A program made the position numbers and the translations under genes. The notes beneath the pieces are model-generated. The model made no database searches, was not told the origin of the DNA, and saw only the letters and a list, made by a program, of their open reading frames with translations. Below, piece after piece: positions 1-64,000 of a stretch of 64,000 nt of DNA (positions are counted from its first letter, which is position 1; the number at the start of each line of letters is the position of its first letter). Where the stretch lies: assembly GCA_965240325.2 (NCBI GenBank), contig OZ251233.1, forward strand, positions 310,001-374,000, given 5' to 3'. Source of the DNA: Rebecca billardiae RCC1528. Its lineage: Eukaryota; Protista; Haptophyta.

Positions 1-3000
1 ACGCCCATGCTCGCTCAGAGCCGCGCTGCATGACGCGCCGCCGCCGCTCCTCACGGCCGCGCGCCCGCAGGGCTGCGGCTTCGCGCCCGAGCCGCAGCCC
101 TGCGGCCGCAGCCCTGCGGCCGCAGGCCGGCGGCCGCAGGCCTGCGGTGGCCCAGCAGGCTGCTGCTGCTGCTCGGCTCACTCGCGCGGCGCGAGGCGAT
201 TGGCGCGTCCTCGACGCCCATGCTCGCTCCGAGCCGCGCTGCATGCCGCGCCGCCGCCACTCCTCACGGCCACGCGCCCGCAGGGCTGCGGCTCCGCGCC
301 CGAGCCGCAGCCCTGCGGCCGCAGCCCTGCGGCCGCAGGCCTGCGGCCGCAGGCCTGCGGTGGCCCAGCAGGCTGCTGCTGCTGCTCGGCCCACTCGCGC
401 GGCGCGAGGCGATTGGCGGGTCCTCGACGCCCATGCTCGCTCCGAGCCGCACTGCATGCCGCGCCGCCGCCACTCCTCACGGCCGCGCGCCCACAGGGCT
501 GCGGCTCCGCGACCGAGCCGCAGCCCTGCGGCCGCAGGCCTGCGGCCGCAGGCCTGCGGCCGCAGGCCTGCGGTGGCCCAGCAGGCTGCTGCTGCTGCTC
601 GGCTCAGTCGTGCGGCGCGAGGCGAGCGGGCAGGCGGGTGGCAGCAGTGCTGATTGGCGCGTCCCCGACGCCCATGCTCGCTCCGAGCCGCGCTGCATGC
701 CGCGCCGCCGCCACTCCTCACGGCGGCGCGCCCGCAGGGCTGCGGCTCCGCGCCCGAGCCGCAGCCCTGCGGCCGCAGCCCTGCGGCCGCAGCCCTGCGG
801 CCGCAGGCCTGCGGTGGCCCAGCAGGCTGCTGCTGCTGCTCGGTTCACTCGCGCGGCGCGAGGCGATTGGCGCGTCCTCGACGCCCATGCTCGCTCCGAG
901 CCGCACTGCATGCCGCGCCGCCGCCACTCCTCACGGCCGCGCGCCCGCAGGGCTGCGGCTCCGCGCCCGAGCCGCAGCCCTGCGGCCGCAGCCCTGCGGC
1001 CGCAGGCCTGCGCTGGCCCAGCAGGCTGCTGCTGCTGCCCGGCCCACTCGCGTGGCGCGAGGCGATTGGCGCGTCCTCGACGCCGATGCTCGCTCCGAGC
1101 CGCACTGCATGCCGCGCCGCCGCCACTCCTCACGGCCGCGCGCCCACAGGGCTGCGGCTCCGCGACCGAGCCGCAGGGCTGCGGCCGCAGGCCTGCGGCC
1201 GCAGCCCTGCGGACGCAGGCTGATGCTGCTGTGTGGCTCAGTCGCGCGGCGCGAGGCGAGCGGGCAGGCGGGTGGCCGCGGTGCTGATTGGCGCGTCCTC
1301 GACGCCCATGCTTGCTCTGAGCCGCGCTGCATGACGCGCCGCCGCCGCTCCTCACGGCCGCGCGCCCGCAGGGCTGCGGCTCCGCGCCCGAGCCGCAGCC
1401 CTGCAGCCGCAGCCCTGCGGCCGCAGCCCTGCAGCCGCAGGCCTGCGGTGGCCCAGCAGGCTGCTGCTGCTGCTCTGCTCAGTCGCGCGGCGCGAGGCGA
1501 TTGGCGCGTCCTCGACGCCCATGCTCGCTCCGAGCCGCGCTGCTTGCCGCGCCGCCGCCACTCCTCACGGCCGCGCGCCCGCAGGGCTGCGGCTCCGCGA
1601 CCGAGCCGCAGGGCTGCGGCCGCAGGCCTGCGGCCGCAGCCCTGCGGAAGCAGGCTGATGCTGCTGCTCGGCTCAGTCGCACGGCGCGAGGCGAGCGGGC
1701 GGGCGGGTGGCCGCGGTGCTGATTGGCGCGTCCTCGACGCCCATGCTCGCTCCGAGCCGCGCTGCATGCCGCGCCGCCGCCACTCCTCACGGCCGCGCGC
1801 CCGCAGGGCTGCGGCTCCGCGACCGAGCCGCAGGGCTGCGGCCGCAGGCCTGCGGCCGCAGCCCTGCGGAAGCAGGCTGATGCTGCTGCTCGGCTCAGGC
1901 GCACGGCGCGAGGCGAGCGGGCGGGCGGGTGGCCGCGGTGCTGATTGGCGCGTCCTCGACGCCCATGCTTGCTCTGAGCCGCGCTGCATGACGCGCCGCC
2001 GCCGCTCCTCACGGCCGCGCGCCCGCAGGGCTGCGGCTCCGCGCCCGAGCCGCAGCCCTGCAGCCGCAGCCCTGCGGCCGCAGCCCTGCAGCCGCAGGCC
2101 TGCGGTGGCCCAGCAGGCTGCTGCTGCTGCTCGGCTCAGTCGCGCGGCGCGAGGCGATTGGCGCGTCCTCGACGCCCATGCTCGCTCCGAGCCGCGCTGC
2201 TTGCCGCGCCGCCGCCACTCCTCACGGCCGCGCGCCCGCAGGGCTGCGGCTCCGCGACCGAGCCGCAGCCCTGCAGCCGCAGCCCTGCGGCCGCAGCCCT
2301 GCAGCCGCAGGCCTGCGGTGGCCCAGCAGGCTGCTGCTGCTGCTCGGCTCAGTCGCGCGGCGCGAGGCGATTGGCGCGTCCTCGACGCCCATGCTCGCTC
2401 CGAGCCGCGCTGCTTGCCGCGCCGCCGCCACTCCTCACGGCCGCGCGCCCGCAGGGCTGCGGCTCCGCGACCGAGCCGCAGCCCTGCGGCCGCAGCCCTG
2501 CGGCCGCAGGCCTGCGCTGGCCCAGCAGGCTGCTGCTGCTGCTCGGCCCACTCGCGTGGCGCGAGGCGATTGGCGCGTCCTCGACGCCGATGCTCGCTCC
2601 GAGCCGCACTGCATGCCGCGCCGCCGCCACTCCTCACGGCCGCGCGCCCACAGGGCTGCGGCTCCGCGACCGAGCCGCAGGGCTGCGGCCGCAGGCCTGC
2701 GGCCGCAGCCCTGCGGACGCAGGCTGATGCTGCTGTGTGGCTCAGTCGCGCGGCGCGAGGCGAGCGGGCGGGCGGGTGGCCGCGGTGCTGATTGGCGCGT
2801 CCTCGACGCCCATGCTCGCTCCGAGCCGCGCTGCATGACGCGCCGCCGCCGCTCCTCACGGCCGCGCGCCCGCAGGGCTGCGGCTTCGCGCCCGAGCCGC
2901 AGCCCTGCGGCGCAGGCCTGCGGCCGCAGGCCTGCGGAAGCAGGCTGCTGCTGCTGCTCGGCTCAGTCGTGCGGCGCGAGGCGAGCGGGCAGGCGGGTGG

Positions 3001-6000
3001 CAGCGGTGCTGATTGGCGCGTCTTCGACGCCCATGCTCGCTCCGAGCCGCGCTGCATGCCGCGCCGCCGCCACTCCTCACGGCCGCGCGCCCGCAGGTCT
3101 GCGGCTTCGCGCCCGAGCCGCAGCCTTGCGGCCGCAGGCCTGCGGGCGCAGGCCTGCGGTGGCCCAGCAGGCTGCTGCTGCTGCTCGGCTCAGTCGCGCG
3201 GCGCGAGGCGATTGGCGCGTCCTCGACGCCCATGCATGCTCCGAGCCGCACTGCATGCCGCGCCGCCGCCACTCCTCACGGCCGCGCGCCCACAGGGCTG
3301 CGGCTCCGCGACCGAGCCGAAGGGCTGCGGCCGCAGGCCTGCGGCCGCAGCCCTGCGGAAGCAGGCTGATGCTGCTGCTCGGCTCAGTCGCGCAGCGCGA
3401 GGCGAGCGGGCGGGCGGTAGCCGCGGTGCTGATTGGCGCGTCCTCGACGCCCATGCTCGCTCCGAGCCGCGCTGCATGACGCGCCGCCGCCACTCCTGAC
3501 GGCTGCGCGCCCGCAGGGCTGCGGCTCCGCGCCCGAGCCGCAGCCCTGCGGCCGCAGCCCTGCGGCCGCAGCCCTGCGGCCGCAGGCCTGCGGTGGCCCA
3601 GCAGGCTGCTGCTGCTGCTCGGCTCAGTCGCGCGGCGCGAGGCGGTTGGCGCGTCCTCGACGCCCATGCTCGCTCCGAGCAGAGCTGCACGCCGCGCCGC
3701 CGCCACTCCTCACGGCCGCGCGCCCGCAGGGCTGCGGCTCCGCGCCCGAGCCGCAGCCCTGCGGCCGCAGCCCTGCGGCCGCAGGCCTGCGGCCGCAGGC
3801 CTGCGGTGGCCCAGCAGGCTGCTGCTGCTGCTCGGCCCATTCGCGCGGCGCGAGGCGATTGGCGCGTCCTCGACGCCCATGCTCGCTCCGAGCCGCGCTG
3901 CATGACGCGCCGCCGCCGCTCCTCACGGCCGCGCGCCCGCAGGGCTGCGGCTTCGCGCCCGAGCCGCAGCCCTGCGGCGCAGGCCTGCGGCCGCAGGCCT
4001 GCGGAAGCAGGCTGCTGCTGCTGCTCGGCTCAGTCGTGCGGCGCGAGGCGAGCGGGCAGGCGGGTGGCAGCGGTGCTGATTGGCACGTCCTCGACGCCCA
4101 TGCTCGCTCCGAGCCGCGCTGCATGTAGCGCCGCCGCCACTCCTCACGGCCGCGCGCCCGCAGGGCTGCGGCTCCGCGACCGAGCCGCAGGGCTGCGGCC
4201 GCAGGCCTGCGGCCGCAGCCCTGCGGAAGCAGGCTGATGCTGCTGCTCGGCTCAGTCGCACGGCGCGAGGCGAGCGGGCGGGCGGGTGGCCGCGGTGCTG
4301 ATTGGCGCGTCCTCGACGCCCATGCTTGCTCCGAGCCGCGCTGCATGACGCGCCGCCGCCGCTCCTCACGGCCGCGCGCCCGCAGGGCTGCGGCTCCGCG
4401 CCCGAGCCGCAGCCCTGCAGCCGCAGCCCTGCGGCCGCAGCCCTGCAGCCGCAGGCCTGCGGTGGCCCAGCAGGCTGCTGCTGCTGCTCGGCTCAGTCGC
4501 GCGGCGCGAGGCGATTGGCGCGTCCTCGACGCCCATGCTCGCTCCGAGCCGCGCTGCTTGCCGCGCCGCCGCCACTCCTCACGGCCGCGCGCCCGCAGGG
4601 CTGCGGCTCCGCGACCGAGCCGCAGGGCTGCGGCCGCAGGCCTGCGGCCGCAGCCCTGCGGAAGCAGGCTGATGCTGCTGCTCGGCTCAGTCGCACGGCG
4701 CGAGGCGAGCGGGCGGGCGGGTGGCCGCGGTGCTGATTGGCGCGTCCTCGACGCCCATGCTTGCTCTGAGCCGCGCTGCATGACGCGCCGCCGCCACTCC
4801 TCACGGCCGCGCGCCCGCAGGGCTGCGGCTCCGCGACCGAGCCGCAGGGCTGCGGCCGCAGGCCTGCGGCCGCAGCCCTGCGGAAGCAGGCTGATGCTGC
4901 TGCTCGGCTCAGTCGCACGGCGCGAGGCGAGCGGGCGGGCGGGTGGCCGCGGTGCTGATTGGCGCGTCCTCGACGCCCATGCTTGCTCTGAGCCGCGCTG
5001 CATGACGCGCCGCCGCCGCTCCTCACGGCCGCGCGCCCGCAGGGCTGCGGCTCCGCGCCCGAGCCGCAGCCCTGCAGCCGCAGCCCTGCGGCCGCAGCCC
5101 TGCAGCCGCAGGCCTGCGGTGGCCCAGCAGGCTGCTGCTGCTGCTCGGCTCAGTCGCGCGGCGCGAGGCGATTGGCGCGTCCTCGACGCCCATGCTCGCT
5201 CCGAGCCGCGCTGCTTGCCGCGCCGCCGCCACTCCTCACGGCCGCGCGCCCGCAGGGCTGCGGCTCCGCGACCGAGCCGCAGGGCTGCGGCCGCAGGCCT
5301 GCGGCCGCAGCCCTGCGGAAGCAGGCTGATGCTGCTGCTCGGCTCAGTCGCACCGCGCGAGGCGAGCGGGCGGGCGGGTGGCCGCGGTGCTGATTGGCGC
5401 GTCCTCGACGCCCATGCTCGCTTCGAGCCGCGCTGCATGCCGCGCCGCCGCCACTCCTCACGGCCGCGCGCCCGCAGGGCTGCGGCTCCGCGACCGAGCC
5501 GCAGGGCTGCGGCCGCAGGCCTGCGGCCGCAGCCCTGCGGAAGCAGGCTGATGCTGCTGCTCGGCTCAGTCGCACGGCGCGAGGCGAGCGGGCGGGCGGG
5601 TGGCCGCGGTGCTGATTGGCGCGTCCTCGACGCCCATGCTTGCTCTGAGCCGCGCTGCATGACGCGCCGCCGCCGCTCCTCACGGCCGCGCGCCCGCAGG
5701 GCTGCGGCTCCGCGCCCGAGCCGCAGCCCTGCGGCCGCAGCCCTGCGGCCGCAGCCCTGCAGCCGCAGGCCTGCGGTGGCCCAGCAGGCTGCTGCTGCTG
5801 CTCGGCTCAGTCGCGCGGCGCGAGGCGATTGGCGCGTCCTCGACGCCCATGCTCGCTCCGAGCCGCGCTGCACGCCGCGCCGCCGCCACTCCTCACGGCC
5901 GCGCGCCCGCAGGGCTGCGGCTCCGCGCCCGAGCCGCAGCCCTGCGGCCGCAGCCCTGCGGCCGCAGCCCTGCAGCCGCAGGCCTGCGGTGGTCCAGCAG

Positions 6001-9000
6001 GCTGCTGCTGCTGCTCGGCTCTGTCGCGCGGCGCGAGGCGATTGGCGCGTCCTCGACGCCCATGCTCGCTCCGAGCCGCGCTGCACGCCGCGCCGCCGCC
6101 ACTCCTCACGGCCGCGCGCCCGCAGGGCTGCGGCTCCGCGCCCGAGCCGCAGCCCTGCGGCCGCAGCCCTGCGGCCGCAGCCCTGCAGCCGCAGGCCTGC
6201 GGTGGCCCAGCAGGCTGCTGCTGCTGCTCGGCTCTGTCGCGCGGCACGAGGCGATTGGCGCGTCCTCGACGCCCAAGCTCGCTCCGAGCCGCGCTGCACG
6301 CCGCGCCGCCGCCACTTTTCACGGCCGCGCGCCCGCAGGGCTGCGGCTCCGCGCCCGGGCCGCAGCCCTGCGGCCGCAGCCCTGCGGCCGCAGGCCTGCA
6401 GCCGCAGGCCTGAGGTGGCCCAGCAGGCTGCTGCTGCTGCTCGGCCCACTCGCGCGGCGCGAGGCGATTGGCGCGTCCTCGACGCCCATGCTCGCTCCGA
6501 GCCGCACTGCATGCCGCCCCGCCGCCACTCCTCACGGCCGCGCGCCCACAGGGCTGCGGCTCCGCGACCGAGCCGCAGGGCTGCGGCCGCAGGCCTGCGG
6601 CCGCAGCCCTGCGGAAGCAGGCTGCTGCTGCTGCTCGGCTCAGTCGCGCGGCGCGAGGCGAGCGGGCAGGCGGGTGGCAGCGGTGCTGATTGGCGCGTCT
6701 TCGACGCCCATGCTCGCTACGAGCCGTGCTGCATGCCGCGCCGCCGCCACTCCTCACGGCCGCGCGCCCGCAGGGCTGCGGCTCCGCGCCCGAGCCGCAG
6801 GGCTGCGGCCGCAGGCCTGCGGCCGCAGCCCTGCGGAAGCAGGCTGCTGCTGCTGCTCGGCTCAGTCGCGCGGCGCGAGGCGAGCGGGCAGGTGGGTGGC
6901 AGCGGTGCTGATTGGCGCGTCTTCGACGCCCATGCTCGCTCCGAGCCGTGCTGCATGCCGCGCCGCCGCCACTCCTCACGGCCGCGCGCCCGCAGGGCTG
7001 CGGCTCCGCGCCCGAGCCGCAGGGCTGCGGCCGCAGGGCTGCGGCCGCAGGCCTGCGCTGGCCCAGCAGGCTGCTGCTGCTGCTCGGCTCAGTCGCGCGG
7101 CGAGCGGGCGGGTGGCTGGCGGTGGTGCTGGATGGCGCGTCCTCGACGCCCATGCTCGCTCCGAGCCGCGCTGCACGCCGCGCCGCCGCCACTCCTCACG
7201 GCCGCGCGCCCGCAGGGCTGCGGGTCCGCGCCCGAGCCGCAGCCCTGCGCCCGCAGGCCTGCGGCCGCAGGCCTGCGGTGGCCCAGCAGGCTGCTGCTGC
7301 TGCTCGGCTCATTCGCGCGGCGCGAGGCGATTGGCGCGTCCTCGACGCCCATGCTCGCTCCGAGCCGCACTGCATGCCGCTCCGCCGCCACTCCTCACGG
7401 CCGCGCGCCCACAGGGCTGCGGCTCCGCGACCGAGCCGCAGGGCTGCGGCCGCAGGCCTGCGGCCGCAGGCCTGCGTTGGCCCAGCAGGCTGCTGCTGCT
7501 GCTCGGCTCAGACGCGCGGCGCGGGGCGAGCGGGAGAGCACGTGGCCGGTGCTGATTGGCACCTCCTCGCCGCCGAAGCTCGCTCCAAGCCGCGCTGTAT
7601 GCCGCGACGCCGCCACTCCTCACGGCCGCGCGCCCGCAGGGCTGCGGCTCCGCGCCCGAGCCGCAGCCCTGCGGCCGCAGCCCTGCGGCCGCAGGCCTGC
7701 GTTGGCCCAGCAGGCTGCTGCTGCTGCTCGGCTCAGACGCGCGGCGCGGGGCGAGCGGGAGAGCACGTGGCCGGTGCTGATTGGCACCTCCTCGCCGCCG
7801 AAGCTCGCTCCAAGCCGCGCTGTATGCCGCGCCGCCGCCACTCCTCACGGCCGCGCGCCCGCAGGGCTGCGGGTCCGCGCCCGAGCCGCAGCCCTGCGGC
7901 CGCAGGCCTGCGGCCGCAGGCCTGCGGTGGCCCAGCAGGCTGCTGCTGCTGCTCGGCTCATTCGCGCGGCGCGAGGCGATTGGCGCGTCCTCGACGCCCA
8001 TGCTCGCTCCGAGCCGCACTGCATGCCGCTCCGCCGCCACTCCTCACGGCCGCGCGCCCACAGGGCTGCGGCTCCGCGACCGAGCCGCAGGGCTGCGGCC
8101 GCAGGCCTGCGGCCGCAGGCCTGCGTTGGCCCAGCAGGCTGCTGCTGCTGCTCGGCTCAGACGCGCGGCGCGGGGCGAGCGGGAGAGCACGTGGCCGGTG
8201 CTGATTGGCACCTCCTCGCCGCCGAAGCTCGCTCCAAGCCGCGCTGTATGCCGCGCCGCCGCCACTCCTCACGGCCGCGCGCCCGCAGGGCTGTGGCTTC
8301 GCGCCCGAGCCGCAGCCCTGCGGCCGCAGCCCTGCGGCCGCAGGCCTGCGGTGGCCCAGCAGGCTGCTGCTGCTGCTCGGCTCACTCGCGCGGCGCGAGG
8401 CGATTGGCGCGTCCTCGACGCCCATGCTCGCTCCGAGCCGCGCTGCACGCCGCGCCGCCGCCACTCCTCACGGCCGCGCGCCCGCAGGGCTGCGGCTCCG
8501 CGCCCGAGCCGCAGGGCTGCGGCCGCAGGCCTGCGGCCGCAGCCCTGCGGAAGCAGGCTGATGCTGCTGCTCGGCTCAGTCGCGCGGCGCGGGGCGAGCG
8601 GGCGGGCGGGTGGCCGCGGTGCTGATTGGCGCGTCCTCGACGCCCATGCTCGCTCCGAGCCGCGCTGCGTGACGCGCCGCCGCCACTCCTCACGGCCGCG
8701 CGCCCGCAGGACTGCGGCTCCGCGCCCGAGCCGCAGCCCTGCGGCAGCAGCCCTGCGGCCGCAGGCCTGCGGCCGCAGGCCTGCGGTGGCCCAGCAGGCT
8801 GCTGCTGCTTCTCGGCCCACTCGCGCGGCGCGAGGCAATTGGCGCGTCCTCGACGCCCATGCTCGCTCTGAGCCGCGCTGCACGCCGCGCCGCCGCCACT
8901 CCTCACGGCCGCGCGGCCGCAGGGCTGCGGCTCAGCGCCGCAGCCCTGCGGCCGCAGGCCTGCGGTGGCCCAGCAGGCTGCTGCTGCTGCCCGGCCCACT

Positions 9001-9682
9001 CGCGTGGCGCGAGGCGATTGGCGCGTCCTCGACGCCGATGCTCGCTCCGAGCCGCACTGCATGCCGCGCCGCCGCCACTCCTCACGGCCGCGCGCCCACA
9101 GGGCTGCGGCTCCGCGACCGAGCCGCAGGGCTGCGGCCGCAGGCCTGCGGCCGCAGCCCTGCGGAAGCAGGCTGATGCTGCTGTTCGGTTCAGTCGCGCG
9201 GCGCGAGGCGAGCGGGCGGGCGGGTGGCCGCGGTGCTGATTGGCGCGTCCTCGACGCCCATGCTTGCTCCGAGCCGCGCTGCATGACGCGCCGCCGCCGC
9301 TCCTCACGGCCGCGCGCCCGCAGGGCTGCGGCTTCGCGCCCGATCCGCAGCCCTGCGGCGCAGGCCTGCGGCCGCAGGCCTGCGGAAGCAGGCTGCTGCT
9401 GCTGCTCGGCTCAGTCGCGCGGCGCGAGGCGATTGGCGCGTCCTCGACGCCCATGCTCGCTCCGAGCCGCACTGCATGCCGCGCCGCCGCCACTCCTCAC
9501 GGCCGCGCGCCCACAGGGCTGCGGCTCTGCGACCGAGCCGCAGCCCTGCGGCGCAGGCCTGCGGCCGCAGGCCTGCGGAAGCAGGCTGCTGCTTCTGCTC
9601 GGCTCAGTCGCGTGGCGCGAGGCGAGCGGGCGGGCGGGTGGCCGCGGTGCTGATTGGCGCGTCCTCGACGCCCATGCTCGCC
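1..9682 (+). repeat. Satellite A: about 45 tandem units of ~199-225 bp, open at the window start
   Basis: Recurring core GATTGGCGCGTCCTCGACGCCCATGCTCGCTCCGAGCCGC...GCCACTCCTCACGGCCGCGCGCCCGCAGGGCTGCGG, then 2-3 copies of CCGCAG(CC/GC/GG)CTGCGG and a (GCT)n tract ending CTCGGCTCAG. Short and long unit variants alternate. Confidence 0.97.
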
Positions 9683-10310
9683 CAAAACTTCGGGCCCGAA
9701 ACTTCGGGCCGTCCGCTGTGACTGGCCTCGCTGCTGCTGCTGCTCGGCTGAGTGGGCAGCGACAGACTTGTGGGTTGGAGGTCGTCCTACATTGCCCACA
9801 CTCCCTGCCCGTGCTCGCCCCGCGCCGCTCTGCACGCCGCACAACATCGCCACTCCTCACGCCGGCGCACCCGCAGGCCCGAAGTTTCGGGCCCGAAACT
9901 TCGGGCCCGAAACTTCGGGCCGTCCGCTGTGACTGGCCTCGCTGCTGCTGCTGCTCGGCTGAGTGGGCAGCGGCAGACTTGTGGGTTGGAGGTCGTCCTA
10001 CGTTGCCCACTCTCCCTGCCCGTGCTCGCCCCGCGCCGCTCTGCATGCCGCACAACATCGCCACTCCTCACGCCGGCGCACCCGCAGGCCCGAAGTTTTG
10101 GGCCCGAAACTTCGGGCCCGAAACTTCGGGCCGTCCGCTGTGACTGGCCTCGCTGCTGCTGCTGCTCGGCTGAGTGGGCAGCGACAGACTTGTGGGTTGG
10201 AGGTCGTCCTACACTGCCCACTCTCCCTGCCCGTGCTCGTCCAGCGCCGCTCTGCACGATCGCTACTCCGCACGCCGGCGCACCCGCAGGCCCGCAGTTT
10301 CGGTCCCGAA
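9681..10310 (+). repeat. Satellite B (211-bp unit), about 3 units in forward orientation
   Basis: Unit contains CCCGAA(GT/AC)TTCGGG x3 then CCGTCCGCTGTGACTGGCCTCGCTGCTGCTGCTGCTCGGCTGAG; same orientation as satellite A. Confidence 0.95.
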
Positions 10311-13300
10311 ACTTCGGGCCCGAAACTTTGGGCCTGCGGGTGCGCCGGCGTGAGGAGTGGCGATGTTGTGCGGCGTGCAGAGCGGCGCGGGGCGAGCACG
10401 GGCAGGGAGCGTGGGCCGTGTGGGACGACCTCCAGTCCACAAGTCTGTCGCTGCCCACTCAGCCGAGCAGCAGCAGCAGCGAGGCCAGTCACAGCGGACG
10501 GCCCGAAGTTTCGGGCCCGAAGTTTCGGGCCCGAAACTTCGGGCCTGCGGGTGCGCCGGCGTGAGGAGTGGCGATGTTGTGCGGCGTGCAGAGCGGCACG
10601 GGGCGAGCACGGGCAGGGAGAGTGGGCAATGTAGGACGACCTCCAACCCACAAGTCTGTCGCTGCCCACTCAGCCGAGCAGCAGCAGCAGCGAGGCCAGT
10701 CACAGCGGACGGCCCGAAGTTTCGGGCCCGAAGTTTCGGGCCCGAAACTTCGGGCCTGCGGGTGCGCCGGCGTGAGGAGTGGCGATGTTGTGCGGCGTGC
10801 AGAGCGGCGCGGGGCGAGCACGGGCAGGGAGAGTGGGCAACGTAGGACGACCTCCAACCCACAAGTCTGCCGCTGCCCACTCAGCCGAGCAGCAGCAGCA
10901 GCGAGGCCAGTCACAGCGGACGGCCCGAAGTTTCGGGCCCGAAGTTTCGGGCCCGAAACTTCGGGCCTGCGGGTGCGCCGGCGTGAGGAGTGGCGATGTT
11001 GTGCGGCGTGCAGAGCGGCGCGGGGCGAGCACGGGCAGGGAGAGTGGGCAATGTAGGACGACCTCCAACCCACAAGTCTGTCGCTGCCCACTCAGCCGAG
11101 CAGCAGCAGCAGCGAGGCCAGTCACAGCGGACGGCCCGAAGTTTCGGGCCCGAAGTTTCGGGCCCGAAGTTTCGGGCCTGCGGGTGGGCCGGCGTGAGGA
11201 GTGGCGATGTTGTGCGGCGTGCAGAGCGGCGCGGGGCGAGCACGGGCAGGGAGAGTGGGCAATGTAGGACGACCTCCAACCCACAAGTCTGCCGCTGCCC
11301 ACTCAGCCGAGCAGCAGCAGCAGCGAGGCCAGTCACAGCGGACGGCCCGAAGTTTCGGGCCCGAAGTTTCGGGCCCAAAACTTCGGGCCTGCGGGTGCGC
11401 CGGCGTGAGGAGTGGCGATGTTGTGCGGCATGCAGAGCGGCGCGGGGCGAGCACGGGCAGGGAGAGTGGGCAATGTAGGACGACCTCCAACCCACAAGTC
11501 TGTCGCTGCCCACTCAGCCGAGCAGCAGCCGCAGCGAGGCCAGTCACAGCGGACAGCCCGAAGTTTCGGGCCCGAAACTTCGGGCCTGCGGGTGCGCCGG
11601 CGTGAGGAGTGGCGATGTTGTGCGGCGTGCAGAGCGGCGCGGGGCGAGCACGGGCAGGGAGTGTGGGCAATGTAGGACGACCTCCAACCCACAAGTCTGT
11701 CGCTGCCCACTCAGCCGAGCAGCAGCAGCAGCGAGGCCAGTCACAGCGGACGGCCCGAAGTTTCGGGCCCGAAGTTTCGGGCCCAAAACTTCGGGCCTGC
11801 GGGTGCGCCGGCGTGAGGAGTGGCGATGTTGTGCGGCATGCAGAGCGGCGCGGGGCGAGCACGGGCAGGGAGAGTGGGCAACGTAGGACGACCTCCAACC
11901 CACAAGTCTGCCGCTGCCCACTCAGCCGAGCAGCAGCAGCAGCGAGGCCAGTCACAGCGGACGGCCCGAAGTTTCGGGCCCGAAGTTTCGGGCCCGAAAC
12001 TTCGGGCCTGCTGGTGCGCCGGCGTGAGGAGTGGCGATGTTGTGCGGCGTGCAGAGCGGCGCGGGGCGAGCACGGGCAGGGAGTGTGGGCAATGTAGGAC
12101 GACCTCCAACCCACAAGTCTGTCGCTGCCCACTCAGCCGAGCAGCAGCAGCAGCGAGGCCAGTCACAGCGGACGGCCCGAAGTTTCGGGCCCGAAGTTTT
12201 GGGCCTGCTGGTGCGCCGGCGTGAGGAGTGGCGATGTTGTGCGGCGTGCAGAGCGGCGCGGGGCGAGCACGGGCAGGGAGAGTGGGCAATGTAGGACGAC
12301 CTCCAACCCACAAGTCTGCCGCTGCCCACTCAGCCGAGCAGCAGCAGCAGCGAGGCCAGTCACAGCGGACGGCCCGAAGTTTCGGGCCCGAAGTTTCGGG
12401 CCCAAAACTTCGGGCCTGTGGGTGCGCCGGCGTGAGGAGTGGCGATGTTGTGCGGCATGCAGAGCGGCGCGGGGCGAGCACGGGCAGGGAGAGTGGGCAA
12501 TGTAGGACGACCTCCAACCCACAAGTCTGTCGCTGCCCACTCAGCCGAGCAGCAGCAGCAGCGAGGCCAGTCACAGCGGACGGCCCGAAGTTTCGGGCCC
12601 GAAACTTCGGGCCCGAAGTTTCGGGCCCGAAACTTCGGGCCTGCGGGTGCGCCGGCGTGAGGAGTGGCGATGTTGTGCGGCGTGCAGAGCGGCGCGGGGC
12701 GAGCACGGGCAGGGAGTGTGGGCAATGTAGGACGACCTCCAACCCACAAGTCTGTCGCTGCCCACTCAGCCGAGCAGCAGCAGCAGCGAAGCCAGTCACA
12801 GCGGACGGCCCGAAGTTTCGGGCCCGAAGTTTCGGGCCCGAAGTTTCGGGCCTGCTGGTGCGCCGGCGTGAGGAGTGGCGATGTTGTGCGGCGTGCAGAG
12901 CGGCGCGGGGCGAGCACGGGCAGGGAGAGTGGGCCGTTTGGGACGACCTCCAGTCCACAAGTCTGTCGCTGCCCACTCAGCCGAGCAGCAGCAGCAGCGA
13001 GGCCAGTCACAGCGGACGGCCCGAAGTTTCGGGCCCGAAGTTTCGGGCCCGAAACTTCGGGCCTGCTGGTGCGCCGGCGTGAGGAGTGGCGATGTTGTGC
13101 GGCGTGCAGAGCGGCGCGGGGCGAGCACGGGCAGGGAGAGTGGGCAACGTAGGACGACCTCCAACCCACAAGTCTGCCGCTGCCCACTCAGCCGAGCAGC
13201 AGCAGCAGCGAGGCCAGTCACAGCGGACGGCCCGAAGTTTCGGGCCCGAAGTTTCGGGCCCGAAACTTCGGGCCTGCGGGTGCGCCGGCGTGAGGAGTGG

Positions 13301-16300
13301 CGATGTTGTGCGGCGTGCAGAGCGGCGCGGGGCGAGCACGGGCAGGGAGAGTGGGCCGTGTGGGACGACCTCCAGTCCACAAGTCTGTCGCTGCCCACTC
13401 AGCCGAGCAGCAGCAGCAGCGAGGCCAGTCACAGCGGACGGCCCGAAGTTTCGGGCCCGAAACTTCGGGCCCGAAACTTCGGGCCTGCTGGTGCGCCGGC
13501 GTGAGGAGTGGCGATGTTGTGCGGCGTGCAGAGCGGCGCGGGGCGAGCACGGGCAGGGAGTGTGGGCAATGTAGGACGACCTCCAACCCACAAGTCTGTC
13601 GCTGCCCACTCAGCCGAGCAGCAGCAGCAGCGAGGCCAGTCACAGCGGACGGCCCGAAGTTTCGGGCCCGAAGTTTGGGGCCCGAAGTTTCGGGCCTGCT
13701 GGTGCGCCGGCGTGAGGAGTGGCGATGTTGTGCGGCGTGCAGAGCGGCGCGGGGCGAGCACGGGCAGGGAGAGTGGGCAATGTAGGACGACCTCCAACCC
13801 ACAAGTCTGCCGCTGCCCACTCAGCCGAGCAGCAGCAGCAGCGAGGCCAGTCACAGCGGACGGCCCGAAGTTTCGGGCCCGAAGTTTCGGGCCCAAAACT
13901 TCGGGCCTGCTGGTGCGCCGGCGTGAGGAGTGGCGATGTTGTGCGGCATGCAGAGCGGCGCGGGGCGAGCACGGGCAGGGAGAGTGGGCAACGTAGGACG
14001 ACCTCCAACCCACAAGTCTGCCGCTGCCCACTCAGCCGAGCAGCAGCAGCAGCGAGGCCAGTCACAGCGGACGGCCCGAAGTTTCGGGCCCGAAGTTTCG
14101 GGCCCGAAACTTCGGGCCTGCGGGTGCGCCGGCGTGAGGAGTGGCGATGTTGTGCGGCGTGCAGAGCGGCGCGGGGCGAGCACGGGCAGGGAGTGTGGGC
14201 AATGTAGGACGACCTCCAACCCACAAGTCTGTCGCTGCCCACTCAGCCGAGCAGCAGCAGCAGCGAGGCCAGTCACAGCGGACGGCCCGAAGTTTCGGGC
14301 CCAAAGTTTCTGGCCCGAAGTTTCGGGCCTGCTGGTGCGCCGGCGTGAGGAGTGGCGATGTTGTGCGGCGTGCAGAGCGGCGCGGGGCGAGCACGGGCAG
14401 GGAGAGTAGGCAATGTAGGACGACCTCCAACCCACAAGTCTGCCGCTGCCCACTCAGCCGAGCAGCAGCAGCAGCGAGGCCAGTCACAGCGGACGGCCCG
14501 AAGTTTCGAGCCCGAAGTTTCGGGCCCAAAACTTCGGGCCTGCGGGTGGGCCGGCGTGAGGAGTGGCGATGTTGTGCGGCGTGCAGAGCGGCACGGGGCG
14601 AGCACGGGCAGGGAGAGTGGGCAATGTGGGACGACCTCCAACCCACAAGTCTGCCGCTGCCCACTCAGCCGAGCAGCAGCAGCAGCGAGGCCAGTCACAG
14701 CGGACGGCCCGAAGTTTCGGGCCCGAAGTTTCGGGCCCGAAACTTCGGGCCTGCGGGTGGGCCGGCGTGAGGAGTGGCGATGTTGTGCGGCGTGCAGAGC
14801 GGCGCGGGGCGAGCACGGGCAGGGAGAGTGGGCAACGTAGGACGACCTCCAACCCACAAGTCTGCCGCTGCCCACTCAGCCGAGCAGCAGCAGCAGCGAG
14901 GCCAGTCACAGCGGACGGCCCGAAGTTTCGGGCCCGAAGTTTCGGGCCCGAAACTTCGGGCCTGCGGGTGCGCCGGCGTGAGGAGTGGCGATGTTGTGCG
15001 GCGTGCAGAGCGGCGCGGGGCGAGCACGGGCAGGGAGAGTGGGCAATGTAGGACGACCTCCAACCCACAAGTCTGTCGCTGCCCACTCAGCCGAGCAGCA
15101 GCAGCAGCGAGGCCAGTCACAGCGGACGGCCCGAAGTTTCGGGCCCGAAGTTTCGGGCCCGAAACTTCGGGCCTGCGGGTGCGCCGGCGTGAGGAGTGGC
15201 GATGTTGTGCGGCGTGCAGAGCGGCGCGGGGCGAGCACGGGCAGGGAGAGTGGGCAACGTAGGACGACCTCCAACCCACAAGTCTGCCGCTGCCCACTCA
15301 GCCGAGCAGCAGCAGCAGCGAGGCCAGTCACAGCGGACGGCCCGAAGTTTCGGGCCCGAAGTTTCGGGCCCAAAACTTCGGGCCTGCGGGTGCGCCGGCG
15401 TGAGGAGTGGCGATGTTGTGCGGCGTGCAGAGCGGCGCGGGGCGAGCACGGGCAGGGAGAGTGGGCAATGTAGGACGACCTCCAACCCACAAGTCTGCCG
15501 CTGCCCACTCAGCCGAGCAGCAGCAGCAGCGAGGCCAGTCACAGCGGACGGCCCGAAGTTTCGGGCCCGAAGTTTCGGGCCCGAAACTTCGGGCCTGCGG
15601 GTGCGCCGGCGTGAGGAGTGGCGATGTTGTGCGGCGTGCAGAGCGGCGCGGGGCGAGCACGGGCAGGGAGAGTGGGCCGTTTGGGACGACCTCCAGTCCA
15701 CAAGTCTGTCGCTGCCCACTCAGCCGAGCAGCAGCTGCAGCGAGGCCAGTCACAGCAGACGGCCCGAAGTTTCGGGCCCGAAGTTTCGGGCCCGAAACTG
15801 CGGGCCTGCTGGTGCGCCGGCGTGAGGAGTGGCGATGTTGTGCGGCGTGCAGAGCGGCGCGGGGCGAGCACTGGCAGGGAGAGTGGGCAATGTAGGACGA
15901 CCTCCAACCCACAAGTCTGCCGCTGCCCACTCAGCCGAGCAGCAGCAGCAGCGAGGCCAGTCACAGCGGACGGCCCGAAGTTTCGGGCCCGAAACTTCGG
16001 GCCCGAAACTTCGGGCCTGCGGGTGCGCCGGCGTGAGGAGTGGCGATGTTGTGCGGCGTGCAGAGCGGCGCGGGGCGAGCACGGGCAGGGAGCGTGGGCC
16101 GTGTGGGACGACCTCCAGTCCACAAGTCTGTCGCTGCCCACTCAGCCGAGCAGCAGCAGCAGCGAGGCCAGTCACAGCGGACGGCCCGAAGTTTCGGGCC
16201 CGAAGTTTCGGGCCCGAAACTTCGGGCCTGCGGGTGCGCCGGCGTGAGGAGTGGCGATGTTGTGCGGCGTGCAGAGCGGCACGGGGCGAGCACGGGCAGG

Positions 16301-19300
16301 GAGAGTGGGCAACGTAGGACGACCTCCAACCCACAAGTCTGCCGCTGCCCACTCAGCCGAGCAGCAGCAGCAGCGAGGCCAGTCACAGCGGACGGCCCGA
16401 AGTTTCGGGCCCGAAGTTTCGGGCCCGAAACTTCGGGCCTGCGGGTGCGCCGGCGTGAGGAGTGGCGATGTTGTGCGGCGTGCAGAGCGGCGCGGGGCGA
16501 GCACGGGCAGGGAGAGTGGGCAATGTAGGACGACCTCCAACCCACAAGTCTGTCGCTGCCCACTCAGCCGAGCAGCAGCAGCAGCGAGGCCAGTCACAGC
16601 GGACGGCCCGAAGTTTCGGGCCCGAAGTTTCGGGCCCGAAACTTCGGGCCTGCGGGTGCGCCGGCGTGAGGAGTGGCGATGTTGTGCGGCGTGCAGAGCG
16701 GCGCGGGGCGAGCACGGGCAGGGAGTGTGGGCAATGTAGGACGACCTCCAACCCACAAGTCTGTCGCTGCCCACTCAGCCGAGCAGCAGCAGCAGCGAGG
16801 CCAGTCACAGCGGACGGCCCGAAGTTTCGGGCCCGAAGTTTGGGGCCCGAAGTTTCGGGCCTGCTGGTGCGCCGGCGTGAGGAGTGGCGATGTTGTGCGG
16901 CGTGCAGAGCGGCGCGGGGCGAGCACGGGCAGGGAGAGTGGGCAACGTAGGACGACCTCCAACCCACAAGTCTGCCGCTGCCCACTCAGCCGAGCAGCAG
17001 CAGCAGCGAGGCCAGTCACAGCGGACGGCCCGAAGTTTCGGGCCCGAAGTTTCGGGCCCGAAACTTCGGGCCTGCGGGTGCGCCGGCGTGAGGAGTGGCG
17101 ATGTTGTGCGGCGTGCAGAGCGGCGCGGGGCGAGCACGGGCAGGGAGAGTGGGCCGTTTGGGACGACCTCCAGTCCACAAGTCTGTCGCTGCCCACTCAG
17201 CCGAGCAGCAGCTGCAGCGAGGCCAGTCACAGCGGACGGCCCGAAGTTTCGGGCCCGAAGTTTCGGGCCCGAAACTGCGGGCCTGCTGGTGCGCCGGCGT
17301 GAGGAGTGGCGATGTTGTGCGGCGTGCAGAGCGGCGCGGGGCGAGCACTGGCAGGGAGAGTGGGCAATGTAGGACGACCTCCAACCCACAAGTCTGCCGC
17401 TGCCCACTCAGCCGAGCAGCAGCAGCAGCGAGGCCAGTCACAGCGGACGGCCCGAAGTTTCGGGCCCGAAACTTCGGGCCCGAAACTTCGGGCCTGCGGG
17501 TGCGCCGGCGTGAGGAGTGGCGATGTTGTGCGGCGTGCAGAGCGGCGCGGGGCGAGCACGGGCAGGGAGCGTGGGCCGTGTGGGACGACCTCCAGTCCAC
17601 AAGTCTGTCGCTGCCCACTCAGCCGAGCAGCAGCAGCAGCGAGGCCAGTCACAGCGGACGGCCCGAAGTTTCGGGCCCGAAGTTTCGGGCCCGAAACTTC
17701 GGGCCTGCGGGTGCGCCGGCGTGAGGAGTGGCGATGTTGTGCGGCGTGCAGAGCGGCGCGGGGCGAGCACGGGCAGGGAGAGTGGGCAATGTAGGACGAC
17801 CTCCAACCCACAAGTCTGCCGCTGCCCACTCAGCCGAGCAGCAGCAGCAGCGAGGCCAGTCACAGCGGACGGCCCGAAGTTTCGGGCCCGAAACTTCGGG
17901 CCCGAAACTTCGGGCCTGCGGGTGCGCCGGCGTGAGGAGTGGCGATGTTGTGCGGCGTGCAGAGCGGCGCGGGGCGAGCACGGGCAGGGAGCGTGGGCCG
18001 TGTGGGACGACCTCCAGTCCACAAGTCTGTCGCTGCCCACTCAGCCGAGCAGCAGCAGCAGCGAGGCCAGTCACAGCGGACGGCCCGAAGTTTCGGGCCC
18101 GAAGTTTCGGGCCCGAAACTTCGGGCCTGCGGGTGCGCCGGCGTGAGGAGTGGCGATGTTGTGCGGCGTGCAGAGCGGCACGGGGCGAGCACGGGCAGGG
18201 AGAGTGGGCAACGTAGGACGACCTCCAACCCACAAGTCTGCCGCTGCCCACTCAGCCGAGCAGCAGCAGCAGCGAGGCCAGTCACAGCGGACGGCCCGAA
18301 GTTTCGGGCCCGAAGTTTCGGGCCCGAAACTTCGGGCCTGCGGGTGCGCCGGCGTGAGGAGTGGCGATGTTGTGCGGCGTGCAGAGCGGCGCGGGGCGAG
18401 CACGGGCAGGGAGAGTGGGCAATGTAGGACGACCTCCAACCCACAAGTCTGTCGCTGCCCACTCAGCCGAGCAGCAGCAGCAGCGAGGCCAGTCACAGCG
18501 GACGGCCCGAAGTTTCGGGCCCGAAGTTTCGGGCCCGAAACTTCGGGCCTGCGGGTGCGCCGGCGTGAGGAGTGGCGATGTTGTGCGGCGTGCAGAGCGG
18601 CGCGGGGCGAGCACGGGCAGGGAGAGTGGGCAATGTAGGACGACCTCCAACCCACAAGTCTGCCGCTGCCCACTCAGCCGAGCAGCAGCAGCAGCGAGGC
18701 CAGTCACAGCGGACGGCCCGAAGTTTCGGGCCCGAAGTTTCGGGCCTGAAACTTCGGGCCTGCGGGTGCGCCGGCGTGAGGAGTGGCGATGTTGTGCGGC
18801 GTGCAGAGCGGCGCGGGGCGAGCACGGGCAGGGAGCGTGGGCAATGTAGGACGACCTCCAACCCACAAGTCTGTCGCTGCCCACTCAGCCGAGCAGCAGC
18901 AGCAGCGAGGCCAGTCACAGCGGACGGCCCGAAGTTTCGGGCCCGAAGTTTCGGGCCCGAAACTTCGGGCCTGCGGGTGCGCCGGCGTGAGGAGTGGCGA
19001 TGTTGTGCGGCGTGCAGAGCGGCGCGGGGCGAGCACGGGCAGGGAGAGTGGGCAGTGTGGGACGACCTCCAACCCACAAGTCTGTCGCTGCCCACTCAGC
19101 CGAGCAGCAGCAGCAGCGAGGCCAGTCACAGCGGACGGCCCGAAGTTTCGGGCCCGAAGTTTCGGGCCCGAAACTTCGGGCCTGCGGGTGCGCCGGCGTG
19201 AGGAGTGGCGATGTTGTGCGGCGTGCAGAGCGGCGCGGGGCGAGCACGGGCAGGGAGAGTGGGCAATGTAGGACGACCTCCAACCCACAAGTCTGTCGCT

Positions 19301-22300
19301 GCCCACTCAGCCGAGCAGCAGCAGCAGCGAGGTCAGTCACAGCGGACGGCCCGAAGTTTCGGGCCCAAAGTTTCGGGCCCGAAACTTCGGGCCTGCTGGT
19401 GCGCCGGCGTGAGGAGTGGCGATGTTGTGCGGCGTGCAGAGCGGCGCGGGGCGAGCACGGGCAGGGAGAGTGGGCCGTGTGGGACGACCTCCAGTCCACA
19501 AGTCTGTCGCTGCCCACTCAGCCGAGCAGCAGCAGCAGCGAGGCCAGTCACAGCGGACGGCCCGAAGTTTCGGGCCCGAAACTTCGGGCCCGAAACTTCG
19601 GGCCTGCGGGTGCGCCGGCGTGAGGAGTGGCGATGTTGTGCGGCGTGCAGAGCGGCGCGGGGCGAGCACGGGCAGGGAGAGTGGGCAATGTAGGACGACC
19701 TCCAGTCCACAAGTCTGTCGCTGCCCACTCAGCCGAGCAGCAGCAGCAGCGAGGCCAGTCACAGCGGACGGCCCGAAGTTTCGGGCCCGAAGTTTCGGGC
19801 CCGAAACTTCGGGCCTGCGGGTGCGCCGGCGTGAGGAGTGGCGATGTTGTGCGGCGTGCAGAGCGGCGCGGGGCGAGCACGGGCAGGGAGAGTGGGCCGT
19901 GTGGGACGACCTCCAACCCACAAGTCTGTCGCTGCCCACTCAGCCGAGCAGCAGCAGCAGCGAGGCCAGTCACAGCGGACGGCCCGAAGTTTCGGGCCCA
20001 AAGTTTCGGGCCCGAAACTTCGGGCCTGCGGGTGCGCCGGCGTGAGGAGTGGCGATGTTGTGCGGCGTGCAGAGCGGCGCGGGGCGAGCACGGGCAGGGA
20101 GAGTGGGCAATGTGGGACGACCTCCAACCCACAAGTCTGTCGCTGCCCACTCAGCCGAGCAGCAGCAGCAGCGAGGCCAGTCACAGCGGACGGCCCGAAG
20201 TTTCGGGCCTAAAGTTTCGGGCCCGAAACTTCGGGCCTGCGGGTGCGCCGGCGTGAGGAGTGGCGATGTTGTGCGGCGTGCAGAGCGGCGCGGGGCGAGC
20301 ACGGGCAGGGAGAGTGGGCCGTTTGGGACAACCTCCAGTCCACAAGTCTGTCGCTGACCACTCAGCCGAGCAGCAGCAGCAGCGAGGCCAGTCACAGCGG
20401 ACGGCCCGAAGTTTCGGGCCCGAAGTTTCGGGCCCGAAACTTCGGGCCTGCGGGTGCGCCGGCGTGAGGAGTGGCGATGTTGTGCGGCGTGCAGAGCGGC
20501 GCGGGGCGAGCACGGGCAGGGAGAGTGGGCAATGTAGGACGACCTCCAACCCACAAGTCTGCCGCTGCCCACTCAGCCGAGCAGCAGCAGCAGCGAGGCC
20601 AGTCACAGCGGACGGCCCGAAGTTTCGGGCCCGAAACTTCGGGCCCGAAACTTTGGGCCTGCGGGTGCGCCGGCGTGAGGAGTGGCGATATTGTGCGGCG
20701 TGCAGAGCGGCGCGGGGCGAGCACGGGCAGGGAGAGTGGGCAATGTAGGACGACCTCCAACCCACACGTCTGCCGCTGCCCACTCAGCCGAGCAGCAGCA
20801 GCAGCGAGGCCAGTCACAGCGGACGGCCCGAAGTTTCGGGCCCGAAGTTTCGGGCCCGAAACTTCGGGCCTGCGGGTGCGCCGGCGTGAGGAGTGGCGAT
20901 GTTGTGCGGCGTGCAGAGCGGCGCGGGGCGAGCACGGGCAGGGAGAGTGGGCAATGTAGGACGACCTCCAACCCACAAGTCTGCCGCTGCCCAATCAGCC
21001 GAGCAGCAGCAGCAGCGAGGCCAGTCACAGCGGACGGCCCGAAGTTTCGGGCCCGAAGTTTCGGGCCCGAAACTTCTGGCCTGCGGGTGCGCCGGCGTGA
21101 GGAGTGGCGATGTTGTGCGGCGTGCAGAGCGGCGCGGGGCGAGCACGGGCAGGGAGAGTGGGCCGTGTGGGACGACCTCCAACCCACAAGTCTGCCGCTG
21201 CCCAATCAGCCGAGCAGCAGCAGCAGCGAGGCCAGTCACAGCGGACGGCCCGAAGTTTCGGGCCCGAAGTTTCGGGCCCGAAACTTCGGGCCTGCGGGTG
21301 CGCCGGCGTGAGGAGTGGCGATGTTGTGCGGCGTGCAGAGCGGCACGGGGCGAGCACGGGCAGGGAGAGTGGGCAACGTAGGACGACCTCCAACCCACAA
21401 GTCTGCCGCTGCCCACTCAGCCGAGCAGCAGCAGCAGCGAGGCCAGTCACAGCGGACGGCCCGAAGTTTCGGGCCCGAAACTTCGGGCCCGAAACTTTGG
21501 GCCTGCGGGTGCGCCGGCGTGAGGAGTGGCGATATTGTGCGGCGTGCAGAGCGGCGCGGGGCGAGCACGGGCAGGGAGAGTGGGCAATGTAGGACGACCT
21601 CCAACCCACACGTCTGCCGCTGCCCACTCAGCCGAGCAGCAGCAGCAGCGAGGCCAGTCACAGCGGACGGCCCGAAGTTTCGGGCCCGAAGTTTCGGGCC
21701 CGAAACTTCGGGCCTGCGGGTGCGCCGGCGTGAGGAGTGGCGATGTTGTGCGGCGTGCAGAGCGGCGCGGGGCGAGCACGGGCAGGGAGAGTGGGCAATG
21801 TAGGACGACCTCCAACCCACAAGTCTGCCGCTGCCCAATCAGCCGAGCAGCAGCAGCAGCGAGGCCAGTCACAGCGGACGGCCCGAAGTTTCGGGCCCGA
21901 AGTTTCGGGCCCGAAACTTCTGGCCTGCGGGTGCGCCGGCGTGAGGAGTGGCGATGTTGTGCGGCGTGCAGAGCGGCGCGGGGCGAGCACGGGCAGGGAG
22001 AGTGGGCCGTGTGGGACGACCTCCAACCCACAAGTCTGCCGCTGCCCACTCAGCCGAGCAGCAGCAGCAGCGAGGCCAGTCACAGCGGACGGCCCGAAGT
22101 TTCGGGCCCGAAACTTCGGGCCCGAAACTTTGGGCCTGCGGGTGCGCCGGCGTGAGGAGTGGCGATATTGTGCGGCGTGCAGAGCGGCGCTGGACGAGCA
22201 CGGGCAGGGAGAGTGGGCAGTGTAGGACGACCTCCAACCCACACGTCTGCCGCTGCCCACTCAGCCGAGCAGCAGCAGCAGCGAGGCCAGTCACAGCGGA

Positions 22301-22528
22301 CGGCCCGAAGTTTCGGGCCCGAAGTTTCGGGCCCGAAACTTCAGGCCTGCGGGTGCGCCGGCGTGAGGAGTGGCGATATTGTGCGGCGTGCAGAGCGGCG
22401 CGGGGCGAGCACGGGCAGGGAGAGTGGGCAGTGTAGGACGACCTCCAACCCACAAGTCTGCCTCTGCCCACTCAACCGAGCAGCAGCAGCAGCGAGGCCA
22501 GTCACAGCGGACGACCCAATGTTTCGGG
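10311..22528 (-). repeat. Satellite B (211-bp unit), about 58 highly homogeneous units in inverted orientation
   Basis: Reverse complement of the 9681-10310 unit. The 211-bp period is visible in the ORF-track offsets. Occasional 197- and 225-bp units differ by one 14-mer. Confidence 0.97.
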
Positions 22529-22962
22529 CCCGAAACATCGGGCCGTCCGCTGTGACTGGCCTCGCTGCTGCTGCTGCTCTGCTCAGTGGGCAACGCCAGA
22601 CTTTGGGGTTGGAGCTCATTGCTGGTGCTACTCGTTTCACTCTCCCTGCTCGTGTTCGCCCGTCGCTGCTCTGCACGCTGCAGTATCGCTACTCCTTACG
22701 CCGGCGCACCAGCTGGCCCGAAGTTTTGGGCCCGAAACTTAGGGCCCGAAACTTCGGGCCGTCCGCTGTGACTGGTCTCGCTGCTGCTGCTGCTCGGCTG
22801 AGTGGGCAGTGCCAGACTTGCGGGGTTGAAGTTGTCGCTTGCGCTGCTCGGCGATGCTTTCCTGCCCGTGCCCGCCCTATGCAGCGCTGCACGCAGGCAA
22901 TCGCTACTCCCTACGCCGGTGCACTAGCAGTCCCAAAGTGTTGGGCTCGAAGCTTCGGGCCA
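22529..22962 (+). repeat. Two degenerate forward satellite B units forming the array edge
   Basis: CCGTCCGCTGTGACTGG at ~22543 and ~22759, with increasing divergence toward 22960. Confidence 0.85.
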
Positions 22963-24039
22963 ACATGCAGAGCAGGTTGGCAGCCTGCAATGCAAGCAAG
23001 GCAAGTGCGCACGACGACGCTCGACGGCAACGCAGCCGTCCAGCATACGCGACACGCCTCCGCCTGCATTGGCGGTGGCACGAACGGGAGCGCTTTGACG
23101 GCCACCTGCTTCAAGAGCGTGTGCACGTGTGTCGTCGGTGGCTGTGCAGTGGCGGTGGGAGCACAGTGGCGGACGTCGTTCAAATAGCTCTGGACCAAGG
23201 CGCCAACTGCTCAGAAACATGAGCACAGAGACGTTGCGGTTGGCTGCTTCCTGCACCGATACTGCGCTCCATCGAGTCCTCCCCCGTGTGCTGCCGACCA
23301 AACGCGAGCGCAGACGCACCTGCCATTGTCAAGCTGACACGTACGTCCAGCTCGGAGGATTGTGACTCCATGCGAGCACAGTAGAGGGACATGCCAGCGC
23401 TTCGGCGCTCTTCGTTTGCTATCTGATTCGCGAGCAAGCGCGGGTCGTGCGTGCCGCCCTTGGGATCCTCACGCCCGAAATTTAGCTTTGGCATGCCCCC
23501 TGCCACCCGAGGCCTGGCAGGTGTGCACTCATCCGGCAGGGAGCTCATGGAGCACGCAGATCGAGGCGAACGGCAACAGCGTGTGGCGCGTGAAGTGTTA
23601 TAGAAGTCGACACGCGTCACTGTCGCCGATAGAGACTGCGAGCCAGGCGTGTGCGCGCGGAGTACACTCCCTCCCAGAGCGTTTGGGCCAGACCATGGAG
23701 GCGGGCGAACGATGGTCGCGAGACCTTTGCTGTCCAGTGGGTGGCCGTGCCGTCCACTGATTCCGCAGCGGCTTTATACCGGATACGCGAGCGTCGAGCG
23801 CTGGTTTCGACGTTTCGTCGCTTGGACGACATCTTATCGCTGATAGGACCACGATGGCCGCCGCCAGCCACCGAAGGCCAGGGTGCTATGCCCACTGGCG
23901 TTTCGTGCCGGGCCTCTGAGTACACTTACGCGTGCCTCCCTCCGGGCGACTCGTCGGTGCAGCAGTGGTAACGCCGAGTACAGTGGCAAGACTTTGTTCA
24001 AAGGCCTGCTGCTTCGGGCCTCCTCCTTCATGCCTGCTG

Positions 24040-24245
24040 TTCCAGGTCTGCGGTCGCGCTGGAGTGAAGGAGTGGCGGCTGCGCGGCAAACAGCGCCGCT
24101 CGGGACGAGCACGGGCGGTAAGCACGCACCGGCTACCTCAGCCACCGTCCGTCTATCCACGAGTTTCGCTCCGCGTGGCCGAGCCGAGCAGCAGCAGCAG
24201 CCAGAACGGCCACCGCAGGGTTGCGATTGCAACCCTGCGGCAGCG
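24040..24245 (-). repeat. Solitary degenerate satellite-A-like monomer in reverse orientation
   Basis: GTGAAGGAGTGGCGG...GAGCACGGGC...GAGCCGAGCAGCAGCAGCAGCC...GGCCACCGCAGG is the reverse complement of the A/B core. Confidence 0.7.
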
Positions 24246-24436
24246 CCGGCAGCAGGAGAGGCGGCTCCGCAGTTGGCAGCGCGCGGCGCGAGGCGAGCAA
24301 ATATGCAGCGGATGCACGGCTGCGCTGGCTTTTAGTTTTATATCGTCTAGAGCAGTAGTAGCAGCAGATGATATAGATATATTCCGTCGCGGTCCCGACA
24401 TCGTCACGGCTCGTGATAATTAAATTCGGATAATTC

Positions 24437-27400
24437 GACCAAACTCAGTTATTTTTGACGAGTGTATTCAGTTATCTTCATACACACGTGTGTATGAGCA
24501 CATACACACGTGTGTACGATGAAATACACACCGTCGATGTCATGTGTATGGGATACACAGCAGTGTGTATGAGAATACACACACTGGTGTGTATGGATAC
24601 ACACCAGTGAGGGAGAATACACACTGGGGTGTATGAAAAGTGCACGCGCGTGGTGATTGGCATGACACACTTGCTGATGCACACCTAGCACTACTACACA
24701 CCACTCACCAGTCGATGAGCTACCGCTCCGTGCCAGACCGTGGTGCTCCGGCCCGGGCGCGGACGCGAGTCCGCGCCCCGAAGCGCCTGCGTCGGCCGCA
24801 TGACGGACGATGCGCCTGCATCTGGCTTTGCCCCAAGTGGAGGCGGCGCACGCCACCAAGGCGCCAAGGTGCCAACGCGTGCTGCGTGCGAAAGCTGGAC
24901 CGAGGTTACTCCGAGTCCGAGCTCCTGTCGCAGGACGGCATCGGGTCAATTGTGAGGGCCGTTGCACGCACTTCCGCGATATTGTGAGCTCGGTTCGCGC
25001 ACATCCTCCTCGGCATGCACAGCGGCTTTGGCATGCGCTGCGCGCACATGAACGCGAGCTCCGCTGGCGGGGTGTCTGCGCCGAGCACAAGGACGGCAAG
25101 GTCAGTGTGCTCATCACGTGCCAAGACGACGAGTCGTCGTATCAAGCGGCGCGTCGCAGTCGTCTGCAGTCGTCCCGACAGCGCCAACGTGTCCTCGGCT
25201 TGCTCACCACCGTTGACCCTGAGGGCCTTGCGCATCACACGTGGCGCATCCCTCAGCGACGCTCTGGTGTCGTCGAGCTTCGCGAAGGGCTCTTGTCCGC
25301 ACAAGCGGCCTGGAGTCGTGCCTCTGTGGCTGCAATCGCCTCTTCAGGCCGCCACACGCGGTTGTCCAGCTGAAATTGCGACGGGGCGTTGCTCAGGAGG
25401 TCCGCCCAGTCGCTGGCGGCGTTGCCTGTCGCCATCGCCGCGCGCCCGGGCTCACGCCCACCGGCCGCGCCCGCTGGGTGTGTAATGATGGTGTGTATTC
25501 GAGTGTGTAGCCGAAGAACTTCGTACACACTGATGTTCATTTTCGTACACACCTGAGTACACACCAAATGTGCCCATACACACCATTTACACTCCAGTTT
25601 TCACGGCGTGCCCCCCGAGTTTTGCCAGAATCTGTAGTTTCCGAGAAGCGCAGCCGTCCGCGAGCGCTGGTTGGCCGGCGGCACACGTCTGATCCCCCTT
25701 AGACAATACTCATCTTGGGCTGTATCAGTGGGCACCAACACCAGCTGATACATACAGCCCGGCTGTGTATCAATGCCACCTGATACAGCCCAGCTGTGTA
25801 TCAATGCCGGCTGATACAGGGCCCTGAGCCGACAGGCTGCACAGCCCCAGCCGCCGCGGTACCGTGTCCATACGTCAGCGCGCCCGGCCCGCCGCCCGGA
25901 CTACCGCCTACTATCCGGACTACAGGCCACCTGTATCACTGTATCACTGTATCTGCCTGTATCACTGATACGGGGGGGGCTCCTCCCGGCCGCGCCGCCG
26001 CGCCGCGCCGCCGTCCACCCGGACTGCCGCCACCCGGACTACAGGCCACCTGTATCACTGTATCACTCTGTATCTGCCTGTATCACTGATACAGGGGGGC
26101 TCCTCGGCCGGCTGACGACCGTCGGGCCGCGCAGCGTCGCCCACTGGGCGCGCCGCCCGCCCGCCGCGCCGGATGCCCGGACTGCCGCCGCCACCCGCCC
26201 CCGGGCTTGGCACCGGACTTCAGAGTCCGGGCGACAGAAGTCCGTTCCGGGGCCGCGGCGGGCGTGCGGAGCCGGCGCGGTGGCCGGGACGGGAGCCCCC
26301 CGCCGTATCAGTGATACAGGCAGATACAGTGATACAGTGATACAGCGGCAGCGGGTTTCAAAACGGCCGGGCGATTCGCGGCCGGGCCCGACGACCCCCA
26401 CTCTCGCGCGATGGCCAGGCGCGCGTCTTCGCAGCTCGTGTGGGCGTGAGTGCCGGGCCGCGTCAGGGCGCGCTGGAGCCGTGGCGTGATGGAGACGTGG
26501 CGCCCGTGCGCTGTTCTGCGAGCCGCACCGCGACAGCCAGGCATCGCTGCAGTTGTCGCCACGCACGCTCGCGGCGGCCGCTGACGGCACGGCAGCCGCC
26601 GCCGGCCGTGCCGCGCCAATGACTGACTGGCACGCGCCCTGCGGGCCGAGCGCGCAGGCGAGAGCCGGCACCGTGCCTGCTGGCCGCCGCCGTGTCTGAT
26701 CACCGCCCGTGCCCTCGCCGGCAGCGCGCGTGCGGCGCTGCGTATGCTGCGGCGCACAACGGCTCGCCAGCCAGCTCGGCCGGTCAGGGCCTCGTGCCGT
26801 GTCGCCCCCCGCCCCGCCCCCCCCCGTCTTGCTCACCGTTGACTGATCATCCGCGGCACGCAGGCGAGCCAACTTCACCACCGTCGGGGCCGGGAACTCC
26901 CTGTTCAGGCCGCCGCAATCGTCCCTGTCCGCGCCCGGACTGCTGCCGCCGGCACTCGCCGGCACACGCCCAGACTCCAGACTGCCACCACCCGGACTAC
27001 CAGGCCACCTGCTGTATCACTGTATCACTGTATCTGCCTGTATCACTGATACGGGGGGCCTCCTTGCCAAGCCGCCACCGCGCGCGCCGCCGTCCGCTCC
27101 CGGACTGCCGCCATCCGGACTACAGGCCAGGCCCGTGTATCACTGTATCACTGTATCTGCCTGTATCACTGATACGGGGGGCCTCCTTGCCAGCTGCCGC
27201 GCCGCGCGCGCCGCCGTCCGCTCCCGGACTGCCGCCACCCGGACTACAGGCCAGGCCAGTGTAGTATCACTGTATCACTGTATCTGCCTGTATCACTGAT
27301 ACGGGGGGCCTCCTTGCCAGCTGCCGCGCCGCGCGCGCCGCCGTCCGCTCCCGGACTGCCGCCACCCGGACTACAGGCCAGGCCAGTGTAGTATCACTGT

Positions 27401-30400
27401 ATCACTGTATCTGCCTGTATCACTGATACGGGGGGGCTCCTTGCCAGCTGCCGCGCCGCGCGCGCCGCCGTCCGCTCCCGGACTGCCGCCACCCGGACTA
27501 CAGGCCAGGCCAGTGTAGTATCACTGTATCACTGTATCTGCCTGTATCACTGATACGGGGGGCCTCCTTGCCAGCTGCCGCGCCGCGCGCGCCGCCGTCC
27601 GCTCCCGGAGTCCCGGACTGCCACCATCCGGACCACAGCAGGCCTCCTGTATCACTGTATCACTGTATCTGCCTGTATCACTGATACGGAGGGCCCTCCT
27701 TGCCAAGCCGCCTCCGCGCGCGCCGCCGTCCGCTCCCGGACTGCCCGCCATCAGGACTACAGGCCAGGCCCGTGTATCACTGTATCACTGTATCTGCCTG
27801 TATCACTGATACGGGGGGCCTCCTTGCCAAGCCGCCACCGCGCGCGCCGCCGTCCGCTCCCGGACTGCCGCCATCCGGACTACAAGCCAGGCCAGTGTAG
27901 TATCACTGTATCACTGTATCTGCCTGTATCACTGATACGGGGGGCCTCCTTGCCAGCTGCCGCGCCGCGCGCGCCGCCGTCCGCTTCCGGACTGCCACCA
28001 TCCGGACCACAGCAGGCCTCCTGTATCACTGTATCACTGTATCTGCCTGTATCACTGATACGGAGGGCCCTCCTTGCCAAGCCGCCTCCGCGCGCGCCGC
28101 CGTCCGCTCCCGGACTGCCGCCATCCGGACTACAGGCCAGGCCAGTGTAGTATCACTGTATCACTGTATCTGCCTGTATCACTGATACGGGGGGCCTCCT
28201 TGCCAGCTGCCGCGCCGCGCGCGCCGCCGTCCGCTTCCGGACTGCCACCATCCGGACCACAGCAGGCCTCCTGTATCACTGTATCACTGTATCTGCCTGT
28301 ATCACTGATACGGAGGGCCCTCCTTGCCAAGCCGCCTCCGCGCGCGCCGCCGTCCGCTCCCGGACTGCCGCCATCCGGACTACAGGCCAGGCCCGTGTAT
28401 CACTGTATCACTGTATCTGCCTGTATCACTGATACGGGGGGCCTCCTTGCCAAGCCGCCGCCGCGCGCGCCGCAGTCCGCTCCCGGACTGCCGCCACCCG
28501 GACCACAGCAGGCCTCCTGTATCACTGTATCACTGTATCTGCCTGTATCACTGATACGGGGGGCCTCCTTGCCAGCTGCCGCGCCGCGCGCGCCGCCGTC
28601 CGCTCCCAGACTGCCGCCATCCGGACTACAGGCCAGGCCCGTGTATCACTGTATCACTGTATCTGCCTGTATCACTGATACGGGGGGCCTCCGCGCCGCG
28701 CGCGCCGCCGTCCGCTCCCGGACTACCGCCATCCGGACTAAAGCAGGCCTCCTGTATCACTGTATCACTGTATCTGCCTGTATCACTGATACGGGGGGCC
28801 CTCCTTGCCGAGCCGCCGCCGCGCGCGCCGCCGTCCGCTCCCGGACTGTCGCCATCCGACTACAGGCCAGGCCGTGTATCACTGTATCACTGTATCTGCC
28901 TGTATCACTGATACGGGGGGGCCTCCTTGCCAAGCCGCCTCCGCGCGCGCCGCCGTCCGCTCCCGGACTGTCGCCATCCGGGCTACAGGCCAGGCCCGTG
29001 TATCACTGTATCACTGTATCTGCCTGTATCACTGATACGGGGGGCCTCCTTGCCAAGCCGCCTCCGCGCGCGCCGCCGTCCGCTCCCGGACTGCCGCCAT
29101 CCGGACTACAGGCCAGGCCCGTGTATCACTGTATCACGCACTGTATCTGCCTGTATCACTGATACGGGGGGCCTCCTTGCCAGCTGCCGCGCCGCGCGCG
29201 CCGCCGTCTGCTCCCGGACTACCGCCATCCGGACTAAAGCAGGCCTCCTGTATCACTGTATCACTGTATCTGCCTGTATCACTGATACGGGGGGCCTCCT
29301 TGCCAGCTGCCGCGCCGCGCGCGCCGCCGTCCGCTCCCGGACTGCCGCCATCCGGACTACAGGCCAGGCCCGTGTATCACTGTATCACTGTATCTGCCTG
29401 TATCACTGATACGGGGGGGCTCCTTGCCAGCTGCCGCGCCGCGCGCGCCGCCGTCCGCTCCCGGACTGCCGCCATCCGGACTACAGGCCAGGCCAGTGTA
29501 TCACTGTATCACTGTATCTGCCTGTATTACTACTGATACGGGGGGCCTCCTTGCCAGCTGCCGCGCCGCGCGCGCCGCCGTCCGCTCCCGGACTGCCGCC
29601 ATCCGGACTACAGGCCAGGCCCGTGTATCACTGTATCACTGTATCTGCCTGTATCACTGATACGGGGGGCCTCCTTGCCAAGCCGCCTCCGCGCGCGCCG
29701 CCGTCCGCTCCCGGACTGCCGCCATCCGGACTACAGGCCAGGCCCGTGTATCACTGTATCACTGTATCTGCCTGTATCACTGATACGGGGGGGCCTCCTT
29801 GCCAAGCCGCCTCCGCGCGCGCCGCCGTCCGCTCCCGGACTGTCGCCATCCGGACTACAGGCCAGGCCCGTGTATCACTGTATCACTGTATCTGCCTGTA
29901 TCACTGATACGGGGGGCCTCCTTGCCAAGCCGCCTCCGCGCGCGCCGCCGTCCGCTCCCGGACTGCCGCCATCCGGACTACAGGCCAGGCCCGTGTATCA
30001 CTGTATCACTGTATCTGCCTGTATTACTACTGATACGGGGGGCCTCCTTGCCAGCTGCCGCGCCGCGCGCGCCGCCGTCCGCTCCCGGACTGCCGCCATC
30101 CGGACTACAGGCCAGGCCCGTGTATCACTGTATCACTGTATCTGCCTGTATCACTGATACGGGGGGCCTCCTTGCCAAGCCGCCTCCGCGCGCGCCGCCG
30201 TCCGCTCCCGGACTGCCGCCATCCGGACTACAGGCCAGGCCCGTGTATCACTGTATCACTGTATCTGCCTGTATCACTGATACGGGGGGGGCTCCTTGCC
30301 AAGCCGCCTCCGCGCGCGCCGCCGTCCGCTCCCGGACTGTCGCCATCCGGACTACAGGCCAGGCCCGTGTATCACTGTATCACTGTATCTGCCTGTATCA

Positions 30401-31461
30401 CTGATACGGGGGGCCTCCTTGCCAAGCCGCCACCGCGCGCGCCGCCGTCCGCTCCCGGACTGCCGCCATCCGGACTACAGGCCAGGCCCGTGTATCACTG
30501 TATCACTGTATCTGCCTGTATCACTGATACGGGGGGCCTCCTTGCCAAGCCGCCACCGCGCGCGCCGCCGTCCGCTCCCGGACTGCCGCCATCCGGACTA
30601 CAGGCCAGGCCCGTGTATCACTGTATCACTGTATCTGCCTGTATCACTGATACGGGGGGCCTCCTTGCCAGCTGCCGCGCCGCGCGCGCCGCCGTCTGCT
30701 CCCGGACTACCGCCATCCGGACTAAAGCACTAAGCAGGCCTCCTGTATCACTGTATCACTGTATCTGCCTGTATCACTGATACGGGGGGCCTCCTTGCCA
30801 GCTGCCGCGCCGCGCGCGCCGCCGTCCGCTTCCGGACTGCCGCCATCCGGACTACAGGCCAGGCCCGTGTATCACTGTATCACTGTATCTGCCTGTATCA
30901 CTGATACGGGGGGGCCTCCTTGCCAAGCCGCCTCCGCGCGCGCCGCCGTCCGCTCCCGGACTGCCGCCATCCGGACTACAGGCCAGGCCCGTGTATCACT
31001 GTATCACTGTATCTGCCTGTATCACTGACACGGGGGGGGGGGGGCTCCTCCCGGCCGCGCCGCTGGCCGCCGCACGACCGGCGCGCGGCGGCTGCGCCGC
31101 AGCCACGCGGCGCCTGTCTACTCCTGTCTTCTTCAGGCGGTATCAGATCCACTCTCGTCGTACTGGACGGATCGCTGTCGTTGCGTATGGATATCTATAC
31201 GAGTCGGCACGCATCATTGCGCATAGGTCACAACCACCGCTCCAGGTACCTTCCGGAAGTGTCCCTACAGATGGGTAAAAGACCGCTCAGCCAGGAATCT
31301 AAGGTGCCCCCGCTCTAGGTGCCCCTAGAGCGTGGTGGGGGAGGCTTCCTGGACACCCCTGATTCTGGCAAAACTCGGGGGGCGCACCACACTGTGAACA
31401 CAGTGTGTAAGCAAATAACTGAATACACTCGTCAAAAATAACGTACTGATGAATTTGGTCG
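24437..31461. mobile_element. Putative non-autonomous DNA-transposon-like element with terminal inverted repeats and an internal satellite
   Basis: GTTATTTTTGACGAGTGTATTCAGTTAT (24448-24475) is the exact reverse complement of 31415-31442. A second pair, GCCCCCCGAGTTTTGCCAGAATC (~25610) and GATTCTGGCAAAACTCGGGGGGC (~31361), lies inside. CGACCAAA/TTTGGTCG extends the match outward. No transposase or target-site duplication (TSD) recognised. Confidence 0.65.
25905..31040 (+). repeat. Satellite C: ~123-127-bp unit; about 33 contiguous copies at ~26975-31040 plus diverged or inverted copies at 25905-26346
   Basis: Near-invariant core TGTATCACTGTATCACTGTATCTGCCTGTATCACTGATACGGGGGG alternating with a GC-rich linker; one reverse copy at ~26303-26346. 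Confidence 0.95.
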
Positions 31462-31602
31462 TGGGGTCCATTAAATTCAGGCGGCGGCCCAGTTAGTGCC
31501 AGGCGCTTGGTGCCAGCGGCAGCACCCGTCGGCTGCATGCTGTCAACTAACTTACGACTAACTATAAGCTAGCAGCGTAATACCGAAAAATGCTACCTGT
31601 AG

Positions 31603-33042
31603 TCATAGTGCGTAGTTCGCTTCGTGACGAAGCGTCAAGCTCGTCACCGCCTCGGCGCCTGGATGATGATGTTCCGTGCGAACCGGCGCCTCAGCCGGGC
31701 TGGCGGCAGCGCTTGCGCCGCTATTGCCATCCGCTCCATGCGGCTCACCTGCCCGCGGCACGTGCTTGCCAGCGGCGCGTGCGTGGGGGATAAGCTCGGC
31801 CGTGCTCCGCGCGCTGTCGTCGTCACTTGCGCCGCGCGCGCGGTCCGGGCCCCGCCCGCCGGCCGAGGCCAGGCCTGAGGCCAGGTCTGACTCTGCCGCC
31901 TCCGCCAGCTGCACCGCGCCGATGGGTCCGTCGCGCTGGCCGCGCCGCGCCTCGACGCGCCGCTCGCGCCGGCGCGACGCAGCGAGGGTGAGCGCGCACC
32001 CCGCCAGCACCACCGGCCCCCCCACGGCCGTCCACGCGCCAGGCACGCCCGAGACGCCCATCAGCCAGCCAATCAGAGACGAGGTGAGCGGCTCACCTGC
32101 GGGCGGCGCGCGGCGCGGCGCGGGCAGGCGCGGCGCGGGCGTGAGCCGACCAGCCGGCGGCAGCGCCCCGCCCCGCCGCGTCCGCGCGCGTGCCGCACCG
32201 AGGAAGACGAGCGAGAGCACGAGCGGGTCGATGTAGCGCACGCACAGGTTGATCACCGTGTGCCCGCAGATCCCCGGGCCGAGCGCGAGGTACAGCGAGG
32301 GGAGCGCCCACTGCGCGCTGGCCCAGCCGAGGAGGAGCGGCGGGGCGCGCGGCGAGAGCGGGGCCGGGGCCTCGAAGAGCGCCGACGCCACCGCGAGCGA
32401 CGCCGCCGAGAGGCCGAACACCGGCACGACGTACACGGTGGTCGGCAGCCACTGCCGCACCGATCGGCCAATCACAATGTAGCAGCAGAACGCGAGCGCG
32501 CCGCCGAGCGCGGCGAGGTCGCCGAGCAGCCGGACCTGCTCGACGCGGCCGGCACGCGTGGGGATCGGCGCGTCGTCCACCGCGACGCCGCCCACCATCG
32601 CCAGCGCCAGCCCGCCGAAGCCCAGCGCCACGCCCACGAGCTCGCCCGCGTCGATCGGCAGCCGCAGCGCGCACCGGCCGAGCGCAATCCAGATGGGGTT
32701 GGAGCAGACGAGCAGCACGGAGTGCGTGAGCGTGGTGGCGTCGATCGACCAGATCCACAGCCCAAAGTGCGCGCCGAGGCTGATCCCCGACAGCGCGAGC
32801 CTCAGCAGCGCGCTCGGCGTGCGCAGCCGCGCGCGCGCCTCGGGCTCGAGCGTCCTGAGCTCGTGCGCGAGGAGCGGGAGGAGCGCGGCGGTGGTGAGCT
32901 GCTGGCGCCAGCTCGCGCGCGCGAATGGCGGGACGGCGTCCATCAGCCGCAGCACGGGCGCCGCCGAGCTCACCGCCAGCAGGGAGAGCAGCGGCAGGGC
33001 ATAGGCCCACCATGGAGGCGGCTCACGATCGCCCGCCGCCAT
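31603..33042 (-). CDS. EamA/DMT-family membrane transporter; exons 33042-32199 and 32096-31603
   Basis: About 10 hydrophobic helices with DMT-type motifs (GAHFGLWIWSIDATTLTHSVLLVCSNPIW, GDLAALGGA, GICGHTVIN, GEPLTSSLIGW). An in-frame 102-bp GT-AG intron (32097-32198) removes an Arg-rich non-homologous stretch. Confidence 0.88.
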   Translation of the reverse strand: MAAGDREPPPWWAYALPLLSLLAVSSAAPVLRLMDAVPPFARASWRQQLTTAALLPLLAHELRTLEPEARARLRTPSALLRLALSGISLGAHFGLWIWSIDATTLTHSVLLVCSNPIWIALGRCALRLPIDAGELVGVALGFGGLALAMVGGVAVDDAPIPTRAGRVEQVRLLGDLAALGGALAFCCYIVIGRSVRQWLPTTVYVVPVFGLSAASLAVASALFEAPAPLSPRAPPLLLGWASAQWALPSLYLALGPGICGHTVINLCVRYIDPLVLSLVFLGAARARTRRGGALPPAGRLTPAPRLPAPRRAPPAGEPLTSSLIGWLMGVSGVPGAWTAVGGPVVLAGCALTLAASRRRERRVEARRGQRDGPIGAVQLAEAAESDLASGLASAGGRGPDRARGASDDDSARSTAELIPHARAAGKHVPRAGEPHGADGNSGASAAASPAEAPVRTEHHHPGAEAVTSLTLRHEANYAL

Positions 33043-33187
33043 GCTGATTCGCCGGTCAGGCGGTCAGCAGCCACCCGTTCCACGGCGTGTTGTTCCGCCT
33101 CCAGGCGCCCCGCACCCGGCTCCTGGCGGCAGGATGGCGATCAAGTGGCGCGTGGCCGACGTGCGGCCCGAGATATACGTGACTTGG

Positions 33188-34169
33188 GCGCCGCGCGCCG
33201 CGCTGGCGGGGCGGCCGGGACCCATGCGCGCCTTCGAACCCCCGGCGCCCGCGTGCTCATCGGCTTCCTCCGCCTGCGAGTAGCCCACGACCGCGCCCGC
33301 CGCGCTCTTTGAGTGGGTTGACCGCGCCCGAGCCTGCTCGCCGCCGAGCGCAGGGATGAGTTGAGCACGGCGCGAGGTGGCGATGGCGGTCGGGCGATCG
33401 CATGAGCCCATTTGGGCCCCATCTGCCACGGCGCGACCGCTTCAGCATGCGTATGTGACCCCACATGTCATGGTTGTCTCATGTCGGGTAGCAGGTGAGC
33501 ACTGTCGGCCAGCATGTCCGCGCGCGCGCGCGCGCTCGCGCAAGGCTATACGGGTCGGATGCCGCTCCGTGGCGTCTCGTGATGTCTGCACTACGCAAAC
33601 TGGCTGGCACGATTGGTCCGCATCTGTAGTTATGCGACGCCTGCCGTGTTCGCGACGAGAAGTCAAGCAAGTTCTTCTGGCGACCAGAGTTGCCGTCAGC
33701 ATTGACGCACGTTGCGAGCTGGCAGAGCAGTGAAGGTCATGCCCTTGCTGGCCCACGCTGGGCAATACACGGTAATCAGCATGTCCTGATGCCAACTGTG
33801 ATGTGTTTCCGACCCGTCTGGCCCTGCACAGGCGCGGCGCGCGCGGACACGCTGGCCGACAGTGCTCGCCCGCTACCCGACATCCATGACAAGTGGGGTC
33901 ACATACGCATTCTGAAGCGGTCGCGCCGTGGCAGATGGGGCCCAAATGGGCTCATGCGATCGCCCGACCGCCATCGCCGCCTCGCGCCGTGCTCAACTCA
34001 TCCCTGCGCTCGGCGGCGAGCAGGCTCGGGCGCGGTCAACCCACTCAAAGAGCGCGGCGGGCGCGGTCGTGGGCTACTCGCAGGCGGAGGAAGCCGATGA
34101 GCACGCGGGCGCCGGGGGTTCGAAGGCGCGCGTGGGTCCCGGCCACCCCGCCAGCGCGGCGCGCGGCGC
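33188..34169. mobile_element. Foldback/MITE-like element: ~335-bp inverted arms around a ~310-bp spacer
   Basis: 33188-33527 and 33838-34169 are near-identical reverse complements, with mirrored ORFs on both strands in the ORF track. No TSD seen. Confidence 0.7.
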
Positions 34170-34444
34170 AAACAGCAACTCCTCGACAGCAGAGCGCGTG
34201 GATCGCCGCGACGTCGACGTCGCCCGCCCGCCCCCGCCCCCTCTCAACGGCCGCGGCCCCGCGTGCGCCCACTGTGGTCCGGGAGCTCATGAGGTCGTGT
34301 CACGACCTCATGAGCTCCCGGACCATGTCCGAACTAATCGCCCTTCTGGAACGGGTGGGGAGTCGCCCGGCCGCCCGCCCGGGCCCGGCAAGGCGGGCCC
34401 TCCGTTGGCCGGCCTGCTGCTCGGCGCCATCCCCATCAGGCCAT

Positions 34445-37211
34445 ATGCCGACACGCCGACGCCTCGTCGTCTGCTGCCTCGTCCTCGCCGCGGTGGCGGC
34501 GGCAGCGCCGCCGCTCTGCCTGCGCGGGCACGGCTCGCTCGCGCTCTCGCTCCGCCCCGAGCACTCCCCCCTCGGCTACTGCCACCCGCTGCTCGCCTGC
34601 CCGGAGCGCGTGCCTCTCGCCTTCCTCGAGAACCCGCGCTCCGGCTGCACCTCGGTGAAGCGCATGATCGCGGAGGAGCTGGAGGGGCAGACGTGGGTCG
34701 CGCACGGGAAGACGCGGCTCCGCTGCTGCGCCGACGCCTCCCCCGAGGCGCCGCGCCGGCTGCACCTCCTCGTCGTGCGCAACCCGTTCCTCAAGGCGGT
34801 CTCGACGTTCATGCACCCGCGCCACACCTTCTGCGGCGGCTGGTGCGTCGCGGCGTTCAACGCGTCGACGGTGGCGCGCTTCACGGACTGGTTCGTGCAC
34901 GCGGCGGCGCACACGCCCGACGACGCCGCGGACACGACCAACCACTTCAAGTCGCAGCTCGGCCACCTCGCCGCCGCAGCGGCCGGCGGCAGGCCACGCG
35001 GCACGGGCGCGCGGCCAGACGGCCATCGGTATGCGCCGCAGGCGTTCTTCATCGCGAGGCTCGAGTCGCTCGGCGCGGACTGGGCGGCGCTCAACGCGGA
35101 GCTGTGCAGCTGCTACGCGCACTGCGAACCCGTGCCGCTCCCGCCGCGCGACAATGCGCGCGCCGCGCCCGGCGGCGCATCGCTCCGCGCCGAGTGGCAG
35201 CGCTCGCTTCGACTTGTCTTCTCAGAGCCGCGCGCCGTGAGGGCCATCGCGCAGCGGTGCGGGCGGGCGGCCGGCTCGCGAGCGCGCGCGCGCACGCCGC
35301 TCGCGCGCGCCGACACGCGACGCCCCGGCCGCCGCTCGGAGTCTCGCGCGCTCACGCGCTCGTGCGAGCCGACCTGCGCGCATGCACTCACGCGCACGCG
35401 CGCGCGCACGCCCGCGCGGGCGCGTGCGCACACGCCTTTGCGCCCGCAGGTACGAGGTGGACTTCGCCGCGCTGGGCTACTCGCCCTCTGCGCCGCGCGC
35501 GCGCGCGCTCAGCGGCGTGCCCAACCACATCCTGCCGGTGGGGCCTTTCGCCGAGCCGATGGCCGCCGTGCACGGCGCGTGGCTGCAGGCGGGCGGCGGC
35601 GCGCCCTCGGCTCTGCCGGCCGAGGCGGAGGCGGAGGCGGAGGCGGAGGCGGAGGCGGAGGCGAGCGCGCCGCCCGACACGTGCCCCGCGCTCGACGCCG
35701 AGGCGCTTGCAGAGGCGCTGGGCGCGAGCGCGGCCCCCAGGCCGCGCTCGCTCGGGCCGCTCGCCGCCGCGCTCTCAGGCGCGCTCGAGCGCATGCAGTG
35801 GCCACCGACCGCGCACCCGGCCGGGGGCGGACTCGCCGAGCCGCCGTGCGCGGGGCGGCCGCTGCTCGTGAAGGAGCCGCTGGCGCATCACCTCTCGAAG
35901 CCCAAGGCTGACTTCAGCCTGGACTCGGAGATGTCGCACGTGGCGCAGGCGCTGGCCGTCGCGCTCTACACCGGCGGCGGCGCGAGCGTCGTCTTCGCGC
36001 CCTCGCCGCTGCCGCCAGTGCTGCAGCTCAACTCGAGTCAGGCCGGCGGCGCGCGACGCGGCGCGGACGGCGAGGGTGCGGGCGAGGAGGAGGGTGGCGG
36101 CCGGCGCGACATGCCGCCACGTGGCGGGGGCGGCGTGCGCGAGGCCGAGGCGCGCGGCACCGGCGGCGCGGTCGTCGGCCGTTCGGCCGACGGCGTGGGC
36201 GGCGCGGCGTGCGCCCCGGACGGCTCGGTGGCTGAGGCGGATCTCACGGCGCGCGCGGCAGGCCTCCACTGCCTCCTCCGACCCATCTCCGCGTGCGCCG
36301 TGGGCCGTGACGCGTACCTGGACGCGGCGGTGTGGACGCCGCGCACGCACGGCTGGAGCCTCAACGCGACGCTGCGCTACCCGTACGTCCAGGCCCAACC
36401 GGCCGAGCTGGTGGCGGCCTGGCTCGGCGCGCACTCGCCGCCGCTCGCGCTGCCGACCAGCGGCGGGGGCGGCACGTCGGAGGGGCCACTGGCGGCCGCG
36501 GCGGCGGAGGGCACGCAGTGGGCGGTGGCGACGCTGCTGGCGCTGGCCCTCAGGCCGCAGCCGGCCGCGCTCGCCGCGGCCGAGCCGCCGCTCGATCTCC
36601 GAGCCGTGGCGGCGGCGGCCGCCGCCGCGGGCAGCCCCACCGTCGCCGTGCACTGGGGCCCAGTGAGCGTGCTCAACAAGGGGCCGACCGTGCGGCTGGG
36701 CAAGCGCGATCACGCGGTGCCTCGCGACCTCGACCCTGCCGAGATGGTGCGCGCGGCGCTCGACGTCGCGGCGACGGCGGCGGCGGAGCGAGGGGAGTCC
36801 GCGGCAGCGCTGCCGCCCGTCACGCTCGTGCTGCTCTCGCGTGACGAGGACAAGCCGGGCGGCATCGGCCTCGCCGACGCGATGCGTTGGGCGGGCGGCG
36901 CGCGCGTGCGCGAGGTGGTCGACGTGTTCCAAGGCATGGCGCAGAGCGAGCGCTCGACGGTGCGCGTCCAGCTCGCGAGCGTGCTCGCGAGCGTGCGGTG
37001 CTGCGAGCTGCTCGTCGGCGTGTACGCGCAGGGGCAGCATCGGATGGCGTACTCGATGCACACTGCGCTGCACTGGCACAAGCGGAGCGCGGCGCGCGCG
37101 CGCGGCTGCCTGCTCGCGGTCCCGGCCGGCCGCGACACACGACTACCTGGTGGCAGTGCTGCGAGCAACGAGGTCTTGCAGTGCGAACCAGAGCCACAGC
37201 ATGCGGTATGA
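34445..37211 (+). CDS. Secreted or Golgi sulfotransferase (Sulfotransfer_2-like) with a long C-terminal domain; exons 34445-35256 and 35450-37211
   Basis: N-terminal hydrophobic segment; NPRSGCTS (5'-PSB-like), VVRNPFLKAVSTF (3'-PB-like), HFKSQ, FIARLESLGADW, and after splicing RYEVDFAALGY. GT-AG intron at 35257-35449. Confidence 0.75.
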
Positions 37212-38489
37212 CGCGTGCGATTGCTTTGTTTGGGCGACGGTGCGGCGTGACCTCTGCTCGCGTCGTCGTCCGGGCCGGCGGACGATAGTCGATACCTGCC
37301 ACCGTGAGCCTTATTACGCAGCACGTTATTCGTTATTAAAACAAATAATATATATATATTATAATAAACTGATGTATTACGTCGATCATGCATCATTATA
37401 CTCATCTGAGTGACTATCGCGATTCGCGTCGCGGGCATCATCGTAGATAATAACAGATATGGCCGCCTAAGCGCAGCCTGCTGCTCGCTGCTATTCGCCA
37501 TATTCGGGCTCGGCACTGGGACTGGCTCGGGTCCCGGCAGTTACTGATTAAAATTATAATAATAAGGACAGCGCCTAATAATGCTACAGTTGCTACTTAT
37601 ATTATTATTATATTATTAAAATCAATACATCATCAATTAGTACGAATTATAATATTAATTGCTTATATTCTGAATCACCGTGACTCAGGCGCCTGTCTGA
37701 GGCGGCGTGAGCCGACAGTGAGTGAGCCGTGCTGCCGTGCCGCGCTGACTGCGAGCGCGCACTACGACGCACTTTAAGACTCATCTGCGCCTGATATCAC
37801 TCTTATGCACTCTGCCTCAGTGCACCGCGGTGCCCATCTGAGTACGCGCCTACGGCATAGTGTAATTGTCCAACTCAAACTTAGATTGATCGCCCGGCCG
37901 AGTGATAACGCAATCAAGTATCAACCCGGCAGCGTTGGGGTCAGAGCCTGCTCACTGCTGGCTGCGGTCCTCACTCAAACTGGCCCTCAGGGCCACGAGG
38001 ACCATGTCCAATGACGCAGGAGGATGGTGCCCGGCTGCCGGACGGCCGATCGTCAGCCGTGGCAGGGCAGTCCGGGGTGGGCTGCTGCAGCGGGCGGGGC
38101 AGAGGTCCGTCGCCGCATCTGGCCGCCACGACGCGTCCACGCCGCTGCCACACTCTGGAGCGAGCGCCCGGGCACTAAGCGCATGAGGCACGCGCGGCCT
38201 GGTGCCAGACACCCAACGCCGGTCGGCCTCGCCGCCTGGCAAGTGAGTGGCTTGAATGTGCCGGCGTGAACAAGCCAGTGGCAGTGGCGCCGCCATCGTG
38301 CGATGCCTTGATGATGAGAGGCGGGCAGGCGGCCCCTCCGCCTGGCTGCTTCGCGCTTTGGCAGAGGGCGGTTTCGGTTTTGCCGCGAGCCGCCCCCATT
38401 GTGCCCGGGCGGCAGCTCCGCCGCACGACCCCCGGCGGCCTGCGCGGCGCGACCGGAGAGACCCGGGCGTCGCGTCGCGGCGCGGCACG

Positions 38490-39182
38490 ATGGACGACCC
38501 GTACGATCTCGATGACGACCCGACGGCCGCCAACCCGACGCTCCACGCCAAGATGTCGACCAAGCGCGCCGAGCAAGATATCAGCTTGCTCAAGAACCGA
38601 ATCCGCATGCTTCGCTCCGAGGAGGCCAAGGCGAAGGCCAAAGTGGCGGAGACGAAGCGGCGGCAGGACGAGATCATCACGCTGCGCCAGCGTAACGAGG
38701 AGCTCGCGGCGCGGCGCGAGCAGCAGCGCCGCGAGGAAGAGGAGCGCCTCCGGCGCGAGCGCGAGGCGCGCATGGCGCACAAGCACGAGAGCAGGCTCGC
38801 CATCAAGCAGCGGCTGGACGAGCTGTACACGCAGCGGCGCGAGGAGGCGCTGAAGACGCGGGATGAGGCGATGCAGAACGAGCGGCTCTTGCGCAGCCAG
38901 CGCGAGCAGATGGTCTCCCGCGCCAAGGCGCGCCGCGCCACCATCCAGGAGCAGCACAAGCGCGTGCAGCACATCTTTGGCAAGCAGCGCCAGCAGTCGC
39001 AGCAGGAGCTCATACAAAACTTCCTGCAGCAGATCGAGGAGGAGGAGGCGCGCCGCGATGAGATCGAGCGCGAGATCGCCGAGATGGAGAAGGACGAGCT
39101 TGTGCAGATCCAGAAGCTCCGCCTGCTGCAGGAGGAGCAGCGCCAAAGTTACGACGAGCTCGAGTTTGCGCTTGGGCAGTAG
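38490..39182 (+). CDS. Coiled-coil protein of unknown function (230 aa)
   Basis: Intronless E/K/R/Q-rich helical ORF with strong coding bias. KRAEQDISLLKNRIRML..EE.KA..K..ETK resembles hypothetical proteins of flagellated protists (recollection, unverified). Confidence 0.8.
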   Translation: MDDPYDLDDDPTAANPTLHAKMSTKRAEQDISLLKNRIRMLRSEEAKAKAKVAETKRRQDEIITLRQRNEELAARREQQRREEEERLRREREARMAHKHESRLAIKQRLDELYTQRREEALKTRDEAMQNERLLRSQREQMVSRAKARRATIQEQHKRVQHIFGKQRQQSQQELIQNFLQQIEEEEARRDEIEREIAEMEKDELVQIQKLRLLQEEQRQSYDELEFALGQ

Positions 39183-39641
39183 TAATTAGTGATGTATGAT
39201 GATGAGCAGCCAGTCTCAAGTAGTGAATCCCCGCGCCGAGCAAATATACATTCTGTCCGCGGAGTGATGACGACACGATGCGCTGATATGTGTAGTCGTA
39301 ATAATAAAGCATGTGCAGCAGGCCGGTCCCGGGGCCGGTGGCGACCCGCCGCGGACCGGCGGGACGGGGCCCGCGCCCGCCGCGCTATATATCAGATTTA
39401 ATAGTATATATATATAGTCGCGTTTATTATAATAAATATCATACAGCAGGCGCGAGCTGCGACGACTCGGAGTCTGTCTGAGTCACACTAAGAGTAAGAC
39501 TAACGACTGTTACTCAGTCTAACTCAGCACTAGAGGCTTGGCTTCGGAGTCGTGACGATGATACGGGCTCGGCTACGGCAGCTCGGCGGGCACGGCAGTC
39601 GATCGTCAACATGCACTCGTCACTATACCTGTCGTCGTCGC

Positions 39642-39823
39642 CTACAGATGGAAGAGGCGGTTGGCCTGCCGGATCAGCCAGTCCGAGTCCTCTGGGGGCG
39701 CTGCTGCTGCTCCGATGCGCGCGGGCGCGCTCTGCGTCGGAGGCAGCGGCGGCGCGGCGGCGACGGGCACGTGGGGCGCCGCCGGGCCCGTCGGTGCGTG
39801 CGCGTGCACGACAGGCGCAGCTG

Positions 39824-39864
<41 letters not shown>

Positions 39865-40087
39865 ACCGGCGGCAGCGCGAGTGGCCCGCCCGCCCCCGCC
39901 GCGGCGCCCGCGTGCGCCCTCGCCAGCTTCCCGCGCACCCACTGGCCGAGCGGCGGGCCCACAAACAAGTCGAGGCCGAGGGCGTCCACGCCCACGTCCG
40001 CGGGCGCGGCCGGGTGGGGCGCGGACGGCGGCGCGGCGTGGGCAGGCGGCGGCGGCGCGGCGGCGCTCGGCTCGGCGACAGCCGAGC

Positions 40088-40122
<35 letters not shown>

Positions 40123-43100
40123 TGCGCCTCAGCCTGCTGCACGTACGCGCGCGCCTGCGCGACCAGCGCCCACACGGTGTGCGCGCCGCGCGCGTCCGCG
40201 CCGCCGCCGGCCTCGCTCTCGCCGCTGGCGTCCGCGGCCGCGCCCTCGTCCGCACCGCCCAGCGCCGCGCCGTCCGCGCCGCGCGGCTGCGCCGGCAGCT
40301 CCGCAGCCGCCGGCACGAGCGAGTCCCACGCCCACGCCGCCTCCCTGACGAACGCCAGCGCGGCCTCGAGCGCGGCGATGCGGCCGTGCGCCGTGTCCAA
40401 CTCCTGCCGCAGCCCAGCGTTCACGGCGGCGAGCGCGCGGCGCGGCGTGCTGCCCGCGCGCGCGTGCAGCGCGCTCGACGCCGCGGCGCGCCAGTCCCCG
40501 GCGCGCCACGCGGCCGCGCGAGAGCTCGCCACCGTGCCGGTCGTCGACAGCCGCGCGCCCGTCGCACGCGTCGTCGCGACCGAGAGCCGGCGCACGGGCC
40601 GGCCGGGCGCGGCGCCCGGCGCGCGCTCGCGGCCGCCGCCGCGGCCGCAGCCAGCCGGTGCCTCGTCGTCGTCGTCGTCGTCGTCGACGCCGCCGCCGAG
40701 CACCTCGGTGAGCACGGCGGCGACGGCCGCGGAGGGCCGGGCCGCCGCGGCAGCCGAGCCGCTCGCCGCCGGCGTCGCCGCCCACGCGGGCGCGAGCCAG
40801 CCCAGCGCCGCCGGGTGCGCGCGGCGGCGGCGCGCTGCGGCCGCGAGCGCGGCGCTCACGCGCGGCGCGGCGCGCTCAGCCATGAGCCGCGCGGCAATCA
40901 CCACCGCACTCTCCGCCTCCGACTCGGCGGCGGCGATCTCGACGGCGAGGGCGCACGCCTCTGCGTGGAGTCGGGTCACCGTCTCCGCGCGCGCGCCGCC
41001 CTCCGCCTCGAAGCCGCCCTCGCCAGCGCCCCCACCGAGGCCGCCCTCGGCGGCAGCAGCGGCGGCGGCGGCGCGCACCGCGCGCGCGCCGGCGGCCGCG
41101 CCGTCCGCGCCGCCGTCCGCGGCCGCGTCGGCCCCGCCCCACGGCGCGTCCGCGCCGCCGTGGCTGCTGCGCCGCGCCGCGCGCTCGGTCGCAGCGTCCG
41201 TGAGCGCAGAGTCGCCGTCGTCCGAGCAGCGGCCGCGCGCGCCGCCACCGGCCGCGGCGGCAGCGACCAGCTCGAGGCCGGCGCCGCCGTTGCGCGCGCT
41301 CGCGCCGCCGTGCGCCGCGGCCGAGCGCGCACAGCCGTTGCCGTGCGCTGCGCCGGCGGTGGCGTGCTGCTCGCTGCCGAACGAGCCGCCGGCCGCGCCG
41401 CCGTCCGCGTCGCCGCACGAGCTTCGCGAGCGCGAGCCGCCGTCGCCCTCGCTCCCGGCCCACGCCTCCGCCGCGCGCGCCGCCTCGAGCGCGGCCGCGT
41501 GCGCCTCGTCCGCGCCCGCCGCTGCCGCCCTCATCGCACGCTTCCAGCGCTCAAAGTCGGCCTGCAGAGCGCAGCACGCGCACGGGGGGCGGGGCGCGTG
41601 GGGCGCCGGGCGCGCGGCGTGTGTGCGCGCGCGGCCCGCCCGCGCGCGCGTGCGGCGCGGGCCCGGCGCTCGCGGGCGGCGGCGCGCGGCGGCGCGCGCG
41701 CTCGCACCTGCGAGTGCGCGCTGAGCTGGTGCACCTCCTCGCCGCCCGCGTGCGCGGCCCTGAGCTCCCAGGCCCACGCAGGCGCGCCGCTCAGCTTCGT
41801 CCCGCGCGGGTGCAGCGTCGCCTTCCGCACGCTGCCCAGCTGCAGGCAGCACAGCGGCGTGCGCGCCGTGTGTGCGCTGAACAGCAGCAGGCAACCACCG
41901 CTCGTGAGCGCCGCCCAGCGCGTGTGCGCGGCGCGCGCGGCGCGCGCGGCGGCGCCGACGCCGGCGGAAGGGGCGGCGGTCGCGGCGGCGGTGGCGAGCG
42001 CGCCGAGCGCCGCGCCGGACACGCAGCGGTGCTCCAGGTACCCCGACGTCACGAGCTGCTGCGAGCACACCGCCACGGGCTCGGCCAGCGCGGTGCCAGC
42101 GCACGCGGCGCGCAGCAGAGCGCACGTCTGTGCGCGCAGCCGCGCGCTCGGCGCGCGCAGGTAGAGCGGCGGCGCGTCGGGCGGCGCGAGGACGAAGGCG
42201 GTGTCGCCGCCGTCCGCGCGCCCCGCCCCGCCCCCGCCGGCGTCGAGCACGCCCGTCGCGCGCCTGTGGTGCGCCTCCGTCAGCGCCGCCACCGTCGTGC
42301 CGTCGCCGAGCGTCGCGGCGGCTCTGAACGCGCCGCCCGCCCAGAGCAGCGCCACGCCGGTGAGCGGCTCGATCTCGAGGACGAGATTCACGCCGTCGCA
42401 CAGCTGCGGCTTGGTCGCGCCCACCAGCGCGGGGGTGTGCGCGGCGCCGCGCGCGCGCGCGCGCGAGCCCGCCGCGCGCGAGCCGCGCGCCGCGCCGCCG
42501 TGCGCCGCGGCCGCGGCCGCGGCCGCCGCGCCGCCGCCGAGCAGCAAGCCGGCGCCGCCGCCGTGCGCGGCCACGCCTCCGGCGCCGGCGCCGGCGCCGG
42601 CGCCGCCGTAGCCGCCGCCGCCAAAGACGGGCAGGAAGCACAGCCCGCGCCGCAGCCTGAGCTCCAGCGGCGCGTCCGCCGCCGCGCGCGACGGCGCTGC
42701 GGCGATCTCCTTGGCAAGGCGCAGCAGCCGCCACTCCGCGTGCAGCGCGCTCTGCAGCAGCGCGCTGTGCTCCTGCCCCGCGGCCTTGAAGCTGCTGCTG
42801 TCGCCGAGGGCGAGGCCGCCCACGCCCACGCTCATGCCGCGGCCCGCTGCCGCCGCCGCCGCACCGGCCCCGCCGCCGCCCGCGCCGCCCGCGCCGGCGA
42901 GCGACGACGCGGACGTTTGCGGCGTGGGCGTGGGCGTGCGCGGAGGGGCCGCCCACGCGCACGGCCCGCCCCCGCCGCCCCCGCCGCCGCCCATGCCGCC
43001 GCAGAGCGAGCGCGCGTCGGCTGCTCGGCCCGGCTGCGCGCCGCGCGCGTGCCCGCCCGCGGCCACCGTGCCACGGCCACCGCCCGCCACGCTGCGCGCC

Positions 43101-43322
43101 ACGCCGACGGGCTGGGCCGCGGCAGTGGCGGCCGCCCCCGCGCCGCGCGCCGCCTCCGTCTGCGCGGACACGGCCGAGCTGCGACGCAGGGCGCGCGCAG
43201 CGTCGCGGAGCCGCGCGCCGATCACGCTGCGCGTGTCGTCCGCGTCGGCCGAGGCGGCGCGGCCGGCGTGCACGGGCAGCGAGCCGAGCGTGGACGAGCG
43301 CTCGAGCCCGCGCGCCGAGCCC

Positions 43323-43359
<37 letters not shown>

Positions 43360-44672
43360 GCAGCACGGCGCTCTCCCGCGCCTGCGCGCGCGCCAGCAGC
43401 ACTCGGAGGCGTACCTCGACGGAGCCCGAGGCTTCGATGGCGGCGAGCTCGGCGCAGAGGAGCCGCACGTGCGCGCGCGCGCGCGCGCGCTCGGCGGCGT
43501 GCGCGCGCGCCACGGATGCGGCCACGGCGCGCGCGGCGCTGCCGGCGCCGCGCTGTGAGCTGCCATCAGCATCTGCGTGCGCGCCGTGCGCGCCACTCGA
43601 CAGCGTGCGCGGCAGCTCGGGCGGTGCGCCCCAGAGCTGCCGGCCGCTGGCAATCGCCTCGCTGAACGCGGAGACCCACCGCTGCTTGTCCGCCTGCGCG
43701 CCGGCGCGCGGCGCGCCGGCGTGCGCCGGCGTACGCGCGGACGCGCGGCGCGAGTCAGCGGCGCGGCGCGGCGCGGCGCGGCGCGCGAGCACGCGGCGCG
43801 CGAGCGCGCGCGGAGGCACGAGCGCCGCGCGCGCGCACCATGCCGCGCGCGGCGAAGCGGTGGATCAGCGTGCCCCCGTCGGGCAGGCCTGCCTGCATGC
43901 CGTCCACCGCCGCCGCCGCCGCGCCGCCGCCGCCGCCGCCGTCGCCGTCGGGCGCGCCGCCCGAGCCGCGCCGCCGCGCCGCCGCCGCGCCCTTGGCGGG
44001 CGACTCGCCCTCGTCGGCGAGCAGCATGGTGGCGAAGGCGGCGGCGCTGCCGCCGTCCATGTCCGCGGGCACGCCGGCGGCGCAGCCCGCCTCCTCCGAC
44101 CCCGCCGCGCCCGCGCCCGCGCCGCCCGCCGCGCCGCCGGGCGCGGGCGGCACGTTGGGCGCGGCGTACGCGGGCGGTGGCGCGGCGCACAGCTCGAGGA
44201 CAAACGATTCGAGCTGGGGCTGGACGAGGCCGACGGCGTCGAGCCAGTGCACGTGCGCGGGGCAGCGCGCGGCCTTGTCGTGCGAGATGTACAGCCGGCC
44301 GCTCACCAGCACGAGCCACGCCTTGGACCAGATCAGCGAGCCCTCGAGCATCAGCTCGCCCGCGTGCCACACGCGCTCCGCGTGCGCGCTCAGCGGCTCG
44401 GCGGTGCACGCGGCGCGGATGAGCGCGCACGTGGCGGTGCAGTGGCGGTGCGTGTCCGCGTGCAGCACGAGCGGCTCGCGCCCGGCGAAGAGCACGCACA
44501 GCTGCGGGCGTGTGTGGCCGGCCGGCGCGTGCGATTCGCACGCGGTCACGACGTCCGCGAGGCTGTACTCGCGCCACGGGTGCTCGCGGCGCCAGAGGCG
44601 GAGGACGCCGGCGGGCGGGTCGATCTGCAGCAGCAGCGGCGCGTCGTCCTCGTCGAGTACGGGCAGGAACAT
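39642..44672 (-). CDS. Large multi-PH-domain protein; exons 44672-43839, 43693-41708 and 41561-39642
   Basis: PH-like segments (AGELMLEGSLIWSKAWLVLVSGRLYI...ADKQRWVSAF; SGYLEH...TRWAALTSGGCLLLF...ADFERWKRAM) are joined by GT-AG introns 43694-43838 and 41562-41707. The C-terminus is coiled-coil, poly-P and poly-Q. Confidence 0.72.
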
Positions 44673-45018
44673 GTCGCGCGCGCGCGCAGTCCCGCCCCGC
44701 GCGTGCACCCAACGGCTCGCTGGCCAGGCTGGCGGACCTACGCCATGGCTGCCCGGCGCGCCGCGCTCATTGGCCCACGGCTTTGCTGCTCCCGTTTTGG
44801 GGATGGCGCCCTACAATAGTCCGGATAACGGCGGCGGCCCCCCGGAATCTCGGGGCGTGCGACCGTGCAGATCGCCCCGCCACCCTCCGCAGTGGTGAGC
44901 AGCGGGAGAGCTCCACGCCTTGAGTAGGGACAGAGGGAGGCTCCGCCGCCGTGGTGCGGCGGTCAGGCGAGGCGCCCGCGACCGACAGAGGCGAGCAGGT
45001 CGCGGCGCGGCGGACGGG

Positions 45019-47614
45019 ATGGAGCGATACCTCAAAGTCGAGACGATCGGCCGCGGCTCGTACGCCAAGGTCAAGAAGGTGAAGCTCGCCGTCTCGGGCG
45101 AGGTCTACGCGATGAAGGTGCGGCCGAGCGCCGGCGCGCCGCCCGCCCGGCGCGGCGGCGGCGGCGCGGCGCGCGCGCGCGCGCGGCGGGGCGGGTCGCA
45201 GGCCCGGAGCTCGCTCCGCGCGCACGCGCGCCCACGCGCGCGCGCGCCCTCCGCCCGCCCCGCGCGCGGGTGCGCGCGCGGCGCAGGTGGTCAAAAAGTC
45301 GCTGCTCAAGCGGCGGCGGCAGTGGAGCGCGGCCGAGGGGCGGTACAAGAACGCGTACGACGACGTGCTGCGCGAGGTGGCGCTGATGAAGAAGCTCAAC
45401 CACCCGAACGTGATCCGCATGCACGAGGTCGTCGACGACCCCGAGAAGGACAAGCTCTGCATCGTCCTCGACTACCACGAGAACGGCGCGCTGATGGACA
45501 CGAGCTGCCTGCCAGACGACCCGATCGCGCCGCTCTCGCGCGAGGACTGCCGCCGCTTCTTCGCGGACGTGGTGGAGGGGCTGACGTACCTCCACTTCCA
45601 GAACGTCGTCCACTTCGACCTCAAGCCGGACAACGTGCTCGTCTCGAAGGAGCGGCGCGGCATCATCGCAGACTTTGGCGTGAGCCGCATGCTCGCCGAC
45701 GCGGACCGCGCGTCCGCCGGCGACGACGTGCTCACCTCGGGCTCGCCGGGCACGCCGATGTACCTGGCGCCCGAGGTGTGGGGCGACACGAAGTACTACG
45801 GCAAGACCGCCGACATCTGGTCGCTCGGCGTCACCCTCTTCGTCATGGTCTTCGGGTACACGCCGTTCCAAGTGGCCTCGCACGACGAGCTGGTCGAGGA
45901 GGTGACTCGACCGAGCCCGGTCAGAATACCCGCCGAGCTGCACGACGCCAAGCTGGGCGAGCTGCTGCAGGGGCTGCTGAGCAAGGACCCGAAGGCGCGG
46001 CTCTCGCTCGCCGACGCCGCCTCGCACCCCTGGCTCGAGGCCGCGAACAAGCCGCGCGGCCTCGCACGGCAGTACTCGCGCATCACGGTGAACGCGGCCG
46101 AGATCCGGGCGGCCGTCACAATCGCCGGCCACGCCAACTCGTTCGCGCGCGACGCGGCGGGGCGGATCGTGAAGCGGACGCGGAAGGCGGAGCGCGACTG
46201 CTACGAGGCGATCACCGGCGGGGCGAAGGCCACGCGCTCCGGCCTCGCCGCCTTCGTCCCGCCGTACCACGGCGAGCTGACGAACGCTGACGCCGTGAGC
46301 TCGCTGCTGCCGTCGGGCGCGGCGAGCCCGCTGCGCGGCCGCGTGGGCACCGACACGCCCACCTCCTCGCCGCTCGCGCCCAAGCTCGGGAGCGGCCTCG
46401 GCGCGCGGCTCGGGCGCAGCTCGGACAGCAACTGCGTCTCGAGCGGCGGCGCCAGCTCCTCCTCGCTCCCGCCGCCGCAGCTCTCCGCCGCGCAGAGCAC
46501 GAGTGGCGCGCGCACGCCGCAGGCCAAGCCCGCGTCCGCCATCCCGATGCCGTCGGTGCTCGCGCAGATGTCCTCGACGTACGACATGCTCGGCCAGCTG
46601 AACACGCAGCTCTCCGGCGCGTCGATCGGCTCCGCGTCGAAGGGCAAGGGCGGCGACTCGGGCGAGCTCAAGGCGCTGTCCGGCGACGGGCGCGACACGT
46701 TCATCGTGCTGGACGACGTGACCGAGGGCATGGCTGACGCGTGCGTGATGGACATTAAGATGGGCACGCGCACATTCACCGACGTGCGCGCGCGCGGGCG
46801 GCACAGCCGCGGGTGCACGCCGGGGGGGCGGGGGGGGGGGGCGAGCCCTCCCCTCGTGCGCGCGCGGGCGAGCCGGCGCACCCCGCCACGCGGCTCCTGC
46901 GCTCACGCCGCGCTGCCCGCGCGCCCCGTGCCTGGCCGGCGTGCTGCGCGCCCGCTCCAGTCGGACATGCGCGACACGACGGCGCGCCCAGACTTGCTCG
47001 CCAAGATGGTCTCGCTCGACAAGAGCGCGCCGACGGAGGAGGAGCGGCGCGTGGGCGCGGTGACGAAGATGCGGTACCTCACCTTCCGCGAGTCGCTCAC
47101 CACCACCGCGCACCTCGGCTTCCGCATCGACGCGATGAAGATCGGCGACGATCCGAACCTCAACGACACGCCGCTCAACTTCAGGCGCGGCCCCACCGAC
47201 CCGACGGCCGTGCTGCGCGAGCTCACGCGCTTCGTGTGCAGCTCGAAGGAGGTGGCGGCGGCGTTCGCGAAGCGGCTGCGCGAGCTGCGCGCCGCGCTCG
47301 AGGCGGACACGTCCTTCTTCCCCACGTACACCCTCATCCGCTCCTCGCTGCTCTTCACCTACGACCACGCCGCCGTCGCGGGCGGCGGGCCGGGCGGCCG
47401 GCCGGAGGTGGGTGTGGGCGTGCACATGATTGACTTCTCGTCGTCAAAGCGCGTGCCGCCCGGCTCGGAGCCGCTCACGCACCGCGCGGCGTGGAGAGAG
47501 GGCTCGGCGGAGGACGGCTACTTGAACGGTGTCGACAACCTCATCGCCATGTTCGACAAAGTCGTCGCGGGCGAAACCGCATGGGACGCGCCGCCGCCAA
47601 CTGCGCGCGGCTAG
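45019..47614 (+). CDS. CaMKK/GRIK-type Ser/Thr kinase fused to an inositol-1,4,5-trisphosphate 3-kinase-like (IPK) domain; exons 45019-45117, 45287-46783 and 46961-47614
   Basis: Kinase motifs: IGRGSYAKV, YAMK, REVALMKKLNHPNVI...EVVDDP, HFDLKPDN, DFG, GTPMYLAPE, DIWSLGVT. IPK motifs: AGHANSF, VPPYHG, CVMDIKMGTRT, LGFRI, SSLLF, MIDF, EDGYL.G.DNL. Confidence 0.92.
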
Positions 47615-48132
47615 GCGAGCGCGTGGCGCGCGCGCGCGCGGCGGCACGCGCCTCGCCGATGGTCCGTCAGCCGTCCACGTGGTGCGGCGCCGAGGCCGCG
47701 CACGCGCGCCCAGGTGCTGCGCGGCGGCGGTGGCGGCGGAGGTGCTCGCGCCGGCGTCTCGGCCATGCGTAGGCGCAGCGTCGCTGCCCGCGTGGCCGTC
47801 AGCTGCTCGCGGCGAGTGACGCCTTGGCCTTGCGACGGAGCCTCGTCTGACGTCTGCGGAGTGCGGGCTGCGGTCTGGTCATCGCGCGGCGGAGCGCAGC
47901 GCCAGCAGTGTAAAACACTCGATCTGACAGCCTGGGGAACACCAGGCGATTCCAAGTGCCGACGCGACGGTTATTGTTCCGCCGCTACTATATTATTATA
48001 AGCAGCAGACCGGCGGTCTGCCGCGGGGGCCCCGTGATTGACTGATTCCGAGATTCGAGAACTAACTACTAATACGACTGCGCCGCCTGCCGGAGACTCC
48101 GGGTCCGGGAGACGCCGACATCAGCTATTAGC

Positions 48133-48184
<52 letters not shown>
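48133..48184 (+). repeat. (GA)n microsatellite
   Basis: About 26 uninterrupted GA units; a complementary (CT)n run lies at ~48523-48553. Confidence 0.95.
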
Positions 48185-48186
<2 letters not shown>

Positions 48187-48519
48187 ATAGCAGTCGTGAT
48201 TATACTACTAATAATATACTTTATAATATATATATAATAATAATAGTGCGCATCATCAGCTAAGAGACAACAGTGCGCTCGCGTCAGCGCACTGATAATT
48301 CATCTCGATATCTACGACCAGTAGTAGTCTCGTCTCTCATCTCGCTCATCTCTCGTGACTCTCGTCTACTATATACTCTCTCTCTACTCTGAGTCAGACT
48401 CTCTCCGGACTACAGCCGAGTGGCTCTGCTGTCTCTCTAGTCTCTCTCTGGCGGCTCTCTCTCTCACCGTCTCAGCTCGGCCTCGGGCTCCGTCTCACTC
48501 TCTCTCCGACGTCTGGCTC

Positions 48520-48556
<37 letters not shown>

Positions 48557-48853
48557 TCAATAACGACGTGGAAGCATCATGATGCAACGGGCAGGCGTCA
48601 GAACGTTTATTAGTCTAGCCGAGCAGTGAGTACAGTTAGCAGTCATGAAGCCTGCTAGTCAGGAATAATAAGTTAATACTCACGAGACGACGACTTTTCC
48701 GCTCGGATCAGCCTGTCGTCCCTGCTCGGACCGAGCATCCGCGCCGCCACAGTCTCCGCGCACATGTGACACGGTCGCACAGCACCGGGTTAGCCGAGCG
48801 CCACGTCGGCGCCCGGCTGACCGCCGCTGCCGGCCTTGACCTCAGTGTCCTCC

Positions 48854-49438
48854 TCATCCACTCCCACTGCTCGCTGCCATGACCAACGCGCCGAGCTGTC
48901 GCAGCGAGCTGGATACGACGCCCGTCAGCATGATCAGCGCCACCGCCCCGATGACCGGATTGTCGCCCGAGTTGAACTTGGTCGCGGGCAGGAAGGGCAG
49001 CGCGGCGGGCTTCCTGCCACCCTGCTGCTTGTCGGCCGAGCGCGCCTGCAGCCAGTCTCGGAAGAACCACCGCTCCGCGCCGCGCGAGTCGTCCGCCTCG
49101 ATCTCGTCGAGCAGCTGCTTCACCTCGCCCTGGCGCTTCGACTTGCTCAGCTCCAGCCGCTTCTGCGGCACGAGCACCTGGTCCCACACCACGTACCCGG
49201 TGGCCGTGAGCACCGTCACGAGCGCAAAGCCCGCGAGCTGCTCGGTCGGAGGCAGCTGCGCGCCGTACTCGGCAAGCATGGCGGGCTGCGCGCGCCGCCT
49301 GTCGCGAAGGGCGGCGCGCGGCGAGCTCTGTGGCAGGCGGGCGGCGGAGATCGTGGCGCGCTGCGCGTGCAGCGCGGCGGGTGCGGCGCCTGCCACCGAG
49401 AGCGCGGCGCACAGCACGGCCGGGGCGAGCATGACCAT
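48854..49438 (-). CDS. Small algal membrane protein of unknown function, probably plastid-targeted
   Basis: Signal-like N-terminus then an Arg/Ser/Ala-rich leader and two hydrophobic helices. WDQVLVPQKRLEL..SK..G, ERWFFRDWL and KFNSGDNPV resemble conserved algal hypothetical proteins (recollection). Start is 49438 or 49432. Confidence 0.72.
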   Translation of the reverse strand: MVMLAPAVLCAALSVAGAAPAALHAQRATISAARLPQSSPRAALRDRRRAQPAMLAEYGAQLPPTEQLAGFALVTVLTATGYVVWDQVLVPQKRLELSKSKRQGEVKQLLDEIEADDSRGAERWFFRDWLQARSADKQQGGRKPAALPFLPATKFNSGDNPVIGAVALIMLTGVVSSSLRQLGALVMAASSGSG

Positions 49439-49496
49439 CGTGACGACAAACGAGCAACTGGACGCGGAAGCTTCCCGCGTCTTTGCTTCCGGCAAG

Positions 49497-52400
49497 ATGG
49501 CAGAGTCCGGAAGTACTTGTGCAGCACCCCCAGCGTGGTCGTCCCGGAATTGCCGCGACGGAGCATCATCTTCCGCTTCCGCTTCGTCCATGGCGTCGAG
49601 CGGAATGGATGCCAACGCGTCGCCGACGCGGCCATCGAGCGCGCGTATCGTGGACGTGATCAGGGAGCGCATGGCGGAGGGCCGGCCGTGGTTCTCGCTC
49701 GAGGTGCACGGCCGCCCCGCGCCGCGCCGCCGCGCCAGGGCCCCGCGAACGCCGCCACGGTCGACTCACGCGCGCGCGAGCCTCGCCCTCCGCCCCGCGC
49801 GGCGCACGCGCGCGCGCGCGCGCGCGCGCAGTTCTTCCCGCCGCGCACAGAGGCGGGCGTGGTCAACCTGCAGGAGCGGATCATGCGCATGGCCCAGCTC
49901 CAGCCCGCCTTCGTCGACATCACCTGGACGGCAGGCGGCAAGTCGCACGACCTCTCGATCGAGCTCGCGCGCTTCTGCCTCGAGCAGGGGCTCCCGGTGC
50001 GTGCGGCCTCGCGCGCGCGAACGCGCCGGCCGGCCGGGCGCGGGTGGTCGAAGGCGGCGGTGGCGCGCGTGGGAGCCTGGCTGGCCTCGGGGCGAGCTGT
50101 CGCGCGGCGCCAGCCCAGCGCTGCGCGCGCCAGGCTGCGCGGCACGTGCTGAGCGCCCACCGGCGCGCGCCGCGCACGCACCTCTGTCCCCGCAGGCTCA
50201 GATGCACCTCTCGGTGGCCGGGATGGACGAGGCGGCGGTGCGCGACGCGCTCGACGCCGCGCGCAAGGCGGGCATCGTCAACATCCTCGCGCTCCGTGGC
50301 GACGCCGCCGCCCAGCCCGGCGAGGACGCGCCGCGCGTGAGCGCGTTCGCCCACGCCGTCGACCTGGTCCGATTCATCCGCGCGCACTATGGCGATGCGT
50401 TCTGTGTCGGCGTGGCGGGTGCGCGCCGCGTGCGCGCGGCCGCGCGGGAGGGCTGGGCACAGCGCGCCGCCCCGCTGCGCGCGGCCGAGCGCGGCCGCGC
50501 GCGCCCACACCGCGCCGAGCCGCACGCCTCCTTCGCCTCCCCGCCCTCCTTGCCGTGCCTTTGGTGCGCGCGCGCCGTGCGTGTGCGTGTGCGTGTGCGT
50601 GTGCGTGTGCGTGTGCGTGTGCGTGTGCGTGTGCGTGTGCGTGTGCGTGTGCGTGTGCGCGTGCGCCGTGCGTGTGTGCGTGTGCGTGTGCGTGTGTGTG
50701 TGTGCAGGCTACCCGGAGGGGCACGCGGAGAGCCCTTCGTACGAGGAGGGCATGGCCCACCTCAAGGAGAAGGTGGACGCGGGCGGCGAGTACGTGATCA
50801 CGCAGCAGTTCTTCAACGTCGCGCGCTTCGAGGCCTTCCTCAAGGACTGCGCGGCCGCCGGTGCGGCGGCAGCGCGCGCGGCACGTGCGGCGGTGCCGCG
50901 CCCGCGGTGCCGGGCGCGCCCCGCTGCTGGCGGCGCGCGCGCTCACGGCTGCTGCGCCGCCGCCGCCGCCGCGCGCCGCCCCGGCAGGCATCAGCGTGCC
51001 CGTCATCCCGGGCGTGATGCCCATCCACAACTACGAGTCCTTCCGACGGATCGTGCGCTTCTGCCGCACGGATGTGCCGCCGCCCGTGATGCAGCGGCTC
51101 GGCCCAATCAAGAACGACGACGAGGCGGTCAAGGTGCGCAGCATGCGGCGCGCGCGCGCGGAGTTGCACGCGCGGAGCGCGCGCCGCTCGCTGCCGCGCG
51201 CTGGGACTCGCCGCACGCGGCAGCACGGCGCGGCCGGTGCACGCGGCGCCTGCGCCGCCTCGACCGCCCACCCACCGAGCTGCCGCCCCCGGCCCCACGC
51301 CTGCCGCCCGCCCGCGCAGGCGTACGGCACCGAGCTGGGCGTCTCGATGTGCCAGCAGCTGTTTGCGCACGGCGTGCGCGGCGTGCAGTTCTACACGCTC
51401 AACCTCGAGAAGTGCGTGACGGACATCCTCACCTCGCTCGGATTCGCGCGCGGGCCGGGTGCGCGGCGCGCGCGCGCCGCGGCGCCGCGCACGCGCCGTC
51501 GGCCGCGCCTGCCCCCGCGCGCGCTGAGGCGGCGCGCCCGCTCGGCCGCGCGCGCGCGCGCGCGCAGCCACGCGCGAGGTGCCGTGGCCGCTCGCGCGCA
51601 ACAGCTCAGGCAAGGGCGAGAGCGTGCGGCCGATCTTCTGGGCCAACAGGCCGCAGTCGTACGTGAGCCGCACCGCTCACTGGGACGAGTTTCCCAACGG
51701 CCGCTGGGGCGATCAGCGGTGTGCGCGCGCCGCCGCCCAGCCGCGCACGAGGCCCGCCCAGGAGGATGCCATCGCAAAGTACCATCAAATGCTGACGCAG
51801 CGCGACGCTGCATGCAGACACACCGCTTTTTGCTCGCTGACTGGCTGGCCACGCCCGCCGCGGCCGCGGCCGCGGCACGGCGCGCGCAGCCAGCCCGCGC
51901 CGGCCGCGCGCACCACGCTCACGGCCGCTGCCCCGCGCCGCCCCCGGTGCCGGCGGCGCCGCGCGGCGCGCGCGCGCGCCGGTGCACAGCTCGCCCGCGT
52001 TCGGCGACCTCACCTCGTACCACATGGCCAAGCTGCACGCCGTCAAGTCCTCCGAGCGCCGCGCGGCGTGGGGCCACGAGCTCAGCTCGGTCGACGACGT
52101 GTGCGCGACGTTTGTGCGGTGCGCGCGGCCGTGCGGCCGCGGCCGCGGCCGCGATCGAGCCGCGCGCGCGCCCGTCGCCTGCGCCAACGCCGACCGAGCG
52201 GTGCGCGGCGCCCCCGTGCTCGCGCGCCCCGCCCTCCCGCAGCTACGTGCGCGGGCAGATCCCGATGCTGCCGTGGTGCGAGCTCGCCCTCGCCACCGAG
52301 TCGGAGCGCATCGTCGACGGTCTGGTGCAGCTGAACGCGTGCGGCATGCTCACCATCAACTCGCAGCCCGCGGTCGACGGCGCGCGCTCAGACGACCCCG

Positions 52401-53069
52401 AAGTGGGCTGGGGAGGGCCCGGCGGGTGCGCGCGCGCGCGCGCGTGCGCGCAGGGCGGGGCGTGTCGGCCGTGTCGGAGCGGGGGGCTGCTCGGCCCACG
52501 CGGCGCGCGCACACCGCGCACGCCGCGCTGCGCCGCGCCGTGCCGCCCGCGCGCCGCCCCGCCTCGTCGTCCGACTCGCGCGCCGCCCCGCCGCGCCGCC
52601 CACCCGCCCGGCCCGCGCGCGCAGCTACGTGTACCAGAAGGCCTACATCGAGATGTTCGTCTCGGCGCAGACGCTCGCGGCGCTGCAGGCGGCGATGCCG
52701 CGGTACCCGACGCTGAGCTACCAGGCCCTCAACATGGCGGGCGAGCTGAAGCACAACCTCGCGCCCGACGCGGAGGGCGACGTGTCGGGCTGCGTGTGCG
52801 CCGTCACGTGGGGCGTGTTCCCTGGGCGCGAGGTGGTGCAGCCGACGGTGGTGGACCCGGTCGCGTTCCGCTCGTGGAAGGAGGAGGCGTTCGACCTGTG
52901 GCTCTCGCAGTGGGGCTCGCTGTACGAGCACGGCTCGAGGTCGTACGAGGTGATCCGCGCCATCCACGACAGCTACTACCTGCTGTGCGTGGTGGACAAC
53001 GAGTACAAGGGCGGCGACATCCTCGCCATCTTCAGAGAGGTGGCGGGCTCGAGCATCTCCGCGGAGTGA
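49497..53069 (+). CDS. MTHFR: Eukaryotic methylenetetrahydrofolate reductase, 10 exons: 49497-49703, 49832-49996, 50196-50418, 50708-50860, 50988-51133, 51320-51458, 51568-51718, 51990-52118, 52243-52425, 52625-53069
   Basis: FSLEFFPPRT, NILALRGD, GVAGYPEGH, LKEKVDAG..YVITQ, FYTLN, VRPIFWANRP, WDEFPNGRWGD, TINSQP, GWGGPGGYVYQKAY, AVTWGVFPGREVVQPTVVD. All nine introns are GT-AG and preserve frame. The start could alternatively be 49590. Confidence 0.96.
50577..50705 (+). repeat. (GTGCGT)n microsatellite in MTHFR intron 3, running up to the acceptor
   Basis: Alternating purine-pyrimidine hexamer tract ending in TGCAG at 50707. Confidence 0.92.
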
Positions 53070-53659
53070 GCCGCGCGCGCAGCAGCAGCCACGGGCACGG
53101 GCATCTGCTCTGCGCGCGTGCGGCCGGGTCACATGCCGCGCGTGCTCGGTGACGCTGCGAGGTCCTGCTACTGGCGGGTGTGCTGCGAGTGCGGCGGCAC
53201 TCGTTCAGTCGTTGCGCGGGCTGAGAGTCGCCGCTGCTCGGCACTGGCAGCACGGCGGGCCTCAGTGCGGTGCTGTCCGCGTCGACTCGAAGTCGTCGTC
53301 TTAGCCTTAGCAGCGCAGCTAGCAGACGATCGATCGACAGTGACGACAGCGCGCAGCAGCGCGCATTATTGCTGATGATGCTGCTGCTGACGATATTGTT
53401 ATTGACGCCTAATTGTAACGGGTCGTGGCGGACTACGCGACGACGATGGAAACAATATGTATCATCAATAATACATTTATTTATTCAATACTATCATACT
53501 GATGTAGCAGATGCGATATGACGATGATGACCAGGGTGATGAATGGCGTGATCAGTACACGCGCGGCACTGATACGCGACAACATGATGATGATGATGAT
53601 GGGCGCGCCTGCATCGGAGCTCGGCGCCGATCCGCCGTACTCAGAGTACTGCACACGGG

Positions 53660-56600
53660 CTAGAAGCGGAACTGGTGCCGCACCTCAGCCTCCTCGGGCG
53701 GCACGCAGTCCTTGGGGCACAGGTTGAAGTGGCCGAAGAGCAGCCGGTGAGACTTGTGGCGCCGGCCGGACGGGCGCGCCGCCGTCTTCTCCGTGCCGCG
53801 CTGGACGCAGCCCGGCGGGCACAGGTTCTCGGGCGGGCACTCCGGCAGGCGCGCCGGCTCGAGGACAGCGCCAGGGGGCAGCGGGCTCGTCCCGCAGATC
53901 TTGGACCCAGTCACGTTCCTGCGCCACGCGCGCGGGCACGTACGGGGAGATGGACGCAGATGGCGGGTCAGCGCGAGCGTGTGGCGCGGTGCGCACCGTC
54001 GTGAGGCGCGTGCGGTCGCACGCAACAAGCGCGCGCGCGCACATGAGACGGAGGGAGGTGAGCTGGCCGAGCGAGTTCGGCAGCGAGCCGCGCATCAGGG
54101 TGGAGGACATGTCGATGCGCGTGACGTTGACGAGCCTGCCCAGCTGCGCGGGCACGGTGGAGGTGAGGTCCAGCTCAGAGAGGTCGAGGCGGCGCAGCTC
54201 GGTGAGCAGCCCGATCTCGGACGGCACACGCCCGACCAGCCGGTTGCGCGAGAGGTCGAGGTCCGTGATCGTGCGCAGGTTGCCGATCTCCGCGGGGATG
54301 GAGTCGCTGAAGAGGTTGCCGGCAAGGTTGAGCGTGTTCCACTGCATGCTGTCGAGCACGATCCAATTGTCGTGCGCGTCGCCACCGCCGCGGCCCCGGG
54401 TTGCACCAGTCTTGGACCTCCCTGGCTTGTGCAGGTGCCCGCTGAGCGCGTTGTCGTTCAGGATCAGCGTGAGCGCCCGCCGCGGGCCGAGGCTGCTCGG
54501 CAGCCCGCCGGTGAGATGGTTGTTCGAGAAGTCGTAGTACGTCACGTCGAAGAACGAGTCGACGTGGAACTGCCCCACGATCGAGTTGTTCGAGGCGTCG
54601 AGGTGGCGCAGCGTTGTGATGGGCCCGATGTGCGTAGGGATCGAGCCGCACATCTGGTTGTGCGCCACGTTGAGGTGGCGGAGGGTGCAGAGGTCGTCGG
54701 GCGGCGGCGGCGGGAACTTGGTGTGGAACTCGCCGCTGATCTTGTTGCGCGAGTAGTCGCCGTAGTCGATGTCGAAGAAGGAGTCCACCTGGAAGGAGTT
54801 GCCCGGCACGCTCAGGCGAGTGAGCGTCGTGATCTGCGCGAGCTCGGTCGGCAGCAGGCCGTGGAAAGAGTTGTCGCCCAGCTCGAGGGTAGTCAGCCCG
54901 TGGGTGATAGAACCGAGCTCGGTCGGCAGCACGCCCGTGAAAGAGTTGCCCGAGATGTCGAAGTACGAGACGTCGAAGAACGAGTCGATGTTGAAGTTGC
55001 CACGGATCGAGTTGTTGGCGATGTCGAGGTGGCGCAGCGTCGTGATCGGGCCGATGTCCGTCGGGATCGTGCCGCCCAGCTGGTTGTTTGCCGCGCGCAG
55101 AGTTCTGTAGCGGCACTCGCCGCCCGGCGCGGGCGGCGGCCACTTGTCCTGGAACGCTCCGCGGAGCCGGTTGCGCGAGTAGTCGCCGTAGTCGATGTCG
55201 AAGAAGGAGTCGACGTTGAACGAGTTGCCCGGCACGCTCAGGTGAGTGAGCGTAGTGATCTGCGCGAGCTCGGTCGGCAGCAGGCCGTGGAAAGAGTTGT
55301 CGCCCAGCGAGAGGTGGGCCAGCGACGTGCGGAACCCGATGGTCGACGGGATGGAGCCTTTCATCGAGTTGGAGCTCAGGTCCACGTGGGCCAGGCGGCG
55401 GCCGATACGCGCGCCGGCGCCCACCTCTGTCCATCGGCCGACGTTGCCCGTCAGGCGGTTGCCCGAGCCGTCAAAGTACTCGATGTCGAAGAACGAGTCG
55501 ATGTTGAACCCGCCACCGATCGAGTTGTTGGCGATGTCGAGGTGGCGCAGCGTCGTGATCGGGCCGATGCGCGTCGGGATCGTGCCGACCAGGCCGTTGT
55601 TCGCCACACGCAGACTTCTGTAGCGGCACTCGCCGGTGTCCGGAGGCGGCGGCCACTTGTTCTGGAACGCACCGGTGATCTGGTTGCGCGAGTAGTCGCC
55701 GTAGTCGATGTCGAAGAAGGAGTCGACGTTGAACGAGTTGCCCGGCACGCTCAGGTGCGTGAGCGTGGTGATCTGCGCCAGCTCGGTCGGCAGCAGGCCC
55801 CGGAGCGAGTTGTCGCCCAGCGAGAGGTAAACGATGTTGGTGGTGACGCCGAGCTCGGTCGCCAGCGTGCCGGTGAGCGAGTTGCCCGAGCCGTCAAAGT
55901 AGGAGATGTCGAAGAACGAGTCGATGCGGAAGTTGCCGCTGATCGAGTTGTTGGCAATGTCCAGGTGGCGCAGCGTCGTGATCGGCCCAATGTCCGTCGG
56001 GATCGTGCCGCCCAGCTGGTTGTTCGCCACACGCAGAGTTCTGTAGCGGCAATCGTCGGTCCCAGGCGGCGGCCACTTCCTGTGGAACGCACCGGTGATC
56101 TTGTTGCGCGAGTAGTCGCTGTAGTCGATGTCGAAGAAGGAGTCGACGTTGAACGAGTTGCCCGGCACGCTCAGGTGTGTGAGCGTGGTGATCTGCGCGA
56201 GCTCGGTCGGCAGCAGGCCCCGGAGCGAGTTGTCGCCCAGCGAGAGGTAAACGATGTTGGTGGTGACGCCGAGCTCGGTCGGCACCGTGCCGGTGAGCGA
56301 GTTGCCCGAGCCGTCAAAGTACGAGACGTCGAAGAACGAGTCGATGTTGAAGCTGCCACCGATCGAGTTGTTGGCGATGTCGAGATGGCGCAGCGTCGTG
56401 ACCGGCCCGACGCGCGTCGGGATCGTGCCGCCCAGCTGGTTGTTCGCCACGTTGAGCCAGCCGATGACACAATTGTCGTCAGGGTCGGGCGGCGGCCACA
56501 TTGCGTGGAAGTCACCGGTGATCTTGTTGCGCGAGTAGTCGCCGTAGTCGATGTCGAAGAAGGAGTCGACGTTGAACGAGTTGCCCGGCACGCTCAGGTG

Positions 56601-59600
56601 CGTGAGCGTGGTGATCTGCGCCAGCTCGGTCGGCAGCAGGCCCCGGAGCGAGTTGTCGCCCAGCGAGAGGTGAACGATGTTGGTGGTGACGCCGAGCTCG
56701 GTCGCCAGCGTGCCGGTGAGCGAGTTGCCCGAGCCGTCAAAGTAAGAGACGTCGAAGAACGAGTCGATGCGGAAGTTGCCGCTGATCGAGTTGTTGGCAA
56801 TGTCCAGGTGGCGCAGCGTCGTGATCGGCCCAATGTCCGTCGGGATCGTGCCGCCCAGCTGGTTGCCCGCCACGTTGAGCCATGCGATGACACAATTGTC
56901 GTCAGGGTCGGGCGGCGGGAACTTGTTCTTGAACTCTCCGGTGATCTTGTTGCGCGAGTAGTCGCCGTAGTCGATGTCGAAGAAGGAGTCGACGTTGAAC
57001 GAGTTGCCCGGCACGCTGAGGTGCGTGAGCGTCGTGATCTGCGCCAGCTCGGTCGGCAGCAGGCCCCGGAGCGAGTTGTCGCCCAGCGAGAGGTAAACGA
57101 TGTTGGTGGTGACGCCGAGCTCGGTTGGCACCGTGCCGGTGAGCGAGTTGCCCGAGCCGTCAAAGTACGAGATGTCGAAGAACGAGTCGATGCGGAAGTT
57201 GCCGCTGATCGAGTTGTTGGCGATGTCGAGGTGGCGCAGCGTCCCGATCGGCCCGATGTCCGTCGGGATCGTGCCGCTCATCTCGTTGTTCGCCGCGCGC
57301 AGAGTTCTGTAGCGGCACTCAACGCCGGCCGGCCCCGGCGGCGGCCACTTGTTCTGGAACTCTCCGGTGATCTTGTTGCGCGAGTAGTCGCCGTAGTCGA
57401 TGTCGAAGAAGGAGTCGACGTTGAACGAGTTGCCCGGCACGCTGAGGTGCGTGAGCGTGGTGATCTGCGCCAGCTCGGTCGGCAGCAGGCCCCGAAGCGA
57501 GTTGTCGCCCAGCGAGAGGTGCTCAATGTTGGTGGTGGCGCCGAGCTCGGACGCCAGCGTGCCGTGGAACGAGTTGGAGCTCAGGTCCAGATGCGCACCG
57601 GCGAAGCCAAGCGTCACGGTGGCGACATCCCCACCCAGGCGGTTGCGACTCAAGTTCAGCGTGCGGAGGGCCTTCAACGGGAGCAAGGAGTCCGGAATCG
57701 TACCTGCGAGGGGGCAGGGGCACTGCTGAGATGTGGCACGCGTGTGCAGCATTGGCAGCCATCGCATCGCGCGCATGCGCACCGAAGATCTGGTTGTCTG
57801 AGAGATCGAGCGAGCTAAGGGACCTGAGCTTCCCGAGCTCGGGCGCGATGGTGCACGTGAGCGAGTTGGACGAGACGTCGAGCATCGAGAGACGCTGGAG
57901 CCGGTCGACGGTCGACGGCACCTCCCCGACCAGGCTGTTGCCGGCCAGGCTGAGTGAGACGAGATCAGTCGCGAGGCCGAGCTCGGTCGGGATGGTGCTC
58001 GTCAGCTTGTTGCCGCCCAAGCTCAGGCTGCGCATGGCCGAGTTGGCCAAAACCCTCGTCGGGATCGCACCTGTCAGGGCGCGGGCGTCCGCGCACGTGC
58101 ATGAGCTAGGGCCCTCCCTCTCGACGCACGCAATGGTCGCGCACGCACGCACCGACGAGCTGGTTGTCCGAGATATCGAGCGTGGCAAGGGACTGGAGCG
58201 TCCCGAACCCGACCGGGAGGGTGCACGAGAGCGAGTTGGACGAGAGGTCGAGCGACTCCAGCCGCTTGAGGACGGTGACGTGCGTGGGGATCTCGCCCAC
58301 CAGCCGGTTGCCCGACAGGTCCATCGACAGCATCTCCGTCTCCCACCGACCGACCTCGGACGGGATCGAGCCACTCAGGCTGTTGTCGCTGAGGTCGAGC
58401 TCGGCAAGCGTGGTGATCCCACCGAGCTCGGTGGGGATGGGTCCAGACAGCCTGTTGAGGTTCGCCCCCATCACAGTGATGGTGGCTGAGATGCCGAGCT
58501 CGGTCGGGATCGAGCCGGTGAGGCTGTTGTCGCCGACGGAGAGGGTGCCGAGCGTGGTGATGCTGCTGAGCTCAGTCGGCATGATGCCGGTGAGCGAGTT
58601 GGACGAGACGTCGAGCGTCTGCAGCCGCTTGAGGACGGTGACGTGCGTGGGGATCGAGCCCACCAGCCGGTTGCCCGACAGGTCCATCGACAGCATCTCC
58701 GTCTCGAGCCGACCGATCTCGCTCGGGATCGAGCCACTCAGGCTGTTGCCGCTGAGGTCGAGCTTGGCGAGTGTGGTGATCTCGCCCGTCTCCGTCGGGA
58801 TGATGCCGTCGCAGTCGTTGTCATGAACGTCGAGCGTCACCAGGGTGGTGATCAAGCCGATCTGGGACGGGATCGTGCCAATGAGCGAGTTCGACGAGAC
58901 GTCGAGCGTCTGCAGCCGCTTGAGGACGGTGACGTGCGTGGGGATCGAGCCCACCAGCCGGTTGCCCGACAGGTCCATCGACAGCATCTCCGTCTCGAGC
59001 CGACCGATCTCGCTCGGGATCGAGCCACTCAGGCTGTTGCCGCTGAGGTCGAGCTTGGCGAGCGTGGTGATCTCGCCCGTCTCCGTCGGGATGATGCCGT
59101 CGCAGTCGTTGTCATGAGTGTCGAGCATCACCAGGGTGGTGATCAAGCCAATCTCCGTCGGGATCGTGCTCGTGAGCGAGTTGGACGACAGGTTGAGCCT
59201 CTGCAGCCGCTTGAGGACGGTGACGTGCGTGGGGATCGAGCCCACCAGCCGGTTGCCCGACAGGTCCATCGACAGCATCTCCGTCTCCCACCGACCGACC
59301 TCGGACGGGATCGAGCCACTCAGGCTGTTGTCGCTGAGGTCGAGCTCGGCGAGCGTGGTGATCTCGCCCGTCTCCGTCGGGATGATGCCGTCGCAGTCGT
59401 TGTCATGAACGTCGAGCGTCACCAGTGTGGTGATCAAGCCGAGCTCAGTCGGGATCGTGCTCGTGAGCGAGTTGGACGAGAGATCGAGCGTCGACAGCCG
59501 CTTGAGGACGGTGATGTGCGTGGGGATCGAGCCCACCAGCCGGTTGCGAGGCAAGCTGAGCGTCTGGAGCGAGTTGGCGCGCGCGATCTCGGTCGGCACA

Positions 59601-59931
59601 ATTCCGGTGAGTGAGTTGTCGCCCAGCTGGATCGTGACGAGGCCGATGAACTCACCGATCTCCGTCGGGATCGGTCCCGTCAGCTGGCGGTTCTCCAGCA
59701 CCCTGCATGCCGCAGGGCGGCCAGCGCGTGAGCGAGCGCGCGGGCCACGCACTGCACAGCGGCTCGTGGGCGCGCGCCGCGCATTCTTTGGCGCGCGTGC
59801 GCGTGGCGCGCGGCGTACATGTCGACGCAGTTGTTCGGCGACCGGAGGCAATCTTGCCACAGCTCCGTCTCATCGAGCCTGAGCGCGCGCGCCGAGGCGA
59901 CGACGAGCGCCGCGACGACAAGCGCGCGCAT
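53660..59931 (-). CDS. Giant secreted leucine-rich-repeat protein (~1,956 aa); exons 59931-59819, 59702-58153, 58070-57783, 57703-54043 and 53918-53660
   Basis: Signal peptide MRALVVAALVVASARA, Cys-containing N-cap, dozens of plant-type LxxLDLSxNxLxGxIPxE repeats and a Cys-rich C-cap. Four GT-AG introns join the ORF-track fragments in frame (5,871 nt). No transmembrane or kinase domain seen. Confidence 0.9.
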
Positions 59932-60951
59932 TTTGCTCGTCCCACCGGTCGCACGGGCAGTCCACGGGCAAGCCAAGCAAGCAGGCCGAGCCTTCGGACG
60001 GCCGGCGCGATCCGCCGACGCACGCCCGCGGGCGCCGCTGCACAGCGCGCACCAATTACTGCCACTTATTGCGAAAGATGGGCGCGTTGCGCGTTGAGAG
60101 CGCGCGCAGCCAATCACACCATCATCGCTAGGCGGTTGTCCGGCCGCTGGGTTCAGATATTATTCGAGATCAACGGGCGGCAGCAACTACCGTACCCACT
60201 TTGAGAGGTACTACAAACTGGGCTCAGAAAATTCAAGCGCAGTACTTCGTCCCCCTTTTTGGCGAGCGCCTTCTGCGGTTCCTCAGAAGCCCGCTCGCGA
60301 CCGCCGACAGCGATACGATGGCGGCGGCCACGCACGGCGCCATGTTCGCTCACATACGGACGCTGCGGGTGCGCGCGCGCTACGGGCGCGGGTCAGGACA
60401 CTTATGGACACCTACTGGCCTCGTTCGTGCGCATTCCCGCCCTCCCTCGCCGCACTCGCCGCGCGCCAAGGCTGGCTGCTTTCCATGTGACATGAGACGG
60501 AAGCCGTGAAGGCGCGCTCCTCGAGTGAGACCGCGCGCGCGTGCGTGTCAGAGGCCTGCCTCCTAAGGAAGAGTTACAGCTTCTGGCCGATGCGCCTGGG
60601 TGTTGGCAACTTGGCGAGTACCCGTGCTGGGGCGATGCCAGCGCATGTTCGACGGCGATGAACGCATTTGTTGCTTGGTCGGAGCCGCACTTATAACTTA
60701 TTCTTAAATTGCGCCAGTGGCGCCGGCACAGCGGCACTCGGAGCCCGTGCGTTGATGGCTCTGGCTCCGGTTGACCCCTGTCAGTCCGGTCATAGAAACC
60801 GGGCGTACCGAAAATGATCTTCGCATTCCTGCGGCCGAATGAACGCCCGAAGTGTCCCACAGGCACAGGGCCCCAAGTACTCAAGTAGGGTTGCTGATGG
60901 ATTAGGCCAATAAGTGCCCAGGGTGTGAAACTCAGTTTGTGACTACTTCAC

Positions 60952-61091
60952 CAGACTCTATTTTTCATAGCTATTTAACCAGTCCGGTGACACATTTCCA
61001 ATAGCTACGGGTGCATCCGGATCGCTCCCGGACCGTGTTCTGACCGGACAGTCTGAAATGGGTTACAAATACATAGTAAAAATAGAGTCTG
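60952..61091. repeat. 140-bp segment bounded by a perfect 14-bp inverted repeat (possible mini-MITE)
   Basis: CAGACTCTATTTTT at 60952-60965 and AAAAATAGAGTCTG at 61078-61091, with weak inward extension. Confidence 0.5.
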
Positions 61092-61475
61092 AACTATAGA
61101 GGAAGTGCTTGTTGGCCCAATATCGCTCTGAAGTCATCATCCAGGCATCCATTGAGGTCCTCCTGTGCAGTTTTCACGAGTGACTTCATGAAGGAGCTCA
61201 CAGTGCCCGTCTCTACTCTCTGGCAGGGGTCAACCGAAGCCACTCGGTCTCGTCAGCAGAGTCGGAGGCAGACGGCCTGAGCCCTGATGCGCCATCAGAC
61301 ATCCGATTCTATAGCCGATCATTGGTACGACTCGTTCGACGGCTTCCCGTGTCAGGTGAGCCGCGTCGACGCGTTGCATAGCGCCGCAGCAGACAGCAAC
61401 ATCACCAACAATAAGGACAGGCACACGCGCAGGATCAGCGCCGCTTCGGCTGGCACCCGGCGATGCCTGTCAGTG

Positions 61476-62402
61476 TCACTGGCATCGGCCGCGCGGTCCG
61501 CGCCCGCGCGACAATTGCTGGGCAGACTTGCCTAGTAGGAAAGCGACGACGAGGGCACGCACGAAGGCCGCGTCAGCCGGCGTGTACGCCTCGAACGACG
61601 CGGCCGCCGCCGCGAGCCCATCCGCATCGAGCGAGCCACTCTCGCGCAGGCTCGGCTCGATGCGCTCTCGCATCACGGCCGGCCAGAACTCAGGGTGGAA
61701 CTGCATGCAGAGCACGCGCTCGCCGAGGGCGTAGGCCTCACACGGGCACTTGGATGAGGACGCGAGCGCCTCGGCGCCGGGCGGCAGCTCGAGCACGCAC
61801 TGGCCGTGGGACTCGAGCACGCGCGGCGTGTCGGGCAGGGCGGCGCTGCCACTCGCCTGCCGTGTGCACTCGCGCGCGCGGCGCACCGCTGGGTGCGCGT
61901 GCCAACCGGGCGTGCACCGCAGCTGCTCGACGCCGAATGCGAAGGGCGCGGGGGCTGGGTTGGGCCCCACGCGCCCACCGAGCGCGTGCGCAACGATCTG
62001 ATGCCCAAAGCACACGCCGACGACGCGCACGCGCTCGTGCCGCGTGGCTGCGCGGATGCATGCACTGAGCCGCTGCATCCACGGCGTCGACGGCTCGTCC
62101 GTCACCATGCGGGCAGATCCCGAGATGATAATCCCGTCATACGCCTCCGGAGCTGGCAGCTCACCAAGCCACGCGCGGTACTCGTGCCACTCCACTGCTT
62201 GTCCACTCGGCGGCGCGAACGCGCGCCGAAAGATCTCCGGGAGGTCGTGCCACTTCTCAGAGTCTGCCACGTTGACGATTGCCCAGCGCAGCGGCGTGGG
62301 CGCGAGCCGGAGTCGCCGAGCGGCGCGGGCGGCCCGTGCGATCACGGCGAGTGACACGAGGAGCCCGCCGCCGAGCACGAGCAAGCCGACGCCGTCGCGC
62401 AT
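61476..62402 (-). CDS. Class I glutamine amidotransferase-like protein (GMP-synthase-like / gamma-glutamyl peptidase type) with an N-terminal membrane anchor
   Basis: YDGIIISGS, nucleophile elbow GVCFGHQ, ALGGRV, ESHGQCV..LP and QFHPEF give an intact Cys-His-Glu triad. The start ATG at 62402 precedes a hydrophobic helix. Confidence 0.9.
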   Translation of the reverse strand: MRDGVGLLVLGGGLLVSLAVIARAARAARRLRLAPTPLRWAIVNVADSEKWHDLPEIFRRAFAPPSGQAVEWHEYRAWLGELPAPEAYDGIIISGSARMVTDEPSTPWMQRLSACIRAATRHERVRVVGVCFGHQIVAHALGGRVGPNPAPAPFAFGVEQLRCTPGWHAHPAVRRARECTRQASGSAALPDTPRVLESHGQCVLELPPGAEALASSSKCPCEAYALGERVLCMQFHPEFWPAVMRERIEPSLRESGSLDADGLAAAAASFEAYTPADAAFVRALVVAFLLGKSAQQLSRGRGPRGRCQ

Positions 62403-62519
62403 GCTGATCGCTCGTTGTGACGACGGGCGCAGTCCAGACCGCCACCGGGGCCGCTGCGAGGCGGGCACGCGTCGCGCTCCCACCGGCGAGCGGGCTGCGG
62501 GTCGGCTTCGGCGAGCGCC

Positions 62520-64000
62520 ATGGCCGCCGCGCTCGTCAGCGTCATCGTCGTGTTGCATGCTGGCGAGCCGGCGTCGCGCGCGTCCCAGCTGGCGCTCGGT
62601 CGCTGCGACGCCCGACTCGCAGCCCAGCCCATCCTCGCGCGCCCAGCCCGGCGCCGCCGCCTCCTCGCGATGCGCGGCGGGGGAGACGGCGAACCAGCTG
62701 CCGACGCGCGCGGCGGCGCGAGGCGGGAGCCGCAGCCCGCCGCCGAGCCGGTCTCCCAGGCCGACGAGGCCATACTCGTGCTCAGGTGCATGCGGATGTG
62801 GCAGCCCAGCCTGGCCTTCACCGCGCTGTGCTGGGCGCTCTACCTCGCGCCCGGCTGGGCGCGCGCGCGGCTGCCACTTTTCGCTCAGGCGCGCGGGTTT
62901 GGCGCGGCGCGCGCGCTCGGCGCGTGCGCGCCGCGCGCGCAGCAAGGAGAGCCGGCGCTCGTGCCGTCGTCCTTGCACGCCGCCTTTCGCGCCGGTCGGC
63001 TCGCCGAGCGCGCGCGTGCCGCGACGCCGGCACAGCGGGCTGACTTCACCATGCAGCTGCGCGCTCTCTGCCCCAGCGCGCACCCGCTCGCGCGGGGCAG
63101 GGCGAAAGCCGAGGGCGGCGCGCTCTGCATCCGGGCGGAGTCGCAGGACCTGGGCGGCGGTGCCGCCGAGACGGGCGCGCCGTTTGCGGATTTCGACGCG
63201 CTCGAGGAGCGGCTGGCCGCGCTCGACGCGCGCGGCGCGGCGCTGGCGCGCGTGCGCGGCGCGTGCACGGCCGAGCGCGCGCGCGTGTTTGTGGGCGCGC
63301 TGGGCGGCAGCGTGGGGCTGGTGCTGCTGCTGCGCGCCGCGCGCGCGCACGCGCCGCCGGGGCTGCGCGCGCTCGGTCGGCGGGCCGCGGGCTGGATCGC
63401 GCCCGCCGCCTCCGCGCTCCATCGCGTCGGCGTGCTCGAGCTCAGCCTGTGGCTGCTCAGCGCCGCCCTGCTCGCAGATGCCCTGCTGTTTGCGCCGACC
63501 GGCCGGGCGGCCGCGGCGCTCGTGCTGCTCGGCGCGGGGCTGGCGCTTGGCCCCGCGCGCGAGCTGTCGCGCGCGCTGTGGGAGCCGCTGCCGAGCTCGG
63601 GCGGCACGGGCGGCGGCGGCGGCGGCGCGGCGCTGGGCATGCGCCGCGCCGACGCGCTCGGCCTCGCGTGGCGCGCGCTCTCCCTCGCGCCCCTCGCGCT
63701 CGCGCTGCGCTCCGCGCCGCTCGCGCTCGCCGCGCTCGGCTGCGCGTACGCGGCGCTCGGCGTGTGTCCGGTGGCGTCCGCGCTCGTGCGCCGCCTGGGC
63801 GCGGGCGGGGCGGAGGAGGCGGCGGCACGTGCGGCGGTGGCGTCGCTTGGCTTCATCGCCGCCGAGCTGGGCGTGCGCGCGGCGTGCGCGCGCCAGCGCA
63901 CGCCCGCGCGGCGCGGCGTGCGCGCGGCGCGCCTCTTTGCCACGCCCAGCTCGGCCCTGGGCGCCGGCGGGCTGCACGCGGCGACCATCTTCCTCAGCTC
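62520..64000 (+). CDS. Putative polytopic membrane protein, 3'-truncated by the window end
   Basis: Manual translation from ATG 62520 (MAAALVSVIVVLHAGE...LLAMRGG...) is open to 64000 with several Leu/Ala-rich helices. It is absent from the ORF track because no stop is reached. Confidence 0.6.
   Translation, partial: MAAALVSVIVVLHAGEPASRASQLALGRCDARLAAQPILARPARRRRLLAMRGGGDGEPAADARGGARREPQPAAEPVSQADEAILVLRCMRMWQPSLAFTALCWALYLAPGWARARLPLFAQARGFGAARALGACAPRAQQGEPALVPSSLHAAFRAGRLAERARAATPAQRADFTMQLRALCPSAHPLARGRAKAEGGALCIRAESQDLGGGAAETGAPFADFDALEERLAALDARGAALARVRGACTAERARVFVGALGGSVGLVLLLRAARAHAPPGLRALGRRAAGWIAPAASALHRVGVLELSLWLLSAALLADALLFAPTGRAAAALVLLGAGLALGPARELSRALWEPLPSSGGTGGGGGGAALGMRRADALGLAWRALSLAPLALALRSAPLALAALGCAYAALGVCPVASALVRRLGAGGAEEAAARAAVASLGFIAAELGVRAACARQRTPARRGVRAARLFATPSSALGAGGLHAATIFLS

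What the first reader, a model, noticed from the sequence alone, without database searches (positions are those of the whole stretch)
45019..47614. Seamless fusion of a CaMKK/SnRK1-activating-type kinase with an animal-type IP3 3-kinase
Seen: the kinase tail ITVNAAEIRAAVT runs directly into IAGHANSF within one exon. The second domain has RPDLLAKMVSLDKSAPTEEE...AVTKMRY..FRE...T..LGFRI and THRAAWREGSAEDGYL, matching the inositol-binding lobe and C-terminus characteristic of metazoan ITPKA/B/C rather than generic IPMK or IP6K. Established: CaMKK/GRIK kinases activate AMPK/SnRK1, and IP3K converts IP3 to IP4. I do not recall this architecture being described. Inference: it could couple Ca2+/inositol-phosphate signalling to energy sensing in an alga.
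Basis: partly seen in the sequence, partly recalled or inferred. Interest (0 to 1): 0.8.

Follow-up and report, generated by a model that had tools for sequence, protein, structure and literature searches.

The report
Haptophyte CaMKK-like kinase fused to IP3 3-kinase
This alga has one real, three-exon gene that joins a CaMKK-like protein kinase directly to an inositol-trisphosphate 3-kinase domain of the kind textbooks call animal-only; the fusion is conserved across haptophyte algae but has not been described or tested.

Summary
Window 45019-47614 (+) holds one gene of three exons encoding 749 aa. The N-terminal Ser/Thr kinase is most like CaMKK1/2. It runs, inside exon 2 and with no stop or intron, into an IPK domain of the IP3 3-kinase (ITPKA/B/C) subtype, not IPMK or IP6K.

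The fusion is not a gene-model artefact:
- Intronless transcripts of relatives (an MMETSP transcript of Pavlovales sp. CCMP2436 and a JGI contig) encode the same continuous protein.
- The Diacronema lutheri orthologue sits in a syntenic locus with the same two intron positions.
- dN/dS is 0.12-0.21 in both domains and across the junction, against 0.88 in a disordered insert.

About 20 further unnamed database clusters share the architecture and the junction motif. One lies on a prymnesiophyte-like contig. All their IPK domains form one clade, apart from the named metazoan ITPKs.

Catalytic and InsP3-binding residues are conserved. The kinase is non-RD (HFD), lacks the CaMKK RP-insert, and its CaM-binding autoinhibitory helix is replaced by the IPK domain.

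Not supported: "animal-specific" (IP3K-like domains also occur in other protists) and any link to energy sensing (untested). No paper describing the fusion was found. The scan also noted such a fusion on another piece of this genome (s1-338943).

The parts
45019..45117 (+). Exon 1 (33 codons): start ATG, Gly-rich loop (IGRGSYAKV) and VAIK-type lysine (YAMK)
   Evidence: The N-terminus MERYLK.ETIGRGSYAKV is shared with P0001, P0002 and P0010. tblastx to D. lutheri L001 8001-8102.
45118..45286 (+). Intron 1, GT..AG, 169 nt, very GC-rich
   Evidence: Absent from the intronless transcripts P0001/L002 and P0002. Same position in D. lutheri.
45287..46783 (+). Exon 2 (499 codons): rest of the kinase domain, junction, IPK N-lobe, disordered insert, and start of the IPK core up to GTRTFTD
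45287..46036 (+). CaMKK-like Ser/Thr kinase catalytic core (non-RD: HFDLKPDN; DFG and APE intact)
   Evidence: Pfam Pkinase E 8.5e-48. PDB best hits CaMKK2/1. Motifs checked.
46037..46120 (+). Post-kinase tail and junction (..RQYSRITVNAAEIRAAVT), homologous to the CaMKK segment that precedes the autoinhibitory/CaM-binding helix
   Evidence: Aligns to VTVTEEEIQNSV of a nematode CaMKK. Conserved in all fusion clusters. dN/dS 0.16.
46121..46282 (+). IPK N-lobe (IAGHANSF .. IVKRT .. ER.CYEAI .. FVPPYHGEL), including the equivalents of ITPKA Ser197 and Lys209
   Evidence: Aligned to ITPKB/A. dN/dS 0.12.
46283..46684 (+). Low-complexity Ser/Ala/Gly/Pro insert between the N-lobe and the core, predicted disordered and unconstrained
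   Evidence: dN/dS 0.88. pLDDT below 50 in the homologous stretch of the model. Length varies between orthologues and the stretch is absent from the prymnesiophyte-type fusions.
46685..46783 (+). IPK core, first part: the DxKxG inositide motif (ACVMDIKMG; the usual Pro is Ala here)
46784..46960 (+). Intron 2, GT..AG, 177 nt, in frame and without a stop, contains a long G run
   Evidence: Spliced out in P0001, P0002 and P0010 (..TRTFT[DE]|SD..). Database proteins P0005, P0006, P0007 and P0011 read into the homologous intron.
46961..47614 (+). Exon 3 (217 codons plus stop): four-helix IP-lobe, C-lobe (SSLLFTYD, MIDFS), C-terminal HRAAW..EDGYL..DNLI helix; stop codon at 47612-47614
   Evidence: Model helices and Foldseek matches.

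Best explanation
Window 45019-47614 (+) is a single, intact, selectively maintained haptophyte gene (Pavlovales type) of 749 aa that encodes a two-enzyme protein. The N-terminal half is a CaMKK-like, non-RD Ser/Thr protein kinase. Its C-terminal tail runs straight into the first strand of an inositol polyphosphate kinase domain of the IP3 3-kinase subtype. The IPK domain begins exactly where canonical CaMKKs carry their autoinhibitory, calmodulin-binding helix. Conversely, the IPK domain lacks the N-terminal calmodulin-binding and targeting region of animal ITPKs. Shown here: gene structure, architecture, subtype of each domain, conservation of catalytic and InsP3-contacting residues, purifying selection on both domains and on the junction, a single clade for the fusion, and its presence in both major haptophyte lineages. 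Inferred: the IPK half phosphorylates Ins(1,4,5)P3 at the 3-OH to give Ins(1,3,4,5)P4, so it terminates or reshapes InsP3/Ca2+ signals. The kinase half is an active protein kinase. The tight, conserved tether suggests the two activities regulate each other or act at the same place in one Ca2+/inositide signalling step. This would parallel animals, where the Ca2+/CaM-kinase system and IP3 3-kinase are linked in trans. The confidence given is for the whole statement: about 0.9 for the gene, architecture and subtypes, about 0.6 for both halves being active with InsP3 as substrate.
For: Architecture: Pkinase plus IPK in one frame. Spliced model of 749 aa with canonical GT..AG introns. Subtype of each domain: CaMKK2/1 are the best PDB kinase hits. 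A profile of the IPK half scores 134-144 bits on ITPKA/B/C against 15-22 bits on IPMK, with no IP6K hit. The AF2 model (pLDDT 80.6) has four IP-lobe helices. Its top 24 Foldseek hits are all IP3K (TM 0.81-0.91 by target length for the top 22), against 0.66-0.72 for IPMK and IP6K. A four-helix IP-lobe is the IP3K hallmark and IPMK has one helix (PMC10876669). Residues: the equivalents of ITPKA K209, D262, K264, R285, K291, K312, Y315, R319, R331, K336 and D416 are all kept. This comes from the alignment with an offset of +182. K209Q, K291Q and K312Q are inactive in ITPKA (PMC8292763), and Lys264 binds the 3-OH. The fusion is real: intronless transcripts P0001 (L002) and the MMETSP transcript P0002 encode the same continuous protein. 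The D. lutheri orthologue lies in a syntenic locus with the same intron positions. Selection: dN/dS is 0.21 in the kinase, 0.16 at the junction, 0.12 and 0.19 in the IPK parts, and 0.88 in the insert. Spread: about 20 clusters carry PF00069 plus PF03770, and 47 sequences in hand have both domains with conserved motifs. All fusion IPK domains fall in one clade, SH-aLRT 97. P0104 lies on a contig whose sideroflexin neighbour is closest to Isochrysis, Prymnesium and Scyphosphaera. Replacement of the CaM helix is shown in the alignment.
Against: No RNA data are available for this organism, since no run was listed. Transcript support therefore comes from relatives that are 68-72% identical. No enzymatic data exist for any member. 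The window copy has Ala for the Pro of PxxxDxKxG. ITPKA Lys419 is Ser in the Pavlovales sequences, and Met288 and Met316 are Leu, so substrate preference could differ from InsP3. The kinase lacks the HRD Arg and the RP-insert, so CaMKK-like substrate choice is not assured. The tree is unrooted because no IPMK or IP6K outgroup could be fetched, and the deep splits have weak support (75). Most fusion-bearing clusters have no taxonomic label.
Confidence: 0.72

Rival explanations
1. Annotation or ORF artefact: two adjacent genes, a kinase and an IPK, merely read through in frame in GC-rich DNA where stop codons are rare, and are expressed separately.
For: GC is about 73% here and long spurious ORFs abound on both strands. 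Intron 2 itself is stop-free in frame. No RNA run was listed for this genome.
Against: Only about 28 residues separate the kinase end from the IPK start, and they are conserved (dN/dS 0.16). The IPK part has no start codon. Intronless transcripts from two relatives and several metatranscriptome contigs encode the continuous protein. The junction motif is conserved in about 20 clusters.
Confidence: 0.03
2. The IPK domain is a generic IPMK or IP6K-type multikinase, or one that makes higher InsPs or PP-InsPs, and only superficially resembles IP3K.
For: All IPK subfamilies share DxKxG, SSLL and IDF motifs. Pro to Ala in PxxxDxKxG, loss of the Lys419 equivalent and Met to Leu changes leave room for altered specificity. 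Haptophytes need some route to InsP6.
Against: The profile scores 134-144 bits on ITPKs against at most 22 bits on IPMK and nothing on IP6K. The four-helix IP-lobe aligns without gaps to ITPKA. Structural TM is 0.81-0.91 against 0.66-0.72. All phosphate-contacting residues are kept.
Confidence: 0.1
3. The IPK half was recently transferred from an animal (horizontal transfer or contamination), which would explain an 'animal-type' IP3K in an alga.
For: Almost all named relatives are metazoan ITPKs. Reviews state that IP3K is restricted to metazoa (PMC8024741, PMC11000326).
Against: The gene has host-like GC and GC-rich introns. It sits in a locus syntenic with D. lutheri. Identity to animal ITPKs is only about 27-33%. 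Fusion IPK domains form their own long-stemmed clade (SH-aLRT 97) on the opposite side of the tree from the oyster, insect, nematode and fluke sequences. Other protist IP3K-like sequences exist.
Confidence: 0.04
4. One of the two halves is a catalytically dead regulatory module: a pseudokinase scaffold, or an InsP-binding sensor without turnover.
For: HRD is HFD. The NCBI D. lutheri model has DLG for DFG. A divergent sub-clade (P0149, P0073, P0160) has lost the Asp/Lys of DxKxG, which shows the family tolerates loss of IPK catalysis.
Against: In the window copy the VAIK Lys, the alphaC Glu, the HxD Asp, the DLKPDN Asn, DFG and APE are all intact, as are the IPK Lys, Asp, SSLL and IDF motifs. 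Non-RD kinases are normally active. A Logan/ENA sequence in the same 90% cluster as the D. lutheri protein (P0006) has DFG.
Confidence: 0.12

Closest known systems
Metazoan inositol 1,4,5-trisphosphate 3-kinases ITPKA/B/C (PDB 1W2C, 2AQX, 2A98, 8PP8)
   Same: Same IPK subtype, with N-lobe, C-lobe and a four-helix IP-lobe of the same length. The DxKxG, SSLL and IDF motifs are kept, as are the equivalents of K209, D262, K264, R285, K291, K312, Y315, R319, K336 and D416, and the C-terminal HR..W..G..EDGYL..DNLI helix.
   Different: There is no N-terminal F-actin or membrane targeting region and no CaM-binding helix; a protein kinase domain sits there instead. A disordered insert of about 134 aa splits the N-lobe from the core. 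There are Pro to Ala, Lys419 to Ser and Met288/316 to Leu changes. Identity is only about 27-33%. The lineage is haptophyte, not Metazoa.
CaMKK1/CaMKK2 (K07359), and by extension the upstream-kinase group that includes plant GRIK1/2 and yeast Sak1/Tos3/Elm1
   Same: It is the best-matching kinase family (150 and 144 bits). It shares the ..EV.DDP..D.LY/C.V.. motif after the alphaC helix, and the post-kinase V.VTEEE...V tail.
   Different: HRD is replaced by HFD (non-RD). The Arg/Pro-rich insert is missing (9-column gap, no Pro). The autoinhibitory/CaM-binding helix is replaced by the IPK domain. Whether it phosphorylates the T-loops of AMPK/SnRK1 or CaMK-type kinases is unknown. GRIK could not be compared because no sequence was at hand.
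Unnamed database proteins of the same architecture: Diacronema lutheri KAG8465192.1 (UniRef A0A8J5XJ22, 'protein kinase domain-containing protein'), Pavlovales sp. CCMP2436 KAJ1639532.1, and an MMETSP transcript
   Same: They are orthologues at 68-72% identity, with the same domain order and junction. The two intron positions and the upstream neighbour are the same in D. lutheri.
   Different: No database protein is more than 74% identical to the window protein, so this species' copy is new. The NCBI model KAJ1639532.1 keeps intron 1 as coding.
IPMK (Ipk2/Arg82) and IP6K (Kcs1, EhIP6KA)
   Same: Same IPK superfamily fold and ATP-grasp-like core (Foldseek E about 1e-10).
   Different: IPMK has a single IP-lobe helix (PMC10876669). 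Sequence similarity is limited to the 28 residues around DxKxG.

Membership tests
IPK superfamily (Pfam PF03770) | Match above the Pfam gathering score; DxKxG, SSLL and IDF catalytic motifs | tested here: met
   107.1 bits against a cut-off of 22.2. Motifs are ACVMDIKMG, RSSLLFTY and MIDFS. The leading Pro of PxxxDxKxG is Ala in this copy.
IP3 3-kinase subfamily (ITPKA/B/C, K00911) | Closer in sequence to IP3K than to IPMK or IP6K | tested here: met
   ITPKs score 134-144 bits (E 1e-38 to 1e-41) over 227-229 profile positions. IPMK scores 15-22 bits on 28 positions. No IP6K hit.
IP3 3-kinase subfamily (ITPKA/B/C, K00911) | Four-helix IP-lobe inserted in the C-lobe (IPMK has one helix) | tested here: met
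   Gap-free alignment of the lobe to ITPKA/B. The model has helices 197-206, 213-218, 223-232 and 236-239. TM to ITPKs is 0.81-0.91 against 0.66-0.72 for IPMK and IP6K. The feature is defined in PMC10876669.
IP3 3-kinase subfamily (ITPKA/B/C, K00911) | InsP3-contacting and essential residues (ITPKA K209, K264, R285, K291, K312, Y315, R319, K336, D416) | tested here: met
   All are conserved by the alignment. Essentiality of K209, K291 and K312 comes from PMC8292763, and the role of Lys264 from PMC10876669. R285, R319 and K336 as phosphate ligands rest on my recollection of the 1W2C structure paper. Lys419 is Ser and Met288/316 are Leu.
IP3 3-kinase subfamily (ITPKA/B/C, K00911) | Ins(1,4,5)P3 to Ins(1,3,4,5)P4 activity | not testable with these tools
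   Needs an enzyme assay.
IP3 3-kinase subfamily (ITPKA/B/C, K00911) | Ca2+/calmodulin-binding segment N-terminal to the catalytic domain (metazoan isoforms) | tested here: not met
   Only about 28 residues (..EAANKPRGLARQYSRITVNAAEIRAAVT) lie between the kinase end and the IAGH start, and they align to the CaMKK tail, not to a basic amphipathic helix.
CaMKK (K07359) | Kinase core closest to CaMKK among kinases | tested here: met
   CaMKK2 at 150 bits and CaMKK1 at 144 bits, against the next family at 118 bits. The nearest kinase-only database hits are labelled CAMKK2 or CaMKK.
CaMKK (K07359) | Arg/Pro-rich (RP) insert between beta3 and alphaC | tested here: not met
   The segment is 9 columns shorter than in a nematode CaMKK and has no proline. 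That the RP-insert is needed to recognise CaMKI/IV is from my own knowledge.
CaMKK (K07359) | C-terminal autoinhibitory plus CaM-binding helix after the V.VTEEE..SV tail | tested here: not met
   The tail is present, but the IPK domain starts where the helix would be.
CaMKK (K07359) | RD kinase (HRD) and catalytic residues | tested here: inconclusive
   Catalytic Lys, Glu, Asp, Asn, DFG and APE are present, but HRD is HFD (HYD in other fusion clusters), which makes it a non-RD kinase.
AMPK/SnRK1-activating kinases (GRIK, Sak1/Tos3/Elm1, LKB1) | Phosphorylates the T-loop of an AMPK/SnRK1 alpha subunit | not testable with these tools
   LKB1 scores only 104.7 bits. No GRIK sequence was available for comparison.

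The most novel reading that the evidence does not exclude
The IPK domain has taken over the role of the CaMKK autoinhibitory/CaM-binding helix. On this reading the protein is an inositide-gated protein kinase, in which InsP3 or ATP binding to the IP3K module switches the tethered CaMKK-like kinase. Alternatively it works the other way, as a kinase-gated IP3 3-kinase through intramolecular phosphorylation. Either way, InsP3 levels would be wired directly to a protein-phosphorylation cascade in haptophytes without calmodulin. It would also mean that the IP3 3-kinase subtype predates, or arose outside, animals. The catalytically degenerate IPK sub-clade (P0149, P0073, P0160) would then be pure sensor versions.
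Probability: 0.15. Interest if true: 0.85.

Novelty: new variant of a known kind. Interest (0 to 1): 0.66.

Why it matters
Reviews of inositol phosphate kinases treat the IP3 3-kinase subtype as a late, metazoan invention tied to InsP3/Ca2+ signalling (PMC8024741, PMC11000326). This locus shows a genuine IP3K-type domain, with a four-helix IP-lobe and a full ligand set, encoded in haptophyte nuclear genomes and under purifying selection.

It is always welded to a CaMKK-like protein kinase at one conserved junction. That is a Rosetta-stone link between the CaM-kinase-cascade branch of protein kinases and InsP3 metabolism. In animals these two are connected only in trans, through CaM binding and CaMKII phosphorylation of ITPKs.

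The fusion gives a concrete, testable entry point into Ca2+/inositide signalling in an ecologically major algal phylum that includes the coccolithophores. It is also a natural construct for asking how a protein kinase and an inositol phosphate kinase regulate each other. No paper describing the architecture was found, and the public copies are labelled 'hypothetical' or 'protein kinase domain-containing'.

Tried and rejected
- RNA evidence for this genome: the look-up of sequencing runs listed no run, so read laying could not be used and was not called.
- Outgroup rooting of the IPK tree: no IPMK or IP6K sequence could be obtained by reference, because only the best 150 of 1679 hits were returned. 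The tree is therefore midpoint-drawn and read as unrooted.
- Taxonomy of the unnamed fusion clusters: cluster look-ups gave no names. One contig was placed as prymnesiophyte-like through its sideroflexin neighbour. A guess that the 'arlington' record name meant the Prymnesium parvum strain set was not borne out by that preprint. The L008 metagenome contig remains unassigned.
- Literature: searches for the architecture, for CaMKK plus inositol in haptophytes, for PF03770 plus PF00069, and for IP3K in unicellular holozoans found nothing on this fusion. The two Ca2+-toolkit papers checked do not mention IP3K or CaMKK. The BMC Genomics 2024 'IP3K in plants and animals' paper counts plant, algal and fungal genes as IP3K (I take these to be IPK2/IPMK-type), so it does not bear on the subtype question.
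- The ESM Atlas look-alike search only returned generic IPK clusters.
- A full-length AF2 model was not run, because the tool returns no inter-domain error map and could not show domain packing.
- Rejected: read-through artefact, IPMK or IP6K identity, recent transfer from animals (see the rival explanations).
- Emiliania and Chrysochromulina: no NCBI-named fusion turned up. The word-limited search cannot prove absence.
Full report
**Observation and gene model**

The region holds a 775-codon ORF (45287-47614, +) that matches Pfam Pkinase (E 8.5e-48) and IPK PF03770 (E 1.3e-30) in one frame. An upstream piece at 45019-45117 carries the start of the kinase domain.

Reading the DNA and splicing it gives three exons: 45019-45117, 45287-46783 and 46961-47614.
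- Intron 1 (45118-45286) is 169 nt with GT..AG ends.
- Intron 2 (46784-46960) is 177 nt with GT..AG ends. It is in frame and stop-free, so it adds 59 spurious residues to the plain ORF.
- The product is 749 aa.

The kinase tail ..SRITVNAAEIRAAVT is followed directly by IAGHANSF at 46121, inside exon 2.

**What the two halves are**

Against PDB sequences, the kinase half hits CaMKK2 (150 bits, E 6e-43) and CaMKK1 (144 bits). The next family (SNRK) scores 118 bits and LKB1 scores 105 bits. In the large protein search, the nearest kinase-only relatives that carry a name are labelled CAMKK2/K07359 or CaMKK.

The IPK half hits only ITPKA/B/C at E below 0.01. A profile of four family members sharpens this:
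- ITPKs score 134-144 bits over the whole 245-position profile.
- IPMKs score 15-22 bits, on the 28 residues around DxKxG only.
- IP6K is not found at all.

An AlphaFold2 model of the IPK half of the orthologue P0001 was built from a 75-sequence alignment (mean pLDDT 80.6, pTM 0.79).
- It shows the N-lobe, a disordered insert, and four short helices in the IP-lobe.
- Its top 24 Foldseek PDB hits are all IP3 3-kinases; the top 22 have TM 0.81-0.91 by target length and rmsd 2.8-4.1 Å.
- IPMK and IP6K follow at TM 0.66-0.72 and rmsd 5.5-8.5 Å.
- A four-helix IP-lobe is the feature that separates IP3K from IPMK, which has one helix (PMC10876669).

**Active sites**

The alignment, where chain index plus 182 gives human ITPKA numbering, shows these equivalents conserved: S197, K209, D262, K264, R285, K291, K312, Y315, R319, R331, K336 and D416.
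- K209Q, K291Q and K312Q abolish ITPKA activity (PMC8292763).
- Lys264 binds the 3-OH that is phosphorylated (PMC10876669).

The differences are these:
- The Pro of PxxxDxKxG is Ala in this copy.
- Lys419 is Ser in the Pavlovales sequences. K419Q keeps 46% activity in ITPKA.
- Met288 and Met316 are Leu, Glu333 is Asp, and Lys347 is Arg.

In the kinase half the Gly-loop, VAIK Lys, alphaC Glu, catalytic Asp and Asn (HFDLKPDN), DFG and APE are intact. HRD is HFD, however, which makes it a non-RD kinase.

Alignment with a nematode CaMKK shows three things:
- The basic, proline-rich insert after beta3 is missing (9-column gap, no Pro).
- The post-kinase tail (VTVTEEEIQNSV in CaMKK) is kept.
- The IPK domain starts exactly where CaMKK has its autoinhibitory/CaM-binding helix.

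**Is the fusion real?**

No RNA run was listed for this genome, so direct evidence is lacking. The indirect evidence is strong.
1. P0001 sits on a 2449-nt JGI contig as an uninterrupted 688-codon ORF (L002). P0002 is a complete MMETSP transcript ORF that clusters with Pavlovales sp. CCMP2436 KAJ1639532.1. Both encode kinase plus IPK continuously, and both splice exactly where I placed the two introns.
2. The Diacronema lutheri orthologue KAG8465192.1 (L001) has the same exon layout. It has the same divergently transcribed upstream neighbour, a PH-domain protein, collinear with window 42029-44672.
3. Nei-Gojobori dN/dS between the window CDS and the P0001 transcript is 0.21 (kinase), 0.16 (junction), 0.12 (IPK N-lobe) and 0.19 (IPK core). 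It is 0.88 in the low-complexity insert. dS is high (0.76-1.2), so the ratios are approximate.

**How widespread is it?**

An exhaustive HMMER search of 1.84 billion representatives with the IPK profile gave 1679 hits at E up to 1e-3. Among the best 150, P0014, P0021, P0039 and P0104, together with the fragments P0020 and P0149, also carry a kinase domain.

A profile search with full-length fusions found about 20 clusters at 90% identity annotated PF00069 plus PF03770. In all, 47 sequences in hand have both domains.

All share the junction pattern (W.KIEV..EEL..AV, then .GH..NF). Nearly all keep the catalytic motifs.

Only the two Pavlovales proteins have NCBI names. P0104 lies on a 56.7-kb ENA contig as a single exon. 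Its sideroflexin neighbour is closest, among named proteins, to Isochrysis (63%), Prymnesium (59-62%) and Scyphosphaera (57%). That contig is therefore prymnesiophyte-like, and the fusion appears to span both haptophyte classes.

No database protein is more than 74% identical to the window protein.

**Phylogeny**

The tree of 154 non-redundant IPK domains was built with IQ-TREE, LG+C20 PMSF, and SH-aLRT support.
- All 22 fusion rows fall in one clade (support 97). It also holds six short rows.
- Three of the six start inside the domain (P0013, P0046, P0064), P0160 lacks the N-lobe, and one still carries the junction motif (P0073). The sixth, P0022, may be a stand-alone IPK; this was left unresolved.
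- The pattern fits a single origin of the fusion.
- Named animal ITPKs (oyster, black soldier fly, Trichuris, Clonorchis) lie on the other side of the tree.

IP3K-like sequences that are not from animals also exist: MMETSP transcripts, Pigoraptor chileana, and a Tara 0.22-3 µm gene labelled K00911. So the subtype is not animal-only, and nothing suggests recent transfer from an animal.

The tree is unrooted and its deepest split is weak (75).

**Mechanism**

Shown: one polypeptide with two apparently competent catalytic centres, a short conserved tether, and loss of the calmodulin-binding elements that regulate each parent family in animals.

Inferred:
- The IPK half converts Ins(1,4,5)P3 to Ins(1,3,4,5)P4.
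- The kinase half is constitutively primed, as non-RD kinases are.
- The two halves regulate each other or act on one signalling node.

It is weakened by the missing RP-insert and the non-RD active site.

**Comparison with the literature**

Reviews state that IP3-3K arose late, with metazoan InsP3/Ca2+ signalling (PMC8024741), and that IP3Ks are restricted to metazoans (cited in PMC11000326). I found no paper on a protein kinase-IPK fusion or on IP3K in haptophytes.

The scan's own index lists an unchecked first-reader note of a 'CAMKK-type protein kinase fused to an inositol polyphosphate kinase' on another piece of the same genome (s1-338943). This may be a paralogue or a second haplotype. 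I could not inspect it.

**Verdict**

This is a new, conserved architecture built from two known enzyme families. It is present but unnamed in databases, and it is biochemically untested.

Noticed in passing
window 42029-44672 (-): The divergently transcribed upstream gene is collinear by tblastx with the D. lutheri 1427-aa PH-domain protein next to the orthologous fusion gene. It lies in DNA of about 83-84% GC and gave no Pfam hit on the ORF pieces tried.
   Followed up: partly
window about 49820-50420 (+): The downstream gene is a methylenetetrahydrofolate reductase (Pfam MTHFR, E 7e-12 and 7e-17 on two ORF pieces in different frames), so it is split by at least one intron. This differs from the D. 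lutheri downstream neighbour, a RAP/FAST-domain protein, so synteny holds only upstream.
   Followed up: partly
P0149, P0073, P0160 (relatives, not in the window): A divergent sub-clade of the fusion family has lost the Asp and Lys of the DxKxG inositide motif (MAVTMG, LALLMG, LSLLMG) while keeping the rest of the IP-lobe. These may be catalytically dead, sensor-like IPK domains.
   Followed up: no
P0104 (L003:10001-12730), P0174, P0014, P0166: The prymnesiophyte-type fusions carry N-terminal tandem Pro-rich repeats ending in PMWGNK or PMWANR, up to about 8 copies. The Pavlovales proteins and the window gene lack them.
   Followed up: no
P0008 (NCBI KAJ1639532.1), P0005, P0006, P0007, P0011: Several public gene models of this family are mis-spliced. 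KAJ1639532.1 translates intron 1 (49 extra residues compared with its own MMETSP transcript). Four other predicted proteins read into intron 2 and end in Arg/Pro/Ala-rich nonsense.
   Followed up: yes
P0010 (D. lutheri KAG8465192.1) compared with P0006: The NCBI D. lutheri protein has DLG where a near-identical Logan/ENA sequence and all other family members have DFG. This is either a strain variant or an assembly error at the Mg-binding motif.
   Followed up: no
P0150/P0314, P0018/P0312, P0023/P0323, P0019: Stand-alone IP3K-type proteins occur in non-animal data: a Tara Oceans 0.22-3 µm scaffold (K00911), two MMETSP transcripts and Pigoraptor chileana. This runs against the review statement that IP3K is metazoan-restricted.
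   Followed up: partly
window 46784-46960: Intron 2 is in frame, has no stop codon and contains a run of more than 20 G with one interruption. In such GC-rich genomes, naive ORF reading silently inserts intron-encoded Arg/Gly/Pro/Ala text into domains.
   Followed up: yes
It could be a paralogue or an allelic contig. I could not reach it from this window.
   Followed up: no

Follow-up and report, generated by a model that had tools for sequence, protein, structure and literature searches.

An algal LRR protein carrying a 14-fold segment nearly identical to a strand pair of a bacterial barrel domain

The window analysed is the whole stretch of 64,000 nt from Rebecca billardiae RCC1528 (GCA_965240325.2 OZ251233.1:310001-374000), and all coordinates are positions in it. 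Open reading frames and junction sequences define a minus-strand gene at 53660-59931 with five exons and 1,956 codons under predicted splicing. In coding order, the exons lie at 59819-59931, 58153-59702, 57783-58070, 54043-57703 and 53660-53918 (-), separated by four predicted introns of 116, 82, 79 and 124 nt, all GT-AG. In this spliced model, removal of the introns gives one open frame with an unbroken LRR register, in agreement with an earlier description of the DNA (the sequence-only reading), which had called the gene intron-containing. Introns 2 and 3 are in phase 1, within the Gly codon of NxLxG|xIP. The coding sequence has a GC content of 65% and a GC3 of 93%, and the adjacent gene encodes an MTHFR of eukaryote type.

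From the N- to the C-terminus, the predicted protein comprises a signal-peptide-like start, a two-Cys cap, about 75-78 LRRs and a Cys-rich tail. The signal-peptide-like start (MRALVVAALVVASARA) and the absence of a hydrophobic membrane segment from the tail were both read by eye. The protein belongs to the LRR proteins by its Pfam LRR_1 matches (E = 3.6e-49 and 4.1e-56; 154.5 and 175.2 bits, cut-off 20.6) and LRR_8 matches (131.6 and 121.2 bits, cut-off 27). Exactly 24 aa were counted in 40 of about 76 segments, with the pattern LxxLxxLxLxxNxLxGxIPxxLGx of the plant-specific LRR class, while the remaining segments are variants of 17-31 aa still in register. The best relatives are only 24-40% identical. 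The locus reads as an intact, intron-bearing gene for a predicted secreted protein of ~1,956 aa, built almost wholly of plant-type 24-aa LRRs, which probably acts as an extracellular binding scaffold. It resembles plant-specific LRR ectodomains (PGIP, LRR receptor-like proteins/kinases) in the 24-aa consensus, the two-Cys N-cap, the Cys-rich C-cap and the putative secretory N-terminus, but it is a haptophyte-type algal protein of about 75-78 repeats, without a kinase part or an apparent membrane part.

Two super-repeats, tandemly duplicated, account for most of the predicted protein length. The A-type array at 58571-59547 (-) contains 3.4 copies of a 291-bp unit (Tandem Repeats Finder, 93% matches) encoding 97 aa in four LRRs of 24+24+24+25 aa, and an extra partial copy bears a fourth TEM motif at 58310-58345 (-). 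The C-type array at 54468-57518 (-) contains seven units of 140-142 aa with six LRRs each (24+18+29/30+24+22+24 aa), found by Tandem Repeats Finder as a 423-bp period with 5.0 + 1.9 copies and 82-89% matches. In the unit alignment, the seven C units are 76-93% identical at the DNA level; unit 5 has two additional LRRs (55314-55475), similar to others of the same gene. Every C unit consists of two 3-LRR half-units (global alignment, z = 12 vs shuffles), whose duplication reads as older than the seven-fold amplification of the unit. One-third of the C-array repeats have 18 or 22 aa with a non-LRR convex half, unlike in the plant ectodomains. Growth by tandem duplication and phase-1 introns in the NxLxG|xIP Gly codon are shared with the brown-algal tandem one-LRR-per-exon genes, whereas the present gene has only four introns, an intron-free duplicated unit of four or six LRRs, and odd segments that are conserved.

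These odd segments are short stereotyped peptides, whose counts in the sequence-only reading were all reproduced exactly on the minus-strand ORFs: F[NRQH][VI]DSFFD[IV].Y 14 times, [KM][WF]PPP seven times, [WL]ETEMLSMDLSG and CRYR[TS]LR four times each, DNDCDG three times and RWTEVGAGARIG once. Their reported placement in LRR register was also confirmed, the whole protein reading as one continuous register. The totals decompose into 14 = 2 x 7, 7 = 1 x 7 and 3-4 = 1 x 3.4. Since the peptides sit within the super-repeat units, each has a single origin followed by copying; at the sequence level, motif multiplicity is shown to be tandem copying, an ordinary process, and not independent recurrence.

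The DSFFD motif occurs twice per C unit. Its first-half copy lies in a 23-aa hairpin-like segment, TTLT[HR]LSVPGNSF[NQ]VDSFFDIDY, made up of the LRR1 tail and the short, 18-aa LRR2. Of the seven such segments, the first spans 57393-57461 (-), and the remaining six have their 11-mers at 56967-56999, 56544-56576, 56121-56153, 55701-55733, 55188-55220 and 54762-54794 (-), each 23-aa segment reaching 36 nt beyond the 11-mer, 5' on the minus strand. In the second half, the motif reads F[RNH][IV]DSFFD[IV].Y and stands in the 22-aa LRR5, directly after a canonical LxLxxNxIxG; its seven copies are at 57165-57197, 56742-56774, 56319-56351, 55899-55931, 55476-55508, 54963-54995 and 54537-54569 (-). DSFFD is invariant across the 14 copies in half-units that are 39-47% identical overall, and comparison between half-units gives 7-9/11 identity in the motif and 39-47% elsewhere. 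The pN/pS of the flank among units is 0.05. The DSFFD peptide was found in none of the 386 nearest LRR homologues (607,007 aa) and is not a feature of these relatives.

In prokaryotes, a domain of ~190 aa, kin to DUF7901/DUF6073, is widespread among bacteria and archaea, and F.[VI]DSFFD[VI].Y is its most conserved block. GTDB genomes scanned with a degenerate DNA pattern encoding F.[VI]D[S]FFD[VI].Y gave at least 172 matches in at least 120 loci against ~4 matches expected (38-bit pattern), and nearly all the matches listed fall in this one conserved domain, which bears out the bacterial link that had been proposed for DSFFD. Ser was encoded at the degenerate codon in 167 of the 172 listed matches. 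The listed matches share the context ...GHTTLT.LP.GDF.VDSFFDITY.I.F.G.PGS..., conserved across Planctomycetota, Chloroflexota, Acidobacteriota, Zixibacteria, Thermoplasmatota and others. In 51 aligned domains, F136, D139, S140, F141, F142, D143, Y146, T124 and L126 are invariant. The bacterial proteins match Pfam DUF7901 (PF25470) and DUF6073 (PF19550), and DUF6004 is related. An AF2 model of the domain (pLDDT 94.6) shows eight long strands, and the blocks matched by the alga fall in strands 121-128 and 136-152. Small eight-stranded barrels are the closest folds to this model (Z 8-10). No literature was found on this large prokaryotic surface-protein domain with its unusually invariant F.VDSFFD..Y strand, to which the finding draws attention.

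The algal segment is 17-19/23 identical (74-83%), ungapped, to the bacterial TTLTRLGPPGS.F.VDSFFD..Y in seven copies, while the other seven match in the 11-mer only. The matched region, TTLT.LSVPGNSF.VDSFFDI.Y, corresponds in the barrel-like domain to strand 6, the turn and the beginning of strand 7. When aligned to an HMM of this domain, the 23-aa segments cover positions 123-143 with about 20.5 bits each and the second-half copies 129/130-143(-174) with 13-17 bits. Since the bacterial set was retrieved with a pattern from the algal motif, the independent evidence is limited to the flank and the family-wide conservation. Scored by a PSSM of the flank outside the search pattern, the segments gave 17.2-21.0 bits; of 9,869 LRR-register windows, one attained the lower value and none the upper. 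Elements of this flank, namely L..L, a turn and then a hydrophobic residue, are needed by any LRR. The alga carries the block G.TTLT.L-turn-F.VDSFFD[IV].Y that is the signature of DUF7901/DUF6073, together with a weak, only suggestive match to the TEM..L.L.G strand, but in an LRR solenoid and over 21-23 of about 206 HMM positions. A full-length domain is not present: the gene has no Pfam match to it at E <= 1-10 and nothing else of the domain, nor does the 64-kb window hold a complete barrel domain. The near-identity of a 14-fold LRR stretch to a bacterial strand pair is nevertheless a real oddity of this protein sequence.

The TEM block is a possible second link to the same bacterial family. 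Its first copy lies at 59255-59290 (-), where a 25-aa LRR is followed by MDLSGN, and further copies occupy 58964-58999, 58673-58708 and 58310-58345 (-); THVTVLK comes 19 residues after each. The block is 10/14 identical to GEWQTEMISMSLSG of the DUF6073 protein L106, and in DUF6073 proteins TEM..L.L.G co-occurs with the DSFFD block, as had been proposed. In bacteria, two of the supposedly several unrelated motifs thus belong to one domain family. A strict TEM regex had no match in the 607,007 aa of LRR relatives, while the TEM-block HMM scored -0.9 to 1.8 bits against a maximum of 1.6 for the LRR null. The link of this block to DUF6073 is suggestive only.

The DNDCDG hexamers lie at 59387-59404, 59096-59113 and 58805-58822 (-), the first at the LRR position xNxLxG of LDVHDNDCDGIIP. 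They had been taken for the core of the MopE-like repeat PF11617, but their score, 21.5 bits summed over three copies, is below the gathering cut-off of 27. Four unrelated, ordinary LRR proteins have DND[LIVFM]DG in register, and DNDCDG is, as a sequence, one residue from the normal variant DNDLDG.

About as likely as not, a fragment of the bacterial domain coding for the hairpin was joined once into an LRR unit, selected, and amplified in a putatively secreted LRR protein. A short piece of a barrel-domain gene would have been joined long ago, perhaps at the TTL..L tail common to most LRRs of the gene, and would have taken the place of one repeat's convex-side half, so that this repeat shrank to 18/22 aa, offset by a 29/30-aa neighbour. 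Selection would then have retained the hairpin while the half-unit was duplicated and the unit amplified seven-fold. Recurring every third coil, it may serve as a structural or surface element and not as a diversity engine. Convergence or chance is a possible but less probable origin. The odd peptides would then be in-situ variants of the LRR variable segment in a fast-evolving tandem array that came to resemble the barrel hairpin, both folds needing a strand, a tight turn (G/P/N/S) and a strand with alternating hydrophobic residues, and copying would have multiplied one accident. Consistent with this, every motif keeps the LRR register, multiplicity is purely tandem, TTL..L occurs 21 times in the algal gene and 93 times in its LRR relatives, DNDCDG is close to an ordinary variant, the TEM-block HMM does no better than the LRR null, and some 250,000 scanned windows would have offered many chances of coincidence. 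In addition, no trace of transfer is seen at the DNA level: algal and bacterial DNA are 71-78% identical, and of 19 identical residues only 11 agree at the third codon position, a level that GC-rich codon use on both sides would predict, so that no transfer event is visible. Against convergence stand the ungapped match of nine fixed residues together with a 12-residue flank, the rarity of the flank score among LRR-register windows, the single DSFF in the 607,007 aa of LRR relatives, within an unrelated N-terminal cap, and the presence of TEM in the same protein. The best reading is a single ancient hairpin, chimeric or convergent, kept by selection and amplified, with no active graft system.

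Bacterial ancestry of the whole gene appears unlikely. A giant surface-protein gene with LRRs, DSFFD/DUF6073 barrels and MopE-like repeats would have been acquired, deletions and unequal crossing-over would have dissolved the non-LRR domains down to their best-conserved strands, and introns would have come later. The closest LRR matches do include many bacterial or metagenomic multi-domain proteins (27-34% identity, similar to plant matches), bacterial giants pair LRRs with D.DCDG (P0123) or DSFFD barrels with D.DCDG (L008), and the algal blocks keep barrel order, TEM before H[VT]T.L in the A unit and TTLT.L before DSFFD in the C unit. However, an LRR array or an LRR-barrel fusion was found in none of the 120 motif-bearing bacterial loci listed; codon use and introns are host-type, MTHFR next door is eukaryote-type, and no bacterial protein is more than 40% identical to the LRR part.

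The sequence-only reading had proposed active, homology-guided short-patch grafting of bacterial sequences into LRR units, or selection for several bacterial decoy epitopes, as a means of diversifying a secreted scaffold, which now appears very unlikely. Two blocks of a bacterial surface-protein family do lie in register in two different super-repeats, and the best matches to both come from one MAG (L074, L106) of the Phycisphaerae, which are often alga-associated. The data point instead to at most 1-3 ancient origin events, all predating the tandem duplications. A diversity-generating or short-patch capture system is also at odds with one origin per motif and with motifs that are conserved among copies as their least variable parts. 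Neither donor cassettes nor extra copies were found in six frames of the 64-kb window, nor recent DNA identity to bacterial genes in the DNA comparison, and no related hybrid gene was found in any of the searches. Five of the seven listed foreign peptides are sub-threshold or lack a bacterial counterpart; nothing bacterial matched WPPP, CRYR, RWTEVGAGARIG or the insert called Hcp-like. A distinctly unlikely function is mimicry, in which Planctomycete-type barrel strands (the strand 6-7 hairpin 14 times, the TEM strand four times) would be displayed on the secreted scaffold as functional mimics, either serving as decoys or trapping, by strand complementation, the tandem barrel arrays on the surface of alga-associated bacteria and so binding or disrupting them. 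If true, it would be a new type of host-microbe interface, made of captured sub-domain fragments.

Descent of the hairpin from a bacterial barrel gene would provide a clean natural case of a sub-domain fragment crossing folds and domains of life, selected and amplified in a repeat protein, with a bearing on new repeat types and protein-fragment reuse. If the resemblance is convergent, what remains is an algal LRR protein of an ordinary kind, irregular and amplified in tandem. The "themes" or ancient peptide vocabulary are sub-domain fragments reused across folds, with cases that are ancient and statistical; a hairpin-sized segment common to two unrelated folds is of that kind, whereas the algal case would be lineage-specific, of high identity and amplified inside one gene.

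Irregular LRR proteins with islands include the BRI1/PSKR island domain, RLP loop-outs and the TLR7-9 Z-loop. As in these, non-consensus segments break the regular solenoid, but the algal DSFFD segment is a short, in-register part replacement in every third repeat (14 times), near-identical to a block of an unrelated bacterial domain. A 35-aa Gly/Arg-rich loop within one LRR, at 54333-54437 (-), is of the island kind. Its identity as type VI secretion Hcp was rejected, with no Pfam family at E <= 10 in positions 54300-54480. Removal of an in-frame 69-nt GT..AG stretch, whose donor is unlike the other donors of the gene, would cut the loop to a 22-aa LRR.

Each motif count of the sequence-only reading was exactly reproduced on the minus strand, in the gene at 53660-59931. 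Three long open reading frames on that strand (58109-59860, 57526-58374 and 53688-57782) read as plant-type LRRs, and removal of four predicted GT-AG introns (116, 82, 79 and 124 nt) gave a single frame of 1,956 codons, with predicted exons at 59931-59819, 59702-58153, 58070-57783, 57703-54043 and 53918-53660. The N-terminus of the protein consists of MRALVVAALVVASARA and a two-Cys cap, about 75-78 LRRs follow in one unbroken register, and the C-terminus is a tail rich in Cys that lacks any hydrophobic segment. Pfam matches above threshold were to LRR families only. The predicted protein, in which a putative signal peptide and the absence of a membrane segment were judged by eye, is most likely a secreted LRR binding scaffold. 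Introns 2 (58071-58152) and 3 (57704-57782) are both phase 1 and lie within the Gly codon of NxLxGxIP, and the gene may descend from a one-LRR-per-exon cassette gene after loss of most introns.

The neighbouring gene (50861-53152, plus strand) is an intron-split methylenetetrahydrofolate reductase, MTHFR (Pfam MTHFR and the SAM-binding regulatory MTHFR_C, E = 1.7e-39). Since this is a eukaryote-type MTHFR with a SAM-binding regulatory domain, the window is algal nuclear DNA. A bacterial contaminant or a misassembly was rejected in view of this neighbour, the introns, the GC3 of 93% in the LRR coding sequence (GC 65%) and the 14 embedded motif copies. One read-length DNA unitig (run X1) carries two extra bases (GC) after 59769, in intron 1, in a region that has only four unitigs in that run. 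The GC content of the window is a patchwork, in which blocks of 77-84% (1-10000, 40001-44000 and 62001-64000) alternate with stretches of 61-70%.

The stereotyped peptides of the algal protein lie in two super-repeats, which Tandem Repeats Finder detected with periods of 291 bp (3.4 copies, 93% matches) and 423 bp (5.0 + 1.9 copies, 82-89% matches). The first, or A-unit (97 aa), comprises four LRRs (24+24+24+25 aa) with one DNDCDG and one ETEMLSMDLSG, and the second, or C-unit (141 aa), comprises six LRRs (24+18+29/30+24+22+24 aa) with two F.[VI]DSFFD[IV].Y, one [KM][WF]PPP and one CRYR-or-CVI variant. DNA identity among the seven C-units is 76-93%, and each C-unit in turn arose by an earlier doubling of a half-unit of three LRRs (half-unit alignment z = 12). 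Elements of a putative hairpin, the 23-aa TTLT.L-turn-F.VDSFFD[IV].Y segment, recur at every third coil of the array. Since the peptides lie in tandem units, each has a single origin and the motif counts are copy numbers. The peptide RWTEVGAGARIG is located in two extra LRRs of C-unit 5, which are similar to LRRs elsewhere in this gene and whose variable part is 6 aa longer.

Relatives of the protein were sought by word-indexed searches of 5.8 billion proteins and by exhaustive phmmer over 1.84 billion representatives. Those found were generic LRR proteins of at most 40% identity from bacteria, plants, diatoms and metagenomes, and the NCBIfam matches of the algal part were all to LRR effectors. 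Among the 386 retrieved LRR relatives (607,007 aa), none carried F.VDSFFD, the strict pattern of the TEM block (ETEMLSMDLSG in the alga), H[VT]T.L[KRT], [KM][WF]PPP or CRYR, and a single chance DSFFD was sited in an N-terminal cap. Therefore, the peptides are not a feature of a known LRR subfamily. DND[LIVFM]DG is present in LRR register in 4 of the 386, so DNDCDG is one residue off an ordinary variant; its assignment to the MopE-like PF11617 was not upheld, as it scored 21.5 bits where 27 are required.

The bacterial link of F.VDSFFD was confirmed. A scan of GTDB, at one genome per species, used a degenerate DNA pattern coding for F-x-[VI]-D-[S]-F-F-D-[VI]-x-Y (about 38 bits), for which, by our estimate, about 4 matches would be expected in 596 Gb on two strands. 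At least 172 matches in at least 120 loci were obtained, with Ser encoded in 167 of the 172 listed, and about 160 of the matches listed share one context, ...DPDF..L.V..G...GLPSPGHTTLT.LP.GDF.VDSFFDITY.I.F.G.PGS.L.G..G.TT.T.R..., the domain often being present in 2-4 tandem copies. Hosts among the matches listed were Phycisphaerae and other Planctomycetota, Chloroflexota, Acidobacteriota, Zixibacteria, Krumholzibacteriota, Fibrobacteraceae, Bacteroidota, Verrucomicrobia, Thermoplasmatota and others. Pfam assigned parts of the bacterial proteins to DUF7901, and locus L106 to six DUF6073 units. The co-occurrence of DSFFD and TEM blocks given in the sequence-only reading was also found, as TEMV.L.L.G is followed in a DUF6073 unit by ADSFFD[IV]F at a distance of about 50 aa.

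Among the columns that are invariant across an alignment of 51 bacterial domains are T124, L126, F136, D139, S140, F141, F142, D143 and Y146. The AF2 model (pLDDT 94.6) has eight long antiparallel strands, with GHTTLT.L at 121-128 and F.VDSFFD..Y.I.F at 136-152. Foldseek gave no match in the PDB, while the nearest folds by VIA-align were small eight-stranded barrels at Z 8-10 (PagL 10.0, NspA 8.8, OmpW, avidins). Neighbours in the ESM Atlas were all bacterial, some of them with DUF6073/DUF6004. NCBIfam holds no named family for the domain, and no relevant paper on DUF6073, DUF7901 or the motif strings was found in the literature.

Taken by themselves, the loci (e.g., L033, 32-4000, minus strand; L074, 4873-5445, plus strand; L106, 21-8000, minus strand) represent a domain of secreted proteins, about 190 aa long and widespread in prokaryotes, with a predicted barrel-like fold and only partially covered by Pfam (DUF7901, DUF6073), in which the F.VDSFFD[IV].Y strand is almost invariant; some of the proteins carry a PEP-CTERM anchor. 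Five of the loci (L024, L050, L073, L075 and L091) encode small bacterial proteins in which the F.VDSFFD..Y strand is reiterated two to three times at a spacing of 20-28 aa, close to the LRR period, often together with SNIGSSG.DG as a further block and with GHVT[VL]L[KR] at the C-terminus.

Our 206-position HMM of the bacterial domain gave 14 matches in the algal protein and none elsewhere in the window. The seven first-half copies match HMM positions 123-143 only (about 20.5 bits) and the seven second-half copies positions 129/130-143, at most to 174 (13-17 bits). The best pair, algal TTLTRLSVPGNSFQVDSFFDIDY and TTLTRLGPPGSSFQVDSFFDITY of L054, is identical at 19 of 23 ungapped positions, and several Phycisphaerae copies reach 17-18 of 23, the spacing of the Phycisphaerae type giving the best fit. 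Since the bacterial set had been ascertained with the 11-mer, the 12 residues upstream were scored alone. The algal flank scored 17.2-21.0 bits; among 9,869 LRR-register windows from LRR relatives, one reached 17.2 bits and none 21.0. The fixed hairpin residues are invariant in all 14 algal copies, whereas the half-units overall are only 39-47% identical, and the 44 synonymous versus 6 non-synonymous differences in the flank among C-units point to purifying selection. An AF2 model of two algal C-units, from a four-row alignment, had a pLDDT of 32.

With the multiplicity and register of the peptides and the gene model established, the hairpin is best attributed, at about an even chance, to a single ancient chimeric event, a reading favoured over its rivals. 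In this event, the convex half of one LRR would have given way to a segment from a barrel-domain gene that coded for the hairpin, with the TTL..L tail common to most LRRs of the algal gene as a possible joining point, and the insert would then have been retained and amplified. The match is short, is partly dictated by strand-turn-strand needs and came from a very large scan, and convergence or chance within a fast-evolving repeat is a serious rival, though judged less likely.

Bacterial ancestry of the whole gene is unlikely; an LRR array was absent from all 120 bacterial loci among the matches listed. The active grafting or decoy system proposed earlier is also unlikely. DNA identity between the algal hairpin and bacterial copies is 71-78% over 69 nt, and in the best pair 11 of the 19 codons for identical residues also share their third position, which fits two GC-rich codon usages and not recent transfer. 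In six frames of the 64-kb window there was no full barrel domain, further motif copy or donor cassette. A metagenome scan for the hybrid DSFFD[IV].Y.D.S.N returned two loci, neither with D[ST]FFD on translation, and the viral scan gave two unrelated DTFFD phage proteins and nothing relevant in viral contigs.

For WPPP, CRYR, RWTEVGAGARIG, DNDCDG and a Gly/Arg-rich 35-aa loop within one LRR (54333-54437, minus strand), no supported bacterial counterpart was found. Neither DUF6073 nor Hcp, to which the sequence-only reading had likened an insert, appeared among the Pfam matches of isolated segments at E <= 10. The loop contains an in-frame 69-nt GT..AG stretch whose removal would leave a 22-aa LRR; an unspliced intron was considered but is doubtful, its putative donor, GTCCAA, being atypical against the other donors of the gene (GTGCG/GTACG).

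The likeness of the TEM block to the bacterial family is suggestive only. Algal GRWETEMLSMDLSG and GEWQTEMISMSLSG of L106 are identical at 10 of 14 positions, and most of the block (M..M.LSGN) consists of residues that an LRR needs anyway. With a family HMM built without the strict TEM regex, the four algal copies scored -0.9 to 1.8 bits, in effect level with the best LRR relative (1.6). THVTVLK, 19 residues downstream and spotted post hoc, resembles GH[VT]T.L[KT], a block found in the bacterial proteins. L106 gives the best match to the TEM block, and L074, at 17/23, ranks among the best to the hairpin; both loci belong to one Phycisphaerae MAG, isolate D1105M12metaG_Bin_242 (L074 on JASFUW010000075.1 and L106 on JASFUW010000038.1).
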